A DNA stretch of 64,000 bases from positions 6,793-70,792 of the forward strand of contig JAFSEX010000005.1 of assembly GCA_017435465.1 (NCBI GenBank). The letters run 5' to 3'. The DNA comes from Bacilli bacterium (GTDB taxonomy: Bacteria; Bacillota_I; Bacilli_A; RF39; UBA660). Position 1 is the stretch's first letter, and each line of letters begins with the position of its first letter. The notes under the pieces are model-generated. The model was given only the letters and a program-made list of their open reading frames with translations, made no database searches and was not told the origin of the DNA. This document shows, piece after piece, positions 1-64,000 of this stretch. The translations under genes were made by a program, and so were the position numbers.

Positions 1-2
1 TA

Positions 3-140
3 GGAGAATTTAAAGTCGCACAAATAGTATCAATAATTTTATTTTTAATTGGACTTATAATATTTATATTTACTCATAGGGGTTCAAAACTTGATGATTT
101 ATATAAAGAAGTTCCTAAAAAACAAGATATAAAATTTTAA
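3..140 (+). CDS. 3' end of a membrane protein gene, possibly prolipoprotein diacylglyceryl transferase; partial at window edge
   Basis: Open frame to TAA at 138-140. Translates GEFKVAQIVSIILFLIGLIIFIFTHRGSKLDDLYKEVPKKQDIKF, a hydrophobic helix plus basic tail. The Lgt assignment is from memory of Lgt C termini only. Confidence 0.3.
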   Translation, partial: GEFKVAQIVSIILFLIGLIIFIFTHRGSKLDDLYKEVPKKQDIKF

Positions 141-188
141 GGAAGTTAGAGTAATCTCTAACTTTTATACTAAAAGGAGGAAATAAGT

Positions 189-1094
189 ATGTATGATGTA
201 ATAATTATAGGATGTGGATGTGCAGGAATAAGTGCTGCTATATATGCAAAAAGAAGTAATATGGATGTTTTAATAATTGAAAGTAATGCTCCGGGTGGAC
301 AAATAAATAAATCATCAATTATTGAAAATTATCCTGGTTTTGAGAGTATTGATGGACCAAGTTTAGCTTATAATATGTTTAATCAATTACAAAAAATGGA
401 AATACCATATAAATATGGTAAAGTTATTGATATTGAATTAGAAAACAATAAAAAAATAGTAATAACTGATAAAGAGCGAATAGAAACAAAAACTGTCATT
501 ATCGCAAGTGGAAGAAATCCAAGAAAATTAAATATTGAAAATGAAGACAAATTATCTAGTAGAGGTATTAGTTGGTGTGCAATCTGCGATGGAAATCTTT
601 ATAAAGATAAAAATGTGGTAGTTATTGGTGGGGGAAATAGTGCAGCAGAAGAAAGCCTATATTTAAGTAAAATTGCTAAATCTGTAACTATTATCAATCG
701 TCGCAATGAATTAAGAGCTGATGAAAGTTTTATAAATGAATTAAAGAAAAAAAATAATATAAAAATATTATATAATTATAAACCACTTAAATTTATTGAG
801 GAAGAGAATAAATTTAGTGGAGTAGAAATTCAAAATACTATAGATGATAAGAAAGAAACTATAAAATGTGATGGTGTATTTATTTTTATAGGATATGAAC
901 CAGAAACAACATTTTGTAAAAAATTAAATATAACTGATGAAAACAATTATATTATTGTAAATGATAAAATGGAAACAAAAATAGATGGTATATATGCTTG
1001 TGGTGACGTTATAAAAAAAGATTTATATCAAATTGTAACATCAATTAGTGAAGGTGCGATTGCCGCAACAAGCGCAAAAAAACATGTGGACTAA
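189..1094 (+). CDS. trxB: thioredoxin-disulfide reductase
   Basis: 301 aa. N-terminal FAD motif GCGCAGISAA, redox-active CAIC in WCAICDG, NADPH motif GGGNSAAEE. SD AAAGGAGG lies upstream. Confidence 0.85.
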   Translation: MYDVIIIGCGCAGISAAIYAKRSNMDVLIIESNAPGGQINKSSIIENYPGFESIDGPSLAYNMFNQLQKMEIPYKYGKVIDIELENNKKIVITDKERIETKTVIIASGRNPRKLNIENEDKLSSRGISWCAICDGNLYKDKNVVVIGGGNSAAEESLYLSKIAKSVTIINRRNELRADESFINELKKKNNIKILYNYKPLKFIEEENKFSGVEIQNTIDDKKETIKCDGVFIFIGYEPETTFCKKLNITDENNYIIVNDKMETKIDGIYACGDVIKKDLYQIVTSISEGAIAATSAKKHVD

Positions 1095-1708
1095 TCTCCA
1101 CATGTTTTACATACATTACTATATGTTTCTTCAATCATAGATTTAAATACATTTTTAATTTCTTTTCTTTTTGCATCTGTCCAATATTCAGTAGGAGTAA
1201 TATCACTTGATATCATAGATGTATCATTATTATGAGATAAAATTTTACCTTCTTTTACTGCGTATACATCAGGAACAAATACTCTTTCATTTCCTTCATC
1301 ATCTTTTGGCAAGAAATTTTTTAATAATTTTACAATTTTTTGATATTCAGCAGTGTTTTCACTACGAATATTTTTTATATTATAATAATATATTTTTTCG
1401 ACTCCTTCTTCTTTAGCCACTTCATTTAACATTGGTACATAAGCTTGACACCAAGGACATTCAGGAAATCCAAAATATACAAGACCTGTACCACCTTCTA
1501 GTATTTTAATAATTTCATCGACATTTCTATAAACAAACACATTATTTTGGCCTACTTCTCCATATTCATTTGAAAATCTCTCATTATCCTTTAATTTATT
1601 ATTGCTAGTTTTAAAAATAATAAATAGCCCAACTAAAACTAAAATAACTCCAGAAATTAAAATATATTTTTTTGTTTTTTTATTCATACTTAACAACTCC
1701 ATATCCAT
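1091..1708 (-). CDS. membrane-anchored thioredoxin-fold protein (CPWC active site)
   Basis: N-terminal TM helix and a FGFPECPWCQ CxxC motif. The likely true start is ATG at 1687, which has a better SD spacing. Confidence 0.6.
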   Translation of the reverse strand: MDMELLSMNKKTKKYILISGVILVLVGLFIIFKTSNNKLKDNERFSNEYGEVGQNNVFVYRNVDEIIKILEGGTGLVYFGFPECPWCQAYVPMLNEVAKEEGVEKIYYYNIKNIRSENTAEYQKIVKLLKNFLPKDDEGNERVFVPDVYAVKEGKILSHNNDTSMISSDITPTEYWTDAKRKEIKNVFKSMIEETYSNVCKTCGD

Positions 1709-1806
1709 CTATAAATTTATTATAATATTTTTTTTATAATTTGTAAAACAAATAACACAAAAAAATGTTAATATGCTATAATATTAGTGAATTGGAGAGA
1801 TTTAAA

Positions 1807-3114
1807 ATGAGTAAATATTATTTTATAGGAATTAAAGGATCAGGAATGAGTTCTTTAGCGCAAGTATTATATGATTTAGGAAATGAAGTAATAGGATATG
1901 ATGATAATAAAGTACATGCTTATACCGAAGTAGAATTAGAAAAACGTGGAATAAAAATATATTATGAAACTCCAGAACTTACTAATGATACTATTGTGGT
2001 TAGAACATCTGCAGTAAGAGATAATCATAAAGAAATAGTTAATGCAAAAAATTTAGGTTTAAAAATATATCAATATTTTGAACTATTAGGTGAATTAACT
2101 GACAAATATAAAACAGTTGCAATATCTGGATGTCATGGTAAAACAACAACAACTGCTTTGCTTTCACATATATTTACTAATACTACAGGATGTAGTTATA
2201 TAATTGGAGATGGAACAGGAGTAGCAAATAAAAATAGTGATTTATTTTTTATTGAAGCTTGTGAATATTATAGACATTTCCTAAACTATCATCCAACATA
2301 TACAATTATTACAAATATTGAATTAGACCATGTAGATTATTATAAAGATTTTGATGATTATAAAAGTGCTTTCCAAGCGTTTGCCAATCAAACTAAACAA
2401 ACTGTTATTGCATGGGGAGATAGTGAAGATATAAGAACTTTAAATTTAAAAGATAAATTATATTATGGATTTAATGAAGATAATGATATAGTTTGTAAAA
2501 ATTTAAATTTAAAAGAAACTGGCGCAGAATTTGATGTATATATAAAAGGAGAATTCTATTATCATTTTGATTTACCATTACTTGGTGAGCATATGGTTTT
2601 AAATTCACTTGCAGTTATTGGAGTGTGCTATTTAGAAGGATTAGATCCAGAATTAGTTAAAGAAGAAATACATACATTTAAGGGTGCTAAAAGAAGATTT
2701 GTAGAAAATGTAATAGGGGATATTGTAACAGTTGATGATTATGCACATCATCCAACAGAAGTAGAAGCAACTATTAAAGCAGCTAGACAAAAATATCCAA
2801 ATAAAGAAGTTGTAGCGGTTTTTAAACCTAATACATATTCTAGAACTAAAGAACTTGCTAAAGACTTTGTAAGTGCTTTAAATTATGCTGATAAAGCATA
2901 TGTAACAGATATTACATGTGATAGAGAATTACCAAGTGAATTTCCAGGAGTAACATCAGATATAATTATTAATGAATTAAATAATGGAGAACACATTGGT
3001 GATGATACACTAGATAAATTACTAAAACATAAAAATGCAGTATTATTATTTATGAGTTGTAAAGATATTTATACAATGAAAGGAAATTTTGAAAAACTAC
3101 TAAAAGGAGAATAA
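1807..3114 (+). CDS. murC: UDP-N-acetylmuramate--L-alanine ligase
   Basis: MSKYYFIGIKGSGMS N terminus, GCHGKTTTT P-loop and DDYAHHPTE motif typical of MurC. The start was moved to ATG 1807, behind SD GGAGAG. Confidence 0.85.
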   Translation: MSKYYFIGIKGSGMSSLAQVLYDLGNEVIGYDDNKVHAYTEVELEKRGIKIYYETPELTNDTIVVRTSAVRDNHKEIVNAKNLGLKIYQYFELLGELTDKYKTVAISGCHGKTTTTALLSHIFTNTTGCSYIIGDGTGVANKNSDLFFIEACEYYRHFLNYHPTYTIITNIELDHVDYYKDFDDYKSAFQAFANQTKQTVIAWGDSEDIRTLNLKDKLYYGFNEDNDIVCKNLNLKETGAEFDVYIKGEFYYHFDLPLLGEHMVLNSLAVIGVCYLEGLDPELVKEEIHTFKGAKRRFVENVIGDIVTVDDYAHHPTEVEATIKAARQKYPNKEVVAVFKPNTYSRTKELAKDFVSALNYADKAYVTDITCDRELPSEFPGVTSDIIINELNNGEHIGDDTLDKLLKHKNAVLLFMSCKDIYTMKGNFEKLLKGE

Positions 3115-3116
3115 TA

Positions 3117-3662
3117 ATGAATATTCATAAAATTGTAGTAGGTAATTTAGATACAAATTGTTATTTGATTATTAAAAATCAGAAGTGTTTAATTGTTGAT
3201 CCGGGTGATGATTTTAACAAAATTAAGAATGAAATAGAAAAGTTAAATGTTAAACCAATTTGTGTATTAATAACACATCATCATTTTGATCATATTGGCA
3301 CACTAAATGATATATTAAATTATTATAATATTGAATTAATAGATTTTAATAACTATAAAACTGATGATGAAATAATAACTATTGACGAATTTAAATTCAA
3401 AATGATATATGTACCTGGTCATAAATCTGATTTAATTACTTATTATTTTGAAAATGAAAAAGTTATGTTTGTTGGAGATTTTATTTTCAAAAACAATATT
3501 GGAAGATGGGATTTAAAAACCGGAAATAAAGATGAAATGTTAAATAGTATTAAAAAGATTAAAAAGTATCCAAATGATATAACAATTTATCCTGGACATG
3601 GTGAAAATACTAATTTAGGATATGAAATTAAAAATAATATTTATTTTAATGAAATGATTTAA
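3117..3662 (+). CDS. MBL-fold metallo-hydrolase
   Basis: 181 aa with the THHHFDH metal-binding motif, VPGH, and PGHG near the C terminus. Confidence 0.75.
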   Translation: MNIHKIVVGNLDTNCYLIIKNQKCLIVDPGDDFNKIKNEIEKLNVKPICVLITHHHFDHIGTLNDILNYYNIELIDFNNYKTDDEIITIDEFKFKMIYVPGHKSDLITYYFENEKVMFVGDFIFKNNIGRWDLKTGNKDEMLNSIKKIKKYPNDITIYPGHGENTNLGYEIKNNIYFNEMI

Positions 3663-3741
3663 TTCATTTCATTTTTTGTTCTATCAACAGTTTTGTGGAA
3701 AACAAATTTATGTTATAATTAATAATATAAAAGGTGATGAT

Positions 3742-4359
3742 ATGAAAAATATTGAGTTAAAAATTATCAACAAAGAAAAATTAAATGATGATGAAATTAT
3801 AAAACTATTAGATTATATTGTTTCCAACGTTAGAAAAATTGTTAATGATGAAACATTTACTAATAAATGTGATTTAACACAAGGTCTTATCGGTAGATAT
3901 TTAAATACTTTAAATATTAAAAATAATCCTTGTATTACAAACAAGTCTATAAGTGACAATATAATAGGACATAGTTTTATTATTGCTGATTTTAGTGAAT
4001 ATGGAAATAAAAAATATATTATCGATCCATCATATATACAATTTCTATATTCAAATGATAAAGATAACGATATATATATTAATGATTTAAGAGTAAAATC
4101 AAAATCACCCTTTTATTATGCACATAAAATAAATAAAGATATTACAAATGAGTTTCTAAAAAACGGATATATGGAGTTAAATGAAGAGAATGCATTTTTA
4201 TATGGAAATAGTTTTTACAAAACTAAAACTGGTATTCCATCTTCATATGAAATCCCACTAATTAGTGGAAAAGTATATATGAATAGTTTTATAAAAGGTA
4301 ACGAAATATTAAGAAAATATGATTATAAAGAAATAGAAACAAGTATAAAAACAAAATAA
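3742..4359 (+). CDS. hypothetical protein
   Basis: Intact ORF. The start was moved to ATG 3742, behind AAAGGTGATG. No family recognised. Confidence 0.4.
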   Translation: MKNIELKIINKEKLNDDEIIKLLDYIVSNVRKIVNDETFTNKCDLTQGLIGRYLNTLNIKNNPCITNKSISDNIIGHSFIIADFSEYGNKKYIIDPSYIQFLYSNDKDNDIYINDLRVKSKSPFYYAHKINKDITNEFLKNGYMELNEENAFLYGNSFYKTKTGIPSSYEIPLISGKVYMNSFIKGNEILRKYDYKEIETSIKTK

Positions 4360-4374
4360 ACAAACGGAGGAATT

Positions 4375-6525
4375 ATGAACGAATTAATTATTAAACAAAT
4401 AAGTATAGATTTAAATATTAAAGAAAAACAAGTTATTGATACACTAAATTTACTTAGTGAAGGTAATACAATACCATTTATCGCAAGATACAGAAAAGAA
4501 GTTACAGGTTCACTAGATGAAGAACAAATTAGAAGTATTAGTGAAGTATATGAATATCAACAAAATTTATATAAAAGAAAAGAAGATGTTATTAGACTTA
4601 TAGATGAAAAAGGATTATTAACAGATGAATTAAAAGATAAAATTTTAAAATGTGAAAAACTAGTAGAAGTAGAAGATTTATATAGACCATATAAAGAAAA
4701 GAAAAAAACCAAAGCTACTGAAGCAATTAATAATGGATTAGAACCCCTTGCTAAAATTATAATGAGTTTTCCTACTACTGGTACAATTGAAGCAATATCA
4801 AATAAATTTTTAAATGATAAAGTTAAAACTTGCGAAGAAGCCATTACTGGAGCTTCATATATTATAGCAGAATGGATAAGTGATAATGCATCATATCGTA
4901 AATGGATAAGAAGTTATACATTTAGAAATGGTGTATTAAATACTAAAATAAAGAAGGGTGCAGAAGATGAAAACAAAGTATATGAAATGTACTATGATTA
5001 TTCTGAACCCGTAAGATTATTAAAATCACATCGTTATCTAGCAATCAATCGTGCAGAAAATGAGAAAATTATTTCTGTTAGTTTAGAAGTAGACAAGGAA
5101 TATATTCAAAACTATTTAAAACAAAAAATAGTTAAAAATAAAGAATCTTTTGTATATAAAGTGGTTAAGGATGCAATCACAGATAGTTACAAAAGATTAA
5201 TTGCTCCAAGTATTGAAAGAGAAATTAGAAGTGAACTATTTGAAAAAGCAGAAGAAAGCGCAATTGACATTTTTAGTAAAAATTTAGAAAATTTACTTCT
5301 TACTCCACCAATGAAAGAAAGAATGGTATTAGGACTTGACCCAGCATATAGAACTGGATGTAAACTGGCTGTATTAGATAAAACAGGTAAACCACTTAAT
5401 ATTAGTGTTATATATCCACATGAACCAAGAAAAGAATATGATAAAGCTAAAAACCATGTATTAGAATTAATTGATAAATATAAAATAGATATAATCGCAA
5501 TAGGAAATGGTACTGCATCAAGAGAAAGTGAAGCATTTGTAGTTGATGTTATAAAAGAATCAGGTAGAAAAGTAGAATATATAATTGTTAGTGAGGCAGG
5601 CGCAAGTGTATACTCAGCAAGTAAACTTGCAATATCGGAATTTCCTGATTTACACGTAGAAGAAAGAAGTGCGATAAGCATTGGTAGAAGATTACAAGAT
5701 CCATTATCTGAACTTGTAAAAATTGATACAAAAAGTATTGGAGTAGGACAATATCAGCATGATGTTTCTAGTAAAAAATTAAATGAATCGTTAGATTTCG
5801 TTGTTAGTAAGTCAGTAAACCAAGTTGGTGTAAATATAAACACTGCAAGTCCTTCATTATTAAAATATGTATCAGGATTAACTAAAAAAACTATTGAAAA
5901 AATTATTGAATATAGGGAAAAATATGGAAAAATCTTAAATAGAGAAGAAATTAAAAATATTAAATCATTTAGTGATAAAGTTTATGAACAATCAATTGGA
6001 TTTATAAGAATAGTTGATGGAAATAATCCATTAGATCAAACTCCTATACATCCAGAAAGTTATTCACATACTAATAAACTTTTGAAAGAATTAAACTTTA
6101 ATTTAAATGATTTAGGTAGTGAAAAATTAATTAACATTTTAGAAAATATAAATATAGATGAATTTTCAAATAAATTAAATATTGACAAATATACTTTAGA
6201 GGATATAATAGAAGCACTTAAAAAACCAACAAGAGATCCTCGTGATGAATTAGAAAAACCAATTTTAAAAAGTGATATTTTAAAAATTGAAGATTTAAAA
6301 CGAGGTATGAAACTTCAAGGAACAGTTAGAAATGTAGTTGATTTTGGTGTGTTTATAGATATTGGTTTAAAGAATGATGGACTTGCCCATATCTCAAAAT
6401 TAACTGATAAATATATTAAACATCCTATGGAAGTAGTAAATGTAGGAGATATTGTTGATTGTTACGTAGAAGATATTTTATTAGAAAAAAATAAAGTTGC
6501 TTTAACTTTAATAGAACCAAAATAA
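4375..6525 (+). CDS. tex: Tex-like transcription accessory protein (YqgF/HhH/S1 domains)
   Basis: 716 aa. N-terminal IPFIARYRKE motif, YqgF-like GLDPAYRTGCKLAV, and a C-terminal S1 domain (GTVRNVVDFGVFIDIG...GLAHISK). Confidence 0.85.
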   Translation: MNELIIKQISIDLNIKEKQVIDTLNLLSEGNTIPFIARYRKEVTGSLDEEQIRSISEVYEYQQNLYKRKEDVIRLIDEKGLLTDELKDKILKCEKLVEVEDLYRPYKEKKKTKATEAINNGLEPLAKIIMSFPTTGTIEAISNKFLNDKVKTCEEAITGASYIIAEWISDNASYRKWIRSYTFRNGVLNTKIKKGAEDENKVYEMYYDYSEPVRLLKSHRYLAINRAENEKIISVSLEVDKEYIQNYLKQKIVKNKESFVYKVVKDAITDSYKRLIAPSIEREIRSELFEKAEESAIDIFSKNLENLLLTPPMKERMVLGLDPAYRTGCKLAVLDKTGKPLNISVIYPHEPRKEYDKAKNHVLELIDKYKIDIIAIGNGTASRESEAFVVDVIKESGRKVEYIIVSEAGASVYSASKLAISEFPDLHVEERSAISIGRRLQDPLSELVKIDTKSIGVGQYQHDVSSKKLNESLDFVVSKSVNQVGVNINTASPSLLKYVSGLTKKTIEKIIEYREKYGKILNREEIKNIKSFSDKVYEQSIGFIRIVDGNNPLDQTPIHPESYSHTNKLLKELNFNLNDLGSEKLINILENINIDEFSNKLNIDKYTLEDIIEALKKPTRDPRDELEKPILKSDILKIEDLKRGMKLQGTVRNVVDFGVFIDIGLKNDGLAHISKLTDKYIKHPMEVVNVGDIVDCYVEDILLEKNKVALTLIEPK

Positions 6526-6538
6526 ATATGAATGGGGA

Positions 6539-7387
6539 ATGAGTATGATATATTTTTTATCACAATTTACAACAAAAGATTTACCAATAATTAAATTATT
6601 CTATTTTATAAAAGAAATTTTAAATATAATATTAATAGTTATTCCAATTATATTAATATTAATGGGTACAATTGATATAACTAAGGCAATAATTAATCAA
6701 AATGAACAAAAAAAAATAATTTCAAAATCTATAAAACGTATAATGTATGGAATAATAATATTTTTTGTACCGTTAATTGTGAATTATACTACATCATTAG
6801 TAGGCAGTAATTTAAATTCTAATAACCTATGGAATCAAGCAAATAAAGAAACTGTAAAAAATTTAGAGGCATTAAAAAAAGTTGAATTAGAAGCTAGTAA
6901 AAAAGCATATGAAGAAAATATAAAAAAAATAAAAGAAGAAGAAAAAGCTGAAAGAGAAAGACTAAAGGCAGAAAAGGAACAATATGAATTAAATAAAGAA
7001 CAAAACAAATCAGATGATAGTGCGTCGTCAACAAGAGATGAACTTGTGGATTTCGCATTAAAATATGTTGGAAAGCCATATATATGGGGTGGTAACAATT
7101 TGAATACTGGTGTTGATTGTTCTGGATTTACACAACAAGTTTATAAACATTTTGGAATTAGTATACCTAGAACTACTGGAACCCAAATAAATGTTGGAAA
7201 AAAAGTTGATATAAACAATCTAAAAAAAGGAGATTTGATTTTTTATAACGCAAAAAGTAATCATCATGTCGCAATATATATTGGTGGAGGAAAGATAGTA
7301 CATGCAAAAGGAAGAAAATGGGGAATCGTTATTGATAATGTATCGTATAGTTCACCGCTAAAAGGAGTGTCTATTATAAATGATTAA
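6539..7387 (+). CDS. NlpC/P60 family cell-wall peptidase with N-terminal membrane region and coiled-coil linker
   Basis: C-terminal YIWGGNNLNTGVDCSGF...HHVAIYIG matches the Cys-His catalytic pattern of NlpC/P60. Confidence 0.75.
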   Translation: MSMIYFLSQFTTKDLPIIKLFYFIKEILNIILIVIPIILILMGTIDITKAIINQNEQKKIISKSIKRIMYGIIIFFVPLIVNYTTSLVGSNLNSNNLWNQANKETVKNLEALKKVELEASKKAYEENIKKIKEEEKAERERLKAEKEQYELNKEQNKSDDSASSTRDELVDFALKYVGKPYIWGGNNLNTGVDCSGFTQQVYKHFGISIPRTTGTQINVGKKVDINNLKKGDLIFYNAKSNHHVAIYIGGGKIVHAKGRKWGIVIDNVSYSSPLKGVSIIND

Positions 7388-8084
7388 AAAAAGTATATTA
7401 GAAAATAAAATCAAATTAATTGTTATTTTGACTTTAATAGTTGGTGGAATATCAATACTATTTTTAAATACACAATCCAATTCAAAGGTAGAAATTAAAA
7501 AATTTAAAAATAAAGAATATGTATTTACTACTAATCAAAAAAATAATGACATAAAATGTCCTTATATTAATATTGATAGTGATGAAATAGACAAAATTAA
7601 CAATGATATAATATATAAATATTATTCAGTTATACAAAATAAATATAGTAAAATGGATTATGAATATTCAATAAATAATAATCATTTATCTTTAATAATA
7701 AAAATTATAAACATGAAATCTGAGGACGATTATGAAAAAAAAGAATATATTTCATATAATGTAAATATAAGCAGTAAAAAAGAGATAACTAATGATGAAT
7801 TATTAAAAGCACATAATTTATCACAAAGTGAAATAAATAATAATATATACGAAAAATTAAAAAATGCATATGAAATAGAATCAAATGAAATGTATATAGA
7901 ACCACAAGAATGTGATTTTAATTGTTACTTAAAAATTCATGAAGTAGATGATTTAGAAACAAAATTAGTTTATTTTATTGATAAAGAAAATAAAGTTATA
8001 GGATATTTAAATCATGTATTAGAAACAGTGTATTTTGACAAAAATGATTATAAAGAATTTACATCACAATTTTTATTAAATTAG
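7380..8084 (+). CDS. hypothetical membrane-anchored protein
   Basis: Overlaps the upstream stop (ATGA). Has an N-terminal TM helix. No motif recognised. Confidence 0.4.
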   Translation: MIKKSILENKIKLIVILTLIVGGISILFLNTQSNSKVEIKKFKNKEYVFTTNQKNNDIKCPYINIDSDEIDKINNDIIYKYYSVIQNKYSKMDYEYSINNNHLSLIIKIINMKSEDDYEKKEYISYNVNISSKKEITNDELLKAHNLSQSEINNNIYEKLKNAYEIESNEMYIEPQECDFNCYLKIHEVDDLETKLVYFIDKENKVIGYLNHVLETVYFDKNDYKEFTSQFLLN

Positions 8085-8104
8085 AAATAAAAATTCACCA
8101 TATT

Positions 8105-9211
8105 TTATTGGTGAATTTTTATGTTTATTAATTTTTCCCAAGGTAAATCTATATCTTTTCTTCCAAAATGACCATAACTAGCAATACTATAATATATTGG
8201 TTTTTGTAATTGTAATTCTTTTATAATATTTTTTACACTAAAATCAAAATTAGTATTAATAAAATTATAAATTTCTTCTAATGGTACTTTATTAGTATTG
8301 AATGTTTCTATATTTATAGATATTGGTTTTGTATTTCCTATCGCATAAGATACTCCTATTTCACAAACATCACATAGTTTATTATATACAATGTTTTTGG
8401 TAACATATCTTGCATAATAAGCCGCACTTCTATCTACTTTAGTTGGATCTTTACTACTAAAACATCCACCACCAATTTTGGCACTACCTCCGTATGAATC
8501 TACCACAATTTTTCTTCCAGTTGTACCACTATCTCCATATGGACCACCAATAGTAAATGAACCACTTGTATTTATTAATATTTGTGTTTGATTATCAATA
8601 TATTTTTTTGGTATTACTATATCTATAACTTTTTCTTTAATATAATTTTTCAATTCGGCTTGACTAATATTTTTAACATGCTGACTAGCAATAACAATTG
8701 TATTAATTCTTTTTGGAATATTATCTTCATATTATACAGATATTTGACTTTTTCCATCTGGCATTAGTGGGGAATTTTCATCTTCCTTTCTAACTTTTGT
8801 AAGTTGCATAGTTAATTTATTTGCAAGCAATATTGGAAGAGGCATATATTCTTTAGTTTCATTAGTAGCATAGCCAAACATTATACCTTGATCACCTGCA
8901 CAAATTCCATTTTTGTTAACAGCTCTATTAATCTCCCTAGATTGTTCACTCACTTTTACAATAACTTCAAAATCTTCATTATAACCAATATCCTTTAATA
9001 CCCACTTAGCAATACTCTCATAATCTAAATTAGCATTAGTAGTAGCCTCACCATAAATAAAAAGCAAGTTATCTTTTATTGTACATTCTACAGCCATTTT
9101 ACTGTTTTCATCAAATTCTAGAGCTGTATCTAGAATTTTGTCACTGATTTTATCACATATTTTATCTGGATGTCCTTCAGTAACTGATTCACTTGTTATT
9201 ATTTTTTTCAT
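8105..9211 (-). pseudogene. metK: S-adenosylmethionine synthetase interrupted by one in-frame TAA (complement of 8732-8734)
   Basis: The two track ORFs are the same reading frame. It reads ...PDGKSQISV-TAA-YEDNIPKRINTIVIASQH..., with the stop sitting where MetK proteins have Glu (TVEYD). ESVTEGHPDK and GGGCFSSKDPTKVDRSAAY motifs are intact. The start at 9211 follows SD AAGGAGG. Confidence 0.8.
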
Positions 9212-9242
9212 CTTATCCTCCTTCTTAGCTTTTACCAAAAAT

Positions 9243-9372
9243 AAAAAACTCTTGAAAGAGTTTTAATTTATCTTTATTTATACTCCTTCATCGGTATTAG
9301 CAGAACCACCTTACATATGCAGGTTGGTATGAGTTCATAGAGCTAATTCTCTCCCTCATTCTTGATAAAAGT
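9243..9372 (-). promoter_or_regulatory. SAM-I (S-box) riboswitch with intrinsic terminator, leader of metK
   Basis: The minus strand reads CTTTTATCAAGAATGAGGGAGAGAATTAGCTCTATGAACTCATACCAACC...GGTGGTTCTGCTAATACCGATGAAGGAG. A hairpin AAAACTCTTTCAAGAGTTTT plus T-run follows. This matches the S-box consensus as remembered. Confidence 0.75.
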
Positions 9373-9455
9373 CAACCTAAATATACTTTGTTTTATGTTA
9401 TTTGTCAATATTTATGATACAATTATAATAATTAGTAATAAGGAAGGTTGATATT

Positions 9456-10199
9456 ATGTTAAATTTACAAAATAAAGTTGTTATTATTACTGGAGGGACC
9501 AGGGGAATAGGATTAGAAATTACACGTACTTTTTATGAAAATAATGCCAAAGTAATTATTTTTGGCTCAAAAAAAGAAACTGTTGATAAAGCAATAGAAG
9601 AATTACAAAAAGAAGGTAAGGATATAAAAGGTTATTATCCAAATCTTAATGATTATGAAGAAATTAATAATATAGTAAAAGAAATATATAATGAAAACGG
9701 ACATATTGATATTTTAATAAATAATGCGGGAATTTCCGCAAACAAGAAAATCGAAGATACAAGTTCTGAAGATTTTGTTAAAATAATGGATATAAATGTT
9801 AATGCAATGTTTAATGTATCAAAAGCAGTTGTTCCTTATATGAAAAACAATAATGGTGGAGTAATTTTAAATACTAGTTCAATGGTTAGTATTTATGGAC
9901 AACCATCAGGAATAGGTTATCCAACTAGTAAATTTGCTGTAAATGGATTTACTAAATCTTTAGCACGTGAACTTGCACCATTTAATATTAGAGTAAATGC
10001 AGTTGCACCAGGGATTACTAAAACTGATATGATTGAATCACTTCCAAAGGAAATGATTAACACTCTTGTTGATAGTATACCACTAGGAAGAATGGGAAAA
10101 CCAAAAGATATAGCAAACGCTTTCTTATTTTTAGCGAGTGATATGGCAAGTTATATTAGTGGTGTTGTTTTACAAGTTGATGGACTGGCTAGAAATTAA
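9456..10199 (+). CDS. short-chain dehydrogenase/reductase, FabG-like
   Basis: TGGTRGIG cofactor motif, NNAG, and a catalytic S...YPTSK pattern. 247 aa. Confidence 0.75.
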   Translation: MLNLQNKVVIITGGTRGIGLEITRTFYENNAKVIIFGSKKETVDKAIEELQKEGKDIKGYYPNLNDYEEINNIVKEIYNENGHIDILINNAGISANKKIEDTSSEDFVKIMDINVNAMFNVSKAVVPYMKNNNGGVILNTSSMVSIYGQPSGIGYPTSKFAVNGFTKSLARELAPFNIRVNAVAPGITKTDMIESLPKEMINTLVDSIPLGRMGKPKDIANAFLFLASDMASYISGVVLQVDGLARN

Positions 10200-10213
10200 A
10201 TTTAAAGGAAAAA

Positions 10214-10795
10214 ATGAACATAGATAAAATATGTCAAGTATTAAATGATGGTGGATTAGTTATAAGCCCAACTGATACTATTTATGGAATAATGGGTGAT
10301 GCATTAAATGAAAATGTTATAAGGAAAATATATAATGTTAAAAAAAGAAATTATAACAAACCATTAATATTATTAATGAACAGCTTTGAAATGATAAAAG
10401 AATATACTGATAATATTAGTGAAATAGAAGAAAATGCTATAAAAAAGTTATTTCCGGGCTGTGTAACAATAATTTTAAAAAAGAATTATAAAATAAACAA
10501 TTTAATTACTAGTAATACAGAATATGTAGGTATTAGAATTCCTAATAATAAAGATTTAATATCTATTATAAATAAATTAGAAAGACCTATTGTATCGACA
10601 AGTGCTAACATTAGTGATGAAGATGTTATAACTAATATTAAAATGATTGATGAAAATTTGAAAAGGAAAATTGACTATATAGAAGATGGTGGAGAAATTA
10701 AAGAAAATGCTTCAACTATAATTAAGTTTGATAATGAAAAATTGATAATACTTAGAGAAGGTAATTTAACTAAAAAAATCAGAAATATGTTTTAA
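10214..10795 (+). CDS. L-threonylcarbamoyladenylate synthase (YrdC/YwlC/TsaC family)
   Basis: 193 aa. Contains PTDTIYG, KRNYNKPL, IRIPNN and STSAN, typical of the YrdC domain. Confidence 0.7.
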   Translation: MNIDKICQVLNDGGLVISPTDTIYGIMGDALNENVIRKIYNVKKRNYNKPLILLMNSFEMIKEYTDNISEIEENAIKKLFPGCVTIILKKNYKINNLITSNTEYVGIRIPNNKDLISIINKLERPIVSTSANISDEDVITNIKMIDENLKRKIDYIEDGGEIKENASTIIKFDNEKLIILREGNLTKKIRNMF

Positions 10796-10804
10796 TTAAA
10801 TAAC

Positions 10805-10835
10805 AACCCATATCATATTATGATATGGGTTATTT
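10805..10835 (+). terminator. intrinsic terminator after the TsaC-like gene
   Basis: 13-bp stem AACCCATATCATA/TATGATATGGGTT followed by a T-rich tract. Confidence 0.7.
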
Positions 10836-10841
10836 ATAATT

Positions 10842-10920
10842 AAAAACGAACTATTACTAGTTCGATTCATTTCAATGGAGCGGTTAAGCTACAGCTTACG
10901 AACTAATTAGTTCTTTTTTT
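10842..10920 (-). ncRNA. candidate small RNA, repeat copy A (unknown family)
   Basis: Minus-strand TTGAAA-17 nt-TATAAT promoter (10955-10927). Two hairpins follow, then a single-stranded AACCGCUCCAUUGA segment and a terminator CGAACTAGTAATAGTTCG plus U-run. Confidence 0.5.
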
Positions 10921-11098
10921 GAGTTTATTATAAGACATTTAAAAATGATTTTCAATATTATGTATAAAAAGATTAGAAAAAGAAAAAATTCCATCCACAG
11001 TACAAAATTGTCGAAAAAAGAGATTTTGTTTAGTACAGTAAACAAAATTGACAAACATTAAAATTAATAGTATAATTAGTTTAGAAAAGAGGAATAGT

Positions 11099-12307
11099 AT
11101 GATTATTAGGGAAAAATACTTATCAAAGATAAGACCTTTTTATGATCAAGATTTAATTAAAGTTATTACTGGTATAAGAAGATGTGGAAAATCAGTTATT
11201 TTAAATCAGATAATAGATGAATTAAAAGAAAAAGGAATTAAAGATGAACAAATAATATATATTAATTTTGAATTTGAAAATTACTATAATCTTTGCAATC
11301 ATATAGAATTCAATAATTATATTGAAGATAAAATAAAAGATAATAAAAAATATTACCTGTTCTTTGATGAAATTCAAAAAGTTGATAAATGGGAATTAGC
11401 TGTTAATTCTTTTAAAGCGGTACATGGAGATAAGGTTTCAATATTTATAACTGGATCTAATAGTGATTTATTATCTGGAGAACTTGCTACTCATATTGCA
11501 GGTCGTTATGTAAGTTTTAAAATATATCCTTTTACTTTTAAAGAAGTTTGTGAATTAAAAAACATTACTGATAAAGATAAATATGAATTGCAAAATTATT
11601 TTGATGATTATATTGTTTGGGGTGGTATGCCACAAAGATTTTTGATGACTGATGAAGAACAAACAAGAACTTATTTATCGGACATTTATAATTCAATAGT
11701 TATTAAAGATATTGTAGAAAGATTTAAAATAAAAGATTTAGATTTATTTAATAGGATTGTTGAATATATTGTTACTACACCATCTCAAACTTTCTCAGCA
11801 GAAAATCTCTCAAACTATCTATTAAAAGATAATATTGAAGTTTCAAAAATAACAATATATAACTATTTGGAATATATGTGTAGAGCATTATTAATTAACA
11901 AAGCGGAAAGATATGATGTTAGAGGAAAGAGAATTTTAAATGGGAAATATAAATATTATTTAGCTGATTTAGGATTAGGGCAAATTATTAATAAAGAAAG
12001 AAAAAAACAAATGGGTGCTTATTTAGAAAATATAGTTTATAATGAATTAATATCTCGTGGATACGATGTTAAAGTGGGTACATTTGAAAATGGTGAAATA
12101 GACTTTATTGCAACAAAATTTGAAGAAAAATTATATTTTCAAGTTGCATACATTTTAGCAGATGAAGAAGTAATAGAAAGAGAATTTGGTGCATATAAAG
12201 GAATTGATGATAATTATCCTAAATATGTTATTACAATGGATAAATTTGATATGTCACAAAATGGAATAATTCATAAAAATATTATTGATTGGTTATTAGA
12301 AATCTAA
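11099..12307 (+). CDS. AAA-family ATPase of the AAA_14/DUF4143 type
   Basis: Walker A GIRRCGKS and Walker B LFFDEIQ. The start was moved to ATG 11099, behind SD AAGAGGAA and promoter TTGACA-17-TATAAT (11048-11076). Confidence 0.65.
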   Translation: MIIREKYLSKIRPFYDQDLIKVITGIRRCGKSVILNQIIDELKEKGIKDEQIIYINFEFENYYNLCNHIEFNNYIEDKIKDNKKYYLFFDEIQKVDKWELAVNSFKAVHGDKVSIFITGSNSDLLSGELATHIAGRYVSFKIYPFTFKEVCELKNITDKDKYELQNYFDDYIVWGGMPQRFLMTDEEQTRTYLSDIYNSIVIKDIVERFKIKDLDLFNRIVEYIVTTPSQTFSAENLSNYLLKDNIEVSKITIYNYLEYMCRALLINKAERYDVRGKRILNGKYKYYLADLGLGQIINKERKKQMGAYLENIVYNELISRGYDVKVGTFENGEIDFIATKFEEKLYFQVAYILADEEVIEREFGAYKGIDDNYPKYVITMDKFDMSQNGIIHKNIIDWLLEI

Positions 12308-12317
12308 AACAAAAAAA

Positions 12318-12350
12318 AGAAACACGGTATATGAACTGTGTTTCTTTTTT
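12318..12350 (+). terminator. intrinsic terminator after the ATPase gene
   Basis: Stem AGAAACAC...GTGTTTCT plus T-run. Confidence 0.7.
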
Positions 12351-12420
12351 ATGTGTATATACTATCAAAAAATATTATCATCGTATTCGACCACTTTTCG
12401 ATTGTAATAAATTTATGTAT

Positions 12421-12502
12421 AAAAAAACGAACTAAAAAAGTTCGACTAAATATCAAATGGAGCGGTTAAGTTACAACTTGCGAACTAATTAGTTCTCTTT
12501 CT
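12421..12502 (-). ncRNA. candidate small RNA, repeat copy B
   Basis: Same module as copy A: TTGAAA-17-TATAAT on the minus strand (12537-12509), hairpins, AACCGCUCCAUUUGA, and terminator CGAACTTTTTTAGTTCG plus U-run. Confidence 0.5.
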
Positions 12503-12663
12503 ATAATTATTATAAGACAATTAAAAATAATTTTCAATATTATGTATAAAAAGATTAGAAAAAATATTCCAAAATTTTCCAATATACATTGACAAATAAT
12601 GACAAATTTTATAATATAAGTCTTGAAAAGTTTTAACTTGTTAATGTGAGAGGGGAAATATTA

Positions 12664-12749
12664 ATGAGATTAGATACTGTTACAAATTTATATTTAATGT
12701 TTATTAATGAGGGTAGAAGTACATTATAGGGACTTTTGCCCTCTTTTTT
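12664..12749 (+). promoter_or_regulatory. 21-codon leader ORF overlapping an intrinsic terminator (attenuator) upstream of the GNAT/rSAM operon
   Basis: SD GAGAGGGG then ATG 12664, encoding MRLDTVTNLYLMFINEGRSTL with stop at 12727-12729. The last 7 sense codons form the 5' arm of a 12-bp hairpin (12709-12743) followed by TTTTTT. Confidence 0.5.
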
Positions 12750-12767
12750 GATAGGAGAATGATAAAG

Positions 12768-13229
12768 ATGAATTTTATAATAAGAAAAGCAGATGTAAAA
12801 GATGCAAAAATTGCTAATAACTTTTTAACAAAACTAATTCAGGATGAAAAAAAATATGACGATAATATTAATGAAAATTGCGTTGTACACACATTATATG
12901 AAAATATAATTGAAAACGAACAAAATTGTATTTTTATAGCAGAAAATAAAGGGATTATAATGGGATATCTATATGGATTTGTTTTAAATGGTGGAGATGC
13001 ATATATTGATGTTGTTACACAACTTGATGCAATGTTCGTTGATGAAGAATATAGAAAACTTGGTATTGGTAATGCACTTATTGATGAATTTAAAAAATGG
13101 TCAAAACAAAAAAATGCAAAATACATTGAATTAAAAGTATGTAATAATAATGAGAACGCAATTTCATTATACAAAAAAAATGGATTTGAAAATGTTAAAA
13201 CTATTATGACATTAGAATTGGGGGATTAG
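12768..13229 (+). CDS. GNAT family N-acetyltransferase
   Basis: The acetyl-CoA site pattern RKLGIGNALIDEF and an NGF tail are present. Start ATG 12768 chosen because it lies 9 nt after SD AGGAGA; ATG 12759 abuts the SD. Confidence 0.7.
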   Translation: MNFIIRKADVKDAKIANNFLTKLIQDEKKYDDNINENCVVHTLYENIIENEQNCIFIAENKGIIMGYLYGFVLNGGDAYIDVVTQLDAMFVDEEYRKLGIGNALIDEFKKWSKQKNAKYIELKVCNNNENAISLYKKNGFENVKTIMTLELGD

Positions 13230-13230
13230 T

Positions 13231-14571
13231 ATGAAATTATCAAAATATTTTCATTATATTGAATTAGAAAACAACATATATGCAGTTTATAATTCATTAA
13301 TAATGGATGTAGTTTTTGTAAATAAATCTAAACTTGATGAAATAATAAATATTTCAGTTGATGACGAAGAAAAAGTAAAATTACAAAATTTAGGAATATA
13401 TATTACAAGTAAAGAACAGGATGAAGAAGCATTACAAATTGTAAAAAATAGATATGATGAAGTTACAGGTAAAGTTAATATTATGTATTTAATACTTTCA
13501 TCTGCATGTAATCTAGCATGTAAATATTGTTTTATAGAAAATTGTACATTTAATAATAAAGTAGAAATAAATATGAATTTAGATACAGTAAAAAATGCTA
13601 TTACTAAATATGATAATTATTTAAAAAGAGAAAATTTAGAAGAAGGATTAATCATTTTTTATGGTGGAGAACCACTTGTAAATTGGGATGCAATAGTTAC
13701 TGCTATTGAACTTGCAAAAGAATTAAAATCTCCTATAAAATTTTCAATGGTTACTAATGCAACTTTACTTACTGCTGAAAAGATTAAGTATTTAACAGAA
13801 AATAATGTTGAGATAGGAATTTCAATAGATGGACCTAAAGCATTAAACGATAAAAATAGAATTTATAGAACAAACGAAAAAAGTGTATATGATGAAGTAA
13901 TATCAAAATTCCCATTATTAAAAGCAGAAGAATGTAAATTTGGATTATCGATAACAGTTTCTGAAGATTTTTTGGATCAACAAGATGAAGTTTTAGATTG
14001 GTTAGAGCATCTTGGCGTAAGTAGCATATTTTATAATTTATATCACTATACTTGTTATGATGAAAATTGGGAAGAATATTACAATAGAGCAAGTAAATTT
14101 TTAATGAAATCATATGAAAAATTAGCAAGTCATAATATATATGATGGTAGATTAAATAGAAAAATAGATAGTATAATTGATAGTGAATTTAAATTTGCAG
14201 ATTGCGGAGCAATTGGCGGAAATCAACTTGCAATAAAACCTAGTGGTGATGTATGTATTTGTCATGGATATTTAAAAACTGATAAATATGTAATAGGTAA
14301 TGTTAATAAACAATCTATTGATGAATTAATGGATACTGATGAAATAAGATTCTGGAAAAGAAGAAGTACAATATATAATGATGAATGTTTAAATTGTGAA
14401 GCTATTTATACATGTGGAGGCGGATGTGCAATTCAAGCCGAAGCATTGTTTGGAAATAGAAATGAAATAGACAAACCATTTTGTATTCACACTAAAAGTG
14501 CATTAAGGTGGATACTTCAAAGAAGTTATAATAAAATGGTAGAAAATGAAAAGGAGGTGATAAAATGTTAG
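13231..14571 (+). CDS. radical SAM/SPASM-domain peptide maturase with N-terminal RRE-like region
   Basis: CNLACKYC CX3CX2C cluster. C-terminal Cys-rich SPASM region (CGAIGG...CICHG...CLNCEAIYTCGGGCAIQA...FCIH). About 85 aa lie before the rSAM core. Confidence 0.8.
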   Translation: MKLSKYFHYIELENNIYAVYNSLIMDVVFVNKSKLDEIINISVDDEEKVKLQNLGIYITSKEQDEEALQIVKNRYDEVTGKVNIMYLILSSACNLACKYCFIENCTFNNKVEINMNLDTVKNAITKYDNYLKRENLEEGLIIFYGGEPLVNWDAIVTAIELAKELKSPIKFSMVTNATLLTAEKIKYLTENNVEIGISIDGPKALNDKNRIYRTNEKSVYDEVISKFPLLKAEECKFGLSITVSEDFLDQQDEVLDWLEHLGVSSIFYNLYHYTCYDENWEEYYNRASKFLMKSYEKLASHNIYDGRLNRKIDSIIDSEFKFADCGAIGGNQLAIKPSGDVCICHGYLKTDKYVIGNVNKQSIDELMDTDEIRFWKRRSTIYNDECLNCEAIYTCGGGCAIQAEALFGNRNEIDKPFCIHTKSALRWILQRSYNKMVENEKEVIKC

Positions 14572-14744
14572 AAATGAATAAAAAAGAAGTTGCAAAAAAA
14601 TTCAGAATTGATGCAAAAGCATATGCTTCTGTATGTAACAGTTGTGCATGTGGAGGTGGAACATCTAGTTGCAATACAACTTGTAAAGGTTGTAAAGACA
14701 AAAGCGAAAACATAAAATCAGTAAAGAATGTATATGCAAAATAA
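14565..14744 (+). CDS. 59-aa Cys-rich precursor peptide candidate (six Cys in 20 residues); below the 60-aa cutoff of the ORF track
   Basis: SD AAGGAGGTGATAAA then ATG, overlapping the maturase stop by 7 nt. Encodes MLEMNKKEVAKKFRIDAKAYASVCNSCACGGGTSSCNTTCKGCKDKSENIKSVKNVYAK, followed by a terminator. Confidence 0.7.
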   Translation: MLEMNKKEVAKKFRIDAKAYASVCNSCACGGGTSSCNTTCKGCKDKSENIKSVKNVYAK

Positions 14745-14752
14745 TTAAATTT

Positions 14753-14780
14753 ATAAGGTTATCTAATAACCTTATTTTAT
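14753..14780 (+). terminator. intrinsic terminator after the peptide gene
   Basis: Stem ATAAGGTTA/TAACCTTAT with a 5-nt loop, then TTTT. Confidence 0.65.
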
Positions 14781-14800
14781 TATACAGGGGGGGAATACTA

Positions 14801-15784
14801 ATGATTATAGATACTCATAGTCATATTGGTAATGATTTTTATTGTGGCAATATAAAAATACAAGATTATATACAATTTTGCAAAAAAAATAAAATAGACA
14901 TTGGATTTCTAATGCCTACACCTTGGCCACAATACAAAGATAATAATCAATATGTTACATCTTTGATATGGGAACATGACAACTATATTAAAAAGAATTA
15001 TTATTCATTAATAAACGGAAATAAAGTATCAATTGAAAGTAATCCATATAAAAATGTTAATTATAATTGTTTTGATGAAATTAATAAAAATCATTGTAGC
15101 GATATTCAATTATATTTTGTACCACTTATTCATGGAGTATTAGATAATGCAAATTATTTAGAAAAGATGTTAGGTGAATTAAACCCAAAAGCTGTAAAAA
15201 TGCATGGGTTTGGAAGTGGATTTTCTCCAACTGAAATCAAATCTGATATTGTTGAAATTTTGAAATATTATGATATACCAATTATACTTCATACATCAGT
15301 ATATAATTATGATTATGGATATGGGGCAGACACAAAATATTGGAGAAATGAATGTCATCCCTATAAATGGATAGAATTTTTACTTAAGAATAATTTAAAG
15401 GGTGTTCTAAATCATGGGGCATGTTTACATAATGAAACAATTGATTTAGTAAATAAATCCGAAAAAATAATGGTGGCGTTAGGTCCTGACTTAGATATTT
15501 CTAAAGATTTTTTTAAAGTTGATATACCTAAAGAAACATATTTGAAAATAGAATACCTAAAATACTTAAAACAAAAGTTGGTATCTACAAAAATATTATT
15601 TGATATCGATTATAATTGGAATGTTGATGAAAATAATAATATAGATAATAACTCTATTCAAAGAGTAAGTGAAACATGGAGCGAAAATGAGTTGGATAAC
15701 ATTTTGTATAACAATGCATTAGAGTTCTTTAAACTGTCACACAATGAAGTTAAGGCAAAAATCTTAAAAAACACAAAAAATTAG
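14801..15784 (+). CDS. metal-dependent amidohydrolase-fold (TIM barrel) protein
   Basis: N-terminal IIDTHSHIG metal-binding motif with internal H residues (KMHGF, ILHTS). SD AGGGGGGGA. Confidence 0.55.
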   Translation: MIIDTHSHIGNDFYCGNIKIQDYIQFCKKNKIDIGFLMPTPWPQYKDNNQYVTSLIWEHDNYIKKNYYSLINGNKVSIESNPYKNVNYNCFDEINKNHCSDIQLYFVPLIHGVLDNANYLEKMLGELNPKAVKMHGFGSGFSPTEIKSDIVEILKYYDIPIILHTSVYNYDYGYGADTKYWRNECHPYKWIEFLLKNNLKGVLNHGACLHNETIDLVNKSEKIMVALGPDLDISKDFFKVDIPKETYLKIEYLKYLKQKLVSTKILFDIDYNWNVDENNNIDNNSIQRVSETWSENELDNILYNNALEFFKLSHNEVKAKILKNTKN

Positions 15785-15803
15785 TACCTAAATAGTACCT
15801 AAA
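15776..15803 (+). repeat. 28-bp direct repeat copy 1 (AAAAATTAGTACCTAAATAGTACCTAAA), containing a tandem 11-mer TAGTACCTAAA x2
   Basis: Identical to 35718-35745. Overlaps the amidohydrolase stop codon. Confidence 0.9.
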
Positions 15804-15812
15804 ATAGTTTTC

Positions 15813-15897
15813 AAAAATAAAAACCCTTATTTTATAAGGGTTTGTTTTCATATGGAGCGGTTAAGTTACAACTTGCGAACTAATTAGTTCTCTTTCT
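15813..15897 (-). ncRNA. candidate small RNA, repeat copy C
   Basis: TTGAAA-17-TATAAT on the minus strand (15932-15904). The body is identical to copy B through AACCGCUCCAUAUGA. The terminator is a different hairpin, AAACCCTTATAAAATAAGGGTTT, plus U-run. Confidence 0.5.
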
Positions 15898-15996
15898 GGA
15901 TTTATTATATAATAATTGTTATAATTTTTCAAGGCGTATGGCAAATTTTAATCATTTATAGTATAATTAACTTTAAAGTGTTCAGGAGATTTAGGT

Positions 15997-17700
15997 ATGA
16001 ATATTATAAATAAATTAGAATTAGAAAATATAAAAATTGGAATTAGATATTATGGATTAGAAAATTTGTCTACTGGAATAGCAGTTAAAGACTTAATGGA
16101 AGGAAAAGAAATTATATTAAATAATTATAAAAATAATAGTATCTTATCTTTAGATGATTATATAAATTACGTTTTTTTGGATTATATTATGAAATTTCAA
16201 GAAGTTATACCATATGTTAAAGAAGATAAAAAAGAAGAATTTAAAAATTTTATAATTAATTGTAAATTAATATATGATAAATATAGATTTGCAGATATAG
16301 TAAAATACATTCAAAAGGATTACAAAGAAATTTATAATTATGATGACGATGATAATGTTGATTGTTTAGTATTTGATTTAAAAAACTATACCTCAGAATT
16401 TATTGGTGAACATTTCAATTGTTTCAATGAAGAGGTTATACAATATATAATTAACGAAGCAACATATGATGTTATAGACTATTTTGAAAAGTGGAAAAAA
16501 TTTTTTGTTAAAAATCCTGAAAAACTAAAAATTTTATTTAGTGAAGATAATATAAATAAAGTATTTCTTATGCGAATTCAAGAACTTATAGGTATAATTG
16601 AATCATTGCGTAACAACCGCAAATTTGATGAGGCAGTATTGAATGCAATGGATATTATTTATAACATATTAAAAAAACAATATTTTAATCCTGCGGGAGA
16701 ACAACATATTTGGCAAAGTTATTTTATGCTTAATGACTGTCTATCTTTTTATAGAAAAATGTATTCACCTTATGCCTATAAATTAGAGATTGAACTAGAA
16801 AAACAAGAAATTTTATTTAATGATAACTTGTTAAAAAATGGTAACAGTCAACCAATCGAGTTTGATTTAAAACCTTTCAAAGATTTTTTTGAAGATAATA
16901 CAAAACCTTGGGAAATAAGAATTGTATTTTCAACTCATTCTAGAGATGAAAATGGTAAATTAGTGAGTTTTCTAGAACAAGGTGCAAAATGCCCTATTAA
17001 AGGATTAAGTGATGAATTAGCCAGGAAAAATCCTGGAACAGATAATTATTTTACAGGTTGGAGATTAAGGAATTTATCTTTATATTCATTTGAAACAAAA
17101 TCAAAGTTTATGACTTTGATGAGTACTAATCATAATATTAGTGAATATTTATCCGACATTTATGGTGAATTACGATATATATGTGAAAATATTAATACAA
17201 CAATGGAATTTGAAGGACTAGATGAAAATATGGAAATGTTATTGCAATTTTTATCTGACTTATTTATAAATTTACCTAGCGATGTCGATGTACAACAATA
17301 TCAATTACCAATTAAAACTACTGTATATGGATGCGCTATGTTCTTATGTGGATTAATTGAAAAAGTTTTGCGTATTATATATAAAAACAGTATGAAGGAA
17401 ATATCATATATTCCAGACTCAAGTATAAATTTGGGTAATTTATTGATTGAGAATGATAAACATACATCTATAATTTTAGATATATTAGGAATTGAACAAG
17501 TTAAATGTCTTAAGTATTATCTTCAAAAAATAGATTTTTATAATGCGGTTGGACAAAATATACGTAACGATCTTGCTCACATAAATGGCAGAACAATGAA
17601 AAATTTAAATCATTACCTAATTTTAGAATTGCTGTCTTATTTTACATCAATCCTTAATAGTTGTGTTTTGTATTATCAAGGAAAAAACAAACATTCGTAG
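15997..17700 (+). CDS. hypothetical 567-aa protein with C-terminal HEPN-like Rx4H motif
   Basis: Intact ORF with SD CAGGAGA. It is cytoplasmic-looking, and GQNIRNDLAHINGR lies near the C terminus (DNA 17563-17580). Confidence 0.45.
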   Translation: MNIINKLELENIKIGIRYYGLENLSTGIAVKDLMEGKEIILNNYKNNSILSLDDYINYVFLDYIMKFQEVIPYVKEDKKEEFKNFIINCKLIYDKYRFADIVKYIQKDYKEIYNYDDDDNVDCLVFDLKNYTSEFIGEHFNCFNEEVIQYIINEATYDVIDYFEKWKKFFVKNPEKLKILFSEDNINKVFLMRIQELIGIIESLRNNRKFDEAVLNAMDIIYNILKKQYFNPAGEQHIWQSYFMLNDCLSFYRKMYSPYAYKLEIELEKQEILFNDNLLKNGNSQPIEFDLKPFKDFFEDNTKPWEIRIVFSTHSRDENGKLVSFLEQGAKCPIKGLSDELARKNPGTDNYFTGWRLRNLSLYSFETKSKFMTLMSTNHNISEYLSDIYGELRYICENINTTMEFEGLDENMEMLLQFLSDLFINLPSDVDVQQYQLPIKTTVYGCAMFLCGLIEKVLRIIYKNSMKEISYIPDSSINLGNLLIENDKHTSIILDILGIEQVKCLKYYLQKIDFYNAVGQNIRNDLAHINGRTMKNLNHYLILELLSYFTSILNSCVLYYQGKNKHS

Positions 17701-17739
17701 TTGTTTATTAGGTATATTTGTAATGATTTTGATTAAGGT

Positions 17740-17915
17740 TGTTTATTATATTCTAGATGATAATGAAAATGTAGTTAATAGGGAAATTTTAAATATATAA
17801 GATAATTGATGGTAATTAGCCTAAAAATGTTATTACAATAGATATATTTGACATACCCCAAGATGGAATAATTCATAAAAACAATATAGATTGAGTATTA
17901 GAAAAATATAATAAA
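17740..17915 (+). pseudogene. degenerate 3' remnant of a second AAA/DUF4143 ATPase gene plus its terminator
   Basis: 17800-17960 aligns by eye with 12195-12350 (GGAATAATTCATAAAAA..., AAGAAACAC...GTGTTTCTTTTTT). No intact frame remains. Confidence 0.6.
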
Positions 17916-18016
17916 AAAAAGAAACACGTTATTTCAACCTTATAAACTGTGTTTCTTTTTTTTATGTATTTAAAATTAATATAAAATATTTCTTTAATTA
18001 TAACTTAAAAATGGGA

Positions 18017-18391
18017 TTAATCTTTTTTTAAATCAAGTATTGCTTGTATGTAAGTTTCCACTTTTATTTTTTCTTCACCATCCAAGCATCTATAATTTGT
18101 TATTAAGTAAAGTTCTTTGTCGGAAAGAATAAAATCAGGTGGAGTTGGATTATCTGTCAAATCAAATAAATAATCAGTAGATGTATTTAATAATTTGGCC
18201 ATTTCTATTATAGTAGCAGTTTTAGGTTTGATTTTTCCACTAATATATTGACTCATCGCCTCCTGTGATACTTCTAATTCTACTGCTATTGAAGTTAATG
18301 ATTTATTTTTAGCTTTTACGATTTTCTTTAAATTTTTCATTGTTGTCTTTTTATTACTTTTCAAGGACTTCACCTCCATAAATTTAAACAT
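18017..18391 (-). CDS. XRE-family helix-turn-helix transcriptional regulator
   Basis: The HTH reads SLTSIAVELEVSQEAMSQYISGKIKPKTATIIEMAKLLNTSTDYL. The start is ambiguous among three in-frame ATGs. Confidence 0.7.
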   Translation of the reverse strand: MFKFMEVKSLKSNKKTTMKNLKKIVKAKNKSLTSIAVELEVSQEAMSQYISGKIKPKTATIIEMAKLLNTSTDYLFDLTDNPTPPDFILSDKELYLITNYRCLDGEEKIKVETYIQAILDLKKD

Positions 18392-18415
18392 TTATATAAA
18401 AATTATATAATTATT

Positions 18416-18457
18416 ACTTCAAATTAACTTGAAGTGTGCTATAATATATATTGAAGT
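18416..18457. promoter_or_regulatory. candidate operator/promoter between the XRE gene and the surface locus
   Basis: Perfect palindrome ACTTCAA-N6-TTGAAGT (18416-18435), a third TTGAAGT half-site at 18451, and TATAAT at 18440-18445. Confidence 0.4.
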
Positions 18458-18536
18458 AATAATTATAATTGAGAATGAAATATTAAAATGTCAATTATTG
18501 TATTTGTTACTAATTTTATATAGGAGGAAGTGTGAT

Positions 18537-21500
18537 ATGAAAAAGAAAAAAGGTTTGATTTTATTTTCAGTAATTGCTATAACTACAATATTATCTTTTG
18601 GGATATATAAAGTTTTAGCAGAACAACAATTTAATACTATTGCAACTATTGATAATGGAATAATTAATGATTTAAACGAAGAGTTTACATTAACTATTAA
18701 TGCAGATGATTTGCCAGGGGAAGGGTTAGCGTCAGGTCAATTTTATGTTGATTATAATCCAGATATATTCCAAGTAGAAACAACTAATGGAGAAATATCT
18801 GATAGTTCAATAGAATTTGGACAGGACAGAGATAATAATTTTTCTCACTCAATAAAACAATCAGACAATATAGGAAGAGTAACTGTTCTATATTATGATA
18901 ATAGTGCTAATTTAAATCAACCACTAGAAAATGGTGAGTTATTTAAATTGAAATTTAAATATATAGGCAACTTACTTGAACAAATTGATGATGAGCATGA
19001 AGAATTAATAACAATTTCTGGTGAAGGATTTTCAACAATACAAAGGGAAACAACACAAAATGGTGAAAATCTAGATATTGTCGATCTTGCTTCAAAATTT
19101 AATAATGTAAATGTTGTTATTAGAAATAGAGAATTAAAAATCAACAATGTAACTTCTAATGATGACAAAATTTATAATGGTAGAGTTAATAATTTATCAT
19201 TAAATTTAACATCAATTGATTTTGATGAAAATACTGAAATTTCATTTGATATTCAAAGAGAAAATTACTATGGAGATTTAAACTTTGATGGAATAATTGA
19301 TTCAGTAGATGTAAATTATCTTGAAAGTTATTTGGCAAAAAGTAGATTTTTATCAACAATTCAATATAAAGCAGCTGACGTAAATGGAGATAATAATTTA
19401 ACACAATCTGATGTGATTATTATTCAACAATATATAAGTAATACTTCCGCTTCACATTATAAAACAGGAGAATTGATGTCGGAGGCATCAAAAAATGAAA
19501 CAAACAAATTTACTGTTTCATCAAATAATGTGGGAAGTCCAATAGATGGAATATCAACAATAAATATAAATTTAGATACATTAAATACTATAGAAGTGGG
19601 AACATATAAAGTTGTTGCCAACATTGGTGATGTAGAATCTAATGTTTATACATTCCATGTTAAAGAACAACCTGTAACAAAAGTAGAACTTGATTCAAAC
19701 GAATATACTGTAGGAATTAATAATACTAAACAGGCAAATGCAACTATAACGCCAATTAATGCTCATGTTAAAAATATTAAATGGAGTGTTGAAGATGAAA
19801 ATATTGCTACAGTTGATGAATTTGGTGTAATAACAGGTGTAAGTGAAGGTACAACTTTACTATATGCAAAAAGTATGGATGGAACATTAATTCAAACAAG
19901 TGCAACGATAAATGTTGTTAATCAAATAATCAGTATAGATTCAAATGCTTTACAATATACACCTAGCAAATCTTATGGTGCATCATCTACAGGTAAAATA
20001 TACGATAAAGATGGTGGAACAATTAAAGGGAATGTTGCTATCGCAAATACTACAACAGATAATCTAAGTTATGTACTTGTAAGAAGTGATGATAATAATC
20101 AAACAAATATCATAGATAAAGTTAATGCTAATGTTACTTTAGCACAAGCAGGAAATATACATGAATTATCAATTACAATACCTGAAGAAACATTAGAAGC
20201 AGGAAGTTATGATTTCAAAATTATAAATGGAGAAAACATTGAGTCTAATATAATTAAAATAGTGATTAATGATTATATACCTGTAACAGGAGTGAATTTA
20301 AAACATAATGGTCAAAGTATTACAGGAATTAATATCTTAAAAGGAGACCAAGTTGAATTTGTTGCAGAAGTATTACCAGAAAATGCAACTAATAAAGATT
20401 TAATTTGGGGATTATCTGGAAATAATAAATTTATTCAAACTGAAACATCAGATACTTATCATCAAACAATTAAAGCAAATGATGTTGGTGATGGGACATT
20501 ATCTATAAAAAGTGCAGAAAATGAAAGTATTTCTAAATCTATTAAAATAAATGTAATTGATCCAACAGATACAGTTGGAACATCAGAAGTAACAAGTAAT
20601 ATTGTTGGAAATAATGTTATTGATGAAAGATTTGGTGGAGTATTTACAAATATAATCAATTTTACTGACGTAGAAGACAATACTACTTTAGAAGTAAGTT
20701 TATATAATGGTAATAATACATTAATTGAAACTGATAAATATGATGTTGAATCTGATTTAACAGTTATTAATAATAGTGCTGAAATATCTATAGAAATAGG
20801 GGATAATCAACTATCATCAGGAACTTATACAGTTAAATATAAATACATTTTAAATGATGTATATAAAACTGAAAAAACAGGTTCTTATGAAATTGTTATT
20901 CATGAATTTATACCTATTGAAACAATAGAAAGCACAGTTGAAAAAATAACTCTAATTAAAGGTCAAACATATACTTTTAGTGATTATACTGTTGCTCCAT
21001 CTAATGCAACATATAAAGTATTAAAATTTGAAGTTGATAATGAAAATATAAGTTTATCAACATGGTCAAAAGCAGAATTAACTGCAAATGCTACAGGTAC
21101 ATCAATATTAACTATCAAAACTCTTGATGGTAGTGAAAAAACAAAAGAAATATTAGTAGAAGTAATTGAACATGATATACATTCTGTTCATTTTGAAGTT
21201 GATTTAAATAATAAAAAAGTAAAAAGAATAAACGATAAATTAACTTATAATAATTTATTAGATAAGATTAATAAACATAATGAAATAACAACAAAAGCAT
21301 TTAGAAATGATGTAGAAATTAATTATGAAAAAGATTTAATTGGAACAGGTACATTGCTAAAAACATATTTAAATAATAAATTATTTAATACATACACAAT
21401 GATTGTAGATGGAGATATAGATGGTAATGGTAAAGTTGTTGCAAACGACATATTATTTGTTAAATCACACATATTGAAAAAGCAAACTTTAGAGGGAATA

Positions 21501-21608
21501 TATTTTGAAGCGGGAGATATTGATAAAAATGGTTCAGCAAATGCTACTGATATTTTATATATGAAAAGATATATTTTAAGTAAGTCTGATAATGTGTGGG
21601 GTGATTAA
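18537..21608 (+). CDS. large secreted protein: N-terminal cohesin-like module, internal dockerin, several Big_2-like repeats, C-terminal dockerin
   Basis: Start at ATG 18537 behind SD TAGGAGGAAG, with a signal peptide. Cohesin-like GLASGQFYVDYNPDIF, Ca-binding repeats DLNFDGIIDSVD / DVNGDNNLTQSD, and a C-terminal pair DIDGNGKVVANDIL / DIDKNGSANATDIL. Big_2-like repeats include ATITPINA...KWSVEDENIATVD. Confidence 0.7.
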   Translation: MKKKKGLILFSVIAITTILSFGIYKVLAEQQFNTIATIDNGIINDLNEEFTLTINADDLPGEGLASGQFYVDYNPDIFQVETTNGEISDSSIEFGQDRDNNFSHSIKQSDNIGRVTVLYYDNSANLNQPLENGELFKLKFKYIGNLLEQIDDEHEELITISGEGFSTIQRETTQNGENLDIVDLASKFNNVNVVIRNRELKINNVTSNDDKIYNGRVNNLSLNLTSIDFDENTEISFDIQRENYYGDLNFDGIIDSVDVNYLESYLAKSRFLSTIQYKAADVNGDNNLTQSDVIIIQQYISNTSASHYKTGELMSEASKNETNKFTVSSNNVGSPIDGISTININLDTLNTIEVGTYKVVANIGDVESNVYTFHVKEQPVTKVELDSNEYTVGINNTKQANATITPINAHVKNIKWSVEDENIATVDEFGVITGVSEGTTLLYAKSMDGTLIQTSATINVVNQIISIDSNALQYTPSKSYGASSTGKIYDKDGGTIKGNVAIANTTTDNLSYVLVRSDDNNQTNIIDKVNANVTLAQAGNIHELSITIPEETLEAGSYDFKIINGENIESNIIKIVINDYIPVTGVNLKHNGQSITGINILKGDQVEFVAEVLPENATNKDLIWGLSGNNKFIQTETSDTYHQTIKANDVGDGTLSIKSAENESISKSIKINVIDPTDTVGTSEVTSNIVGNNVIDERFGGVFTNIINFTDVEDNTTLEVSLYNGNNTLIETDKYDVESDLTVINNSAEISIEIGDNQLSSGTYTVKYKYILNDVYKTEKTGSYEIVIHEFIPIETIESTVEKITLIKGQTYTFSDYTVAPSNATYKVLKFEVDNENISLSTWSKAELTANATGTSILTIKTLDGSEKTKEILVEVIEHDIHSVHFEVDLNNKKVKRINDKLTYNNLLDKINKHNEITTKAFRNDVEINYEKDLIGTGTLLKTYLNNKLFNTYTMIVDGDIDGNGKVVANDILFVKSHILKKQTLEGIYFEAGDIDKNGSANATDILYMKRYILSKSDNVWGD

Positions 21609-21609
21609 G

Positions 21610-22515
21610 TTGTTTAAGAAAATATTATGGATCGTTCCTTTGGTTATTTTACTTTCAACAACTAATGTATATGCTGCATCATTTGATATGGATTTGGTAA
21701 TAGACCAAACAACAGTAACTAAAGGTGAAGATTTAAATGTAAAATTATCTAATAAAAATTTAGATAATAATGGATTAGCATCAGGTCAATTTTATATTGA
21801 GTACGATACAAACTATTATAATTTCAGTTGTGATGATGTAACATATAAACGAAATGTTACATCTTCTGAAATTGATTGTAATGTGTCTAATAACCAAATA
21901 ATTATTATGTATGTTGATGAAGATGCAGGAGATAGTCCAATAACTAACGGAGAATTTTTAAATTTAAAATTCAACGTTAAAACAGGTGTTACAACTACAA
22001 CACCAACTACTTTTAAATTAAGTGGTGAAGGATTTTCAAGTGTTAATGGGAGTAAGATTGTTAATTTAACGTCTAATTCAAATATCACTAAAACTGTTTC
22101 AATAGAAAAACAAAAAAATTCAGATATTTATTTAGGAACATTAAGTATTGATGGATATAATATAGGATTTGATAAAAATAAATTTGAATATTCAATTGAA
22201 GTAGAAAACAATGTATCTAAAATAAATATAAAGGCAACTACTAATACTTCAACATCTACTGTAGTTGGTAGTGGAGAAAAAGAATTAGTAGTTGGGGATA
22301 ATAAATTTACATTAACAGTAACCGCAGAAAATGGTTCAACACAAAACTATGTTATTAATGTAAAAAGGTTAGATGTTGCAAAAGATACAGGAACAATTAA
22401 AGAAAATCCTCAAACAGGAGTAAATCATAGTGTAACAGCTATTGTGTTCATACTTATAGCAGGTGTTGCTACATTATATATTACAAGAAAGAGAAATTTC
22501 TTTCCAAAGATTTAA
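21610..22515 (+). CDS. cell-wall-anchored cohesin-like scaffold with cadherin-like beta-sandwich module and NPQTG sorting signal
   Basis: Signal peptide, GLASGQFYIEYDTNYY, and a LSIDGYNIGFDKNKFEYSIEV module. NPQTG (22405-22419) is followed by a hydrophobic helix and an RKRNFFPKI tail. The start is TTG 21610 or ATG 21592. Confidence 0.65.
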   Translation: MFKKILWIVPLVILLSTTNVYAASFDMDLVIDQTTVTKGEDLNVKLSNKNLDNNGLASGQFYIEYDTNYYNFSCDDVTYKRNVTSSEIDCNVSNNQIIIMYVDEDAGDSPITNGEFLNLKFNVKTGVTTTTPTTFKLSGEGFSSVNGSKIVNLTSNSNITKTVSIEKQKNSDIYLGTLSIDGYNIGFDKNKFEYSIEVENNVSKINIKATTNTSTSTVVGSGEKELVVGDNKFTLTVTAENGSTQNYVINVKRLDVAKDTGTIKENPQTGVNHSVTAIVFILIAGVATLYITRKRNFFPKI

Positions 22516-22524
22516 GGAGAATTT

Positions 22525-23592
22525 ATGAAGAAAGTATTTTTAATGATTCTTCCAATATTAATGTTATTTATGCCAACAGTTGTAAATGCTAGTACTAATT
22601 TTAATACTAGCATTTCTGTTAGTAGTAGTGATATTAAATTGGATAAAGAGTTTAGTATATCAATTAATTTATCAAATTTAAGTAGTTCAGGTTTAGCATC
22701 TGGACAATATTATATCTCATACGATAAAAGTAAAATGTCGTATTTAGGATATTCAGTAGGACAAAATAAACCTGCAGCAGATTATAGTGTAAGTGATAAC
22801 AATGGTAATATTGTTGTATTATATGTAGATAATACAGCAGGAGAAAACATATTAAAAAATGGTGTGTTTGCTACTTTAAGATTTAAAGCAATAAAAGAGG
22901 GAACAGGTAGTATTAATTTGTCTGGTGAGGGTTTTGCAACTATTACTGATTCAATTATTGATTTATCAACAAATACTGCTAATAAATCAATTACAATAAC
23001 AAAAGAAGTTGTTGTTCCGCCGGCACAAGAGGAAAATAAAAATAATAACAATAGCAATAATACAAACAACAATAGTAATTCAAATAATACTTCAAATAAA
23101 ACTGAAACTAAAAAAGAAGAAGTAAAAAAAGAAGAATCAAAATTAAGTAATGATGCATTATTAAAAAAATTGGAAATAAAGGAATTAGAATTAAAGTTTA
23201 GTAGTGATAAAACTGATTATAAAATATCAGTACCTTATGAAACTACTAAATTAAATATAAGTTATGAGACTTCACATGATAAAGCAACTGTAGAATTAGA
23301 TAATAAACCATTACAAGTAGGTAACAATGAAATAACAATTAAAGTAATTGCTGAAGATAAAACAGAAAAAATATATAAAATAACAGTTACAAGAAATGAA
23401 GAACTACCTGTTATAGATTTAGATGATGATAACGAAAAGAATGATATAGAAATAGAAAAACAAGATAATGCTGAACCTAAAGAGAATAATACAACAAAAA
23501 TTATTGTTTGTTCAATAGTAATAATATTATCATTAGTACTTGGAGGATATGCATTATATATTACTATTAAAAAGGATGTGAAAGAAGTATGA
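22525..23592 (+). CDS. membrane-anchored cohesin-like scaffold with N/K/E-rich linker and cadherin-like module
   Basis: Signal peptide, GLASGQYYISYDKSKM, an Asn-rich low-complexity linker, LEIKELELKFSSDKTDYKISV, and a C-terminal TM helix. Confidence 0.6.
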   Translation: MKKVFLMILPILMLFMPTVVNASTNFNTSISVSSSDIKLDKEFSISINLSNLSSSGLASGQYYISYDKSKMSYLGYSVGQNKPAADYSVSDNNGNIVVLYVDNTAGENILKNGVFATLRFKAIKEGTGSINLSGEGFATITDSIIDLSTNTANKSITITKEVVVPPAQEENKNNNNSNNTNNNSNSNNTSNKTETKKEEVKKEESKLSNDALLKKLEIKELELKFSSDKTDYKISVPYETTKLNISYETSHDKATVELDNKPLQVGNNEITIKVIAEDKTEKIYKITVTRNEELPVIDLDDDNEKNDIEIEKQDNAEPKENNTTKIIVCSIVIILSLVLGGYALYITIKKDVKEV

Positions 23593-26500
23593 AAAAATGG
23601 AAAAACAAAAAATTAATTATCATCTTATCATTCTTTTTCGTCTTTGCACTAGTAAGTGCGTTTATAAATAATGCATTTTTTAAACCTACTAAATTAAATG
23701 CATTTATTACCGCAAAAATTTACAAAAGTCCTTCAAATATTTCATTTAAAGATGATGCGTTATATAAATGCGTTATTGATGCTTATAACATTCAAAATAA
23801 TACAGAAGAACCATATACAACAAGTTTGTCTGAAACTCAATTGTCAACAATAGAAAATTTAGCTTGTTCTGGAACAATATATGAAGTTGATGGAATTGAA
23901 ACTTTAACTAATTTAAAGAAATTAGATATTATTCTTGATACCTATAGATATTACAATATAGATATTTCAAATAAAGAGTTACAAGAAATTAATATTATTG
24001 CGTCAGATAATCTATTATTAAATCTTGAACAAGCGACAAAACTTACAAAATTACATGTTGATGTAGGAGAAATATTAGGTACTTTAGATTTAAGTAATAA
24101 CATTGATCTGACTGATTTAAAAATAGACACTTCCAAATATGGGACTTATACAGGTGATAAATTGATACTAAATAATAATATTAATTTAAAAAGTCTAGAT
24201 TTAAATATTACTTCATATTCTTTTGGTGAAGTCCTTGATATATCATCCAATACCAACCTAGAAAAATTAAAGATACATGATGGATATATGAGTGAAATTA
24301 TTTTTAGTAATTATCAAGACCTAAAAGAAATAGACTTTAGTTTAGGTGATTTAGCTACCGAAGTAAATTTAAATAAAATGCCTAATTTGGAAAAATTAAA
24401 AATCCATAACAATGGGTCTGAAATACTTGGGTTTTCTGAGTTAACTAAATTAAAAGAAATAAATTTAAATTATAATACATATATAGATACATTGGATTTG
24501 AGTAATAGTTCATATTTGGAATCAGCAAATTTAATTGGAAATGGATTTATTTCTGTTACACTAGATAGTGATAGCTTAGAAACAGTCAATGTATCTAACA
24601 ACAATAATAATAATTTATCTATATCAAGTAATAAATTGAATGATGTTACAATAAGTGGAAGTAAATTAAAAACATTAGTGTTTAACAATAATACTATTGA
24701 TACACTTAATTTAAGTTCAACTCCATTATTAAATTCGATTACTATTGATAGTTCTGCACTTAAAAATATAAATATTCAAGATAGTTCTGAACCATTATCA
24801 AGTTTAACTGTTTCTATTTCCGGAACAGAAGAAATGAGTCTTAATGGTAAAGTAAATGAATTAAATTTAGAAAGTCCAACCCTTAAAAATTTGAACGTAA
24901 GTAATTTAGGTTTAATTAATTTAAATATTGATAATTCTACTGGTCTTGAAATATTAAATGTAAATAATAATAATTTAGATTCATTGGATTTAAATAATAA
25001 TAGTCAAATTAAAAATATAAATTTAAGCAATAATTCTATTAGTGAATTAGATATTTCATCAAATACAGAACTTTCAGAATTAATTGCAAACAGTAATAAA
25101 ATAAGTAGTATAGACTTATCAAATAATACAAAATTAGCTGTTTTAGAATTAAATGATAATCTGTTAAATGACATTGATTTTGCTAATAACAATAGATTGA
25201 TATCTTTAAAAATAAATGAAAATAATTTAAAAACACTAGATTTCAAAAATTGTACTTATTTTGAATCATTATCGGCAACTAACAATTCAAATTTAGAATA
25301 TGTTAATTTGGAAAATAATAAATATGTTGAAACAATTGATTTGTTTAGCAGTCTTAATTGTGATGGTGAACAGGATGAATATAATTCTTGTCTAAGTAAT
25401 AATGCTTTTAGAGGCAAGGTGAAATTACATCCAGAAACAAATACTATTTCATTTAGTGCATCTTCATATAAGAGAACAGGAGTTTTTAGTTCTGTACATC
25501 CCTTAATCTATAGTTGTCCAAGTCGTACATATGATTTTGCATATAACTTTTTTGAGAATTATAATCCACTTGAAAACACACATACTCTTGATTTATCTGC
25601 TGGAAATGTATTTAGAAAATATGATGGAAATATTAGATATTGTGAAACTGCTTTCTATATTGACGGTGGTCTTTACAGGGAAACAAATGCTGTTTATTTT
25701 ATAGAATTAGCGTCAAATTCTTCATATTTTATTGATACTGATGAAAATTTTATAGATATATATGATGAAAAAATTTCAAACAATATATTGGATAATTTAT
25801 CATTAAATTATGGTGAAATGAGAATTAATAATGATAAATTACAAGTGTTATTCGACAATGAAGTAATAAAAGAATTTGACATTAGGACAACCTATGTTTC
25901 ACCAATCAATATAAATAATAAAGTTTTATCGAATACAATTAACAATGATAATAGCTGGTATAAAGGTTATAATGGAAATTTTTCATTTGATATAATCGCT
26001 AATGATGAAAATCTTGATTTAAATACTTTAAACGTTAGTGTTATTAAAAATAATAGTGATGTTAGTCATATATTTAATATTGATAAAGAAATTGTTGATG
26101 ATAAATTAACTATTAATATTTATAATATATCTGCGTCATGTGATATTGGGGATTATTATGTTAATATTAGTGATAGTAATGAGGTAATGGATACTATACT
26201 GTTTACAATATCAGAACCTACAAAAGTTAGTAATATTACTACAGAAAATATTAGAACAGTTAATGTTGATGAAATTATTGATATTAATTATAAAATTTTA
26301 CCAGAAAATGCAACCAATAAACAATTAGAATTAATAATTGCCGATGAAAGTATTGCAATAATTGAAAATGGTAAGATAAAAGGTTTAAAAGAAGGTGAAA
26401 CAACCTTAACATTAAAAGCAACTGATGGTAGTAATATTGTAAAAACAATCACTATAAAAGTTATTGATTTTGATATTAAAACTGATAAATATAATATAGA

Positions 26501-26900
26501 TGATAATTTAGTAATTAAAAAAATAAAAGACAAATTATTATTTGATAATTTCATTAATGATTTTACAGTTAATAGTGATATAAATATTAAGGTATTTAAT
26601 AATGATGTTGAAATTGATTATACAAAATCATTAGGAACAGGACACAAATTAAAAACATATTCTAATGATGAATTATTAAATGAATATACATTAATTGTGT
26701 CTGGTGATATAAATGGTGATGGACAATCTAATGCAGCTGATATTATATTTATGAAAAGTCATATATTAGGTAAAAGTACTTTAGATGGTATTTTATTTAA
26801 AGCAGGAGATATTGATGAAAACAATTCTGTAAATGCTACTGATATTATATATTTGAAAAGTTATATTTTGGGTAAAACTAATAATGTATGGAGTAGTTAA
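23589..26900 (+). CDS. large secreted leucine-rich-repeat protein with Big_2-like domain and C-terminal dockerin
   Basis: There are about 20 LxxLxLxxN-type repeats (residues ~100-560), and Big_2-like ILPENATNKQLELIIADESIAIIENGKIKGLKEGETTL. The dockerin pair is DINGDGQSNAADII / DIDENNSVNATDII. The last ~130 aa are homologous to the C terminus of 18537-21608. Confidence 0.7.
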   Translation: MKKWKNKKLIIILSFFFVFALVSAFINNAFFKPTKLNAFITAKIYKSPSNISFKDDALYKCVIDAYNIQNNTEEPYTTSLSETQLSTIENLACSGTIYEVDGIETLTNLKKLDIILDTYRYYNIDISNKELQEINIIASDNLLLNLEQATKLTKLHVDVGEILGTLDLSNNIDLTDLKIDTSKYGTYTGDKLILNNNINLKSLDLNITSYSFGEVLDISSNTNLEKLKIHDGYMSEIIFSNYQDLKEIDFSLGDLATEVNLNKMPNLEKLKIHNNGSEILGFSELTKLKEINLNYNTYIDTLDLSNSSYLESANLIGNGFISVTLDSDSLETVNVSNNNNNNLSISSNKLNDVTISGSKLKTLVFNNNTIDTLNLSSTPLLNSITIDSSALKNINIQDSSEPLSSLTVSISGTEEMSLNGKVNELNLESPTLKNLNVSNLGLINLNIDNSTGLEILNVNNNNLDSLDLNNNSQIKNINLSNNSISELDISSNTELSELIANSNKISSIDLSNNTKLAVLELNDNLLNDIDFANNNRLISLKINENNLKTLDFKNCTYFESLSATNNSNLEYVNLENNKYVETIDLFSSLNCDGEQDEYNSCLSNNAFRGKVKLHPETNTISFSASSYKRTGVFSSVHPLIYSCPSRTYDFAYNFFENYNPLENTHTLDLSAGNVFRKYDGNIRYCETAFYIDGGLYRETNAVYFIELASNSSYFIDTDENFIDIYDEKISNNILDNLSLNYGEMRINNDKLQVLFDNEVIKEFDIRTTYVSPININNKVLSNTINNDNSWYKGYNGNFSFDIIANDENLDLNTLNVSVIKNNSDVSHIFNIDKEIVDDKLTINIYNISASCDIGDYYVNISDSNEVMDTILFTISEPTKVSNITTENIRTVNVDEIIDINYKILPENATNKQLELIIADESIAIIENGKIKGLKEGETTLTLKATDGSNIVKTITIKVIDFDIKTDKYNIDDNLVIKKIKDKLLFDNFINDFTVNSDINIKVFNNDVEIDYTKSLGTGHKLKTYSNDELLNEYTLIVSGDINGDGQSNAADIIFMKSHILGKSTLDGILFKAGDIDENNSVNATDIIYLKSYILGKTNNVWSS

Positions 26901-27023
26901 AATTATTTTATAAATAATTCACATAATTTTATAATTTTATTAAGGGTATGGGATTCCCCCATAATTTGAAAATGTTAGGAGTCCATTTTCAGTGCTTGCC
27001 AAGACAAAAATATTGATAATTCT

Positions 27024-27052
27024 AAAAACGAGGAAAATTTTTTCCTCGTTTT
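27024..27052. terminator. bidirectional intrinsic terminator
   Basis: AAAAACGAGGAAAATTTTTTCCTCGTTTT: a 9-bp stem flanked by A- and T-runs. Confidence 0.65.
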
Positions 27053-27389
27053 AATCATAAATTAATTCATTTAAAACTATTTCTTCTGCAATATTTTTAT
27101 AATTATTCATTAGTTGTACCCACTCAAGTTGGTTGATTTCTTTATTTTTTTCAGACAGTTTTTCATCACTTTTGATGTAATTATCCATCAGAATTTTTAC
27201 TTTTTCTTCTGCCATTTCACCAACTGAAAATAAATAATTGTTTAATTCACCACACATTAATAGGTATTCATATAATGCTTTTTTATTATGTTTTATATGA
27301 ACTAATTTTAATAAACCATATTTATTTAATTGTTTTTCATCATTGTTAACTACTATATATTTTACTTTCATTTTATTAATTCCTTTCAT
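27051..27389 (-). CDS. hypothetical protein (element X)
   Basis: Intact ORF immediately downstream of the recombinase on the same strand. Confidence 0.4.
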   Translation of the reverse strand: MKGINKMKVKYIVVNNDEKQLNKYGLLKLVHIKHNKKALYEYLLMCGELNNYLFSVGEMAEEKVKILMDNYIKSDEKLSEKNKEINQLEWVQLMNNYKNIAEEIVLNELIYD

Positions 27390-29180
27390 TTATTCATAAA
27401 TTATTTTAGTTTTTGGTATAAGCATAAGGTTATCAATGATGTTTCCTTTGCTTATTAGAGGACAATTTATAATGCCGTCATAATAGAAATGTTCACTTAC
27501 TAGAGAACAAAATGCTTCTTGTTCTAGAGTAGAATATTCATTATTTTGATATTTATTTAATGAATATATGTAGTAATTTTTCTCATATTTAGGTATGTCA
27601 TCCACACTTATTTGTTCATAATACTTAATTCCCATATTATCATTTTGTAAAATATCATTAAGATATTCTAAATATTCTTTATTACTTTTTGATATAAATT
27701 CATCATAAAACTTAATATTTTTGATTTCAATATTATAATTTTTTTCTCTAGTTATTTCTAAACTTGATATAAGTTTTTGTATTAAATCTTTCTTTGTTTG
27801 TCTTTTTAGACTATCCCACACAAAAGAAAATCCTAATTTATTGAACATAATATTTTCATTATTTTGATAATCACAGTCTATTTTTTTAACTAATTCTACT
27901 ACATATTCTTTAAAATCATCATCTGGATTTAATAATTCTTTTTTCTTATTTAACTTTTGAATTTCTTTTTTTATGGTTTCATTTTTAGTATTAATGGTAT
28001 CAACAGGTAATGTTGATGAGATATATAAATCAACTAATCGTTTTTCTTGTAGTTTTAATTTTTCTATTGCTTTATCAATATCTTTAATATCTTTTGATTT
28101 AGTAGAGTTACATACTATAATTTCATTATCCATATCATACATATATCTAGTTAATTCATTTAATATACGACCTAATCTTTTTTCAATTTTATCAGAACTA
28201 TAATGTAAACCTTTTGATTTACAGTTAGGATTTTTACAAGTTAAATGATAATATTCAATTCTATTTTTATTTCTATCATATTTATAAGATATAGTAGAAG
28301 ATAGTATTTTAGAACATTCTGGGCACTTTACAATAGAAGTAAATAAATGTATATGTTCTCCATAGTTTGGATGTTTATTCTTCTCTAAATTAGTTCTAGT
28401 AACATTCCAAGTATTCATATCTATAATTGGTTCACAATAGTTTTCAACTCTTAAAATATCTTCATCTTTTCTTCTATATTTACCATATTCAAATATCCCA
28501 ATATAAATAGAATTAGTTAATATTTTATAAACTCTATCTGCTCTCCATTTTCCTTCTTTTAGATATGCATTTGTTTCGTTTAGAATACTCGCAATACCTC
28601 TTGTAGAATGCCTATCTTTACACAAATTAAATATTTCTTTAACTACTTGTGCCTCAATAGGTTCTATCTCTAAATGACCTGTTTCTTTATTTCTAACATA
28701 TCCATAGGGTGATTTAGCAGGGTGTATTTTAGATAATGCCATTTCTTCCATAGCACGTTTAGTTCTTGCACCTATTTCTTTTCTTTCTCTTTGTCCAAAT
28801 ACTAAATTCATTCCAAATATCATTTCACCATTAGCAGTTCCTACATCATAAGGTTCTAATATCAGTTCAATTTTTACATCGTGTTTTTCACAATAATTAA
28901 GTAACCAAAATCCATCGTAATTATTTCTAGTTAGTCTATCTACTTTTATTGCGACTAACTTATCAATCTTTTTTGCCTTAATATCTTTTAATAATCTTTG
29001 CATTTCTGGTCTCATTAAATCTTTTCCAGAATAACCTGCATCATTATAAACATCAATAATAGAATATTCATTCTTTTCACAATATTCTTTAATCATACGA
29101 AGTTGTGAATCAATAGAGTATCCATTATCTCTTTGATCGTCTGTACTTACTCTTACATATATTGCGCATCTTTTACTCAC
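27390..29180 (-). CDS. large serine recombinase
   Basis: N-terminal resolvase catalytic domain CAIYVRVSTDDQ...GYSIDSQ, a recombinase domain, and a zinc-ribbon CPEC...C..C region. GTG start lies 9 nt after SD AAGGAG. Confidence 0.85.
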   Translation of the reverse strand: MSKRCAIYVRVSTDDQRDNGYSIDSQLRMIKEYCEKNEYSIIDVYNDAGYSGKDLMRPEMQRLLKDIKAKKIDKLVAIKVDRLTRNNYDGFWLLNYCEKHDVKIELILEPYDVGTANGEMIFGMNLVFGQRERKEIGARTKRAMEEMALSKIHPAKSPYGYVRNKETGHLEIEPIEAQVVKEIFNLCKDRHSTRGIASILNETNAYLKEGKWRADRVYKILTNSIYIGIFEYGKYRRKDEDILRVENYCEPIIDMNTWNVTRTNLEKNKHPNYGEHIHLFTSIVKCPECSKILSSTISYKYDRNKNRIEYYHLTCKNPNCKSKGLHYSSDKIEKRLGRILNELTRYMYDMDNEIIVCNSTKSKDIKDIDKAIEKLKLQEKRLVDLYISSTLPVDTINTKNETIKKEIQKLNKKKELLNPDDDFKEYVVELVKKIDCDYQNNENIMFNKLGFSFVWDSLKRQTKKDLIQKLISSLEITREKNYNIEIKNIKFYDEFISKSNKEYLEYLNDILQNDNMGIKYYEQISVDDIPKYEKNYYIYSLNKYQNNEYSTLEQEAFCSLVSEHFYYDGIINCPLISKGNIIDNLMLIPKTKIIYE

Positions 29181-29375
29181 TCAAATCATCTCCTTTTGTA
29201 TATTCGTAACACTGAATTTGTACTCCCAATAAAAAAGTCACTGGTTTTATTAACCAATGACTTGTAATTTTTTTAAATTATAATATTTTTCAAATTTCAG
29301 TACTTTCATACGTGATTACCTCCGATGTATATATCTCCTAACTTGGTTTCATTATAATTTATTTTATTATTTAAG

Positions 29376-29660
29376 TCAATTGGCTAATTTTTGTAGAATT
29401 GATTTGAGTTCTTTAAGATTATATTTCTTGTTGTATTCTTTGATATAAAATGGTTTATTACTAATCTCATTTACTTTATATTCAAGTATTGTAAGAGTAG
29501 TAGGTTCTGTAATTAAATATTCTGTTGGTTCAATAAATTGTAGATTTGTCTTTTCTAAATGTTTTACTTTGCCATTTTTAGTTTTGTAAGTGTAGTTTTT
29601 AATTAGTTCTAGAACCTCAGTATTTGGTTTAAGTATTTCTAATGTTTTAAATTCAAGCAT
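29376..29660 (-). CDS. small conserved protein upstream of the serine recombinase (paralog of 35187-35462)
   Basis: Start ATG 29660 behind SD AAGGAGG. It shares the LEKTNLQFIEP / LDKTNLTYIEP block with the element Y protein. Confidence 0.5.
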   Translation of the reverse strand: MLEFKTLEILKPNTEVLELIKNYTYKTKNGKVKHLEKTNLQFIEPTEYLITEPTTLTILEYKVNEISNKPFYIKEYNKKYNLKELKSILQKLAN

Positions 29661-29699
29661 TAAAAAATGTCCTCCTTTCCAGAAAGAGAACATTTAAGT

Positions 29700-29790
29700 A
29701 TTAAAAAAACTTACAAACCATATTGGTTCGTAAGTTGATTTCAAATGGAGCAGTTGTCGAAGATATCTACAACTTTCAACTTCTTAACGA
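29700..29790 (-). repeat. TGGAGC-core module D (divergent relative of the small-RNA-like repeats A-C)
   Basis: The minus strand reads hairpin ...CAACTGCTCCATTTGAAATC, then terminator AACTTACGAACCAATATGGTTTGTAAGTT plus T-run. Confidence 0.35.
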
Positions 29791-29931
29791 TTTGATATAC
29801 AAAATATCAATCTCTAATAATATTTTAACATATTTTTTATCAAATATGTCTAATTTTATATAATTTTTCTTAAAAATGTAAAAAACAAGCAAAATCATGT
29901 TATAATTATATTAAATAAAGGAGGTTTAATT

Positions 29932-30198
29932 ATGCATCAAACTGAATATATAGATGTTTTAATTGGTACAAGTAATGGGTGCTATATTGTTGAAAAAAAG
30001 GAATTTGAAAAAGGAAGTAAAGAAGCATTAGAAGCAACGGAAATGCTAAAAGCATTAGCTCTTAAAGGTATGAAAGAAGGACATCCTATTTATAGAAAAC
30101 ACGGAGATAAATTAGTTGAAGCCAATTTAGAAGTAGATTATGCTTATTTACTTGAATTAGAATTGTTACCAAAAGAAGGACGTTCAATAGGAAGATAA
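29932..30198 (+). CDS. hypothetical protein (element Y cargo)
   Basis: Intact ORF with SD AAGGAGG, translationally coupled to the next ORF. Confidence 0.4.
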   Translation: MHQTEYIDVLIGTSNGCYIVEKKEFEKGSKEALEATEMLKALALKGMKEGHPIYRKHGDKLVEANLEVDYAYLLELELLPKEGRSIGR

Positions 30199-30200
30199 TT

Positions 30201-31580
30201 ATGGAAAAAATTAATTATTTTAAACTTAAAAATATTAAATATGACATAGAGTTTTGTCGTAATTTTCCTATAAAAGTTTCATTATCTGATAATGCAATAA
30301 GATTCTTGAAAGTATTGTTAAGTTATAACAATTTAAGTCTAGAAAAAATATTATCAATGTTAGAAAACAATAAAACACTTGAACTATTAAATATAAAAAA
30401 GATAGATCCAAATGAATTAGAAGTAGTATTTGATATATTTTATGAAGTATCAGATTTTTTTCGAAATCTTGATAGAACAGGTAAATTAACTTTTGATGAA
30501 ATGAAATATGCTTATCAAAAATTAAAAGAAAGTAATAAATTTAGTGAAAGTGAATTGCATTTTTTTCAAATGTTTATAGATATAAGAAAAGAAAGAATTG
30601 ACAGCATATATAATTTAAATAGTTCGGAATTAGAATCTCTAATTATAGGAATGGGATTAGATGAAATAAAAGAATTAAAAGTATTACTTGGATTTAGTAA
30701 GAAGCCTGTATATATACATTTGTCTGATTATTCAAATTCTAAAAAAGTTTCAGAAAATTATATATATGATTTAACACCTGAAGAAAAGCAATTGGATTTT
30801 TTAATAGATCAATATTTAGAAAAAAAAGAACAAAAAGAAGAATCTGAATATGGATTTTCTTTCTATAATAAAATTAGTGATGAATTTTTTAAATATTATG
30901 ATTATAGCATATATATTATTGAAACAATGCAAGCTGAGTTTGATAAAAAATATGATGAAATGTTTGAACAATATAAAGATAAAAATTCACAGACTGAAAG
31001 TAAAAATCAAACTTATGACACTTCAAAACGAGATTTAGCTAATTTACAAAATTTGGTAGGGAAGATTTCTGATTCTTCACAAGAATTGATTAGTAATAGT
31101 ACAACAATTAATGATATAATGAGTTTAGACGAATTATTGAATTATAGAAATAGTTTGGATGAAAACTTCTTTTGGCTAAAAAAGGCAATAACTGAAGTTA
31201 TAAGAAAAATGAATCAACGAATTATAAGTTTTAACGAATGTGTTGCTAATGGTAATGTTAACGAAAAATTAAAAGATATGAGTTTATGGCAAAAAAGACA
31301 ATTATTATTTTTACGTAAACTTCCAAATTTAGAACATTATAATCCAAGTAATGAATTAGCCAATTTTACCTATGATGCCACAAATATGTTGTGGAATTCC
31401 ATTAAAGAAGATGAATTAAAAGAAGCTCAAGATAATGGTTTTGATACTTTTGACGAGTATATGCTATCTATATATGAAAATGATATAAAAGATAAAGATA
31501 TCATTGATTTTAGGCAAATATATATTATTAATTATTATAAAAATAAAATAAATCAGGATAAAGGTATCCCTAAAAAATAA
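30201..31580 (+). CDS. hypothetical 459-aa protein (element Y cargo)
   Basis: Intact ORF. It is acidic and helical-looking, and no motif was recognised. Confidence 0.4.
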   Translation: MEKINYFKLKNIKYDIEFCRNFPIKVSLSDNAIRFLKVLLSYNNLSLEKILSMLENNKTLELLNIKKIDPNELEVVFDIFYEVSDFFRNLDRTGKLTFDEMKYAYQKLKESNKFSESELHFFQMFIDIRKERIDSIYNLNSSELESLIIGMGLDEIKELKVLLGFSKKPVYIHLSDYSNSKKVSENYIYDLTPEEKQLDFLIDQYLEKKEQKEESEYGFSFYNKISDEFFKYYDYSIYIIETMQAEFDKKYDEMFEQYKDKNSQTESKNQTYDTSKRDLANLQNLVGKISDSSQELISNSTTINDIMSLDELLNYRNSLDENFFWLKKAITEVIRKMNQRIISFNECVANGNVNEKLKDMSLWQKRQLLFLRKLPNLEHYNPSNELANFTYDATNMLWNSIKEDELKEAQDNGFDTFDEYMLSIYENDIKDKDIIDFRQIYIINYYKNKINQDKGIPKK

Positions 31581-31601
31581 TATAAAAGATGATTGAAAGC
31601 A

Positions 31602-32932
31602 TTAACGCTCATAATCATCTTTTTCTTTTGTTATATAATCTCTTGAACTGTTAATAGGTTTAGAAAAATTTATTAATTGTTCATAATCAGCTTCATCTAA
31701 ACCTTTATGCTCATATAAATCACGGGTAAGTTTAATATATTTATCTTTTTCTTTGTGGTCTAAAATTCTAGTAATAATGAAATGTTTAATAAAATAAAAT
31801 TTATCTTTTAATTTTTGTAAAAGGGATTTTAAATTAAGATTTTCTTTCTTAAGTTCAGAGATTTCTTCATCTTTTTGTTTAATATTTTTTGTTAAGCTAT
31901 CAACTTTTAGAGATAAATCATCATTATTTTCTTCTAACAATTTTAATCTATCACGATTATTTAATAACTCTGATTCTAGTTCTTTTAAAGTAGCAGTTAG
32001 TTCTGAAATACTTTCATATTCTACAATAGTTTTATCAACTAAATTTATAAAAGCAATCATCTTATCTCTATCAACAACTTTTAATACTAATTCACTTTTT
32101 ACAAAACCTTTTGATTTTAAATTATCTAATATTTCTTCAATTTCTTTAGTTTTATTAGATAAATCATTGTTTTTATCTTGAATTTTTTTTAAGGTTTGTT
32201 GATGCCTTTTGATATTTTTCTTTAAATAAATATATTGTTTTTTTGTATAATCAACATTTCGTCCTTCCATTTTTTCGCTTAATATATCTTTTGAATTATA
32301 TTCCTTATTAAAAGATTCAATACATAATGTTCTCATTTTATCTTGTAAATTTCTAAGTGATTCTTTGGTAAAAACTTCAGATTTTCCAACTTGTTTTTTC
32401 ATACCATTTTTACCACCAATTTTAATAGGAACACCAATAATGTGCATATTGGAGAAGTTTCATCATAATGAATTATAGCACTTGCTATTTTAAAATTAGG
32501 TACAAGATTTTCTAAATCAATAACTTGTTGTTTGAAAACATTTGTCATTTTTCTCTTAAACTTTAGATCTTTAGTATCCCAAAATTCTTTATCTCCAAGT
32601 TCAATTATTATCTCACAAGCCAAATCATTTTTAGAACTATTACTAATGTGTGAAAAATAATCTTTAATCCTTCTATCATCTCTAATTTGCCTAGAATTAT
32701 ATTCATTTCTTGCATCTTCAAACTCATCTAAATATAATTTTTTAACATCATCGTATAGAGAATTAGTACCTCTAATAAATTCAATATCATTAATTTTATC
32801 ATCATACTTTCTACAATTATGCTTATCTGCTTTTGATAATCCAGCTGCATTTTGGATAGCATTATTTGCAAGTGATGTTGTACCACTTAAATTAGATTTA
32901 GCACTTGCTTTACTACTATTTTTCTTATTCAT
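31602..32932 (-). pseudogene. MobV-family (Mob_Pre) relaxase with a 1-nt frameshift inside the HxDExxPHxH motif
   Basis: The upstream ORF ends ...AIIHYDETSPICTLL and the downstream ORF begins MHIIGVPI. Restoring one base at ~32446-32452 gives HYDETSPHMHIIGVP. An N-terminal KHNCR motif and a coiled-coil C terminus are present. Confidence 0.7.
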
Positions 32933-33017
32933 ATCTCTTCCTAGATGGAAAGAATAAGCTAATTCTATAATCAATCACGCTCCTTTTTTTAGTAGTTAAA
33001 ACTTGGTTTTTTAGAGT

Positions 33018-33039
33018 ATATTTTGTTATGACAAAATAT
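33018..33039. promoter_or_regulatory. inverted repeat upstream of mob, candidate oriT hairpin
   Basis: ATATTTTG-N6-CAAAATAT lies ~90 bp upstream of the relaxase start. A second hairpin, CTAAGGCTCGCCTTAG, lies at ~33083-33098. Confidence 0.3.
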
Positions 33040-33116
33040 TTAACCCCCTAGGCATTTTGACATACTATCAAAATACCAGTGGGCTAAGGCTCGCCTTAGA
33101 ATCCGATATAGAAGAA

Positions 33117-35114
<1,998 letters not shown>

Positions 35115-35186
35115 TCATATTTACTTCTGTCCGTCTATATTAATTATATCATTTTTTTCGACAAAAGTCCATCTTTGCAAATGGCG

Positions 35187-35462
35187 TTAGTTAATACTCT
35201 TAATGTAATTTTCTAATTCTGATAACTGAATTTTATTGTTTAAATTTTTAATGTAGATATCAGTAGAATAATTAAATGCAAGAAATGTTATATTTTTAAT
35301 AATAACTTTATGAGGTTCAATATAAGTTAAATTAGTTTTATCTAATTTTCTTATACTACCATTTATGATAGTAGGAGTAGTATTACAAAAATCACATATA
35401 AATTCTAACTTTTGTTTTAAACCTTTTTCCATCTCAATTTCCTGTTTAATAATATTAAGCAT
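35187..35462 (-). CDS. small conserved protein upstream of the serine recombinase (paralog of 29376-29660)
   Basis: Start ATG 35462 behind SD AAGGAAGGA. Its size and motif are shared with the element X protein. Confidence 0.5.
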   Translation of the reverse strand: MLNIIKQEIEMEKGLKQKLEFICDFCNTTPTIINGSIRKLDKTNLTYIEPHKVIIKNITFLAFNYSTDIYIKNLNNKIQLSELENYIKSIN

Positions 35463-35539
35463 AAACACCATCCTTCCTTTAGGATGATTTCTTTGTATGG
35501 CTTCCAAGCTAGACACGTGGAAGTTCATAAACACAAAAA

Positions 35540-35640
35540 AATCAATCTTTCGATTGATTTTCTATATATCAATGTCCGAATAGTTCGAACAGATTCGTCA
35601 ATGGAGCAGATGATGGGAAACTGAACCCGGTATTTTTTGG
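35540..35640 (-). repeat. TGGAGC-core module E
   Basis: The minus strand reads ...CATCATCTGCTCCATTGACGAATCTGTTCGAACTATTCG. This aligns with copy A (GCTCCATTGAAATGAATCGAACTAGTAATAGTTCG). Confidence 0.35.
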
Positions 35641-35717
35641 GTATTTTTGACTTTTATAACCCCTTTAAATATAAGGGTTTGTGCTATTTTTAAGTATTAC
35701 GAAATTTTATGTTTTTG

Positions 35718-35745
35718 AAAAATTAGTACCTAAATAGTACCTAAA
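35718..35745 (+). repeat. 28-bp direct repeat copy 2, overlapping the integrase stop codon; probable att core
   Basis: Identical to 15776-15803. Confidence 0.9.
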
Positions 35746-36851
35746 TTTTCTAATACATCTATTATAACTTTTTCAGTTTCAGGAAATAAATGGGCATATG
35801 TATTTAAGACAACTTCAATAGTATCTCCCAATCTTTCGGCTATTAAATTAGTTGGAACTTTGTTGCTAATTAGCAAACTAGCATGACTATGTCTAAATTC
35901 ATGAATTGTTATTCTTTTGTCATTTAAACCAGCCAATTCAAAATAATTATCACAATGTCTTGAAATAGTAGTGTAGGGTAGATATTCTAATCCACCAAAT
36001 ACAAACCAACTATTATCAAAGTTACATATTTTAGATTGTTCATTATAATGCTGTTTTAATATATTTACTAATTGGGTAGGCATACTTATTATACGATTCT
36101 TTTTGTTTTTAGTATTTGTTTCCTTATGACCTTTTTTAAATGTTCTAAAACTAATTTGTTTTATTATCTTAACTTTATTTGTATTAAAGTCAATGTCAGT
36201 CCATTTTAATGCTCCAGCTTCACCTTTACGAACTCCCATATAATACAAAAAGTGAAAATATGCTTTATCTGTTAAGTCTTCAATAACACTCTGAAAAATA
36301 TTGAACTCTTCTGGAGTAATATATCTTACTTTGTTTGTATCATCAATTATTTCTTCTGTGTTTTTAGCAAAGTTATTAATATTCTTCATAATATTAGTTT
36401 TAATTATTTTATTGTCTTTTGCAAATCTAAAAATTGAAGATAATACATTAAATATTGCTTGTTTATAAGATGTTTCATATTCTTTTTCATTTATATCTAT
36501 TTTTGATTTCCAATTTTCAATATCTGATTCAGTTATTTTTGTTATTTTCTTATCACCTAAATATTCCTTAATGTGTGCTCTATATCTATCATTGTGAGTA
36601 TAAATTGTTGATTCTTTTACTAATGTATAATTTGATTTATATAATTCAAATACTTCATCAAGTGTTAAATCATTAGAAATTTGCTCCCCGGCACATGATA
36701 GAAATATTCTTTCTTGTTCTTCTGCCTCTTTTTTAGTCATGTATTTTTTTGATTTTTTTACCTTTCTAACATTATCTATATTAGTGTAGTAAACTTTAAA
36801 ATACCATGTTCTTCCATCTTTTGTTTTTTCTTTTGCTTTATATACTGGCAT
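35730..36851 (-). CDS. int: tyrosine-type phage integrase
   Basis: 373 aa. N-terminal SAM-like domain, then a C-terminal catalytic pattern: GVRKGEAGAL, HEFRHSHASLL, and LNTYAHL with the terminal Tyr. Confidence 0.85.
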   Translation of the reverse strand: MPVYKAKEKTKDGRTWYFKVYYTNIDNVRKVKKSKKYMTKKEAEEQERIFLSCAGEQISNDLTLDEVFELYKSNYTLVKESTIYTHNDRYRAHIKEYLGDKKITKITESDIENWKSKIDINEKEYETSYKQAIFNVLSSIFRFAKDNKIIKTNIMKNINNFAKNTEEIIDDTNKVRYITPEEFNIFQSVIEDLTDKAYFHFLYYMGVRKGEAGALKWTDIDFNTNKVKIIKQISFRTFKKGHKETNTKNKKNRIISMPTQLVNILKQHYNEQSKICNFDNSWFVFGGLEYLPYTTISRHCDNYFELAGLNDKRITIHEFRHSHASLLISNKVPTNLIAERLGDTIEVVLNTYAHLFPETEKVIIDVLENLGTI

Positions 36852-36980
36852 AATATCACTCCTTTTATTGCATAATTTTATTAAATTTGCTATAATTTAG
36901 AGTATAGAAAAGGAACTATCGTGGTAGATAATTTTTTCTATACATTTCTCTTAACTGTTGGCGCAGTTAGGAGACTTTTT

Positions 36981-37427
36981 TTATTTTATGATAGCATTAT
37001 CAATATTTAACGCAGACCCTAATATTGGATTTAAATCTTCAATTGTGCCACAAAAATTTATTGTATCTCCACTATTAATAGTTTTTGAAATCTCGTCTTG
37101 TGTATAATTTAAATAGACTTCTGCTATTACATTTCCATCTTGAACCATTAAATATACATCTTTAGTAAATTCATTATAATTAACACTTTCAACAACCCCT
37201 GAAAGATTAAAAGATTTACCTAAATATTTTTCTCTAGCTAAAACCTCATTGTTTTTGTTTTCATTATATATTTCTGATATAGTGGAATTTTCAAATTCAT
37301 GACATTGAATTGGTTCAGATATTTTTCTTTCTCCTAATCTTTTTATGTGACTATATAAAAAGAACCCAATTAAAGCTACAATAATTATTGCTAAAACCGC
37401 ATTCGATGATTGTTTTTTTTCTTTCAT
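36981..37427 (-). CDS. membrane-anchored protein with OB-fold-like (tRNA_anti-like) ectodomain; moron position between int and repressor
   Basis: N-terminal TM helix. The pattern ...AREKYLGKSFNLSGVVESV...GDTINFCGTI resembles tRNA_anti-like lipoproteins as remembered. Confidence 0.4.
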   Translation of the reverse strand: MKEKKQSSNAVLAIIIVALIGFFLYSHIKRLGERKISEPIQCHEFENSTISEIYNENKNNEVLAREKYLGKSFNLSGVVESVNYNEFTKDVYLMVQDGNVIAEVYLNYTQDEISKTINSGDTINFCGTIEDLNPILGSALNIDNAIIK

Positions 37428-37497
37428 AATTTCACATCCTTATATATTTTTTTAAATTTTAATGGATTTTCTACTATATATCAAAAATTTTATTTAA

Positions 37498-38154
37498 TTA
37501 TAATCTAGTTCTTTTTTCTTTGGCAATACCTATTATTCTAACAGGTAAATTTTCTATCTGTTCATTGTTATAAAATGTAGGTAAATAATTATCTTGATTA
37601 TTTAAATTTAATGGGACTAACGTTATGCCTGCTTCACTTATCGTAACATTTTTAAATGTAGCATCATATCCATTTACCATTACAGCACAGTCTTTATTAT
37701 TAGCAATAGTATAATCTACAACTTGTTCAAATATAACAATATCGTTTTCATTATATTTAGGATACATACTATCGCCACTTATTTTTAATCCATAATAGTT
37801 TTTTCCACCCATAGTCCATTCTTTAGGTATATCAATATATTCTAATATATCTTGTTGTGCTTCGATTGCTATACCAGCTTTAATTGTGCCTAAAACCGGT
37901 ATTTGAATTGTATCAGATAAAACTTCAACTTGTTCAGCATTATCAAATTGTAAATCCTTTATAAGTAAATCAGGAAGAGGAACACGCAATGCTTTTGCTA
38001 CTTCTTCAACATTATCAATTGATGGTTTTATTTCATCAGTTTCCCATCTACCAATAGTAGATTGATTTACACCAACCATTTCTCCTAATTTGTTTTTTGA
38101 TATTCCTTTATTTTCTCGAATAAATTTTAAATTCTTTGAAAAGAAATTGCCCAC
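37498..38154 (-). CDS. CI/LexA-like repressor (XRE HTH + S24 peptidase domain)
   Basis: N-terminal HTH ISKNKLGEMVGVNQSTIGRWE and a C-terminal S24 pattern (KISGDSMYP...). It is divergent from a Cro-like gene. Confidence 0.8.
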   Translation of the reverse strand: MGNFFSKNLKFIRENKGISKNKLGEMVGVNQSTIGRWETDEIKPSIDNVEEVAKALRVPLPDLLIKDLQFDNAEQVEVLSDTIQIPVLGTIKAGIAIEAQQDILEYIDIPKEWTMGGKNYYGLKISGDSMYPKYNENDIVIFEQVVDYTIANNKDCAVMVNGYDATFKNVTISEAGITLVPLNLNNQDNYLPTFYNNEQIENLPVRIIGIAKEKRTRL

Positions 38155-38287
38155 AATGCCACCTCCTTTAGACTAATTATAATTGATAAAAATTAAAAAA
38201 TCAATAAAAATTATGCTTTTTTGCATAAAAACTATTGACTTGTGCGAATACGCATAGTATAATGGGTTACAGATAGGAGGTTAAAGA

Positions 38288-38530
38288 TTGAAAACCACAA
38301 GAGAATTAATTTCAGAAGAATTAAGAAGCATACGAGCAAAAAAGAAATTAACTATTGAAAGCGTTGCAGAACAAAGTGGAGTAAATAAAGATACTATTTC
38401 TAGATATGAAAATAATTTAGTATCTATGCAAATAGATATATTAGAAAAATTATTAAATTTCTATGACATTGACTTTAGTATTTTTTTTACAAACGTATAT
38501 GCGAATAAGCACAACAAAGTTATGGGGTGA
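38288..38530 (+). CDS. Cro-like XRE-family regulator
   Basis: 80 aa with HTH LTIESVAEQSGVNKDTISRYE. TTG start behind SD TAGGAGG, and a TTGACT...TATAAT promoter at ~38237-38265. Confidence 0.7.
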   Translation: MKTTRELISEELRSIRAKKKLTIESVAEQSGVNKDTISRYENNLVSMQIDILEKLLNFYDIDFSIFFTNVYANKHNKVMG

Positions 38531-38572
38531 GAATGTAAGAGTTAAATTATCTACCACGATAGGAGGTTAAAT

Positions 38573-38839
38573 ATGAGAAGAGGTAAATATGAAAATCTTT
38601 CAGCAAGTCAAATGTTAAATGTAATAGCAAAACAATGGGCAACGAATGATGATATATGCAAAATAGGAAATGTTGGAAGTAACAAAGCAATTGAAATAAG
38701 AAGAGCTATTGAAAATGAAATTAAAAAAAATGGATACAATTTACCGAGACAATCAATTGTACCAATGAAAAATGTAATTGAATATTTTCAAATAGATATC
38801 AATTATTTAAAAAAACTATCAAATTTAGAAAGGGGATAA
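38573..38839 (+). CDS. hypothetical phage early protein
   Basis: Intact ORF behind SD TAGGAGG. Confidence 0.4.
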   Translation: MRRGKYENLSASQMLNVIAKQWATNDDICKIGNVGSNKAIEIRRAIENEIKKNGYNLPRQSIVPMKNVIEYFQIDINYLKKLSNLERG

Positions 38840-38843
38840 CAAA

Positions 38844-39083
38844 ATGAAAAATAAAAAAAAGAGAACCCTATACCACAAAAGGAACTCTTTCGTTAAAAAA
38901 ATAACAATCATATTTTATCTTATAATTGCAATTTTGTCAATTATGAGCCACAAAATAGACAGTTTAAGCAACTTATTAGCAGAAATAACAGTTTATACAA
39001 GTTTAGCAATAATGTTAAATACAATGCTTAAAAATGTATCTATAAGCAAGATAATGAGTGATATGAAATTACTATTTGATTAG
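38844..39083 (+). CDS. small membrane protein
   Basis: 79 aa with two hydrophobic helices. Confidence 0.4.
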   Translation: MKNKKKRTLYHKRNSFVKKITIIFYLIIAILSIMSHKIDSLSNLLAEITVYTSLAIMLNTMLKNVSISKIMSDMKLLFD

Positions 39084-39095
39084 GAGGTATACAAA

Positions 39096-39752
39096 ATGGG
39101 AAAAAACAGTTTTATATTGTATACCGATTATGAAGAAAAATTAGCACCACTTTCTGATAAAGAATTAGGTGAAATAATAAGAAATATATTTGTATATTTA
39201 AGAACAGGAAAAGTCCAAAAAATGGATAGAGCACTTTCATTTGTATTCAATTTTATCAAAGTAGAATTAGATAAAAATAATGAAAATTATGAAAGAATTG
39301 TTGAGAGAAATAAGGAAAACGGGAAGAAAGGTGGAAGACCAAAAACCACCAAAACCCAAAAAAACCCAAAAAACCCAGTGGGGTCCAAAAAAGCCGATAC
39401 TGATACTGATACTGATATAAAAATAATAATAAATAATTATTTTTATAAGAAAGAAATTATAAAAGAAAGATTTTATGAATTTTTAGAAGTTAGAAAAAAA
39501 CTAAAAGCAGTAAATACACCTAGAGCAATAAAATTACTTTTAAAAGATTTAGATAATGCTACTGATATTGAAAAATTAGTAATGATTGAAAAGAGTATTA
39601 AAAATAGTTGGAAATCATTTTATGAACTTAAACCACATGAAAAACAAAAATTAGTAGATGTACCAGATTGGTTTGATAAAACAATTGAAAAAGAAAAATT
39701 AACAAAAGAAGAACAAAATGAAATAGAAAAATTGTTGGAGGAGTTCAAATGA
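39096..39752 (+). CDS. hypothetical phage early protein with basic KKGGRPK patch and Asp-Thr repeat
   Basis: Intact ORF. A (GATACT)x4 tract at ~39394-39417 encodes DTDTDTD. Confidence 0.4.
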   Translation: MGKNSFILYTDYEEKLAPLSDKELGEIIRNIFVYLRTGKVQKMDRALSFVFNFIKVELDKNNENYERIVERNKENGKKGGRPKTTKTQKNPKNPVGSKKADTDTDTDIKIIINNYFYKKEIIKERFYEFLEVRKKLKAVNTPRAIKLLLKDLDNATDIEKLVMIEKSIKNSWKSFYELKPHEKQKLVDVPDWFDKTIEKEKLTKEEQNEIEKLLEEFK

Positions 39753-39940
39753 TTATGGTTAATTTAAAAGATTATAATTTAGAAAACTTTAAAGAAAAAG
39801 ATTTATATACAGTAGATGAAGTGATTTCAAAAATAGAAGATATGGAATGCACAATACATACCTTACAAGAAAAATTAAAAGAACTTAATGAACAAAAAGA
39901 AAGAGATATGTACGAAGATTATAGATTGGGGTTAATTTAA
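39749..39940 (+). CDS. hypothetical small protein
   Basis: ATGA overlap with the upstream ORF. Confidence 0.35.
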   Translation: MIMVNLKDYNLENFKEKDLYTVDEVISKIEDMECTIHTLQEKLKELNEQKERDMYEDYRLGLI

Positions 39941-40102
39941 ATGACAAATAAAAGTTTTAAAGAATTAAAACAAAATACTCAAAAAGATAAACACAGAACT
40001 GCTTGGAAATTAATAACAAGCGAATTAACAAGAAAAGATTTTACAAAAAGACAATGGGAAATTTTTAAAAACGAATTTAAATTAGTGAAAGGAAATTAGA
40101 AA

Positions 40103-40939
40103 ATGATAGATAGTGAAAAATTAAAAAAACTTAATGAAGAAATAGAAAGTATTGAATTAAAAAGAAAAGATAAAGAAACAGGGGAAACAAAGATAACACA
40201 ATACGTTGATGTATCAAAAAGAATAGAAGCATTTAGAGAATTAATACCAAATGGAACTATTTTTACAGAAATAGTACATGAATCAGATGAAACTATAAAC
40301 AATCAAACAATTCATAGTATTAGATTTAAAGCAAGTGTATATGATGAAAACGATAAAATATTAGCAATAGCGCATGCAGAAGAAAAAAATAATACTTATA
40401 TAAACAGAACATCATTAATCGAAAACTGTGAAACATCAGCAGTAGGTAGAGCATTAGGTTTTCTAGGAATTGGAATTAAAAAAGGAATTGCCTCAAGTGA
40501 AGAAATGCAAAAGGTAATAGCAGAACAAAACAAATTTGAAATATATGAAAATATGTATATTAGTGAACCTGAAGCTAAAAAGATTATTGTTTCAACACTA
40601 GCAGAACTTTCAAGAAAATTTGGTTTAAGAAAAGCTGATTTAGAACAAAAGATAAATGAAAAATTATGGACAAGTTTAGATAAGTTAGATGTTCATCAAT
40701 TATTAAGATTAGAAACAAAACTAAAAACAGTAAATATGCAAAATGATGAATGGCATGATATTTATAATCAAAATTTAAAAATCAAAAATGTAGTACCAGA
40801 AGACCAAGAAGTAAGTTACAAATCAAGTCATCATAAATTTGGTGAAATAGCATTACAAAAAGCAAACGATAACGAAATGCTTAAAAATGACATAATTGAT
40901 TACTACTTAAATGCAGGAATTAATTTAGCAGGTGATTAA
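40103..40939 (+). CDS. possible single-strand annealing (Rad52/Sak-like) recombination protein
   Basis: The block CETSAVGRALGFLGIG resembles phage SSAPs as remembered, and an ssb gene lies nearby. This call is not verified. Confidence 0.35.
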   Translation: MIDSEKLKKLNEEIESIELKRKDKETGETKITQYVDVSKRIEAFRELIPNGTIFTEIVHESDETINNQTIHSIRFKASVYDENDKILAIAHAEEKNNTYINRTSLIENCETSAVGRALGFLGIGIKKGIASSEEMQKVIAEQNKFEIYENMYISEPEAKKIIVSTLAELSRKFGLRKADLEQKINEKLWTSLDKLDVHQLLRLETKLKTVNMQNDEWHDIYNQNLKIKNVVPEDQEVSYKSSHHKFGEIALQKANDNEMLKNDIIDYYLNAGINLAGD

Positions 40940-41270
40940 TTTGGACTTATATAACGAATTAATGCAAAAACAAAAAGAACTAGATATATGTATCAAATCA
41001 TTAAGAAAAACAGGTAATGACTATGCAGAAGCATATACAAATTACAGAATTAAATTATCACAAGAATTAGTTAAATTACGTGATGAAGGTATGCCTGTAA
41101 CAATAGCTTATGATGTTGCTAGAGGTAAACAAGAAATAGCAAAAGCAAAGTTTAATGAAATATCAAAAGAAGCAATATACAAAGCAAATTTAGAAAGTAT
41201 AAATGCAATTAAATTACAGATTAAGATTTTAGATAACCAATTAGAAAAAGAATGGGGAAATGCTAAATGA
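40932..41270 (+). CDS. hypothetical phage protein
   Basis: Overlapping GTG start. Coiled-coil-like. Confidence 0.35.
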   Translation: MINLDLYNELMQKQKELDICIKSLRKTGNDYAEAYTNYRIKLSQELVKLRDEGMPVTIAYDVARGKQEIAKAKFNEISKEAIYKANLESINAIKLQIKILDNQLEKEWGNAK

Positions 41271-41611
41271 TATTTGAATTATTAAAACTATATGAATGGA
41301 AAAAGAAAAAAGATATTCTAAAAGAATTAAACGAACATGGAGTTCATATAGACGAAAGAAACTTTAGAAAAATAGTAGAAAGACACAATAAATTATATTT
41401 TGAACATAGAACTGATTACTATTTAGCACATAGTCCAAAAGGATATAAACTCACAAAAAATGAAGAAGAAATACGAAATTCAGCACTAGATTATCGCAAA
41501 CGTGGAATAAATCAGTTAATAAAGTCAAGCAAAACATTAAAAGCATTAAATGAAAATTCAAATTTTAGATTAGAAATAAAAAATGGAGAATTAATTTATT
41601 CAGAGATATAA
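41267..41611 (+). CDS. hypothetical phage protein
   Basis: ATGA overlap with the upstream ORF. Intact ORF. Confidence 0.35.
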   Translation: MIFELLKLYEWKKKKDILKELNEHGVHIDERNFRKIVERHNKLYFEHRTDYYLAHSPKGYKLTKNEEEIRNSALDYRKRGINQLIKSSKTLKALNENSNFRLEIKNGELIYSEI

Positions 41612-41620
41612 GGGGGAAAT

Positions 41621-41866
41621 ATGACAAGATTAGAACAAAGAAAAAACAGTATTGAAAAAACATTAAAAGATTTCAAAATACCTTATGAAACAATGTATGA
41701 CAGAAGATATTTCAAGATAAAACATCAAGGACACAAATTATTACTAGAAGTAACTAATAGATACATCGATATAAGGAATAGAAAAGATACCATGAGTTAT
41801 GGATATTTTGAAGGTGTAACTGATTTTAGACATTGCATTGAAAATGGTTACAGTTTAGTAGATTAA
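41621..41866 (+). CDS. hypothetical phage protein
   Basis: Intact ORF behind SD AAGGGGGA. Confidence 0.35.
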   Translation: MTRLEQRKNSIEKTLKDFKIPYETMYDRRYFKIKHQGHKLLLEVTNRYIDIRNRKDTMSYGYFEGVTDFRHCIENGYSLVD

Positions 41867-41880
41867 TAGGGGGTTAAGGT

Positions 41881-42198
41881 ATGGAAATACCAAAGAAAGT
41901 AAGGAATGAATTAGACAAGCTATATGAAGCTTATGACAATCCAGATTATATAGTGGATTATAAAGGTCAATATCTACCTAAGAAAGGGAATGTATTTACT
42001 ATACGACATTATCATCACGTAGATAGAGATAGAAATAACAATGAATTATGGAATCTAGTTCCACTAGGATATAACGACCATATAATAGAAATTCATTCTA
42101 GAAATAACAAAGAAGTAAAACAAAGGATATATGGATTCATGTGTAATCAATTTCCAGAACATGAAGAACATTATAGAAAATATTTATTGGAGGTTTAA
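41881..42198 (+). CDS. HNH-type endonuclease-like protein
   Basis: HHVDRDRNNNELWNLVPLGYNDHIIEIH fits the H-N-(N)-H pattern. Confidence 0.5.
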   Translation: MEIPKKVRNELDKLYEAYDNPDYIVDYKGQYLPKKGNVFTIRHYHHVDRDRNNNELWNLVPLGYNDHIIEIHSRNNKEVKQRIYGFMCNQFPEHEEHYRKYLLEV

Positions 42199-42380
42199 AT
42201 GAAAAAAGCAATTGCATTTATATTATTACCATTATCAATTTTAATAACATTGTTACAAGCAATGTATGAATCGGTGATAGAACCATTATCAACAAGTATT
42301 GGTAATGGAATAAATGAACTATTAACAACTAACTATGAATTTTGGAAGAAAGTTTTCAGGTGGAAGTAAGAGGTGAATAA

Positions 42381-42605
42381 ATGACAAGAGAAGAAATAAA
42401 AGAAGAATTATTAACTGATGATGACCAACAATTTAAAACAATGGTAGCAGCACAAATTGCAGTATTGTATGAATACCTTGTTAAAAAAGAGGTTTTTACA
42501 GAAAAAGATATAAAAGAAATGAATAAATCAACAGAAGAACTTGCTGAAAAAATAAACGAATTATCAGTTGAGTTAATAATGAAAAAAATTGAGGAAGGTG
42601 AATAA
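42381..42605 (+). CDS. hypothetical small acidic protein
   Basis: Intact ORF behind SD AAGAGGTGA. Confidence 0.35.
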   Translation: MTREEIKEELLTDDDQQFKTMVAAQIAVLYEYLVKKEVFTEKDIKEMNKSTEELAEKINELSVELIMKKIEEGE

Positions 42606-42983
42606 ATGAAAATAAATAGTGAAGAATTATATAAGTTCATTAATGAATTAGGAACTAATGAAAAAGTTAGATTCAAAGTTTATTACGATGATAATTATGT
42701 TACAGAAGTATTATGGAATGGAGATAGCTTTGAATGGGAAACAGGAACATTTACATCAGAAGCATTCTTTAACCCGTTATATGATTTTGAAGAAATAAAA
42801 GAAGAAAAAGAAATAGAAAAAATAATTTTAAATAGTGACGGTGATATTGTCTACTATGAAAATGGAGAAAAACATAGATTTACAACTAATAAACAAACAA
42901 AATATCTTACACATAAAATCAATGAAATAATAGATGAAATAAATAGATTAAAGAAAGGAAATGATGACTTATCAATAAGGTAA
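42606..42983 (+). CDS. hypothetical phage protein
   Basis: TAAATG junction with the upstream ORF. Intact ORF. Confidence 0.35.
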   Translation: MKINSEELYKFINELGTNEKVRFKVYYDDNYVTEVLWNGDSFEWETGTFTSEAFFNPLYDFEEIKEEKEIEKIILNSDGDIVYYENGEKHRFTTNKQTKYLTHKINEIIDEINRLKKGNDDLSIR

Positions 42984-43363
42984 TACTGATTGGGAGATTA
43001 ACCCAAAATCCAGCAAGATATTCAAAAAAAGATGGAACAACATATTGCAAATTTTCAGTAGCAATAAATAGGGGAGAAGATAAAGCAGATTTTATAAATT
43101 GTACATGCTTTAGTAAGCAAGCAGAAAACATAATTAAATACCTTTCTAAAGGTAGTTTAGTAGCAGTAGAAGGAAGATTACAAACAAGTAAATATTATGA
43201 TGACAGAAGTCAAAAAAACATAACTACAACAGATGTAATAGTAGATAATGTAAAATTCCTAGATAGAAAAAAAGAACAAACAAATGAATTTGAAAATTTA
43301 AGTACAAATACATTTTATACAAATGATATAGAGATATCAGAAGAAGATTTACCATTTGAATAG
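42971..43363 (+). CDS. ssb: single-stranded DNA-binding protein lacking ATG/GTG/TTG start; absent from the ORF track
   Basis: The frame reads (I)NKVILIGRLTQNPARYSKKDGTTYCKFSVAINRGEDKADFINCTCFSKQAENIIKYLSKGSLVAVEGRLQTSKYYD...EEDLPFE. That is an OB-fold SSB with the acidic DLPF tail. ATC occupies the expected ATG position, 10 nt after AGGAA. Confidence 0.75.
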   Translation: MNKVILIGRLTQNPARYSKKDGTTYCKFSVAINRGEDKADFINCTCFSKQAENIIKYLSKGSLVAVEGRLQTSKYYDDRSQKNITTTDVIVDNVKFLDRKKEQTNEFENLSTNTFYTNDIEISEEDLPFE

Positions 43364-43375
43364 GAGGAAACAGAA

Positions 43376-43846
43376 ATGACTAAAAAATATAACGAAAAAA
43401 TGATAGTTCATAGTGGAAAAATGGTATACGCAATATCTTTAGAAGATAAAAATAACATGAATGATGATAGAACACACATTTTGATTGATAATGGAAAAGT
43501 ATATTTCAGTAATACATGGTATTCTAACACAAGAGAATTTAATTTTAATGATGAAGCACATAAAATAGCGAAAGAAATATTTGTATCACAATTACAAGTG
43601 GACATTAAAAGAAGAATATTAGAATTAAAACAATTAGAAGAAATATTTGAAAGTGTAGGATTAAAAGAATGTCTTGGAAATTCAATATATGATAATTCAC
43701 AAAAAATTTTAGAAATGAAAAAAGAAATAAAAAAAGATTTACGAAAAGACATCAAAAATATTGAAACTAAAATAGAAGAAAAAACTATTGAAGCAATTGA
43801 AGATAATGTAAAAAGTATAGCAAGAAAGAAAAAGAAAAATCAATAA
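43376..43846 (+). CDS. hypothetical phage protein
   Basis: Intact ORF behind SD TAGGAGGAA. Confidence 0.4.
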   Translation: MTKKYNEKMIVHSGKMVYAISLEDKNNMNDDRTHILIDNGKVYFSNTWYSNTREFNFNDEAHKIAKEIFVSQLQVDIKRRILELKQLEEIFESVGLKECLGNSIYDNSQKILEMKKEIKKDLRKDIKNIETKIEEKTIEAIEDNVKSIARKKKKNQ

Positions 43847-43947
43847 CTAGAAACGATAGATAAAAAAACTACACATTTCCAAATCTCACCTTTATTTATA
43901 CAGCAAGTTTTAAGTAGTTTTCTTGCTTTTTATTTTAGGAGGATTAA

Positions 43948-44145
43948 ATGAAAGAAGAAAATTATCATCAAAAGAAAGTAATAGATAGACTATCAAGAAA
44001 AATTCAAAAGTTAAAAAAGGAATATAGAAAATTAGAAAGTAAAAAAAGACCACCAACATTATATGGTAGAGAAGTTGTTGTAGTACCTGATAGTATGCTT
44101 AATGAAATTATAGTGGTAAATAAAGATTTTTTTGATTTTAGTTAG
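43948..44145 (+). CDS. hypothetical small basic protein
   Basis: Intact ORF behind SD TAGGAGGA. Confidence 0.35.
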   Translation: MKEENYHQKKVIDRLSRKIQKLKKEYRKLESKKRPPTLYGREVVVVPDSMLNEIIVVNKDFFDFS

Positions 44146-44157
44146 GAGTAATAAAAT

Positions 44158-44367
44158 ATGGATAAATATCAAGTAATAGTTAAAAACTTAGGTAGAAGAA
44201 AAGTAAATTTAAAAGTTGATGGAGTATCTGAATATGAAACAAAAGAAATAATACTAAAATTTTGTAAAAGACATTTATTATCAGATGAAATATATTTGAT
44301 GGCAAATGGAGATATAGTTGTTGGATGGAGAAAAGTAGGGGAATTTAAAATAATAAAAACAAATTAG
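44158..44367 (+). CDS. hypothetical small protein
   Basis: Intact ORF behind SD TAGGAG. Confidence 0.35.
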   Translation: MDKYQVIVKNLGRRKVNLKVDGVSEYETKEIILKFCKRHLLSDEIYLMANGDIVVGWRKVGEFKIIKTN

Positions 44368-44537
44368 TTGGGAGTTATAAATATGAAAGAAGAACTAAAA
44401 CCAAAACAAATACAATGGTTAGAAGAAATAAAAGAAGTAATAGAAAAATATGATTATAAACCTACAACAAAAGAGATAAATAAAATTTTAGGTGGAAATA
44501 AGAAACTAGAAAAAACGATACATAGGGAGATGAAATA

Positions 44538-45122
44538 ATGAAAGAGGACTCATTGCAAATAATACAACATTATGGATATAGAAACCAATTAAAAAAACTA
44601 AATGAAGAATGTTATGAGTTAGTAGAAGCAGTAATTAATGCAGAACACAATAGAAATATAGGAGTAATTAGAAAACCATGCCAAACAGCTATTGATAACA
44701 TAACGGAAGAAATAGCAGATGTATTAAACATGGTAGAACAATTCATGTATTACTATGAAATAGATATAGATGATGTAATAGGGATTATGCATAAAAAGGT
44801 ACATAGACAACTAGAACGAATTGAGAATGGAGAATATGATATGGAAAAATATATAAAGTTAGAAACAGTTTCAAAAGAGGGAATCAAACATGAATTAAAA
44901 ATGAAAAGAATAGATGAAGATTTTCTAATAGATTATATAGTAAAAATAAATGAAGTATATAACAAATTAATAGATAAAGTAAATGAACAAGACCAAATAA
45001 TAAGAGAAGCAAGGGAATTTGTAAATCTTAGATTAAAAGAGTGTGAAGAATATAATTGTTGTGGTATGCAACCTGAATATAAGGAAGAACTTATAGAAAT
45101 ATTAGATAGGAATGTGAAATAA
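44538..45122 (+). CDS. MazG-like nucleotide pyrophosphohydrolase domain protein with C-terminal extension
   Basis: EExxE-type motifs LNEECYELVEAV and EEIADVLNMVEQF. Confidence 0.55.
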   Translation: MKEDSLQIIQHYGYRNQLKKLNEECYELVEAVINAEHNRNIGVIRKPCQTAIDNITEEIADVLNMVEQFMYYYEIDIDDVIGIMHKKVHRQLERIENGEYDMEKYIKLETVSKEGIKHELKMKRIDEDFLIDYIVKINEVYNKLIDKVNEQDQIIREAREFVNLRLKECEEYNCCGMQPEYKEELIEILDRNVK

Positions 45123-45126
45123 GATT

Positions 45127-45552
45127 ATGAAATTCAATAATATGAAAGAAGTGGTGGAATATTTAGACACCATCAATGATACAGAAGATTTAAGATATGA
45201 TGATTGTAAAATGCATGGATTTATAAATGAAGATAGTTACAAAAGAATATTAGCCGAAGTTTTGAAATTAAAAGAAAAACCAAAGCGAGTTGTTGATATA
45301 GGAAGTAACTTAAATCAATTTGGATATTTATTTGTAAATGAAGGCATTGATTACATAGGTATTGATTTATGGAATGCTTGTAGATACATGAAACCAGTAG
45401 AAACTGAACACATAAAATTTATAGGAGCAAGATATGAAGATATATCTGAATTTTTCAAAGATGATGTGATTATAAGTAATTTATGTGTAGGTTATTTAGT
45501 TGATGAAAAAGATGTTAAAGCAAAACATTTTATAAATGGGAAGGATTTGTAA
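45127..45552 (+). CDS. hypothetical protein (weak class-I methyltransferase-like motif VVDIGSN)
   Basis: Intact ORF. The motif match is weak. Confidence 0.3.
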   Translation: MKFNNMKEVVEYLDTINDTEDLRYDDCKMHGFINEDSYKRILAEVLKLKEKPKRVVDIGSNLNQFGYLFVNEGIDYIGIDLWNACRYMKPVETEHIKFIGARYEDISEFFKDDVIISNLCVGYLVDEKDVKAKHFINGKDL

Positions 45553-45576
45553 AGATAGATTAGGAAGTGAAATAAG

Positions 45577-46278
45577 ATGAAGATATTAGTTGCTTGTGAA
45601 GAAAGCCAAGCCGTTACAAAAGAATTGAGAAAACTAGGACACGAAGCATATAGTTGTGATTTAATTGAATGTTCTGGGGGGCATCCAGAATGGCATATTA
45701 AACAAGATGTTATTCCATTGTTAAATGGTAAATGTTCTTTTTATACTTGTGATGGTATTCAACATAAAATATTAAGTAAGTGGGATTTAATTATAGCACA
45801 TCCGCCTTGTACTCATTTATCTTCTACTGGACAATGGGCTTATAAAAAAGGCAAACCAATTTCTTTAAGGGAAGATGCGGTAGATTTTTTTATGAAATTT
45901 GTAAATGCTGATTGTGATAGGATTGCTATTGAAAATCCAGTGGGTATAATGTCAACTAGATATCAAAAACCAAATCAAATTATTCATCCGTGGCAATTTG
46001 GTGATGAAGCAGAAAAAACAACTTGTTTGTGGCTTAAAGGGTTACCTAAATTACAACCAACAAAAATAGTAGGCAAAGGAGAAACATTTGATTATGTAAA
46101 TCCTAAAACTGGTGGTATAAAACATTATCCAAAGTGGATGATGGATGCTTTAAAAGCTAAAACACCAGAAGAAAGGTCAAGATTAAGAAGTAAAACATTT
46201 CCAGGAATAGCACTTGCTATGGCCACACAATGGACTAATGTACCAAACTTAATAGATTTGGTAGAAAAGATAGATTAG
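45577..46278 (+). CDS. short phage-type DNA cytosine-5 methyltransferase-like protein
   Basis: KILVACEESQ N terminus, a PPC motif (AHPPCTHLS) and an ENP motif (IENPVGIMS). Flanked by 24-bp direct repeats. Confidence 0.5.
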   Translation: MKILVACEESQAVTKELRKLGHEAYSCDLIECSGGHPEWHIKQDVIPLLNGKCSFYTCDGIQHKILSKWDLIIAHPPCTHLSSTGQWAYKKGKPISLREDAVDFFMKFVNADCDRIAIENPVGIMSTRYQKPNQIIHPWQFGDEAEKTTCLWLKGLPKLQPTKIVGKGETFDYVNPKTGGIKHYPKWMMDALKAKTPEERSRLRSKTFPGIALAMATQWTNVPNLIDLVEKID

Positions 46279-46466
46279 GAAGTGAAATATAATGAATGAT
46301 AAAGATTTAAAAGTAAAAGTTAAAGAAACAAGTGATTATTATTTTAAAGAGATAAAACGAAAAGAAAAACTAATAGAGATATTACAAGCAGAAATAGAAT
46401 TAACGTATGAATTTATAAACTCAATAGATAGAATTGGTGAATTAGTATTTAGGGAAGTGAAATAAG

Positions 46467-46754
46467 ATGAGTGAAAGAGAATTAGTAGCCTTTAAAACAA
46501 GAATAGCAAAAGATTATCCAGCATATTGGGAATTAGCTGATTATGTTTTAATACTAGAACAAGAAAGAAACAACTATAAAGAACTATATGAAAAAGAGAT
46601 TGAAAAGAGCAAAAAATTTAAAGAATATTTAAATGGTTGTATAAAAGAACTAGATAATCAATCTATGAACTCGTTAAAAAATGTACTTAACGGTGGAATA
46701 ATAGAAATCACAAAAACTATATTAGAGAGATATGAGGATTTAGAAAGGAAATAG
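46467..46754 (+). CDS. hypothetical phage protein
   Basis: Intact ORF behind GGGAAGTGAAATAAG. Confidence 0.35.
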   Translation: MSERELVAFKTRIAKDYPAYWELADYVLILEQERNNYKELYEKEIEKSKKFKEYLNGCIKELDNQSMNSLKNVLNGGIIEITKTILERYEDLERK

Positions 46755-46757
46755 AGT

Positions 46758-46958
46758 ATGAAAGAAAATAGAGAACTAGTAAGTTTAGATTATGAAGCAG
46801 AATGTAATATGTTAAGACAAACATTAAATGAACAAGCAGATGAATGGGCAAAGAAAATAGATAGTATTGTTTATGAAAAAAATATAATTATAGAAAACCA
46901 ACTTGAAGAAATAGAATTTTATAAAAATATAATTAAATCAATGTTGCATATTAAATAA
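46758..46958 (+). CDS. hypothetical small protein
   Basis: Intact ORF. Confidence 0.3.
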   Translation: MKENRELVSLDYEAECNMLRQTLNEQADEWAKKIDSIVYEKNIIIENQLEEIEFYKNIIKSMLHIK

Positions 46959-47056
46959 TTTAGAAATAGAAAGTAGGAATAAGTAATGATTAATTTTATA
47001 TTAGGATTAATAATAGGAAGTTTACTAATGGCTATTGTAGTAGGAGGGAATAAGGA

Positions 47057-47245
47057 ATGACATATATAACAAGAAATAATTATGTAATCAAACATGATTG
47101 TGATAGTTGCATACATGATAGTATGTGTAAATATAGAGATGTTATTGATGATTTAGAAACAATAGCAGATAAATTTGAAGAATATGAAGATATCAATTTA
47201 ACTGGTGAAATTAAGTGTGAAATGTATATGGAAGAAGATAGGTGA
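47057..47245 (+). CDS. hypothetical small Cys-containing protein
   Basis: Intact ORF behind SD AGGAGGGAA. Confidence 0.3.
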   Translation: MTYITRNNYVIKHDCDSCIHDSMCKYRDVIDDLETIADKFEEYEDINLTGEIKCEMYMEEDR

Positions 47246-47405
47246 TTAGTAATGAACAAAAATGAAATAATTAAAATACTTAATGAAGTAAGAAAAGAAG
47301 ATAAAGAGCTAATAAAAGATTTAATTAGAATAAACGAAAGATTATCAATGGAATTAAAAGATATACTTAGAGAATTACAAAAGTTTTTAATAAAGGGGGA
47401 TAATA

Positions 47406-47606
47406 ATGAATAAATACATAATACCAACAATAATAACATTCTTAATAGGAATATATCTAACATGGTTAATAACAGATATAAACATATCAAAAAAATATAG
47501 AGAAGAATTAAATGTATGTAAAGGCATGAATAATACTTACGTAGAAGAAATAAATATAAGAGATGAAATTATAAATAAATTAGAACAAGGAAAAGAAAAT
47601 GAATGA
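47406..47606 (+). CDS. small membrane protein
   Basis: N-terminal TM helix IPTIITFLIGIYLTWLI. Confidence 0.35.
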   Translation: MNKYIIPTIITFLIGIYLTWLITDINISKKYREELNVCKGMNNTYVEEINIRDEIINKLEQGKENE

Positions 47607-47855
47607 AAATATAGAATATGCAGAAGATTGGTTATTAGAACAGTTAATTAAGACCGATTTTGAAGAGAAACAAACTGGAAATATAATTTATGCAAGGATT
47701 AAGAAAAAAGACTTGTACAAGCTATTTATTAAGTTTATAAAATTGATGAAAATGCACTAAATTTTGAAAAAACTGTGCATTTTGGGAGAAAAAATCTCTC
47801 AAAAACACAATAATTGTGCAAAAAAGGGGTTTTGGGTTGAATTAGAAAGGAAAAT

Positions 47856-48278
47856 ATGGAAGAAATATTTATTGAGTATGAAGAATATTTAAATAAATTT
47901 AGAGATGCGCAAAAAGAATACAACAAGGTATTAACAAAAAAAGAACAATTATATAAATTGATATATCCGCAGTCATCAAGTATTAAAGATACACCAAGTA
48001 ATATTTCAACAGAAAATAATAGCAAACAACAAAGATTTGTAGAATTAGAAGAAATATTAATAAAACAATTAAATTCATCCAAAAGTATATTAGGTGAAAG
48101 AGAATATTTAAAAAAACTTAAAGAAAGAGAATTAAGAAATAGCACTAATACAATGGATATAGTTTATGTTTTACGATATTTAGATAGAAAAAAAGTATCT
48201 TATATAGCACGTAATTTAGGATATAGTAGAGATAACGTATATAAAATACTTACAAAAATAAAAACCGCTTTACAGTAA
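47856..48278 (+). CDS. sigma-70 region-4-like / ArpU-type phage transcriptional regulator
   Basis: 140 aa with a C-terminal HTH KKVSYIARNLGYSRDNVYKILTKIKTAL. Size and position fit late-gene activators. Confidence 0.45.
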   Translation: MEEIFIEYEEYLNKFRDAQKEYNKVLTKKEQLYKLIYPQSSSIKDTPSNISTENNSKQQRFVELEEILIKQLNSSKSILGEREYLKKLKERELRNSTNTMDIVYVLRYLDRKKVSYIARNLGYSRDNVYKILTKIKTALQ

Positions 48279-48357
48279 AAGTTCTTTGAAAATTTAGTAA
48301 AAAGTTGAGAATACTACTTATAAATGTTATACTTATATTATAGTAGGAGGGTAATTT

Positions 48358-48822
48358 ATGGAAGAAAAAATTTCAAATACTGACCAGTATAAAATAATTA
48401 ATCTTATAGACTTTATAGAGAGTTTTGCAGAAGATAAGGATAACAGTATTAAAATCAAGAAAGAATTTTTAGAAGGATATTTTAAACGTTTAAATGATGA
48501 ATTGGTTGGTAACAAAGGACCATATGCAAAATGTATAGAAGATATTTATATGTATAAAATATATGAAAATTCAGATTATTATGAATATCTTAAATTTGTA
48601 ATTTCTATATGTAATAAATATCTTGATATTGCATCGGGAAATAAATATCACAAAAACAAACAAGATATCGAACGTAGAAGAGAAAAATATAAACAATTAA
48701 ATATAACATTACTTCCAAATGAAAAGGAAGAATTTAAAAAAGCAACAGAAAAAAATGGAACTACCATGAAAGATGCAATAAAACAATTTATTTTAGAATA
48801 TATAGAAAAAAATAAAAAATAA
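48358..48822 (+). CDS. hypothetical protein with C-terminal ribbon-helix-helix-like segment
   Basis: LNITLLPNEKEEFKKATEKNGTTMKDAIKQFILEYI resembles a CopG/RHH fold. Confidence 0.35.
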   Translation: MEEKISNTDQYKIINLIDFIESFAEDKDNSIKIKKEFLEGYFKRLNDELVGNKGPYAKCIEDIYMYKIYENSDYYEYLKFVISICNKYLDIASGNKYHKNKQDIERRREKYKQLNITLLPNEKEEFKKATEKNGTTMKDAIKQFILEYIEKNKK

Positions 48823-49057
48823 AAATAACCTCTTGACAATTAGCGACTAGTCGTGTATATTGTTGTCATAAGGTGGTGATAGTATAAAAGGAATAAATAA
48901 GTGTACAAAAAAAGATAAGTAGTGTTCCCGCTAAGAAATTTCTACTTATCAAATTGAATAAACTCACTTAAAAGTAAATTCTTTTATATTATACACAAAA
49001 AGTCTTTATTTTTCAAGTGAGTATAAACAAATATTTGAGAAATGGAGACTTTTTACT

Positions 49058-49300
49058 ATGAAAAAAATTAGAATATTTTTAACAAATAAAGGATTTGAGA
49101 AATGCTATTTGCATTATTTAATTGAAATGAACGAATATTATTTATTTGTTAACACAAAAAAATATAATCGTAAGTTAAAAGAAATTATTGAGAAAGCAAA
49201 ACAACAAATTTATAAAGAAAATATTATTGAAAAAAGCAAAAGATTAAAATTTATTCCACTAGGATATGAAAAAACGATTAGATATTATGATAATAATTAA
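49058..49300 (+). CDS. hypothetical small protein
   Basis: Intact ORF behind SD AATGGAGA. A TTGACA...TATATT promoter lies at ~48834-48862. Confidence 0.35.
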   Translation: MKKIRIFLTNKGFEKCYLHYLIEMNEYYLFVNTKKYNRKLKEIIEKAKQQIYKENIIEKSKRLKFIPLGYEKTIRYYDNN

Positions 49301-49329
49301 CATATTAAAATAGAAAGAAGGTAAAACAA

Positions 49330-50064
49330 TTGAATTTAGAATTAATTAAGATAGATGTAAATGAAAATAATGAACCAATAGTATGTGGTAGAGAATTACA
49401 TAGAGCACTTGAAATACAAACTCCATATAAAAAATGGTTTGAAAGAATGTGTGAATATGGTTTCATAGAAAATCAAGATTATTATACAGTTGGACAAAAA
49501 AGTCCAATCGCAAATGGTGGCTATCAAGAAGTTGCTAATCATGATATTAGATTAGATATGGCAAAAGAGATTGCAATGATACAAAGAAATGAAGTGGGGA
49601 AAACCGTAAGACAATATTTTCTACAAGTTGAAAAAGAATATAATAGTCCAGAAAAAGTAATGGCACGAGCTTTAAGAATTGCTGAACAACAAATAAACTC
49701 ATTAACTATAACAACAAAAGAATTAGAGAATAAATTAGAAGAACAAAAACCTAAAGTGTTATTTGCAAATGCAGTAGAAACAGCACATACTAGCATATTA
49801 ATAGGTGATTTAGCAAAATTAATCAAACAAAATGGATATGATATAGGGCAAAATAGATTATTTAAATGGTTAAGAGAAAATGGATATTTAATTAAAAGTG
49901 GTGAAAGAAGAAATATGCCTACTCAAAGTGCTATGGAAAAAGAGTTATTTGAAGTAAAGGAAAGAACTATTAATGACCCAAATGGGGTAGTTAGAATCAC
50001 CAAAACAGTTAAATGTACTGGAAAAGGTCAAATATACTTTATAAATAAATTTTGTGAAATATAG
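49330..50064 (+). CDS. phage antirepressor (AntA/AntB N-terminal + KilAC C-terminal domains)
   Basis: N-terminal VCGRELHRALEIQTPYKKWFERM...ENQDY and C-terminal LIGDLAKLIKQNGYDIGQNRLFKWLRENGYL. Confidence 0.65.
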   Translation: MNLELIKIDVNENNEPIVCGRELHRALEIQTPYKKWFERMCEYGFIENQDYYTVGQKSPIANGGYQEVANHDIRLDMAKEIAMIQRNEVGKTVRQYFLQVEKEYNSPEKVMARALRIAEQQINSLTITTKELENKLEEQKPKVLFANAVETAHTSILIGDLAKLIKQNGYDIGQNRLFKWLRENGYLIKSGERRNMPTQSAMEKELFEVKERTINDPNGVVRITKTVKCTGKGQIYFINKFCEI

Positions 50065-50175
50065 AAAGATTACAAAAAATTATACAAATAGCATAGTATA
50101 ATGATAATGTCAGTATTATATGCTGTTACCCCTGACAAGAGATAGAAATATCTCTTTTTATTATGTGGTGATTTA

Positions 50176-50517
50176 ATGAAAATAGTAATAGATTACAAAT
50201 TAGACAATTGGAATGATACTATAAACCATTGCAGAAACAATAAATATAAAGCCAATACAAGGAAAAAGAAAGAAATGGATATAATAAGATACTTTCTATT
50301 AAATGTCCCTAAAATAGAGCATTATCCTATTAAATTAAACTGTATATGGCATGTAACAAATATGAATAGTGATTTAGATAACAAAAGTTTAAAAGCAGTA
50401 TTAGACCAAATGCAATTAAGTGGGATATTAGAGAATGACAATTGCAAACACATTAATTCAATTTCACATCAAGTTGTTAAAGACACCAAAGATTATTTAG
50501 AAATAGAAATAATTTGA
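50176..50517 (+). CDS. RusA-like Holliday junction resolvase
   Basis: 113 aa. The DLDNKSLKAVLDQMQLSGILENDN pattern resembles the RusA catalytic Asp cluster as remembered. Confidence 0.4.
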   Translation: MKIVIDYKLDNWNDTINHCRNNKYKANTRKKKEMDIIRYFLLNVPKIEHYPIKLNCIWHVTNMNSDLDNKSLKAVLDQMQLSGILENDNCKHINSISHQVVKDTKDYLEIEII

Positions 50518-50810
50518 TAATAGTGTACTTAATAATATATAAAATGTTGGAGCGATAAAGGTTGAAACGATTGGGGATGTGCTAAATCTCAAAATAGTTA
50601 CGTTGCCGAAAGTACTTCAAAAGTAGTGGTTGATATTAGTTGCAAATGATATTAACAATAAAGCCTTTATATTATTTAGTACAGTGTTATTAAAAAAGGT
50701 GGTAACAATGAAAAAAGAAGAAAAGGTGGACATTCACTGTATAAAATTTGCAGGAAATTGTAAGTTTTGCCCCAAATACAGGTTTTGTTACAAAGAAAAG
50801 GAAAAGGATT

Positions 50811-51131
50811 ATGAAAGTAAAAATAAAAAATTACAATTACGAAATAATAGAAGTAGAACAAAATGATAATAATTTAATCGGAAATGACAATAACTATCAT
50901 TGGGGAATATGTGATTACAAACAAAGAAAAATATTTATAATGAATGATTTGATGAATAAAGACAAAAGAACAGTATTAATTCATGAAGTATCACATGCAT
51001 TCATAGAAGCATATGGTTTTTTACAAGTAAAATTAAATGATGAAATAATGAGTGATTTTATCGCCAGTTATAGTGAAGATATATTAAAAATAGTTAATGA
51101 TTATTTTATGGAGGTAATCAAATGCCAATAA
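50811..51131 (+). CDS. small zinc metallopeptidase-like protein (HExxH)
   Basis: Contains VLIHEVSHAF. Start ATG 50811 lies behind AAAGGAAAAGGA. Confidence 0.45.
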   Translation: MKVKIKNYNYEIIEVEQNDNNLIGNDNNYHWGICDYKQRKIFIMNDLMNKDKRTVLIHEVSHAFIEAYGFLQVKLNDEIMSDFIASYSEDILKIVNDYFMEVIKCQ

Positions 51132-51370
51132 GAAATAAATTGCCATATGGTGAATATATAGACGAAATAATAAATGATATGTGTTACACATTAAAAAATA
51201 ACAAAAAAATAATAGAAGATTTAAGTAAAGGTTTTACTAAAGCAATTAATATAAGTTTTAGTGTGATTCCAGATGAAATGTTAACTATGGATATATATTG
51301 TAGTAAATTAGTTGAAACCGAAAATTTAGAATTAGAAAAGAGTATAAATTTGGAACATGAAAAGCATTAA
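51122..51370 (+). CDS. hypothetical phage protein
   Basis: Intact ORF overlapping its neighbours. Confidence 0.35.
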   Translation: MPIRNKLPYGEYIDEIINDMCYTLKNNKKIIEDLSKGFTKAINISFSVIPDEMLTMDIYCSKLVETENLELEKSINLEHEKH

Positions 51371-51527
51371 ATTTTATATTTTACTAATATTTGAATTAAT
51401 TATAATAATAATGTTAGGAATTTTAATAAATAGAACACAGTATAGACCAGAAGATGCAAATAGAGATGGTATAGTAGATATAAAAGATTTATTAAGAGTA
51501 CAAAAATACATATTAGGAGAAATTTGA
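51357..51527 (+). CDS. 56-aa membrane-anchored peptide with a single dockerin-type Ca-binding repeat; below the 60-aa cutoff of the ORF track
   Basis: Encodes MKSIKFYILLIFELIIIIMLGILINRTQYRPEDANRDGIVDIKDLLRVQKYILGEI. DANRDGIVDIKDLLRVQKYILG matches the repeat pattern of the dockerins at 21.4 and 26.7 kb. Confidence 0.5.
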   Translation: MKSIKFYILLIFELIIIIMLGILINRTQYRPEDANRDGIVDIKDLLRVQKYILGEI

Positions 51528-51598
51528 AAAATATGGAATAATTTGGTATACTTTACTCGTAGCTTGCTAGTATAGGAGTTTACTAGAAGGAGTAGAGT

Positions 51599-52051
51599 AT
51601 GAAAAAATGTAAGTATTGCATGAGTGAAATCGATGCAAAGGCAAAAATTTGTCCACATTGTGCAAAAAAACAAAACAAGATTCCTGTTGTAGGTAGAATA
51701 GTTATAGCTGTAATAGTTTTCTTTGTGTTAATTGGTTTATTTTCTGATAGTAATTCTGAAAATAACATACCAGAAGAAGAAAAATTCACTATATCTGATG
51801 TGAAAGCTTATTCCGATGATAGTGGTTTTGCGTATTACATAGAAGGTATAGTAAAAAACAACACAGATAAAGATTATAATTATATACAAATTACCTATAA
51901 TGTGTATGACAAAGATGACAATAATTTAGGAACATGTTTGGACAATAATAGCAATTTAAAATCAGGCGAAACATGGAAATTCAAAACAATGTGTAGTGGT
52001 AGTCCAGATGAAATTGTAAGATATGAATTAGATGAAATAACAAGTTACTAA
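51599..52051 (+). CDS. zinc-ribbon membrane protein with FxLYD-type extracellular domain
   Basis: CKYC...CPHC zinc ribbon, a TM helix, and ITYNVYDKDDNNLG (FxLYD-like). A terminator lies at 52052-52075. Confidence 0.55.
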   Translation: MKKCKYCMSEIDAKAKICPHCAKKQNKIPVVGRIVIAVIVFFVLIGLFSDSNSENNIPEEEKFTISDVKAYSDDSGFAYYIEGIVKNNTDKDYNYIQITYNVYDKDDNNLGTCLDNNSNLKSGETWKFKTMCSGSPDEIVRYELDEITSY

Positions 52052-52078
52052 GAGATGCGAAAGCATCTTTTTTCATAT

Positions 52079-52154
52079 CGCGAGATAGAGTAGAGGTAAA
52101 CTCGTCAGTGTCGTTAGCTGAAGAACGTGGGTTCGAATCCCGCTCTCGCAACCA
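52079..52154 (+). tRNA. phage-encoded tRNA, anticodon CGU (nominally Thr) with initiator-tRNA-like acceptor and D-stem features
   Basis: Hand-folded 76-nt cloverleaf: CGCGAGA-TA-GAGT-AGAGGTAA-ACTC-G-TCAGT-GTCGTTA-GCTGA-AGAAC-GTGGG-TTCGAAT-CCCGC-TCTCGCA-A-CCA. Confidence 0.75.
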
Positions 52155-52319
52155 ATATTGATAATTAATAATAAGGAGGGAACAACATAATGGAAAAATT
52201 AAAAGTTCTAGAAGAAAATGGAAAGAAAATAATCCAATTATTTGGCATTAAATATGAATTAATATTTGATGATAAAAAAATAAGCAAAGAAAGTAAAGAT
52301 AAAAAGTAGGTAGATAATT

Positions 52320-52730
52320 ATGGCAAATGAAGTTGGAAGACCAAGAAAATATAGTAATGTAGAAGAATTACAGTATATGATTGATGAATATTTTGAATGT
52401 TGTAATCAAAATCATAGACCATATACAATAACAGGATTAGCACTATGGTTGGATATGGATAGAAAAGGATTACTAAGATATGAAAAGGACTATGAAGATG
52501 AATTTTGCCACACAATAAAAAGAGCAAAAGAAAGAGTCCAAGAATATGTTGAATGTTGTTTGTTTAAAAAAGGTATAACAGCTGGAGTTATTTTTAATTT
52601 AAAAAACAACTTTGGCTGGGAAGATGCAGAAGTTGTAGAACATAAAGGCGCACAGCCAATAATAGATGTTTCTAAACTTACTGATGAACAAATACAAGAA
52701 ATGCTAAATAAATATGACAAAACAGAATGA
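52320..52730 (+). CDS. terS: terminase small subunit
   Basis: 136 aa with a GRPRKYSNVEELQ HTH-like N terminus. It lies immediately upstream of the large terminase and overlaps it. Confidence 0.7.
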   Translation: MANEVGRPRKYSNVEELQYMIDEYFECCNQNHRPYTITGLALWLDMDRKGLLRYEKDYEDEFCHTIKRAKERVQEYVECCLFKKGITAGVIFNLKNNFGWEDAEVVEHKGAQPIIDVSKLTDEQIQEMLNKYDKTE

Positions 52731-54078
52731 TTTAATATTAGCATTAAAATGTGAACAAGCTAGACGTTCTTTTTGGTGTTACTGTAAATTAAAAGCGCCA
52801 GATTTTTACAAGGAAAGTAGAACATATCTAAAACAGTTTTGTAATAATTTACAAGACTTTTTTTATGGAGATAAAAAGGTATTAGTAATTAATATGCCTC
52901 CAAGACATGGTAAGTCTAGAACATTAACATTGTTCGTTCAATGGATTTTAGGAAAATATTCAACACACAAAGTGATGACAGGTTCTTATAATGAAACATT
53001 ATCAACTACTTTTGCAAAACAAGTAAGAGATAGTATTCAAGAAGAGGATGGAATATTTAGTAAAGTTTTTCCTGATATTGAGATAAAATATGGGGAAGCA
53101 AGTATGTCTAAATGGGCATTAAAAGGTAGTGAAGAATCTAATTATCTAGCTACAAGTCCAACAGGTATAGCTACAGGTTTTGGATGTAACTTAATGATAA
53201 TAGATGATTTAATTAAGAATGCTTTAGAAGCGTATACTCAAACTGTTTTAGAAAAACATATTGAATGGTTTGATAATACTATGCTACAACGTACAGAAAA
53301 AGGTTTTAAAATAATAATAGTTATGACAAGATGGGCAGAAAATGATTTAGCGGGTTACATTTTGAGAGAATATGCAAATGATGTTATTCATGTTAATTAT
53401 AAAGCTGTACAGGAAGATGGTTCAATGTTGTGCGATGAGGTATTAAGCAAGGAAGATTATGAATTTAAAACACAAAAGATGAATGTGGATATAATATCTG
53501 CAAACTATCAACAAGAACCTATCGATGTAAAGGGTAGATTGTATCAAAATTTACAAGAATACGAAAGCTTACCCTCATTATATGAAATTAAATCTAAGTG
53601 TGATGTTGCAGATAGTGGGGATGACTATTTATCTAATATTGTTTATGCAGAAGATATAAGAAATAAAAAAGCATATATATTAGATGTTTTATTTACAAAT
53701 AAAGGTCAAGAAGAAACTGAAAATTTGCTAGCTGAACAATTAAAAAAGTGGAAAGTACAAAGAGCTTGGTTTGAGTCAAATAATGGTGGGAAAGCATTTG
53801 CAAGACTTGTTGAAAACAAAACAAGAAAATTAGGAAACATTACTACAGTTTTTTCATGGAACGCAAATACTAGCAATAAGGAAGCAAGAATATTAAGTAA
53901 TTCAACAATAGTTGAAAATAATATATATTTTCCATTAAATTGGAAAAATACATTTAAAGATTTTGCAGTTAATGTATTAGGATATTTAAGAGCAGGAAAA
54001 AACAAACATGATGATGGGCCTGATAATTTAACAATGATAGCAGAAGATTTAGATAAGGGTGAATTAGAATTCATTTAA
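52714..54078 (+). CDS. terL: terminase large subunit
   Basis: 454 aa with Walker A-like MPPRHGKS, Walker B LMIIDD, and C-terminal nuclease Asp residues (DVADSGDD...HDDGPD). Confidence 0.85.
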   Translation: MTKQNDLILALKCEQARRSFWCYCKLKAPDFYKESRTYLKQFCNNLQDFFYGDKKVLVINMPPRHGKSRTLTLFVQWILGKYSTHKVMTGSYNETLSTTFAKQVRDSIQEEDGIFSKVFPDIEIKYGEASMSKWALKGSEESNYLATSPTGIATGFGCNLMIIDDLIKNALEAYTQTVLEKHIEWFDNTMLQRTEKGFKIIIVMTRWAENDLAGYILREYANDVIHVNYKAVQEDGSMLCDEVLSKEDYEFKTQKMNVDIISANYQQEPIDVKGRLYQNLQEYESLPSLYEIKSKCDVADSGDDYLSNIVYAEDIRNKKAYILDVLFTNKGQEETENLLAEQLKKWKVQRAWFESNNGGKAFARLVENKTRKLGNITTVFSWNANTSNKEARILSNSTIVENNIYFPLNWKNTFKDFAVNVLGYLRAGKNKHDDGPDNLTMIAEDLDKGELEFI

Positions 54079-54089
54079 GAGGTGATAAA

Positions 54090-55412
54090 ACGAATTATTA
54101 TGTTGATGAAAATTTTGAACTTACTGATAAAATAATTGATGAAGTAATAAGAAAATATGAATCATTTAAAAGAAAATATAAAAAACTAGAAGATTATTAT
54201 GATGGAAAACACACTATATTAAAACGCAAAAAATCAGATGACAAATCTAATAATAAAGCAATTATAAATCATGCAAAATATATAACAGATATGGCAACTG
54301 GATTTTTTATATCAGAACCTGTTGACTATCAAGTTGAAAAAGCAATAAATTTGGAACCAGTATTAGATGTATATAAAATCCAAACGATAAATAAACTAGA
54401 CACTAGAATAGCAAAAAATTGTAGCAAAAAAGGAAGAACTTTTGAATATATATACTCAGATAAAAATGCTAATCCAAAGTCATGTGTTTTGGATAATGTA
54501 ATTATATTTAGAGATAATACAGTAGAACATAACAAATTATGCGCTATATCTTATGATTATGTATATGAAAATAACAAATTAGTACGTAACAAATATTCAT
54601 TAAAGAAAATAATGCCTGATGAGACTATTAATGGTACATTTTACAATGGAGTATTTAATGAAACAGATAGTGATTATACTTTTTTTGGCGAAGTTCCAAT
54701 TATTGAATATATAAACACAGAAGAAAAACAAGGTGATTATGAACCTGTAATAAGTTTGATTGATGCTTATAATTTGTTACAAAGTGATAGATTAAATGAT
54801 AAGGAACAGCTAGTTGATGCAATTCTTTGTGTTTATGGCATGAGTATGACTCCTGAACAAAAAGAATTACTTAAAGAAAAAAGAATGCTTGTAAATATTC
54901 CTCCTGATGCGAAAATAGAATATTTAACAAAAGCTCTTAATGAAGCAGATAATGATGTTCTAAGAGGAGTAATAGAACAAGACATACACAAAATTAGTAT
55001 GGTTCCAAATATGAGTGATGTCAATTTTGCAGGTAATTCTAGTGGTGTAGCTATTAAATTTAAATTATTAGCATTTTTATATTTAATAAAAAATAAAGAA
55101 AGATGTTTTGAAGAAGGATTATTAGATAGATTTAGAATGTATAATTATTTTTTAAATATTAAATCAAATATGCCAATAATACCTACACATGAAATAGATA
55201 TAGTATTTAAACATTCTTTACCAAGCAATGACTTAGAAATTGCACAAACAATCTCATATTTAGACGGTAAAGTTGATAATGAAACATTAATAAGTCAATT
55301 GTCGTTTATAAAAGACGCTAGTGAAATAACAGAAATCGTAAAAAAAGAAAAAGAATCGAATACGATGAAATACTTAGGCCAATTTGGTGATATAAATAAT
55401 CAAGATGAATAG
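54090..55412 (+). CDS. portal protein (SPP1 gp6-like), start reassigned to ACG 54090
   Basis: The frame is open from 54063. The region upstream of ATG 54291 encodes portal-like ...LEDYYDGKHTILKRKK...NNKAIINHAKYITDMATGFF. No ATG/GTG/TTG is in frame before 54291. AAGAGGTGATAAA precedes ACG. Confidence 0.75.
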   Translation, partial: TNYYVDENFELTDKIIDEVIRKYESFKRKYKKLEDYYDGKHTILKRKKSDDKSNNKAIINHAKYITDMATGFFISEPVDYQVEKAINLEPVLDVYKIQTINKLDTRIAKNCSKKGRTFEYIYSDKNANPKSCVLDNVIIFRDNTVEHNKLCAISYDYVYENNKLVRNKYSLKKIMPDETINGTFYNGVFNETDSDYTFFGEVPIIEYINTEEKQGDYEPVISLIDAYNLLQSDRLNDKEQLVDAILCVYGMSMTPEQKELLKEKRMLVNIPPDAKIEYLTKALNEADNDVLRGVIEQDIHKISMVPNMSDVNFAGNSSGVAIKFKLLAFLYLIKNKERCFEEGLLDRFRMYNYFLNIKSNMPIIPTHEIDIVFKHSLPSNDLEIAQTISYLDGKVDNETLISQLSFIKDASEITEIVKKEKESNTMKYLGQFGDINNQDE

Positions 55413-55420
55413 GTGATAAT

Positions 55421-56989
55421 ATGACCTATTGGGAAAAACGTGGATTACAACGACTTAAAGAGGTAGAAAAATCAAGTGAAGAAATAATTAAAAAGACAAT
55501 TTCAATATATAATAAGGCATTAGAGGATATTGATAAAGAAATTAAATATATATATGAAGTTTATTCCGAAAAAAGTGGATTAAATATGTTGGAATTAAAA
55601 AAAATAATGAATTCTAGTGAAACAGAAAAAATGATTATAGAATTCAATAAGTTAATTTCTAACATACCTGATTCTAAAGTGAAAAAACAATTGTTAGCTA
55701 GATATAGTGTAGAAGCATATAAATCTAGAATTAATAGATTAGAAGCTTTAAAAGAAAAGATATATCTAGAAACTAATTTAATTGCAACTAAAGAAGAATT
55801 AGTTAATTACAATCATTATTATGATACTGTTCAAAATAGCTATTTTAAAAACATATATGATACACAACTAAATACAGGATTAGCATTTAGTTTTTCACAG
55901 TTAAATCCAGTTAAAATAAACAGAATACTAAATGCAGACTGGCATGGAAGAAACTATTCAAAATCTATATGGAATAATACAGGACAATTAGCTGAAAATC
56001 TACAAGAAATTATAACTAGTAGCATTGCAAGTGGAAAAAGTTATCAAAAGATGGCTAATGAGGTTAAAAACTTGTTTGAGGTGGCAAATTATAAAGCAAT
56101 AAGATTAATTAGAACTGAATCAAATCACTTTCATAATTTAGCTAATTTATTAGCATATAAAGAGGAACAAATAGAAAAATATCAATTTGTCGCAACATTA
56201 GATAATAGAACATCAGAAATATGTGCAAAATTAGATGGAAAAATATTTAATTTATCTGAAGCCAAAGAAGGAGTCAATTACCCAAATATGCATGTTAATT
56301 GTCGTTCTATAACCATTGCAGTATTTGATAATGATTGTTATAATAAATTAAAAGAGAGAACAGCACGAGATGAAAATGGTAAATTAATAAAAGTACCTGG
56401 AAATACTACTTATAAAGAGTGGAGCAAACAATATGCCCCTGAAATATATATAAAATATTTCGAAAATTCTGGATTATCTTCAAATACAAAATATACTTTT
56501 GGAAAACACCCAAAACCTAAATTATTAGAAAATATAAATGTAAAAGATGAAAATATTATAAATAACATATTAGAAAAGTATGAAAATAAAATAAAAGATG
56601 ATAAAATAGAAAACGCAATAGTTGTTACAACAAAAGGAAATGTTTATCAATGTTTTGGTAATTCGACAAATGTATGGCCTGATATAGATTTAGGAGATGA
56701 ATTAATAGGAGCGATAGTTTCACATAATCACTCTAAAACAGAAACCAATTATAGTTTTAGTCAGGCAGATATAAACTTGTTTGAAAAATATAATTTAAAA
56801 AGACTTCGAGGAATTGATGAAAAATATCTTTATGAATTTGATAGAAGTAAAAAATGCAATATGAAGAGAATTACTATTAATGATGATATAGAAGACATAA
56901 CGTATGAACATATTAAATCAGTAGATTATTCAGTTAATAATAATATTTTGTATAGGAGAGAACAATGGACAGAATCTGGAAACGAATAA
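55421..56989 (+). CDS. MuF/SPP1 gp7-like head morphogenesis protein with ~170-aa extra C-terminal domain
   Basis: MuF core ATLDNRTSEICAKLDGKIF...NYPNMHVNCRS. The C-terminal region has SHNHSKTETNYSFSQAD. Confidence 0.75.
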   Translation: MTYWEKRGLQRLKEVEKSSEEIIKKTISIYNKALEDIDKEIKYIYEVYSEKSGLNMLELKKIMNSSETEKMIIEFNKLISNIPDSKVKKQLLARYSVEAYKSRINRLEALKEKIYLETNLIATKEELVNYNHYYDTVQNSYFKNIYDTQLNTGLAFSFSQLNPVKINRILNADWHGRNYSKSIWNNTGQLAENLQEIITSSIASGKSYQKMANEVKNLFEVANYKAIRLIRTESNHFHNLANLLAYKEEQIEKYQFVATLDNRTSEICAKLDGKIFNLSEAKEGVNYPNMHVNCRSITIAVFDNDCYNKLKERTARDENGKLIKVPGNTTYKEWSKQYAPEIYIKYFENSGLSSNTKYTFGKHPKPKLLENINVKDENIINNILEKYENKIKDDKIENAIVVTTKGNVYQCFGNSTNVWPDIDLGDELIGAIVSHNHSKTETNYSFSQADINLFEKYNLKRLRGIDEKYLYEFDRSKKCNMKRITINDDIEDITYEHIKSVDYSVNNNILYRREQWTESGNE

Positions 56990-57162
56990 ACAATGAATTT
57001 CAAAAAGAATTAAAAGAATTTATGGATTATCACAATGAAAAAACAAAAAATATGACAGAGGAAGAAGAAAATAGATATGTAAAAGAAAACGACTTGAATC
57101 GTAAAATAATTGAAATCCAAAATAAATATAAGAAAAAATACAAAGACACTCAAAAAAAATAG
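56965..57162 (+). CDS. small K/E-rich protein overlapping the end of the MuF gene
   Basis: SD AGGAGAG then ATG. 65 aa. Confidence 0.4.
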   Translation: MDRIWKRINNEFQKELKEFMDYHNEKTKNMTEEEENRYVKENDLNRKIIEIQNKYKKKYKDTQKK

Positions 57163-57377
57163 AGTGTTTTTATTATGCATCACTTTATAAGTGGTGTACT
57201 GATGATATAACCGACATTTAGAAATAAATGTGTCTGTGGACAGTAGGCGCCTATATATCATTGGTACAGTGCTTATAAATGGCACTTAAGAACATAGAAA
57301 TATGTTCTTTTTTGTATTCGAAAATGGCAATGGTCTGGGCTTATTAGAATGGACTGGGGCAAAGGAGGAATAGATAT

Positions 57378-57959
57378 ATGAATACTAAAAAAACAAAATT
57401 AATGGATTTGAATATCCAAAAGTTTGCTGAAGATCCAGCAACTCCACCTGCAAATGATGGTAATGGAAGTAAAAAAACTTTAATTGAACTATTAAAGGAC
57501 AATCCTGATTATCAAAGCGAATTTGATAAGTTAAATGCTAAATCAATAGAAACAGCATTAACAAAAGCTAAAGAACAAGCTGAAAAAGATAAAAAACAAG
57601 CAGAGGAATTAGCTAAATTGTCGGAAGCAGACAAACAAAAGAAAATTCTTGAAGACAAAGAAAAAGAATTGAAAGAAAGAGAAAATGATATTGCTTTAGG
57701 AAATATGAGATTAGAGGCAATAAAAATTCTCGATGAAAAAAATATTGATATTAATTTAGTTGATTTTGTTATTAAACCAAACGCAGATGAAACTAAAGAA
57801 AATATCGATAAGTTAGAGAAAGCATTTTCAACAGCAGTTGAGAAAGCAGTAATTGAACGTCTTAAAGGTAAAGCGCCTAAAGACAATAACAAAAATAGTA
57901 ATTCAAGTAACACAGCAGATTTTGTATCTGTTATAAAAGAAAATCAAACAAGAAAATAG
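57378..57959 (+). CDS. capsid scaffolding protein
   Basis: 193 aa, K/E-rich coiled coil, immediately upstream of the capsid gene. SD AAAGGAGGAA. Confidence 0.6.
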   Translation: MNTKKTKLMDLNIQKFAEDPATPPANDGNGSKKTLIELLKDNPDYQSEFDKLNAKSIETALTKAKEQAEKDKKQAEELAKLSEADKQKKILEDKEKELKERENDIALGNMRLEAIKILDEKNIDINLVDFVIKPNADETKENIDKLEKAFSTAVEKAVIERLKGKAPKDNNKNSNSSNTADFVSVIKENQTRK

Positions 57960-57972
57960 GAGAGTGATATAA

Positions 57973-58857
57973 ATGTATTTAAAAGATGAATTACAAGGTT
58001 TTGTTCCAACAGAACAAGCAAGTGAAATTATGAAAGATGTTGCTAGAGGTTCTAGCGTATTAAAATTATCAAAAGTTAGTGCTATGGAAAGTGATACAAA
58101 AAAAATTCCAGTTTTAGCAGAAGGTCCAGGTGCATACTGGGTTGGAGAAGGAGAAAGAATCCAAACTAGCAAAGCTACATGGATATTCCCAGAATTAAAA
58201 GCAAAAAAATTAGCAGTTATTATACCTGTAACAAAAGAAAAATTAGACGATACAACTATAAATGTATTCGAAGAATTAAAAGAACCAATTGCGGAAACAT
58301 TTTATAAAGCATTTGATTCTGCTGCAATATTTGGTACATCAAGTCCATTTGCAAAGAATATAATGAGTTCAATTGAAACAGCTAACAACAAAATTGAAAT
58401 TGAAACTAATGGAACTGGACATTTAGATTTAGACGTGTCTGATGCTATGGCTTTAGTAGAAGATAGTGGTTTAGATGTTAATGGATTCGTGGCTAAAAAT
58501 GGTATTAAAAATTCATTAAGAAAATTAAGAGATGGTAATGGTAATCAATTATATGTTGATGGTGTAAATAGTAAAGAATTTTACGCACAACCAATTGAAT
58601 TTTCAAGAAATGGAGCATGGGATAATACAAAAGCTGAAATTATTGGTGGAGATTTTGATAAATCATTAGTAGGTATTAGAGATGGAATAGAATATGAAAT
58701 CTTAAAAGAAGCAACATTACAAGGTACTGTTGATGCTGATGACAAACCAATTTCATTAGCTGAACAAGATATGATTGCAATTAAAGCTACAATGAGAATT
58801 GCTTATTTACCAATTAAAGATGAAGCATTCTGTGCTGTTGTTCCTAAAACTGTTTAA
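57973..58857 (+). CDS. major capsid protein
   Basis: 294 aa. Assigned from its position after the scaffold, its strong SD TAGGAGAG, and the downstream terminator after 59058. Confidence 0.65.
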   Translation: MYLKDELQGFVPTEQASEIMKDVARGSSVLKLSKVSAMESDTKKIPVLAEGPGAYWVGEGERIQTSKATWIFPELKAKKLAVIIPVTKEKLDDTTINVFEELKEPIAETFYKAFDSAAIFGTSSPFAKNIMSSIETANNKIEIETNGTGHLDLDVSDAMALVEDSGLDVNGFVAKNGIKNSLRKLRDGNGNQLYVDGVNSKEFYAQPIEFSRNGAWDNTKAEIIGGDFDKSLVGIRDGIEYEILKEATLQGTVDADDKPISLAEQDMIAIKATMRIAYLPIKDEAFCAVVPKTV

Positions 58858-58872
58858 TTACAGGAGTAAAAA

Positions 58873-59058
58873 GTGAATAAGTATATATTAAATAATAAAA
58901 TTATAAATGCTACTGAAAAAGCATTTAATTTAATTTATAAGGCACAGGGATTTACTCCATATAAAGGTAATAAAAATAATAAATCAGAAAATAACGTATT
59001 AGATGAGTCTAAAAACGTTAAAAAAATATCAAGTAAAAAAACGAAAGAGACGAAATAA
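58873..59058 (+). CDS. hypothetical small protein after the capsid gene
   Basis: GTG start behind SD CAGGAG. Followed by hairpin AGAGACGAA...TTCGTCTCT plus T-run (59045-59076). Confidence 0.35.
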   Translation: MNKYILNNKIINATEKAFNLIYKAQGFTPYKGNKNNKSENNVLDESKNVKKISSKKTKETK

Positions 59059-59094
59059 TTGAATTCGTCTCTTTTATATAATGAGGTGTGCATA

Positions 59095-59460
59095 ATGGAA
59101 ACAAAAGATAAAATCAAGAAATATTTAGAAGAAAAATTCTCTAAAGAAGTAAATGATATATATGATATAGATTATTTTATTGAAGAAACAATAGATAGAG
59201 CGCTTAATTATATGAATAGAGATAATATTCCAGAGAGGTTAGAAAGAATTATTACTAGAGCCGTAGTTGGTGTAATAAAATCATACAAAAATGAAATTTT
59301 GAATGATGAAATTCAACATGAAATCAAGAGCATAAGTGATAATGGCCAAACAATTTCTTATGGTGATGTAATTAATTTTATGAATAATAAAAAAGATGCC
59401 GAAATCTTTGATGGAATAATTATTCATTTAGATAAGTATAGACTAGGAGATATTGTTTGA
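59095..59460 (+). CDS. head-tail connector (gp6-like)
   Basis: Start ATG 59095 behind SD GAGGTG. Assigned from size and position in the connector module. Confidence 0.5.
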   Translation: METKDKIKKYLEEKFSKEVNDIYDIDYFIEETIDRALNYMNRDNIPERLERIITRAVVGVIKSYKNEILNDEIQHEIKSISDNGQTISYGDVINFMNNKKDAEIFDGIIIHLDKYRLGDIV

Positions 59461-59789
59461 AAATACCAAAATCGTTTAAGGAAATAACAAAAAAGATTTT
59501 CTATGATAAAGATATTAATTTATATCAAAAGATAACTTCTGAAGATTCTGAAGGTGGTTTTATAGAAACCTTAAGTGATGAATTTATTCCATTTAAAGGA
59601 AATTTGCAATTTTCAAATAAAGAAAAAATACAAAATGATTATGGTATATCAATAGATGCAGAAATTGTTATAACTAGTGATTTTAAATGTGAAGAAAATC
59701 AAATTATAGAATACCTAGATAACAAATATGAAATTATAAAAGTGATTCCACGTGATAGTCATTTTGTTATTTTTGCTAATTCAAAATGA
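59457..59789 (+). CDS. head closure / head-tail adaptor protein
   Basis: 110 aa. Overlapping start, with position-based assignment. Confidence 0.45.
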   Translation: MKIPKSFKEITKKIFYDKDINLYQKITSEDSEGGFIETLSDEFIPFKGNLQFSNKEKIQNDYGISIDAEIVITSDFKCEENQIIEYLDNKYEIIKVIPRDSHFVIFANSK

Positions 59790-60229
59790 GAAAAAATTTC
59801 AAGAAAATCTGTGATATTGATTTAAGCATTCCAATAAAAAAAGGAATTAGGAAAGTGCAAGACACTGCTAAAATATTAGTTGCTGTGGATTTAGGGGATT
59901 TAAGAAATTCAATAGACACAAAAATATCTAAAAATCAAAATGAAGTAATTGGTGAGGTATTTACTAATAATGACCATGCAGCATATATAGAATTTGGTAC
60001 AGGGCCTAAGGGAACAGGAACTTACCCATTTAAAATAAAGGGAATAACCTTAAAATATGTAAATTATAATTGGATTTATTTTAGTGAAAAATTAAAACAT
60101 TTTGTTTATACGAAAGGGCAAATTGCAAAACCTTATATGTATCCGGCATTAAAAACTAATAAAAAACAAATTATTAAATATATTGCAGATTATTATAAGC
60201 AAGAAATAAGAAAGTTGGGAATTAAATGA
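59786..60229 (+). CDS. HK97 gp10-family tail-head joining protein
   Basis: GDLRNSI...AAYIEFGTGPKG motif. Confidence 0.6.
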   Translation: MRKNFKKICDIDLSIPIKKGIRKVQDTAKILVAVDLGDLRNSIDTKISKNQNEVIGEVFTNNDHAAYIEFGTGPKGTGTYPFKIKGITLKYVNYNWIYFSEKLKHFVYTKGQIAKPYMYPALKTNKKQIIKYIADYYKQEIRKLGIK

Positions 60230-60555
60230 TAAAACCAAAAAAGAATTTAAAAGAAATACTTAAGGATTTAAATGCATCTCAAACGAAACCTAAAGAGATT
60301 AGTGAACTTCCAAAGATAACCTTTTCTCTGTTGGATGATGAAATAAATATTGATTTAGAAAAAAATGTATTATTTCAAGATGTAGCTTTTCAATTAGATT
60401 TTTGGGGTAAAACCTCTGTAGAAACGAGTGAGTTGTTAGAAACTACTACGCTATTGTTATTGGAAAATGACTACATTAGAACAATGTGTAAGGATTTGGA
60501 AGACCCTAGTGGATTTTATAGGTATGTAACAAGATTTGAAAAAAAGGAGGAATAA
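60226..60555 (+). CDS. tail completion protein (position-based)
   Basis: 109 aa. ATGA overlap with the upstream ORF. Confidence 0.4.
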   Translation: MIKPKKNLKEILKDLNASQTKPKEISELPKITFSLLDDEINIDLEKNVLFQDVAFQLDFWGKTSVETSELLETTTLLLLENDYIRTMCKDLEDPSGFYRYVTRFEKKEE

Positions 60556-60558
60556 CAA

Positions 60559-60975
60559 ATGCAAGCAATGGGAAGTACTTTGACAAAAATTAAAAGTGGT
60601 TCTGAATTAGAAGACACTAAAATTGCTAATTTAACTAAAATTGGCGAAGTAGGAGTTGAAAGAGAAGAACGTGATATAACAGACTTAGATAGTCCAGATG
60701 AATATAAAGAATTTGAACCAGGATTAAAAGATGCTGGTGAATGTGAAATTGAGGGTTATGTTAAGACTGAAGAGAATGTTAACAAATTGTTATCGTTAGC
60801 TGAAAGTGGTAGTGTAGAAAATTGGAAAATAACACTTAAAAGTGGTTCAACATGGGAGTTTAAAGCATGGTTAAAAAAATTCAAAACTGGTGAACTTACA
60901 ACTGATGGAAATGTTACATTCTCTGGTACTTTAAGAATTACTGGTAAACCTACATTTACAAAAGTAACATCATAG
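60559..60975 (+). CDS. major tail protein
   Basis: 138 aa with strong SD AAGGAGGAA, directly upstream of the chaperone pair. A terminator-like hairpin GGGGGATAAATTTAATCCCTC lies downstream. Confidence 0.55.
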   Translation: MQAMGSTLTKIKSGSELEDTKIANLTKIGEVGVEREERDITDLDSPDEYKEFEPGLKDAGECEIEGYVKTEENVNKLLSLAESGSVENWKITLKSGSTWEFKAWLKKFKTGELTTDGNVTFSGTLRITGKPTFTKVTS

Positions 60976-61024
60976 TATTAAGGGGGATAAATTTAATCCC
61001 TCTCTTTTTTATTATAAGGAGGAA

Positions 61025-61357
61025 ATGAAAAAAATGGATTTTAAATATAGAGCAAAAGATATAGAAAAAATAGAAAAAGCGAAAAATGAACAAATTGGTA
61101 AAATAGCTGTGGATGGAACAATTTCATCAATAGCACTATTAATTAAATATGGAACTGATTGTTCATTAGATAGAGCATATGATATTATCGATGAAGAAAG
61201 AGAAAAAGGGAAGGACACTGAAGAGTTAGTACTAGAAATTGTTGAGGCATTAACAAATCAGGGTTTTTTGACAAAAGAACTGAATATAGAGAAAATGAAG
61301 AAAGCGAAAGCATCACAAATGGAAATGGCGAATATTCAGTTAGAAAAAATGATTTAA
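61025..61357 (+). CDS. tail assembly chaperone (G-like, short form)
   Basis: 110 aa and acidic, immediately upstream of the tape measure. It ends just after an A6 slippery run. Confidence 0.65.
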   Translation: MKKMDFKYRAKDIEKIEKAKNEQIGKIAVDGTISSIALLIKYGTDCSLDRAYDIIDEEREKGKDTEELVLEIVEALTNQGFLTKELNIEKMKKAKASQMEMANIQLEKMI

Positions 61358-61689
61358 AGTTTTATGAAATATGGGAAGAACAGGAAAAAAATGCATTAAA
61401 AATAGGATTAGATTTAGATAGCTACTGGAATTTAAATCCTAAACAATTTGAAAAACACATATTAAATTATGAAGAGAAACAACTAGAAAAAGCAAATTAT
61501 GATAGAGTTCTTATTTATAATTTAGGATATTATATATTACTTGCTTTTAATAAGCCAAGTGATTATCCAGATAAACCAGAATTATTGAAATTACATAATG
61601 ATAAACCTATGAATGATGATGAAATGGAAAGAATTATAGAACGTAACACTTATGCTTTAGGAGGTGAAGTTGTGAACGACAATAGATGA
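61025..61689 (+). CDS. tail assembly chaperone, long form made by -1 programmed frameshift at G-AAA-AAA-T (61343-61350)
   Basis: The -1 frame is open from before the slippery run to TGA 61687-61689 (~110 codons) and has no start codon of its own. This is the canonical G/GT arrangement. Confidence 0.6.
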
Positions 61690-63481
61690 GGTTAAAGTAA
61701 AAGTAACTGCGACACATGATGAATTAAATAAGGAATTAAATAATGCAAGTAAATTAGTGGACAATTTCGAAAATAAAACAAAGTATAAAGGGTCAAAAAT
61801 TTTAAATGTTCTAAGAAATGCTTTTAGTGGAAATACTACCAAATTAGATGTTGATAGTACAGAATATGATAATCTAGCTACTAAATTAGATATAATTAAT
61901 TCAAAAATTGAAAGTCAAAAACAAAAATTAGCTTCATTAAGAGAGAGATTATCTGGTGTTCTTGATATACCAATTAATGAAAGTAAAATAGCTAAAATAA
62001 ATGATGATATAAGAAAAACAGAAACATCAATAAAGAGTTTGACTTTACAAAGTAATAAAACAGCTCAATCAATGTGGAAATTAGAAGATAAAATGAAAAA
62101 TGTGTCAAATCAGAGCAATAATATTACTTCTAATGGTATAAATAGTATAAACAAATCAGTTAATTCAGGAATCTCAAAAATAGTTAAATATGGATTAGCT
62201 CTTTTTAGTATAAGAAGTATATATACTTTGTTAAGTAGAGCAAGTTCACAATATATGCAATATGATACAGAAAATGCTAACAAAATAAAAAGTGCATGGG
62301 TAGGCTTAGGTGCTACACTTCAACCTATAATTACTTATATTGGAAATGCAATACTTAAATTAGTTAGTTATATAAATCTTTTTGTTAAAGCATTAACAGG
62401 TACAGATATGATTGCAAATGCTAATACAAAATATTTAAATCAACAAGCTAAAGCTACGAAAAATTTAACTAAAGCAAATCAGGGATTAAGCTCGATGGAT
62501 GAAATAACTAATTTATCGGATTCTAACGCTGATAGTGGTTCAGCAAATGAAGATTATAATCCTTTTTCTGCATTTGAAAATGTTGAATTAGACGATGGAT
62601 GGGCAAAAGCTTTTACCTCTGCTGGAGAAAAATTGAGACCGGTTTGGGAATGGCTTTGTGAATGGATTCCAAAACTTGGGAAATGGATATTAGAAAATTG
62701 GGAAGATGTAGTAAGTACTTTTCTTTTAATTAAAATGGTATTTGATATTTCAACTGGGAATTGGATTGGGCTTGTTATGGATTTTGTACTATATTTAATC
62801 GTAAATTTACCTAGATTGTGGGATTCCGTTAAAGGAATTTGGGATGGATTAGTTCAGTTTGGTTCATGGCTTATTGGTGGCCTTTGTAATATGGTTTCAA
62901 GTGCTGTAGATTGGTTTGTTGATAAGTGGCAAATAGCTAAAGACTTTATTGTTGAATTTATTTCTAATATTCCAGACATGATATCAAAAATGTGGAAAAA
63001 AGTTGTAACCACATTTAAGAATATTGGGCTTAAGATTGGGGAAGTTGTAGGAAAAGCATTCACTTCTACTGTTAATGCAGTATTAACAGTAATGGAAAAT
63101 ATATTAAATACACCAATAAAAGCAATAAATTCATTAATAAAAGTTATAAATACTCTTCCTGGTGTTGAAATAAATAAAATCAAAACATTTAAACTTCCAA
63201 GATTAGATACTGGAACAAATAGAGTTCCTAGAGATATGACAGCAGTAATACATAAAGATGAAGCAGTAGTACCAAAAAAATATAACCCAGCTGTCAATAA
63301 TCAAAATAATTCTTCTATAACTGATGAATTATTAATTGAATTAATATCTAAAGTTGAAGACTTATCACAAAGACCAGTTGACCTTAAAATAGATGGTAAA
63401 GAATTTGCTAGAACAACTTATTCATACTATAAAAATGAAGAAAAAAGACTTGGAAGTTCAACAGCAATAAGGAGAGTGTAA
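61676..63481 (+). CDS. tail tape measure protein (start uncertain: ACG 61676 or GTG 61757)
   Basis: About 600 aa with coiled-coil N-terminal segments, hydrophobic segments in the C-terminal half, and a position after the chaperones. The frame is open from 61676. GTG 61757 has no SD. Confidence 0.75.
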   Translation, partial: TTIDEVKVKVTATHDELNKELNNASKLVDNFENKTKYKGSKILNVLRNAFSGNTTKLDVDSTEYDNLATKLDIINSKIESQKQKLASLRERLSGVLDIPINESKIAKINDDIRKTETSIKSLTLQSNKTAQSMWKLEDKMKNVSNQSNNITSNGINSINKSVNSGISKIVKYGLALFSIRSIYTLLSRASSQYMQYDTENANKIKSAWVGLGATLQPIITYIGNAILKLVSYINLFVKALTGTDMIANANTKYLNQQAKATKNLTKANQGLSSMDEITNLSDSNADSGSANEDYNPFSAFENVELDDGWAKAFTSAGEKLRPVWEWLCEWIPKLGKWILENWEDVVSTFLLIKMVFDISTGNWIGLVMDFVLYLIVNLPRLWDSVKGIWDGLVQFGSWLIGGLCNMVSSAVDWFVDKWQIAKDFIVEFISNIPDMISKMWKKVVTTFKNIGLKIGEVVGKAFTSTVNAVLTVMENILNTPIKAINSLIKVINTLPGVEINKIKTFKLPRLDTGTNRVPRDMTAVIHKDEAVVPKKYNPAVNNQNNSSITDELLIELISKVEDLSQRPVDLKIDGKEFARTTYSYYKNEEKRLGSSTAIRRV

Positions 63482-63482
63482 A

Positions 63483-63866
63483 ATGGCATTATTAGAAGCA
63501 AGTGTAGATAATAAAAGAACATGGTTTCCACTACCAACACCTTCTCCAGATAATTATGAAACTAGGAGAGAGCATTTAGAAAAATCATATGTTGGTTCAA
63601 CAGGATATTTAAATAGGGATATAATAAGACGTTCAAGAAATAAAGTATTCTGTGGATATAATGCATTAGATGGTTCAAAAACAGCATTATTAGATAGTCT
63701 ATATGATTATGATTATTTCTATTTGAAATTCACTAATAATAAAAATGAAAGAATCGTTTGTAAGGTATATGCTGGACCATTAGAGGGAAAAGCTTCTTTG
63801 ATGAATAAATCAGATTATACAATTAAATGGAGAACATCTGTACAAATGAATTTTATTGAATATTAA
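63483..63866 (+). CDS. tail protein (position-based; distal tail region)
   Basis: 127 aa with start 1 nt after the tape measure stop. Confidence 0.4.
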   Translation: MALLEASVDNKRTWFPLPTPSPDNYETRREHLEKSYVGSTGYLNRDIIRRSRNKVFCGYNALDGSKTALLDSLYDYDYFYLKFTNNKNERIVCKVYAGPLEGKASLMNKSDYTIKWRTSVQMNFIEY

Positions 63867-64000
63867 TGTATAAAAATGATACAAGAGAAATAAAAGGTTA
63901 TGTAGAAATAGTCAATGAAAATATAGATAACTGCAAAAATAATGCAGTTGTTAATGGAAACGAAAATACATTTTCAGATATGAATCAAGTTGTTGATAGT
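63866..64000 (+). CDS. 5' end of next tail gene (partial at window edge)
   Basis: ATG overlaps the previous stop (TAATG). The frame is open to the window end (MYKNDTREIKGYVEIVNENIDN...). Confidence 0.4.
   Translation, partial: MYKNDTREIKGYVEIVNENIDNCKNNAVVNGNENTFSDMNQVVDS

Follow-up and report, generated by a model that had tools for sequence, protein, structure and literature searches.

The window (the whole stretch of DNA analysed, 64,000 nt) carries three copies of a module (A, B and C), and at all three positions given by the first-pass annotation the core GAACTAATTAGTTCGYAAGYTGTARCTTAACCGCTCCAT was confirmed on the minus strand (10875-10913, 12457-12495 and 15852-15890). The core gave 0 matches in 100 shuffles, and a genome-wide count returned no copies besides these three in the 1.46-Mb assembly. 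Each copy has TTGAAA, exactly 17 nt and TATAAT ahead of a body of ~45 nt that ends in ...TTAACCGCTCCA, and is followed by a terminator-like hairpin; the described order of promoter, conserved body and terminator holds. The outward promoters (minus strand; A, 10927..10955; B, 12509..12537; C, 15904..15932) scored 11/12 in a promoter scan. Over 108 nt, identity is 90% between copies A and B and 63% between A and C.

The copies stand beside accessory cassettes and are divergent from them, as had been noted: the plus-strand neighbours are an AAA_14/DUF4143 ATPase (A), a GNAT-rSAM operon (B) and a 567-aa protein with a C-terminal RNDLAH motif (C). The nearest upstream gene was also divergent in 89 of 94 related module loci. 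At module C a cargo promoter (ATGGCA-18-TATAAT, 15938-15967, plus strand) lies back-to-back with the module promoter; the arm is a conserved block of ~140 bp with two divergent promoters, of which one serves the neighbouring cargo gene and the other is directed outward across the junction.

The array behind tRNA-Gly(UCC)

The window is a tandem array downstream of tRNA-Gly(UCC): six recognised GCTCCA junctions, all on one strand of the contig (C28), lie between the tRNA and module A, and every border is this 6-bp core, which is also the 3' end of tRNA-Gly (U73 + CCA). Counted from the tRNA, a prophage comes first, then two elements with a large serine recombinase (LSR), of 5.9 and 13.9 kb, and finally two cassettes without recombinase, with the GNAT/rSAM cluster before the ATPase. 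Since the cassettes are stacked in series behind the glycine tRNA gene, the repeat probably marks cassette borders, and a regulatory RNA family is not likely.

The prophage (~38 kb) has a tyrosine integrase at its proximal end (35730..36851, minus strand) and extends to the intact tRNA-Gly(UCC), ~10 kb past the window end; apart from this integrase, none of the tyrosine recombinase matches in the genome lies beside the array. A displaced 3' fragment of tRNA-Gly (GGGTTCAGTTTCCCATCATCTGCTCCA; 35602..35628, minus strand) is the left partner of the next junction, which opens element E2a (5.9 kb, LSR663 type; 29746..35601, minus strand). E2a runs from a class-2 left arm with terminator (35601-35540) through orf115 (35534-35187), a 663-aa LSR (35108-33117) and a Mob_Pre-like protein (PF01076, 32399-32974) to a right-end arm (...GTTGTAGATATCTTCGACAACTGCTCCA; 29746..29860, minus strand) with its own outward promoter-like sites. 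This arm is related to the module through a shared GTTGTAG; its versions in two other loci (L009 and L082) also have GAAAGAG..TTGTAG.

Element E2b (13.9 kb, LSR596 type; 15853..29745, minus strand) follows, with a T6-like left arm (terminator 29736-29708), orf94 (29660-29376), a 596-aa LSR (29180-27390) and the adjoining TnpV (27389-27051; PF14198 at 27051-27389, 2e-21). Its cargo comprises cohesin/dockerin, HTH and the 567-aa RNDLAH protein, together with a 3' remnant of an ATPase gene (17795-17938), and the 5' domain of module C (15853..15897, minus strand; core GCTCCA 15858-15853) forms its right end. Resolvase and Recombinase domains (PF00239 + PF07508) were found in both LSRs, and a Zn-ribbon, below threshold, in the 663-aa LSR only. 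The right partner of junction C (15777..15852, minus strand; hairpin 15843-15821) is, core included, 94% identical over 82 nt to the tRNA-Gly(UCC) trailer (C28:80857-80930); a 28-mer of it (15776-15803) recurs at 35718-35745.

Cassette B (3.4 kb, without recombinase; 12458..15852, minus strand) extends from a tRNA-Gly-trailer-like left arm to module B (5' domain 12458..12502, minus strand, ending in the core GCTCCA at 12463-12458) and encodes a 327-aa DTHSH hydrolase-like protein, a Cys-rich 59-aa peptide, an rSAM-SPASM enzyme and a GNAT; the GNAT-module pair is also present in L007. The right partner of junction B (T_B; 12421..12457, minus strand; terminator 12444-12428) is at the same time the left arm of cassette A, and relatives of it are right partners in L136 and L147.

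Cassette A (1.58 kb, without recombinase; 10876..12457, minus strand) consists of T_B, the ATPase and module A, whose transcribed 5' domain (10876..10920, minus strand), the putative right-end att arm of the cassette, is closed by the core GCTCCA (10881-10876). The ATPase corresponds to PADLOC PDC-S01, starts at ATG 11099 and has its own promoter (TTGACA-17-TATAAT, 11048-11076). The right partner of junction A (T_A; 10842..10875, minus strand; terminator hairpin 10864-10847) is not a part of the module; beyond it lies a convergent Sua5/YrdC gene, and its class is also found downstream of other arms in L018. No transposase domains were found in the cassettes.

What looks like the terminator of each copy is either the left arm of the following unit or a trailer of the tRNA-Gly type. 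The differing terminator described for copy C is real, but neither it nor the others belong to the module, and the idea of one self-contained promoter-to-terminator gene was not confirmed, the sequence after ...GCTCCA being different and exchangeable in each copy.

Junctions and mobility in related loci

The array was compared with more than 150 related loci of gut RF39-like Bacilli. The metagenome module set was gathered by an exact 20-base pattern, and conservation inside this pattern is therefore uninformative. Between strains, identity breaks exactly after GCTCCA: on 12 contigs ~2 kb upstream of the module are 97-99% identical, and divergence sets in within 1-2 nt of ...CCGCTCCA. After the core, 141 module junctions continue into 46 unrelated classes of right partner. 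A 3,457-bp unit (L043 vs L033/L084/L113) is 100% identical over 3,464 nt with both flanks different, its homology ending at GCTCCA on both borders; it consists of the T6 left arm with terminator, a small ORF, LSR, TnpV, cargo and module. The same form, i.e., left arm with terminator, small ORF-LSR-TnpV, opposite-strand cargo and module, is that of the units in general. LSR596-like genes were found upstream of the module on the same strand in ~26 loci, with the T6 junction ahead of the LSR in 8 of the 8 loci long enough to show it; orf115-like and LSR663-like genes begin 50-600 nt past the junction in ~21 loci. Other, unrelated types of right arm also precede T6, most of them with outward promoter-like hexamers by eye, only some of which were flagged by the regular expression.

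The identity break after GCTCCA, the mobile 3,457-bp unit and the GCTCCA-bounded array behind tRNA-Gly(UCC) argue that the modules are right-end attachment-site arms (P arm, here attR) of LSR-moved elements and of recombinase-less cassettes in RF39-like gut Bacilli, a reading that we regard as likely. An ordinary dispersed repeat, or an IS or MITE end, spread by transposition or local duplication without site-specific recombination, would be in keeping with three copies within 5 kb and the 90% identity of A and B over ~108 nt; it is nevertheless hardly credible, as no transposase, terminal inverted repeats or target-site duplications were seen, no inverted module copy flanks the units (their borders being direct GCTCCA repeats), the same core recurs at all borders and at tRNA 3' ends, and the LSR genes occupy fixed positions relative to the junctions. 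The first-pass annotation had named, as an outcome that would refute its RNA reading, that the repeat proves to end a known IS or MITE; this is essentially what was observed, although the mobile element that it ends is of the LSR integrative kind.

It is also improbable that the module is a chromosomal landing pad, that is, a host-side pseudo-tRNA gene used as attB and lying outside the mobile units. In one species the same LigT-MFS-module block does indeed continue into more than 10 alternative right partners, LSR elements among them, LSR663-type elements are often inserted directly after modules, and the module end resembles tRNA-Gly, one variant being weakly collinear with tRNA-Gly(UCC) (z ~2-2.5). 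The window's own variants, however, are without tRNA similarity; the LigT-MFS block has a GCTCCA|T6 junction as its own left border, with either a tRNA or a further arm ahead of it; the 3.46-kb unit is 100% identical, module included, in different flanks; and the array that contains all three modules here has a real tRNA-Gly as its anchor.

The transcribed segment and the small-RNA reading

Among 85 module variants the -35 and -10 hexamers are ~99% conserved while the spacer drifts (45-88%), which makes a short outward transcript from the module promoter plausible. The first-pass annotation had proposed a stand-alone trans-acting sRNA family, which would act on the adjacent cassettes through base-pairing of an exposed CUCC seed with their Shine-Dalgarno sequences. 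The near-consensus, conserved promoter, the terminator downstream of each copy, one double change (C:G -> U:A) and variation in hairpins 1 and 2 that wobble pairing would tolerate speak for such a family, which we nonetheless consider very unlikely: conservation is limited to the first ~45 nt, the remainder being swapped at a fixed nucleotide; the mobile units carry the module along; and CCGCUCCA is accounted for by the recombination core common to the module and tRNA-Gly. The tests run gave no support for pairing of CUCC with the ribosome-binding sites of the cassettes.

The structural evidence is similar. The C:G vs T:A difference in hairpin 2 is present, but selection on structure does not follow from it: in the covariation check the fourth pair was broken in 11 of 58 variants, and the sole double change, the only compensatory type, is that of this window. 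The pairs of hairpin 1 are uninformative because its 3' strand was fixed by the search pattern. The 45-nt 5' domain folds no better than shuffled sequences (z = -0.5). The annotation had recognised no RNA family, and in Rfam no family reached threshold: the scan of the window gave only a SAM riboswitch and tRNA, the modules nothing significant at E <= 10, and the sequences beside modules in 15 related loci no match. The conserved AGAAAGAGA and the hairpin-1 region lie beyond a typical LSR site of ~50 bp and are left unexplained by the attachment-site arm.

Recombination, recombinase expression and known systems

With the modules read as attachment-site arms, units would be added singly at the tRNA end, so that the newest unit is expected nearest the tRNA. 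Crossover would take place within GC|TCCA, where the dyad of the reconstructed attP is centred (16/26 and 15/26 matches for the LSR596 type; 12/26, not above shuffles, for the LSR663 type). Cassettes A and B, without recombinase, would depend for their movement on an enzyme supplied in trans (CIME-like). As long as a unit is integrated, its promoter would yield only a short read-out RNA stopping at the terminator of the neighbour, and this RNA would be the ~80-nt "sRNA" of the first-pass annotation. Excision would put the outward promoter ahead of both the left arm and the small-ORF/LSR operon. This operon apparently has no promoter of its own: none was evident to the eye in the stretch that separates it from the left-arm terminator. 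The conserved outward promoter most likely reads across the joint toward the recombinase operon, and in the excised form it may drive recombinase expression like Pcirc of ICEclc or the joint promoter of Tn4451. Read-through is assumed here, since the left arms place intrinsic terminators between promoter and operon. The promoter is not strictly specific for the circular form, as arrays and tRNA genes already provide the operon with an upstream promoter.

A state-dependent leader, in which the RNA started in the module pairs via GUUCGUAAG with the 5' strand of the T6 terminator (CUUACGAAC) and so acts as an antiterminator, would by this pairing let the recombinase operon be read only with a module, not a tRNA, upstream. 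We judge it unlikely. In its favour, module and T6 are perfectly complementary over 9 bp; attP RNA of the L043 type has the long-range helix as its minimum-energy structure, and this helix also prevails in the nascent transcript of 73 nt (-14.7 kcal/mol, z = -2.6); and duplex z-scores of -1.7 to -4.6 were obtained for T6-type partners only, the other right-partner classes being without excess complementarity (mean z = -0.17). The LSR half-sites, however, would require the same inverted repeat, and in the window's own pair (module C + T6-like arm) the module sequence is GUUCGCAAG, and a 13-bp terminator persists in the minimum-energy fold. The leader elaborates the attachment-site explanation and does not replace it.

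A wider reading, possible but doubtful, takes the arms as transcribed mimics of tRNA-gene ends (promoter, short structured RNA, GCUCCA and the terminator of the partner) in an LSR-driven, integron-like platform. If it is true, each insertion would regenerate a transcribed attB-like landing pad behind the tRNA and re-wire the promoter and leader feeding the promoter-less recombinase operon; the recombination state would set recombinase expression through the swapped 5' half of the leader (module-T6 antitermination), and reduced-genome gut Bacilli would possess a cassette platform with defence and RiPP cargo. The array resembles integrons in outline, with ordered small cargo cassettes, a repeated recombination module between them and the newest cassette expected beside the anchor. 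In contrast to integrons, the array lacks IntI and a folded single-stranded attC, each cassette has promoters of its own in place of a common Pc, and the enzymes are LSRs. Membership was rejected, the IntI tyrosine recombinase and attC being absent and the cassette borders having LSR-type features.

Tn4451/Tn4453 (TnpX LSR; Clostridium perfringens/Clostridioides difficile) are similar in that mobility is apparently due to an LSR; beside LSR596 there is a TnpV homologue and in E2a a Mob_Pre-type protein, these parts being split over two neighbouring elements; the elements here are small (3.5-14 kb). The joint promoter of Tn4451 (Lyras & Rood 2000, as cited in PMC13023037) points across the joint toward the recombinase gene, as does the end promoter here. 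Tn4451 selects its targets with low specificity and has identical ends of 2 bp (PMC5704250), whereas the junctions here have a fixed 6-bp GCTCCA and occur at tRNA 3' ends or at other arms; moreover, the whole promoter is contained in one arm instead of being formed from two halves, a left arm with a terminator comes in between, and recombinase-less cassettes use the same arms and stack in arrays. For ICEclc, Pcirc activity is demonstrated and tRNA-Gly is the target (PMC13023037). As with Pcirc and P3'end of ICEKp1, the outward promoter lies at the end opposite the integrase and would be joined to the integrase side on circularisation; those elements are, however, large ICEs with tyrosine integrases, promoter activity here is deduced from sequence, and the promoter here is followed by the conserved transcribed segment of ~45 nt and then the crossover core.

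LSR-driven tandem islands are known at ssrA in Dehalococcoides, where recombinase-less islands were read as cis-mobilizable elements built by accretion (PMC3146451); accretion and CIMEs provide a precedent (PMC5704250). These islands (DsiB, CcrB-like serine recombinase) and SCCmec/SCC likewise stand in tandem behind a small stable-RNA gene or rlmH, with short direct repeats of the target 3' end as borders and the LSR module beside attL. They differ in target, which here is the CCA end of tRNA-Gly and of CGU-anticodon tRNAs instead of the tmRNA T-loop or rlmH; the repeat here is only 6 bp, the distal arm is the ~140-bp block with two divergent promoters, and the same tRNA end serves at least two LSR lineages as well as one tyrosine-integrase phage.

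Module copies in the window and in relatives

The 39-nt core GAACTAATTAGTTCGYAAGYTGTARCTTAACCGCTCCAT was located on the minus strand at 10875-10913, 12457-12495 and 15852-15890 (modules A, B and C); 0 matches were obtained in 100 shuffles, and these three copies are the only ones in the assembly (1.46 Mb, 65 contigs, 24.7% G+C). TTGAAA, 17 nt and TATAAT precede every copy (11/12 in the promoter scan), and a terminator-like hairpin follows each of the three. Identity between modules A and B is 90% across 108 nt; C has promoter and body alone in common with them. The exact core matches and the promoter scan bear out three repeat units of promoter, body and terminator-like hairpin where the first-pass annotation had placed them. 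Its reading of the module as a small RNA has largely been replaced by that of an att arm (the half of a recombination site at an element end): the module appears to be a fixed border of mobile units, and the continuation after the core is exchangeable, so that the repeat is in essence the end of a mobile element. The "different terminator" of module C is explained in the same way, since every terminator is part of the next unit or of a tRNA-type trailer. Rfam gave no match on or beside the modules (gathering threshold and E ≤ 10 on the window, gathering threshold on 15 related loci); a tmRNA-like start apparent in related locus L075 was not borne out.

A family scan with the window's own hairpin-1 sequence returned 1 other genome only, an undercount, because most species carry GAGCGTTGTAGTTC in hairpin 1. 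With a looser exact pattern, 42 stretches were found in species-representative genomes, 106 in metagenomes and 0 in viral contigs. The 42 genome stretches come from gut MAGs named Clostridium sp. CAG:567/571/575, Bacilli, Mollicutes or Candidatus Onthocola; the MAGs carrying the module are small, RF39-like genomes. Only the promoter and ~45 transcribed nt are constant across these relatives; the sequence 3' of ...CCGCTCCA varies and sorts into recurrent classes (46 right-partner classes among 141 junctions). In 12 contigs of one species, ~2 kb 5' of the module (LigT-like and MFS-like genes) is 97-99% identical, and similarity is gone within 1-2 nt of the final A of the core, which argues that the module is a fixed border rather than a gene that carries a 3' end of its own.

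Three other origins were considered. A riboswitch or cis-leader of a downstream gene was rejected, as no same-strand gene follows the modules in the window and the downstream content is variable elsewhere. A guide-RNA-like design, with a constant handle and a variable guide, was likewise rejected, since what varies here is a recurrent set of left arms leading into recombinase operons. Derivation from tRNA-Gly by internal deletion is weak at best (z ~2-2.5 for one variant, ~0 for the window variants; a Thr tRNA scores higher).

Mobile units and the array behind tRNA-Gly(UCC)

One unit of 3,457 bp recurs at 100% identity in related loci L043 and L033/L084/L113; the flanks differ on both sides, and homology ends at GCTCCA on either side. 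The order is: GCTCCA; the T6 left arm (TTTGAAAACAACTTACGA..., hairpin and T-run); a Shine-Dalgarno sequence with a 94-aa ORF, a 596-aa large serine recombinase (LSR) and a TnpV-like protein; a single opposite-strand cargo gene; and a module closing in GCTCCA. Across loci, LSR596-type genes lie on the same strand as the modules and upstream of them, and a T6 junction stands ahead of the gene in every locus long enough to tell. A second lineage, with an orf115-like small ORF and an LSR663-type recombinase, starts 50-600 nt past module junctions. Both LSRs of the window match Resolvase and Recombinase (Pfam), with a sub-threshold Zn-ribbon in the 663-aa LSR only; further Pfam assignments are TnpV, adjoining LSR596, and, for the LSR663 element, a Mob_Pre-like protein.

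A conserved protein of ~94-115 aa with the motif L(E/D)KTNLx(F/Y)IEP always lies between left arm and LSR gene (window 29376-29660 and 35187-35534; +50 to +460 past junctions in many loci). No Pfam family matches it; it may be a directionality or accessory factor.

The sequences to the left of GCTCCA junctions include real tRNAs (Gly-UCC, Gly-GCC and one with CGU anticodon), the module, and at least 4 other arm types. The CGU-anticodon tRNAs end in ...AGCTCCA and precede T6 at the junctions in L033, L105, L107 and L145; tRNA-Gly is therefore not the sole anchor. Left and right halves are combinatorially shuffled at one core.

Each of the six junctions recognised in the genome is downstream of, and on the same strand as, tRNA-Gly(UCC) (C28:80857-80930, minus; C28 is the contig containing the window, and the gene lies ~10 kb beyond the window end). 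Read on the minus strand, the array starts with tRNA-Gly and its trailer, followed by a prophage of ~38 kb (tyrosine integrase 35730-36851) and a displaced tRNA-Gly 3' fragment (35628-35602). Element E2a (35601-29746) comprises a class-2 arm, orf115, LSR663 and Mob_Pre, and closes in the arm ...GTTGTAGATATCTTCGACAACTGCTCCA; element E2b (29745-15853) comprises a T6-like arm, orf94, LSR596, TnpV, cohesin/dockerin cargo, HTH, an ATPase-gene 3' remnant, a 567-aa protein and, at the end, module C. Two recombinase-less units follow: cassette B (15852-12458), with a tRNA-Gly-trailer-like stretch (82 nt, 94% identity to the trailer), hydrolase-like protein, peptide, rSAM enzyme, GNAT and module B; and cassette A (12457-10876), with the T_B partner, ATPase and module A at its end. 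The T_A partner and a Sua5/YrdC gene complete the series. On this arrangement, at least two LSR lineages appear to use the very CCA end of tRNA-Gly and to build arrays that include recombinase-less cassettes. An un-inserted locus was not recovered by DNA search of same-genus genomes, the sequences being too divergent.

A 28-mer made of two TTAGGTACTA-type repeats is present in identical form at 15776-15803, after module C, and at 35718-35745, at the end of the prophage that bears the integrase; the tRNA-Gly trailer outside the window (C28:~80750) has a version matching at 27/28 positions. These repeats are probably arm-type sites or a phage att core. Between the two copies of the trailer, the hairpin loop is reverse-complemented (ATTTTAT vs ATAAAAT).

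Proposed recombination site, outward promoter and predicted transcript

Joining the ends of LSR596-type elements gave an attP with an imperfect dyad centred at GC|TCCA (16/26 and 15/26 matches), the matches clustering in CGTAAG(C/T)TG, ~13-21 bp from the centre. Invariance of GTTCGTAAGCTG is accounted for by its being part of this dyad, and the dyad centre would place the LSR596-type crossover inside the shared core; for the LSR663-type attP, dyad symmetry was not significant.

RNA-level evidence for the module is weak. The compensatory C:G/T:A pair in hairpin 2, earlier taken as a sign of selection on structure, does not hold up among 58 distinct variants: the fourth pair is C-G in 38, U.G in 7, U-A in 2 and broken in 11, and the U-A form occurs in this window only. 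In hairpin 1 the changes are transitions and fall on one side, the search pattern having fixed the 3' strand; folding of the isolated 5' domain is no better than that of shuffled sequences (z = -0.5). Complementarity between module and right partner was significant for T6 alone, where it coincides with the dyad. General module-to-terminator antitermination was rejected, there being no complementarity excess beyond T6; antitermination between module and T6, by pairing of GUUCGUAAG with CUUACGAAC, is a candidate of low probability.

Across 85 variants, conservation is ~99% for AGAAAGAGA and both promoter hexamers (-35 and -10) and 45-88% for the spacer; conserved hexamers with a drifting spacer argue for a working outward promoter. 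Most other T6-preceding right-arm types likewise show hexamers resembling an outward promoter, 65-110 nt ahead of the core; this was judged partly by eye, as the regular expression caught some only. The nearest upstream gene is divergent in 89/94 loci, and an inward promoter stands back-to-back with the outward one, e.g. ATGGCA-18-TATAAT at 15938-15967 and TTGACA-17-TATAAT at 11048-11076. By eye, no promoter was evident between the left-arm terminators and the small-ORF/LSR operons. The module promoter is best read as Pcirc-type, because its hexamers are conserved, its neighbours divergent and the recombinase operons without an evident promoter: after excision it would face the recombinase operon across the joint, and in the integrated state it would yield a short read-out RNA only. 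Such a promoter is described for ICEclc, ICEKp1 and Tn4451 (PMC13023037).

Related systems and cargo

Modules and cassettes belong to no integron, IS, MITE or Rfam family. Tn4451-family IMEs are alike in LSR, TnpV, Mob and joint promoter; in the Dehalococcoides ssrA islands and SCC elements, LSR-driven islands likewise stand in tandem at a conserved gene's 3' end, some of them without a recombinase (PMC3146451). CIME accretion is a third close parallel (PMC5704250). The window array differs from these in a core of 6 bp placed at the CCA terminus of tRNA genes, in an arm of ~140 bp with dual promoters common to recombinase-bearing and recombinase-less units, in several recombinase lineages on one core, and in host clade. 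tRNA-gene integration is normally credited to tyrosine integrases (PMC4383910). The array is placed as a variant of known LSR integrative-element biology. The orphan sRNA-like motif ...TTAACCGCTCCA and its relatives can serve as a marker for mobile cassette borders in RF39-type gut bacteria (uncultured, genomes ~1-1.5 Mb). The attP/attB pairs are short, defined and recurrent in many genomes, so that the LSRs lend themselves to direct testing as tools for site-specific integration. Annotation pipelines should allow for the case that a seemingly perfect promoter-hairpin-terminator unit is made up of the ends of two different elements.

The cargo of recombinase-less cassettes in the arrays includes an ATPase of the PDC-S01 type, a protein with a HEPN motif, and a cluster of rSAM enzyme and Cys-rich peptide. 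In the window, the plus-strand neighbours are: of module A, an AAA_14/DUF4143 ATPase matching PADLOC candidate PDC-S01; of module B, GNAT, an rSAM-SPASM enzyme, a 59-aa Cys-rich peptide and a 327-aa protein; of module C, a 567-aa protein with a C-terminal RNDLAH motif. Such gene-module pairs recur (567-aa protein in L047, GNAT in L007, ATPase in L024).

ATPase: the listed TTG start (11048) belongs to the -35 hexamer of a perfect promoter, TTGACA-17-TATAAT; translation likely begins at 11099, with an in-frame ATG preceded by AAGAGGA.

Cassette B genes (12759-15784): the 59-aa peptide (…CNSCACGGGTSSCNTTCKGCK…) lies directly 3' of the rSAM gene, and the 327-aa protein starts MIIDTHSH and is metal-hydrolase-like; the whole looks like a small RiPP-type cluster as mobile cargo.

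567-aa protein (15997-17700): no Pfam or PADLOC match was obtained; GQNIRNDLAH (Rx4H, HEPN-like motif) stands near the C-terminus, and L047 holds a close homologue in the same divergent position beside its module. At 17795-17989, after the 567-aa gene, the final ~145 nt of the ATPase gene and its terminator recur at 83% identity (cf. 12193-12378), which suggests cargo replacement next to the module.

E2b cargo (18429-26900): four large secreted-looking proteins, among them one of 1059 aa with dockerin and Big_2 and one of 307 aa with cohesin; such parts are of cellulosome type, carried here by a mobile element of a ~1.5-Mb genome.

Other features: a 168-aa ORF adjoins the GNAT-module pair of L007 (312-818, minus), begins MESLILVRLDSKYCDYLRQFDKRVPYNY…RPFIGVL and may resemble ToxN/AbiQ-type toxins. 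In the window, a SAM riboswitch (RF00162, 55.5 bits) was found at 9285-9371 (minus), upstream of the minus-strand gene 8732-9238.

Follow-up and report, generated by a model that had tools for sequence, protein, structure and literature searches.

The locus examined here raises the question of whether a small Cys-rich ORF beside a radical SAM gene is the precursor of a modified peptide, and to which family such a peptide would belong. A GNAT acetyltransferase, a radical SAM/SPASM enzyme, a 59-aa ORF with six Cys, and a 327-aa protein formed one plus-strand unit in the window, a 64,000-nt stretch of DNA from an uncultured low-GC gut Bacilli bacterium (contig JAFSEX010000005.1). All four ORFs were read in the sequence where an earlier note, made from the letters alone, had placed them. 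The RiPP-type cassette described in that note was recovered: a radical SAM/SPASM enzyme with a predicted RRE adjoins a co-conserved Cys-rich precursor, and the GNAT and the amidohydrolase-fold protein are co-inherited with both. The four-gene RiPP-type operon is thus genuine and conserved in uncultured gut Bacilli. It follows established RiPP logic yet matches no curated family. We consider it likely, judging from the sequences, that the operon specifies a new SCIFF-like family of peptides cross-linked by the radical SAM enzyme, probably through thioethers, with acetylation and hydrolysis as further predicted steps. The thioether chemistry of the core is what we infer from homology.

Organization and Genomic Context of the Operon

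A promoter-like site (TTGACA-17-TAATAT; 12589–12617, plus strand), matching at 10 of 12 positions in a consensus scan, is the putative operon promoter. The 5′ leader (12618–12758, plus strand; folded with RNAfold) contained a 21-codon uORF (12664–12729) and a hairpin with arms at 12709–12720 and 12732–12743, followed by a T-run (12744–12749) directly before the Shine–Dalgarno sequence of the GNAT gene. Both the promoter-like site and the leader were kept in the closest relative, locus L090; the leader was 85% identical to L090:4759–4922, and its stem carried one compensatory change, G–C to A–T, relative to that locus. No Rfam match to the leader was obtained at E ≤ 1. These features point to a possible attenuator with a regulatory role.

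The second ATG, 12768, is the probable start of the GNAT N-acetyltransferase gene (12759–13229, plus strand), since the Shine–Dalgarno sequence AGGAG (12753–12757) is too near 12759, the alignment of orthologues begins at M4, and the product starting at 12759 was absent from the protein collection. The protein matched PF00583 (62.1 bits, cut-off 20.7), and its acetyl-CoA motif, read from the sequence as R99-K-L-G-I-G104, fits R/Q-x-x-G-x-G/A. The top NCBIfam match, TIGR01575 (RimI, ribosomal protein S18 N-alpha-acetyltransferase), scored 52.9 bits against a cut-off of 86.4, and this assignment was rejected. The GNAT gene adjoined the radical SAM gene in 19 of 19 complete close loci and remained linked to it in L021, L023, and L025, where the gene order is rearranged.

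A hairpin (14753–14775) followed by a T-run was found after the peptide stop (14753–14782 in all, plus strand; RNAfold −8.3 kcal/mol). The peptide gene had been credited with its own terminator. A hairpin was indeed kept at the equivalent position in the other loci that were folded, with the T-run visible in nine; however, the structure here is weak, A+T-rich, and was not called by the consensus terminator scan. It is probably a leaky terminator ahead of the hydrolase gene. The operon is closed by a bidirectional terminator-like hairpin (15821–15843; terminator scan).

Upstream (12413–12563; repeat search, alignment, blastn) and downstream (15848–15917; repeat search, blastn) copies of a repeated intergenic element of about 100–150 nt bracket the cassette, and a third copy was located at 10830–10981. 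The "accessory, repeat-bounded" context claimed earlier therefore stands as to the repeats, whereas "accessory" fits only in part, as the gene module is lineage-conserved and usually lies among housekeeping genes. The same four-gene order occurred in at least four chromosomal contexts; the genes are co-inherited and change location as a set. The hosts were uncultured animal- and human-gut Bacilli. In L018–L020, the next clade out, CKGC-type peptides were present and both the GNAT and the hydrolase were absent, which makes these two enzymes accessory to the core chemistry. In the wider clade, orthologous maturases were paired with RlmA-like methyltransferases, a B12-radical SAM enzyme, or an HExxH protein.

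Neither an exporter nor an immunity gene nor a classical protease was encoded in the operon. The absence of a transporter noted earlier was borne out; the statement that there is no protease holds for classical proteases but may mislead, because the amidohydrolase-fold enzyme could be a trimming hydrolase.

Precursor Peptide

The 59-aa precursor was encoded at 14565–14744 (plus strand) and was analyzed through its homologues, their alignment, pN/pS values, profile matches beside the maturase, and the GenBank annotation. As previously described, its ORF and the end of the maturase gene (stop at 14571) share 7 nt, and the start/stop overlap of the two genes recurs in other loci. The Shine–Dalgarno sequence AAGGAGGTG, containing AGGAGG, was read within the 3′ end of the maturase gene (14551–14559, plus strand), 5–6 nt upstream of the start, in agreement with the strong site claimed before. 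The peptide had been reported as uncalled; it is missing from the 60-aa ORF track, but it is present in GenBank under the accession MBQ7139922.1 (locus tag IJO32_00285; hypothetical protein).

The precursor consists of a variable leader (residues 1–20), an invariant six-Cys core (21–46), and a Lys-rich tail (47–59), the last ending with Y57-x-K, which is conserved in the homologue alignment. The six Cys (C24, C27, C29, C36, C40, and C43) have the spacing C-x2-C-x-C-x6-C-x3-C-x2-C given in the earlier note, and this pattern occurred in no other credible ORF within the window. Across 40 homologue clusters (56–93% identity), the core was invariant as ASVCxSCACGxG...CN(T/S)TCKGCKD, including the lysines K41, K44, and K46. 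In the extended peptide family, V23, K41, and Y57 were invariant or nearly so, and C24, C29, C40, and C43 were the Cys conserved family-wide. D45, a nearly invariant acidic residue directly after C-K-G-C, was replaced by Glu in L021. pN/pS was 0.08 in the core, 0.34 in the tail, and 0.87 in the leader; the core pS of 0.66 places synonymous sites near saturation. The peptide is a genuine gene whose core is under strong purifying selection. The leader, usually the ligand of an RRE, evolves almost neutrally, an observation that speaks against the reading preferred here.

No NCBIfam model matched the peptide even at E ≤ 10. Its own HMM profile matched immediately downstream of the maturase in 18 of 18 close loci, and a small Cys peptide adjoined the maturase in 33 of the 37 loci whose maturase was at least 38% identical. 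The small ORF is thus kept beside orthologous maturases. The pairing spans Bacilli, Clostridia, Alphaproteobacteria, and archaeal MAGs, with peptides of differing sequence; cysteine was the sole feature that the paired peptides of the wider maturase clade all had in common. We also weighed the proposal that the peptide is a Cys-rich mini-protein that binds metal and is not modified, or that its ORF arose by chance, with the radical SAM enzyme acting on a different substrate. Six Cys in CxxC-like pairs could hold Zn or Fe–S, and the lack of any matching family model would suit it; yet the translational coupling with the maturase is retained, a predicted RRE is present, and the pairing persists across the groups named above while the peptide changes. 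A chance ORF is excluded because selection acts at the coding level (pN/pS), and the proposal as a whole is highly improbable.

Radical SAM/SPASM Maturase

The gene at 13231–14571 (plus strand) encodes a radical SAM/SPASM peptide maturase, with matches to PF04055 (51.7 bits) and PF13186 (SPASM, 35.6 bits). The CX3CX2C motif recognized earlier corresponds to C93, C97, and C100, all invariant in 44 homologues. The SPASM Cys cluster, likewise confirmed, comprises the seven Cys of two predicted auxiliary 4Fe–4S clusters: C325, C344, C386, C389, C399, and C418 were invariant and C395 at least 90% conserved in the same homologues. Seven SPASM Cys is also the count reported for CteB and SuiB (PMC10878394).

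The AF2 model (pLDDT 91.9) had a beta3-alpha3 N-terminus, the layout of a winged-helix RRE, with strands at residues 7–11, 16–21, and 28–31 and helices at 32–39, 45–53, and 61–76 (pLDDT about 95). In Foldseek, the model aligned over its full length, N-terminal domain included, to CteB (5WHY/5WGG) and TigE (8VPO), both of which carry an RRE (PMC10878394). The RRE-like N-terminus (about residues 1–80) proposed from the sequence is thereby upheld, and the domain is a predicted RRE. By sequence, the closest solved structures were CteB (E = 2e-31) and TigE (E = 1.7e-25). That the maturase is about as similar to TigE as to CteB speaks against a thioether reading.

In the HMM family search that the earlier note had suggested, the maturase reached the cut-off of no NCBIfam maturase family, and its nearest families were all peptide maturases: FibroRumin (TIGR04136; 231.1 bits, cut-off 400), PapB (NF047865; 164.8 bits, cut-off 340), DynA (134 bits), nif11 (129 bits), sulfatase maturase (129 bits), SCIFF (TIGR03974; 128.5 bits, cut-off 425), and QhpD (127 bits, cut-off 453). 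No curated family thus accommodates the system, and assignment to the PapB-type ranthipeptide maturases was rejected by the score given above.

The Adjacent 327-aa Hydrolase

No significant Pfam or NCBIfam match was found for the 327-aa protein (14801–15784, plus strand). PF04909 (Amidohydro_2) gave 14.6 bits (E = 0.029), under the gathering score of 26.4; a precomputed PF04909 match was present in only one distant homologue, and the family profile had no match among PDB sequences. The AF2 model (pLDDT 94, pTM 0.92) was a (beta/alpha)8 barrel. Foldseek returned 52 PDB matches at E ≤ 1e-3, with TM about 0.52–0.65 among the matches listed; nearly all of those listed belonged to the amidohydrolase superfamily (Amidohydrolase II 2F6K, 2FFI, ACMSD, and dihydroorotases), the amidohydrolase-type matches having E values from 5e-9 to 1e-6. 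H6, H8, K133, H164, H205, and D268 were invariant in 39 sequences of the family and sit at predicted strand ends in the model, which fits the metal-ligand pattern of the superfamily: HxH (beta1), Lys (beta4), His (beta5), His (beta6), and Asp (beta8). The earlier amidohydrolase call is thereby supported, and the confidently modelled protein is a predicted divergent TIM-barrel metal hydrolase of the amidohydrolase superfamily. Its substrate is a guess, because the protein is without a sequence-level relative of known function. The family comprised only 65 clusters, and its gene adjoined the peptide gene in 18 of 18 loci where it was found; in a sister clade, a non-homologous HExxH protein occurs in its place.

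QhpC is a thioether-cross-linked subunit of quinohemoprotein amine dehydrogenase (QHNDH), made by the radical SAM enzyme QhpD. By analogy, the cross-linked peptide might stay inside the cell and serve the amidohydrolase-fold protein as a small subunit or a cofactor-like partner, with the GNAT regulating or capping it. QhpD is among the near families of the maturase, the hydrolase family is tiny and tied to the peptide gene, exporter and protease are absent, the core is frozen, and the module lies in housekeeping neighborhoods of small-genome organisms. On the other hand, CKGC-type peptides and orthologous maturases occur without the amidohydrolase in L018–L021, L023, and L025, a probable leaky terminator separates the peptide and hydrolase genes, and the hydrolase retains its own complete catalytic metal-ligand set. 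We regard such a partnership as very unlikely.

Comparison with Known Systems

The SCIFF precursor gene is located immediately upstream of its maturase, whereas here it lies downstream and overlaps the maturase stop. Like SCIFF systems (ScfA/ScfB; CteA/CteB, Tte1186a/Tte1186), the operon has one small six-Cys precursor and a maturase with RRE-like, radical SAM, and SPASM domains, for which CteB is the closest solved structure, and it is without transporter, protease, or immunity gene. The SCIFF Cys cluster is C-terminal, while in our peptide a conserved 16-aa Lys-rich tail follows the core; the Cys spacing also differs, and GNAT and amidohydrolase are co-inherited here. No precursor model matched the peptide in NCBIfam (E ≤ 10), a library assumed to include TIGR03973, which we take to be the SCIFF precursor model. 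Together with the low TIGR03974 score, the gene order and tail confirm the earlier view that this is not SCIFF itself. The hosts of SCIFF are Clostridia, and those of this operon are uncultured Bacilli. In both, the core is highly conserved between species and the surroundings are housekeeping-like (PMC8326336). For SCIFF, it has been argued that wide conservation makes an antimicrobial function less likely, and a part in quorum sensing has been reported (PMC8326336).

FibroRumin was the top curated family for this maturase and for every member of the wider clade (187–241 bits), with alignment over nearly the full maturase length, N-terminal domain included; yet the 400-bit cut-off was not reached, and the peptide matched no NCBIfam precursor model. 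We found no literature on the FibroRumin system, so that it is set beside this operon by its maturase model alone.

PapB/freyrasin and QhpD/QhpC form Cys-to-Asp/Glu beta/gamma-thioethers, the ranthipeptide chemistry. In ranthipeptides the Cys sulfur is joined to a carbon of the acceptor residue other than the alpha carbon, and in sactipeptides to the alpha carbon. PapB ranked second among the families, QhpD was near, and the near-invariant acidic D45 follows C-K-G-C in our peptide. Unlike in those systems, the maturase is below both cut-offs, and the peptide has no repeated CxxxD, only a single acidic acceptor candidate at i+2 and i+5 from Cys. Compared by motif only, the core resembles NxxcA in having NxxC (N37-T-T-C40) as well as N25-S-C27; however, N37 is not kept in the extended family. 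In streptococci, NxxcB/NxxcA form a Cys–Asn beta-thioether (PMC8326336).

The operon may also modify its precursor by radical SAM chemistry other than thioether formation: C–C cross-links or cyclopropanes (TigE/TvgB), Cys-to-formylglycine conversion (anSME), epimerization, or a cross-link at K41 or Y57. TigE is a C–C bond-forming cyclopropyl synthase and is as close to the maturase as CteB in full-length sequence and structure, RRE included; the NCBIfam scores of anSME, DynA, and nif11-type maturases are of similar size, and V23, K41, and Y57 vary little or not at all in the extended family. The GYW motif is strictly conserved in cyclopropyl synthases, its Tyr ligating Aux I, and is reported to be diagnostic of them (PMC10878394); in our maturase, TigE GYW aligns to YDGRLN, which speaks against a TvgB/TigE-type cyclopropyl synthase. 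Moreover, the precursor lacks repeated Val/Ile motifs, only cysteine is common to all paired peptides of the wider clade, and the seven SPASM Cys equal the CteB and SuiB count. Chemistry other than thioether formation is accordingly judged unlikely.

Proposed Maturation Pathway

For a thioether-cross-linked SCIFF-like peptide, the following steps are proposed. The RRE would bind the precursor, probably via the conserved leader start M-x-x-L-(D/N)-K, and might also contact the conserved Y-x-K tail. The maturase would cleave SAM, and the 5′-deoxyadenosyl radical would abstract hydrogen from a core residue that serves as acceptor. In CteB, the open Aux I site binds substrate cysteine; a core Cys at the open auxiliary cluster I site could close the thioether ring here as in CteB, PapB, and QhpD. 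The strongest candidates for the cross-link would be the conserved C40/C43 with D45 or T39, the other family-wide Cys being C24 and C29. The GNAT may acetylate an amine, either the new N-terminus or K41/K44/K46, and the metal hydrolase may cut an amide bond, trimming the leader or tail or taking off the acetyl group. The product is more likely a SCIFF-like physiological or signaling peptide than a classical bacteriocin, because exporter, immunity gene, and classical protease are absent, the core is frozen, and the neighbors are housekeeping genes.

Biological Significance

Radical SAM/SPASM-modified Cys-rich peptides are already known as a kind; the precursor family, the maturase clade, and the amidohydrolase-fold partner are all without a curated model, and no literature was found on any of the three. 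One precursor and three enzymes make a small, tractable set for heterologous reconstitution, which could reveal a new cross-link pattern and a new use of GNAT and amidohydrolase in RiPP maturation, and could give a function to a divergent amidohydrolase branch. Because varied tailoring enzymes occur beside orthologous maturases, the wider clade lends itself naturally to comparative study of RiPP pathway diversification.

It is conceivable, though rather unlikely, that the module makes, instead of a secreted antibiotic, an intracellular housekeeping cross-linked mini-protein, either a Bacilli counterpart of SCIFF switched by acetylation and hydrolysis or an amidohydrolase subunit like QhpC. In either form, such a mini-protein would be, to our knowledge, a new functional category for radical SAM-modified peptides, and its compact genetics would help to address the long-standing puzzle of SCIFF-like peptide function. 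Several traits set the system apart from a strain-level weapon and mark it as a conserved cellular function: its core is frozen at SCIFF-like levels, the compact unit moves among housekeeping loci, and its hosts are uncultured Bacilli of animal and human guts.

Organization of the Operon

Four closely spaced ORFs, all on the plus strand, were found at 12.6–15.8 kb of the window. They encode a GNAT acetyltransferase (12759–13229, 156 aa), a radical SAM (rSAM)/SPASM enzyme (13231–14571, 446 aa), a peptide (14565–14744, 59 aa), and an unknown protein (14801–15784, 327 aa). The unit is bordered by a promoter-like site (12589–12617) on its 5' side and by a terminator-like hairpin (15821–15843) on its 3' side. 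The peptide ORF, preceded by AAGGAGGTG, overlaps the maturase stop by 7 nt. Directly 3' of the peptide stop lies a hairpin with a T-run (14753–14782), weaker than the closing one; its position was kept across the folded loci, and the T-run was usually present. The true start of the GNAT gene is most likely 12768, because the SD is too near 12759 and the orthologues align from M4. Several window proteins have identical counterparts in GenBank with locus tags IJO32_00285 to IJO32_00295; GenBank proteins MBQ7139921–23 belong to the source contig. The peptide had been described in the earlier note as uncalled, which holds only under a 60-aa ORF cut-off: GenBank contains it as hypothetical protein MBQ7139922.1. 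Its six-cysteine spacing, C-x2-C-x-C-x6-C-x3-C-x2-C, is exactly as read in that note. The G+C content of the window was ~25% throughout, and no compositional anomaly of the cassette was detected (0.23–0.27, the same as in the remaining window).

The 5' leader of the operon (12618–12758) contains a 21-codon uORF (MRLDTVTNLYLMFINEGRSTL) and a hairpin with a T-run, ending 10 nt upstream of the GNAT start region. Its counterpart at another locus with the module (L090:4759–4922) was 85% conserved, with one compensatory change in the stem. The leader may be a transcription attenuator. The leader and the repeat region described below had no match in Rfam.

Probable Precursor Peptide

A search of 5.8 billion proteins yielded 40 clusters of peptide homologues with 56–93% identity, 47–85 aa in length, nearly all of 58–61 aa. 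Alignment positions 22–24, 26–30, 32, 36, 37, and 39–45 were invariant, giving the core ASVC(N/S)SCACGxG...CN(T/S)TCKGCKD, and residues 1–20 were freely variable. The pN/pS ratio, computed from 14 distinct gene sequences, was 0.87 for the leader, 0.08 for the core, and 0.34 for the tail. Since the core combines this low ratio with a synonymous divergence of 0.66, it is the protein that is conserved, not a DNA or RNA element. The peptide ORF is thus a genuine gene on which selection acts. In the extended family, C24, C29, C40, K41, and Y57 were invariant, and S22, G42, C43, and D45 nearly so.

The family is small, as only 13 clusters were retrieved by its profile from 1.84 billion representative proteins, and this search revealed no tie to another known precursor family. 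Against NCBIfam and Pfam (E ≤ 10), the sole match of the peptide was to ARMET, a chance agreement over "CKGC". A metagenomic protein of 85 aa (P0040) consists of the maturase C-terminus "...EAIYTCGGG" fused to the peptide "GGGTSSCNTTCKGC...". The fusion apparently arose by deletion between the CGGG stretches (microhomology) that the two genes have in common, and neither gene would have survived it in the strain concerned.

Maturase

Radical_SAM and SPASM domains of Pfam were identified in the maturase, and the CX3CX2C motif and seven SPASM cysteines were conserved among 44 homologues. NCBIfam ranking retrieved peptide-maturase families only: FibroRumin (231 bits, cut-off 400), PapB (165, cut-off 340), then DynA, nif11, and sulfatase maturases; SCIFF maturase ScfB scored 128.5 bits (cut-off 425) and QhpD 127 (cut-off 453). 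The maturase reached none of the NCBIfam cut-offs, and neither did members of the wider clade. According to the earlier note, a clean fit of peptide and maturase to a characterized family with the same accessory genes would have spoken against its reading; no such fit was found among the curated families.

The nearest solved proteins by sequence were CteB (E = 2e-31) and TigE (1.7e-25, alignment from residue 10). The AlphaFold model (pLDDT 91.9) has an N-terminal domain of three strands and three helices and aligned full-length with both CteB and TigE, each of which carries an N-terminal RiPP recognition element (RRE) (PMC10878394). Cyclopropyl synthases are marked by a GYW motif (PMC10878394); it was absent from the maturase, and the reading as a cyclopropyl synthase was rejected on this ground. 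The module resembles SCIFF in its logic and in its "housekeeping" behavior; however, all membership tests placed it outside SCIFF, FibroRumin, PapB, and cyclopropyl synthases.

GNAT and the 327-aa Putative Hydrolase

The GNAT clearly belongs to Acetyltransf_1 of Pfam and has the acetyl-CoA loop R99-K-L-G-I-G; its closest named relatives were RimI and N-terminal acetyltransferases, every one under its cut-off.

The 327-aa protein was assigned to no family of Pfam or NCBIfam, and its family profile had no match among PDB sequences; the fold search alone succeeded, but its evidence is clear. The confident model (pLDDT 94, pTM 0.92, from a 39-sequence alignment) resembles amidohydrolase-superfamily barrels, including 2F6K, 2FFI, ACMSD, and dihydroorotases (E 5e-9 to 1e-6). 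Residues H6, H8, K133, H164, H205, and D268 were invariant and lie where predicted strands 1, 4, 5, 6, and 8 end, a set that matches the metal ligands of binuclear-metal amide hydrolases. The model and the invariant residues thus uphold, for fold and active site, the amidohydrolase label originally given from a DTHSH motif. With only 65 clusters, the family forms a very divergent branch. One 694-aa member (P0246) was dismissed as an informative fusion, as it seems to result from read-through into a downstream ORF that is unrelated.

Distribution of the Module

Contigs encoding peptide homologues, together with 80 GTDB genome loci encoding maturase relatives, were scanned with HMMs built from the family alignments. 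The order GNAT, rSAM, peptide, amidohydrolase was found in all 19 loci with enough flank, the window included, and the module occurred in at least four different neighborhoods. In L001–L008 and L026, it lies between uvrB, uvrA, and an ArpU-like gene on one side and a holin-family gene, lgt, trxB, whiA, and parAB on the other. It stands between argS and an AMP-binding enzyme in L089 and downstream of rsgA-rpe in L090, where the contig ends past the peptide. The window has Sua5/YrdC and an AAA_14 ATPase before the module, and a 567-aa unknown protein and then cohesin/dockerin genes after it. The fixed order in such different settings therefore indicates that the four genes behave as one transferable functional unit. 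The cassette had been noted to lack a transporter and a protease, and across the loci scanned, no exporter, immunity gene, or classical protease accompanies the module. Its hosts are uncultured gut Bacilli, e.g., Candidatus Aphodocola.

The ArpU/MG284-like putative transcription factor (137–138 aa) is encoded directly upstream of the GNAT in L001–L008 and L026 (L001:5721–6137); it is absent from the window, which has the long 5' leader in its stead.

Maturases of 38–55% identity were found in Clostridia, other Bacilli, and Alphaproteobacteria MAGs, and relatives of ~30% identity in Woesearchaeota. Conservation of the small ORF beside orthologous maturases, on which the earlier note had staked its reading, was evident: a small Cys-containing peptide was paired with the maturase in 33 of 37 loci (≥38% identity), and most peptides of the wider clade end in a Y-containing basic tail. 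L018–L020 encode CKGC-type peptides with neither GNAT nor amidohydrolase. In L021, L023, and L025, from a Clostridia sister clade, the GNAT is present in rearranged positions, accompanied by an HExxH protein (LHECCHF/LHESCHF, 252–255 aa; L021:2043–2801, L023:7914–8681, L025:7914–8681) that occupies the place of the amidohydrolase. This protein had no match in Pfam or NCBIfam, and hhalign of the 252-aa protein of L021 against the amidohydrolase profile rejected homology. That the GNAT is retained despite rearrangement speaks for a genuine functional link, and the pathway seems to require a hydrolytic step, given that one putative hydrolase is exchanged for another, unrelated one.

In loci of the "CTCSNCNC" type, the maturase is preceded by a homologue of RlmA-like rRNA methyltransferases, the stop of which overlaps the maturase start, and many of these loci encode a second methyltransferase; a B12-rSAM enzyme is present in L027. 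Such changes of tailoring genes from clade to clade are typical of a diversifying RiPP family.

The RlmA-like homologue (23S rRNA G745/G748 methyltransferase, 136 bits, cut-off 303) lies immediately upstream of maturases of 38–42% identity in L029–L031, L033, L035, L037, L039, and L041–L044. A second, class I methyltransferase often stands beside it, and the RlmA-like stop overlaps or abuts the next start. The RlmA-like enzyme could be a tailoring enzyme or, more intriguingly, could confer self-resistance against a ribosome-targeting product. One MAG (HGM10828; L026 and L043) contains two paralogous systems: one of the CNTTCKGC type, which includes the GNAT and the amidohydrolase, and one of the CTCSNCNC type, which includes methyltransferases.

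Other Features of the Window

An intergenic module is repeated three times with 85–90% identity (10830–10981, 12413–12563, and 15848–15917). Read on the minus strand, the copies each contain a strong promoter of sigma70-like type (TTGAAA-17-TATAAT), ~60 nt of conserved sequence in which the palindrome GAACTAATTAGTTC lies, and a terminator-like hairpin with a T-run. The module, a candidate ~80-nt small RNA family without an Rfam match, overlaps small hydrophobic minus-strand ORFs (10896–11054 and 12466–12582). The closest relatives, L089 and L090, lack this module.

The 3' end of the AAA_14/DUF4143 ATPase gene with its terminator (12193–12378) recurs 3' of the 567-aa ORF (17795–17989) with 83% and 78% identity. 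Direct repeats thus flank a 5.6-kb segment that contains the 567-aa gene as well as the RiPP module, an arrangement that suggests insertion or duplication-mediated rearrangement. The TTG taken mechanically as the start of the ATPase ORF (11048–12307) coincides with a promoter match that is perfect (TTGACA-17-TATAAT), and translation probably begins at an internal Met, residue 18 (MIIREKYL...).

Four successive surface proteins with dockerin, cohesin, Big_2, and cadherin-like domains (18429–26900) are parts for cellulosome-style assembly in a 25% G+C genome of uncultured Bacilli. A SAM riboswitch (RF00162, 55.5 bits) was found on the minus strand (9285–9371), upstream of a minus-strand ORF (8732–9238). 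A prophage or prophage remnant occupies ~39000–64000, encoding a DNA methyltransferase (45577–46278), anti-repressor (49330–50064), terminase large subunit (52714–54078), portal (54291–55412), minor head protein (55421–56989), major head protein (57973–58857), and tape measure (61757–63481). A tRNA gene is located at 52079–52151.

Proposed Function

In the pathway that we propose, the RRE would guide precursor binding, and radical H-abstraction would take place at an acceptor residue of the peptide core. A cysteine would then close the ring, most likely through a thioether by analogy with CteB, PapB, and QhpD (PMC8326336), and acetylation and amide hydrolysis would come afterwards. We regard the peptide as probably the rSAM substrate and, by the same analogy, lean modestly towards thioether links; the roles given to the GNAT and to the hydrolase are each a tentative guess. 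The search of the accessible literature retrieved nothing on FibroRumin/TIGR04136 or the peptide core motifs, nothing combining rSAM, SPASM, GNAT, precursor peptide, and amidohydrolase, and, for ranthipeptides with acetyltransferases, genome-mining papers only, none on the present system. Uncharacterized rSAM RiPP families are numerous, and nothing in the present system breaks the known rSAM RiPP paradigm. Three points make it interesting: its core is frozen, its accessory pair is unusual, and its hosts are uncultured gut Bacilli.

Follow-up and report, generated by a model that had tools for sequence, protein, structure and literature searches.

A candidate non-cellulosomal cohesin-dockerin cassette for cell-surface display in a small-genome gut Bacilli bacterium

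To our knowledge, nearly all work on cohesin-dockerin docking concerns Clostridia that degrade fibre and starch. Few examples are described from non-cellulolytic species (PMC4611034). In Ruminococcus bromii, Sca2 has a single cohesin and a C-terminal sortase signal and binds the dockerins of an LRR protein, a peptidase and amylases, and the adaptor Sca1/Amy4 combines a cohesin with a dockerin and is able to multimerise (PMC4611034). In R. flavefaciens, the ScaE/CttA pair holds a non-enzymatic substrate-binding protein on a wall-anchored single cohesin by means of an X-module-dockerin dyad (PMC4266597), and the dockerin proteins of strain FD-1 include 28 LRR modules and 16 peptidases (PMC2930009). 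Ruminococcus bicirculans is mentioned as having one dockerin and one cohesin, in association with a GH73 enzyme (Wegmann et al. 2014, cited in PMC4611034). R. bromii Sca2 and R. flavefaciens ScaE/CttA are the closest known systems to the locus described here.

This locus lies in a window of 64,000 nucleotides, the whole stretch of DNA that was analysed, from the 1.46-Mb (about 1.5 Mb), 25% GC genome of an uncultured gut bacterium of the class Bacilli. Its relatives include 'Acholeplasma sp. CAG:878', a member of the order RF39, to which the bacterium is tentatively assigned. We consider it likely that the locus is a non-cellulosomal cohesin-dockerin cassette for cell-surface display in small-genome gut Bacilli, in which module pairing most likely hangs two large adhesin-like proteins on the surface. 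A preliminary description, made from the letters of the DNA, had claimed four co-oriented genes encoding cohesins and dockerins, with domain searches as the test, and on both counts it was borne out. The ORFs of 1024, 307, 355 and 1103 aa together span 18534-26900 and are tightly coupled, each start overlapping or nearly abutting the preceding stop (Table 1). Three cohesins and three dockerins were found in the four genes by Pfam, by PDB sequence matches, which were to type I cohesins and dockerins, and by an AlphaFold model of ORF3. Cohesin and dockerin scores exceeded the Pfam gathering cut-offs (Cohesin PF00963, 24.1 bits; Dockerin_1 PF00404, 22.9 bits; that of Big_2, used below, is 22.8 bits), the three dockerins scoring 35.9-81.7 bits. 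The dockerins consist of two F-hands of about 22 residues, with D/N kept at Ca-binding positions 1, 3, 5 and 12; in the first F-hand of the C-terminal dockerin of ORF1, position 9 is Val, not a polar residue.

Table 1. Features of the cassette, given in window positions.
Feature	Position	Strand	Parts	Basis
Five-gene cassette (XRE and four surface-protein genes)	18005..26925	.		blastn, 92% nt identity, L097 and L101
Divergent XRE-family HTH regulator, 124 aa	18017..18391	-		Pfam HTH_3, 34.8 bits
Candidate operator/promoter	18416..18445	+	20-bp palindrome ACTTCAAATT/AACTTGAAGT at 18416-18435; overlapping promoter-like TTCAAA-16-TGcTATAAT	
ORF1, 1024 aa from ATG; candidate adaptor and cargo	18534..21608	+		domain searches
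ORF1 cohesin core	18675..18962	+	residues 48-143 (Pfam)	Pfam, 37-39 bits against cut-off of 24.1
ORF1 internal dockerin	19269..19436	+	residues 246-301	Pfam Dockerin_1
ORF1 end of putative X module, and C-terminal dockerin	21358..21608	+	dockerin, residues 960-1015 = 21411-21578	
ORF2, 307 aa; candidate wall-linked anchor	21592..22515	+	signal peptide; cohesin 21691-22056; Cadherin-like 22144-22368; NPQTG 22405-22419; TM helix; RKRNFFPKI tail	domain searches, sorting-signal search
ORF3, 355 aa; candidate membrane anchor	22525..23592	+	signal peptide; cohesin 22615-22998; disordered N/K/E-rich linker; Cadherin-like 23164-23394; C-terminal TM helix about 23488-23586	domain searches, AF2, Foldseek
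ORF4, 1103 aa; candidate adhesin cargo	23589..26900	+	N-terminal signal or anchor; LRRs about 23841-25358; middle region 25341-26243; Big_2 26235-26432; putative X module; dockerin 26703-26870	domain searches, repeat count
ORF4 copy of shared X-dockerin tag	26650..26900	+	ending NVWSS	repeat comparison with ORF1

The two small proteins are candidate anchors. The preliminary description had given each of them one cohesin-like and one cadherin-like module, and indeed Pfam placed both modules above cut-off in ORF2 (40 and 39 bits, respectively) and in ORF3 (52.6 and 47 bits). It had further proposed an NPQTG sortase signal on one scaffold and a transmembrane anchor on the other. The former was found at the end of ORF2, where NPQTG is followed by 22 largely hydrophobic residues forming a membrane helix and by the basic tail RKRNFFPKI, and a predicted membrane helix ends ORF3. 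Only two sorting signals of the ORF2 kind occur in the 1.46-Mb genome, and the second, NPQSG, adjoins a class B sortase gene. A search for the matching sortase, which had been called for, found three class B sortase domains and one class C/D-like domain in the genome, with scores against the SrtB model of 196.7 and 168.7 bits (cut-off 153.75). By sequence, ORF2 is thus a sortase-anchored single-cohesin scaffoldin of the ScaE/Sca2 type, with the motif NPQTG, not LPXTG, and with predicted cleavage. The AF2 model of ORF3 consists of a cohesin head (pLDDT about 90 over residues 30-160), a disordered linker, a beta-sandwich and a TM helix. When this model was searched with Foldseek, the best matches were nearly all cohesins, type I first (2vn6_A; 5nrk_A), with a TM of 0.80, an rmsd of 2.1 A and a prob of 1.00 for 5nrk_A. 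The nine-stranded jelly-roll fold of cohesins is seen in the ORF3 model, and is predicted for ORF1 and ORF2, whose cohesins align with that of ORF3 over the full length.

The two large proteins are the candidate cargo. ORF1 runs from a signal peptide through a cohesin, an internal dockerin, three Big_2 domains alternating with Ig-like spacers and a putative X module to a C-terminal dockerin. Pfam confirmed its own cohesin, its second, internal dockerin and its Big_2 repeats, all of which had been claimed before. By alignment, the full cohesin domain covers about residues 35-200 and matches the ORF2 and ORF3 cohesins over its whole length, with the common motifs GLASGQFY, VLY.D, NG.F..L.FK and SGEGF. 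The three in-operon cohesins share a single set of motifs, so that ORF1 could serve to lengthen chains in addition to docking, and the earlier proposal that it acts as an adaptor fits its cohesin and dockerin content. The internal dockerin shares 24-32% identity with other dockerins and forms a sequence class distinct from all others in the genome. In ORF4, about 20 leucine-rich units of 21-22 aa were counted over residues 109-590, in agreement with the number first proposed; the InlJ-like and LRR Pfam matches are weak. Its Big_2 domain scores 17.9-21 bits, below the cut-off, and its Dockerin_1 module 39.4 bits. The middle region (residues 585-885, 300 aa) gave no family match in the domain searches; searches of 5.8 billion proteins and of 1.84 billion representatives gave only one close homologue and six matches, respectively, and the region is lineage-specific. 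ORF4 has no clear signal-peptidase site and may be membrane-tethered via its N-terminus. We use the label "adhesin" for the putative cargo on the strength of its domain types alone.

Both large proteins end in the same tag. The homology of their last ~130 aa, proposed from the outset, amounts to 73% nucleotide identity over 251 nt and 51% amino acid identity over 150 aa, within tails of about 130-150 aa. This tag is found on every cargo gene of these operons, the proteases of relatives included (see below), and every dockerin of the class follows a conserved stretch of about 70 aa that is rich in beta structure, the X segment. Identity is 64-83% inside the class as against 20-34% to other dockerins. 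AF2 prediction of the X-dockerin tag from 7 sequences was poor (pLDDT 59 overall, 67-81 for the X segment), and this poor model gave no significant Foldseek match.

Is the proposed display system enzymatic? The preliminary description had called the locus enzyme-free, and for the window copy this stands, as domain searches found no GH, CE, PL or CBM family in the four proteins. A cellulosome was considered and rejected on the same grounds, and each cohesin protein carries one cohesin; genome-wide, there are only a handful of dockerin modules. For the system as a whole, however, the claim does not hold. The same genome is predicted to dock a GH73-like hydrolase through a separate gene pair (see below). 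Among cassette relatives, which were drawn from a protein index after a tblastn search of genome contigs with ORF3 had found no related locus, those with a 94%-identical ORF1 carry two Peptidase_C1-dockerin (papain-type) genes bearing the same tag of about 130 aa, placed between and after the anchor and LRR genes. These genes favour a second reading, in which the locus is a nutrient-foraging "proteolysome". Its LRR and Big_2 proteins would be the subunits that target substrates and would share a scaffold with dockerin-tagged proteases, the window version having lost the protease genes; in keeping with it, gut lineages of this kind lack several amino-acid pathways and import oligopeptides (PMC7301438). 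We nevertheless regard this reading as unlikely. No protease on the tag was found in the window copy or in L101, a metagenome contig, and the distant locus L098 has Big_2 cargo only; therefore, the conserved core is non-enzymatic.

The cohesins and dockerins might also not pair with each other at all. The dockerin-like modules would then be Ca-binding stabilisers or binders of other ligands, the cohesin-like modules Ig-like stalks, and the four products independent surface proteins. Many non-cellulosomal dockerins have no known partner, none could be assigned to the internal dockerin of ORF1 either, and the support for pairing comes from sequence and fold. Against this stands the genomic arrangement. 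The same genome has two further gene pairs of dockerin cargo and cohesin anchor, on contigs C42 and C7, so that at each of three loci in one small genome a distinct dockerin class lies directly upstream of its own, different cohesin-like anchor; the class of the tag likewise matches that of the adjacent cohesins. The C42 pair consists of a GH73-like wall hydrolase with a dockerin beside a cohesin protein, and is nearly universal in the family, where 98 of 121 genomes have the dockerin and 81 the GH73 domain. In 44 of the 121 family genomes a dockerin match is followed by a cohesin match within about 500 bp on the same strand. Furthermore, across orthologous loci the conservation of the tag reaches 64-69%, as against an identity of only 46% for their anchors. 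We therefore hold the absence of pairing to be very unlikely, and display by cohesin-dockerin docking remains our preferred reading.

The limits of the cassette were set by blastn against two metagenome contigs whose flanks differ from those of the window, L097 (homology from 18005) and L101 (homology up to 26925). At L098, the order of dockerin cargo, Coh-Cad anchor and Coh-Cad-TM anchor is kept at 46% protein identity. Immediately downstream of the window cassette lie TnpV and a TnpX-like large serine recombinase (Tn4451-like element, 27051-29180). A perfect 28-bp direct repeat brackets a 20-kb block (15804-35717), with a third copy beyond the window, and a search of two genomes of the same genus did not find the cassette. 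These observations speak for a locus that is co-moving cargo of this transposon, which would spread strain-level surface variation. We rejected this idea as highly improbable, since neither TnpV nor TnpX accompanies the cassette in relatives: in L101 the homology stops at 26925 and small ORFs and a superoxide dismutase gene follow, another Coh-Doc pair lies upstream of the cassette in L097 and L103, and the locus at L098 sits in the chromosome, flanked by ComEC and EzrA. A search for an empty site among 30 relatives did not find a homologue of the left flank. The neighbouring radical-SAM operon is accessory as well.

As first claimed, a divergent XRE gene precedes the operon. Its HTH_3 match is clear, its NCBIfam RstR-like match falls below cut-off, and the order of XRE and four genes recurs in relatives; the XRE gene stands beside the operon in L097 and L103-L107 and is absent at L098. 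The palindrome, also noted earlier, is present and overlaps a promoter-like site. Its identity in relatives carries no information, as conservation is 95% throughout the intergenic region. The XRE protein is probably a repressor of the operon that acts at the palindrome.

Taken together, these data suggest the following model, in which we infer binding, stoichiometry, surface exposure, adhesion, ligand and regulation from the genes. Because all four proteins have N-terminal signal sequences, they would be exported by Sec. A class B sortase of the genome would cut ORF2 at NPQTG and link it to peptidoglycan, and the C-terminal helix would keep ORF3 in the membrane. Each anchor would hold one type-I-like cohesin off the cell on a stalk of disordered linker and cadherin-like beta-sandwich. 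ORF1 and ORF4 would dock onto these cohesins by their shared tag of putative X module and dockerin in a Ca2+-dependent manner. The ORF1 cohesin could then accept another tagged protein, either ORF4 or another ORF1, so that ORF1 would work as an adaptor or lengthen the chain. The LRR and Big_2 arrays on display would most likely mediate adhesion to the host, food particles or other microbes. A bolder version, which we think rather unlikely, has ORF1 molecules joining head to tail (N-terminal cohesin to the C-terminal X-dockerin of the next) into an extensible non-covalent surface fibre, rooted on ORF2/ORF3 and capped by interchangeable tagged proteins, namely the LRR adhesin here and papain-type proteases in sister strains. 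With this exchangeable cassette, auxotrophic gut Bacilli of small genome size would attach to a host surface or a partner microbe and feed on it, and Coh-Doc docking would be a general surface-organising system of the whole family, tethering the GH73 wall hydrolase too.

Cohesin-dockerin parts in these reduced-genome gut Bacilli are a family-wide habit, comprising a near-core pair of GH73-dockerin and cohesin anchor and accessory cassettes whose cargo is interchangeable. Should binding be confirmed, this would offer a handle on the surface organisation and attachment of unculturable, widespread gut bacteria, the dockerin tag would mark the secreted interaction toolkit of the lineage, and several small, presumably orthogonal Coh-Doc pairs would become available for protein engineering.

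In summary, the docking principle is known, and the lineage and layout appear to be undescribed; among the top-ranked full-text literature matches, no paper linked cohesin or dockerin with RF39, Tenericutes or Mollicutes gut lineages. Cohesin and dockerin modules outside cellulose degradation are found in Clostridium perfringens glycosidases (2jh2, 2vo8, 2w1n) and Archaeoglobus fulgidus (2xdh), all four among the Foldseek matches of the ORF3 model; these modules link secreted enzymes together and are not wall- or membrane-anchored display stalks for repeat proteins. The GH73 pair of R. bicirculans, as it is cited, resembles the C42-type pair outside the window that is near-universal in the family, and not the cassette. 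Like ScaE/CttA, the window locus is predicted from its genes to combine a non-enzymatic protein, bearing a dockerin and a putative X module, with a single-cohesin wall anchor. ScaE/CttA, in contrast, belongs to a true cellulosome that has numerous GH and CBM proteins, and the window cohesin resembles type I, not ruminococcal type III, and the putative X module, poorly modelled, gave no significant structural match. In the comparison with R. bromii, ORF2 corresponds to Sca2, with one cohesin and a sorting signal, and ORF1 to Sca1, with a cohesin and a dockerin. R. bromii, however, is a Clostridia species whose system is built around GH13 amylases, whereas the window locus has no CAZyme and is distinguished by a second, membrane-helix anchor, a cadherin-like stalk, an NPQTG signal matching class B sortases, and two dockerins in ORF1.

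In the window, ORF calls and Pfam domains recovered every element of the four co-oriented genes listed in the preliminary description: two small scaffolds (ORF2 and ORF3), each with one cohesin and one Cadherin-like domain, and two large proteins, ORF1 with Big_2 repeats and ORF4 with leucine-rich repeats (LRRs). Of the two scaffolds, ORF2 has the NPQTG signal and ORF3 the transmembrane (TM) anchor, and ORF1 does carry its own cohesin and a second, internal dockerin. Its full cohesin domain, delimited by alignment, extends beyond the residues matched by Pfam, and its middle part consists of three Big_2 modules alternating with Ig-like spacers. The C-termini of ORF1 and ORF4, described as homologous, are 51% identical over the last ~150 aa. 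Each start overlaps or abuts the stop of the preceding gene, no terminator-like site was found between the genes (the sole candidates lie inside ORF2 and ORF3), and a bidirectional hairpin follows ORF4; ORF1-ORF4 thus form one operon. The divergent XRE gene and its palindrome were also confirmed: the palindrome, of 20 bp, lies between the XRE gene and ORF1 and overlaps an extended -10 promoter-like site.

Coordinates of the cassette genes, neighbouring elements and further cohesin/dockerin pairs of the genome (window positions unless a contig is named)
Feature	Position	Strand	Description
HTH_3/XRE gene	18017-18391	-	divergent from ORF1
ORF1	18534-21608	+	1024 aa; signal peptide, cohesin (Pfam residues 48-143), internal dockerin 246-301, C-terminal dockerin 960-1015
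ORF2	21592-22515	+	signal peptide, one cohesin, one Cadherin-like domain, C-terminal NPQTG, hydrophobic span and RKRNFFPKI
ORF3	22525-23592	+	signal peptide, one cohesin, one Cadherin-like domain, C-terminal TM helix
ORF4	23589-26900	+	~20 LRRs, one Big_2, one dockerin
Bidirectional hairpin	~27025-27053		3' of ORF4
TnpV and serine recombinase	27051-29180	-	large serine recombinase, 596 aa
Second serine recombinase	33117-35108	-	663 aa
Tyrosine-integrase-like gene	35730-36851	-	
C42 pair	C42:21217-24613	-	684-aa SH3b + GH73-like + Cadherin-like + dockerin protein, directly followed by 449-aa cohesin + Cadherin-like + TM protein
C7 pair	C7:36380-39744	-	811-aa secreted protein with X-like segment and degenerate dockerin, then 326-aa cohesin-like + Cadherin-like + TM protein

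Both module types are borne out: the refuting outcome named in the preliminary description, domain searches that fail to support cohesin or dockerin folds, did not occur. By sequence, ORF3 matched type I cohesins in the PDB (5nrk_A, E=2e-6; 1g1k, 2vn5, 3kcp and 3ul4), and the ORF1 dockerins matched type I dockerins. ORF3 was also modelled with AF2 from 21 sequences; the model showed a cohesin head (pLDDT ~90), a disordered linker (166-204), a beta-sandwich (210-292, pLDDT ~91), another disordered stretch and, at 322-354, a TM helix. When this model was searched with Foldseek, cohesins made up almost all of the top matches, and those of type I ranked above those of type II. The proposed cellulosome-style display is supported with caveats: the mechanism is well motivated, and its binding, surface exposure and ligand are inferred.

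In blastn, only window 18005-26925 was shared, at 92% identity, with two other metagenome contigs, L097 and L101. In L101 the cassette is followed by small ORFs and a superoxide dismutase gene, while its upstream neighbour in L097 is a 1577-aa Flg_new-repeat dockerin protein with its own cohesin-like/cadherin-like TM anchor. The same arrangement lies upstream of the cassette in sister strains, at L103 (L103:1997-8237) and at L104-L107: the dockerin of the Flg_new protein is symmetric and of yet another class, with …SLADLSKFYNYYQG occurring twice, the anchor (498 aa) follows, and a CHAP-domain protein is encoded further upstream. ORF1-like proteins are rare, forming five clusters among 5.8 billion proteins, and one that is 94% identical is present on 16 contigs. 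At four of the five places shown for it (L103-L106), further cargo genes occupy the operon tail; L106 ends within the first of them, and the fifth place, L107, is on the same contig as L097 and enters an LRR gene at the contig end. The tail cargo of L103-L105 comprises Peptidase_C1+Lectin_like+dockerin, LRR+dockerin and Peptidase_C1+Big_2+dockerin proteins. A distant locus, L098, is only 46% identical, comes from gut samples, Hadza among them, and is located between ComEC and EzrA. It keeps a three-gene core, in which the first gene encodes a Coh+multi-dockerin+Big_2+X-Doc protein, the second a Coh-Cad protein bearing a sorting signal and the third a Coh-Cad-TM protein; XRE gene, LRR gene and recombinase are all absent. 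In its ORF1 orthologue (L098:5886-7100) the internal dockerin is expanded to about five dockerin-like F-hand pairs over ~350 aa, a region in which Pfam called two dockerin stretches and one EF-hand-like match. Neither of the two same-genus genomes searched yielded the cassette. From the comparison of these loci, the conserved core is the adaptor plus two anchors and the cargo tail varies. Hence the term "enzyme-free" holds for the window copy, whose cassette lacks CAZymes, but not for the system, which includes Peptidase_C1-dockerin genes.

Every cargo protein of these operons ends in one X-dockerin tag, ...IV.GD.NGDG...NVWG, which is 64-83% identical within its class, including the 46%-identity locus, and 20-34% identical to other dockerins. 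The cohesins of ORF1, ORF2 and ORF3 have GLASGQ(F/Y)Y, VLY.D..AG, NG.F..L.FK and SGEGF in common, and are distinct from those of two further loci of the genome, on contigs C42 and C7, where a dockerin cargo gene likewise precedes a cohesin anchor gene. The C42 GH73-like protein matched the glucosaminidase domains of S. aureus Atl and AtlE in the PDB. In the C7 dockerin the first F-hand is canonical and the second degraded, and Pfam missed it at E<=0.001. Each dockerin class thus adjoins its own cohesin class, as expected of cognate pairs. Because the ORF1 cohesin is of the same class as those of the anchors, ORF1 could plausibly accept ORF4 or another ORF1.

With regard to anchoring, NPQ(T/S)G followed by a TM span and a basic tail occurs in only two ORFs of the genome, ORF2 and a secreted 463-aa protein on contig C49. 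The latter (C49:48612-51710) has NPQSG as its sorting signal, lacks Pfam domains and adjoins a 541-aa ORF that combines a 250-aa N-terminal cytoplasmic extension with a class B sortase in its C-terminal half. This sortase and a 244-aa one on contig C17 scored 168.7 and 196.7 bits as class B (NCBIfam cut-off 153.75), and a closely similar 541-aa paralogue on contig C63 shares the N-terminal extension. Motifs of the N-P-x-T-x type are known for substrates of class B sortase (SrtB). In the distant locus L098, the ORF2 orthologue has an NKNTG signal and the same ...NFFPKM tail.

The operon is followed by TnpV and two serine recombinases. These recombinases do not bound the cassette itself, and in relatives it occurs unlinked to them. 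A perfect 28-bp direct repeat, AAAAATTAGTACCTAAATAGTACCTAAA, flanks 15804-35717 (copies at 15776-15803 and 35718-35745), and a third copy with one mismatch over 27 nt aligned lies ~10 kb past the window end (C28:80781-80807). The first copy overlaps the stop of a 327-aa gene in a radical-SAM operon, the second that of the tyrosine-integrase-like gene, and the third lies to the right of this same gene and of an apparent phage-like gene block, the integrase and phage assignments both being read from sequence and ORF layout. The pattern suggests that a 20-kb mosaic island and a ~38-kb prophage-like element occupy one attachment site in tandem. Given the recombinases, the repeat copies and the integrase with its phage-like block, the cassette sits within a mosaic island whose attachment site has been used more than once. 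Just beyond 26925, where homology with the relatives ends, and ahead of the bidirectional terminator that the operon and TnpV share, lies a small GC-rich hairpin, ATGGGATTCCCCCAT (26940-26965), a possible boundary of the recombinase element.

The source assembly, in which the window spans C28:6793-70792, comprises 1.46 Mb in 65 contigs (86% complete, GC ~25%). A housekeeping protein of the window has relatives at 67-83% identity in 'Acholeplasma sp. CAG:878' and in MAGs that carry the labels uncultured Bacilli, Tenericutes or Mollicutes; their gut sources are human, rabbit, sheep and goat. The genome probably belongs to order RF39, and the relatives' labels point to small-genome gut Bacilli, which have been described as RF39/RFN20 (PMC7301438). 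Since SEDS proteins and four sortase domains are encoded, a cell wall is expected. In a sample of 121 family genomes, Dockerin_1 exceeded its cut-off in 98 (97 of 120 genera) and Cohesin was detected in 68 (58 above cut-off); in 81, the C42 protein's GH73-like domain shared an ORF with the dockerin. Among the matches listed, a hand count found a dockerin followed within ~500 bp by a same-strand cohesin in 44 of the 121 genomes. On these counts, cohesin-dockerin docking would be a near-core means of holding a wall hydrolase in this lineage. The window cassette elaborates on this family system as an accessory unit.

The docking principle itself is already established. [quoted passage not shown] The dockerin proteins of R. 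flavefaciens FD-1 include 28 LRR modules and 16 peptidases (PMC2930009), and the non-enzymatic CttA X-dockerin binds wall-anchored ScaE (PMC4266597). Among the top-ranked full-text literature matches, no paper tied cohesin/dockerin modules to RF39, Tenericutes or Mollicutes gut lineages. In contrast to the systems of R. bromii, R. bicirculans and R. flavefaciens, the one described here belongs to class Bacilli and to reduced genomes, and its cassette is wholly without CAZymes. It further differs in anchors made of a cohesin, a linker and a cadherin-like stalk ending in a TM helix or NPQTG, in an adaptor combining one cohesin with two dockerin classes, and in its organisation as an exchangeable XRE-linked cassette.
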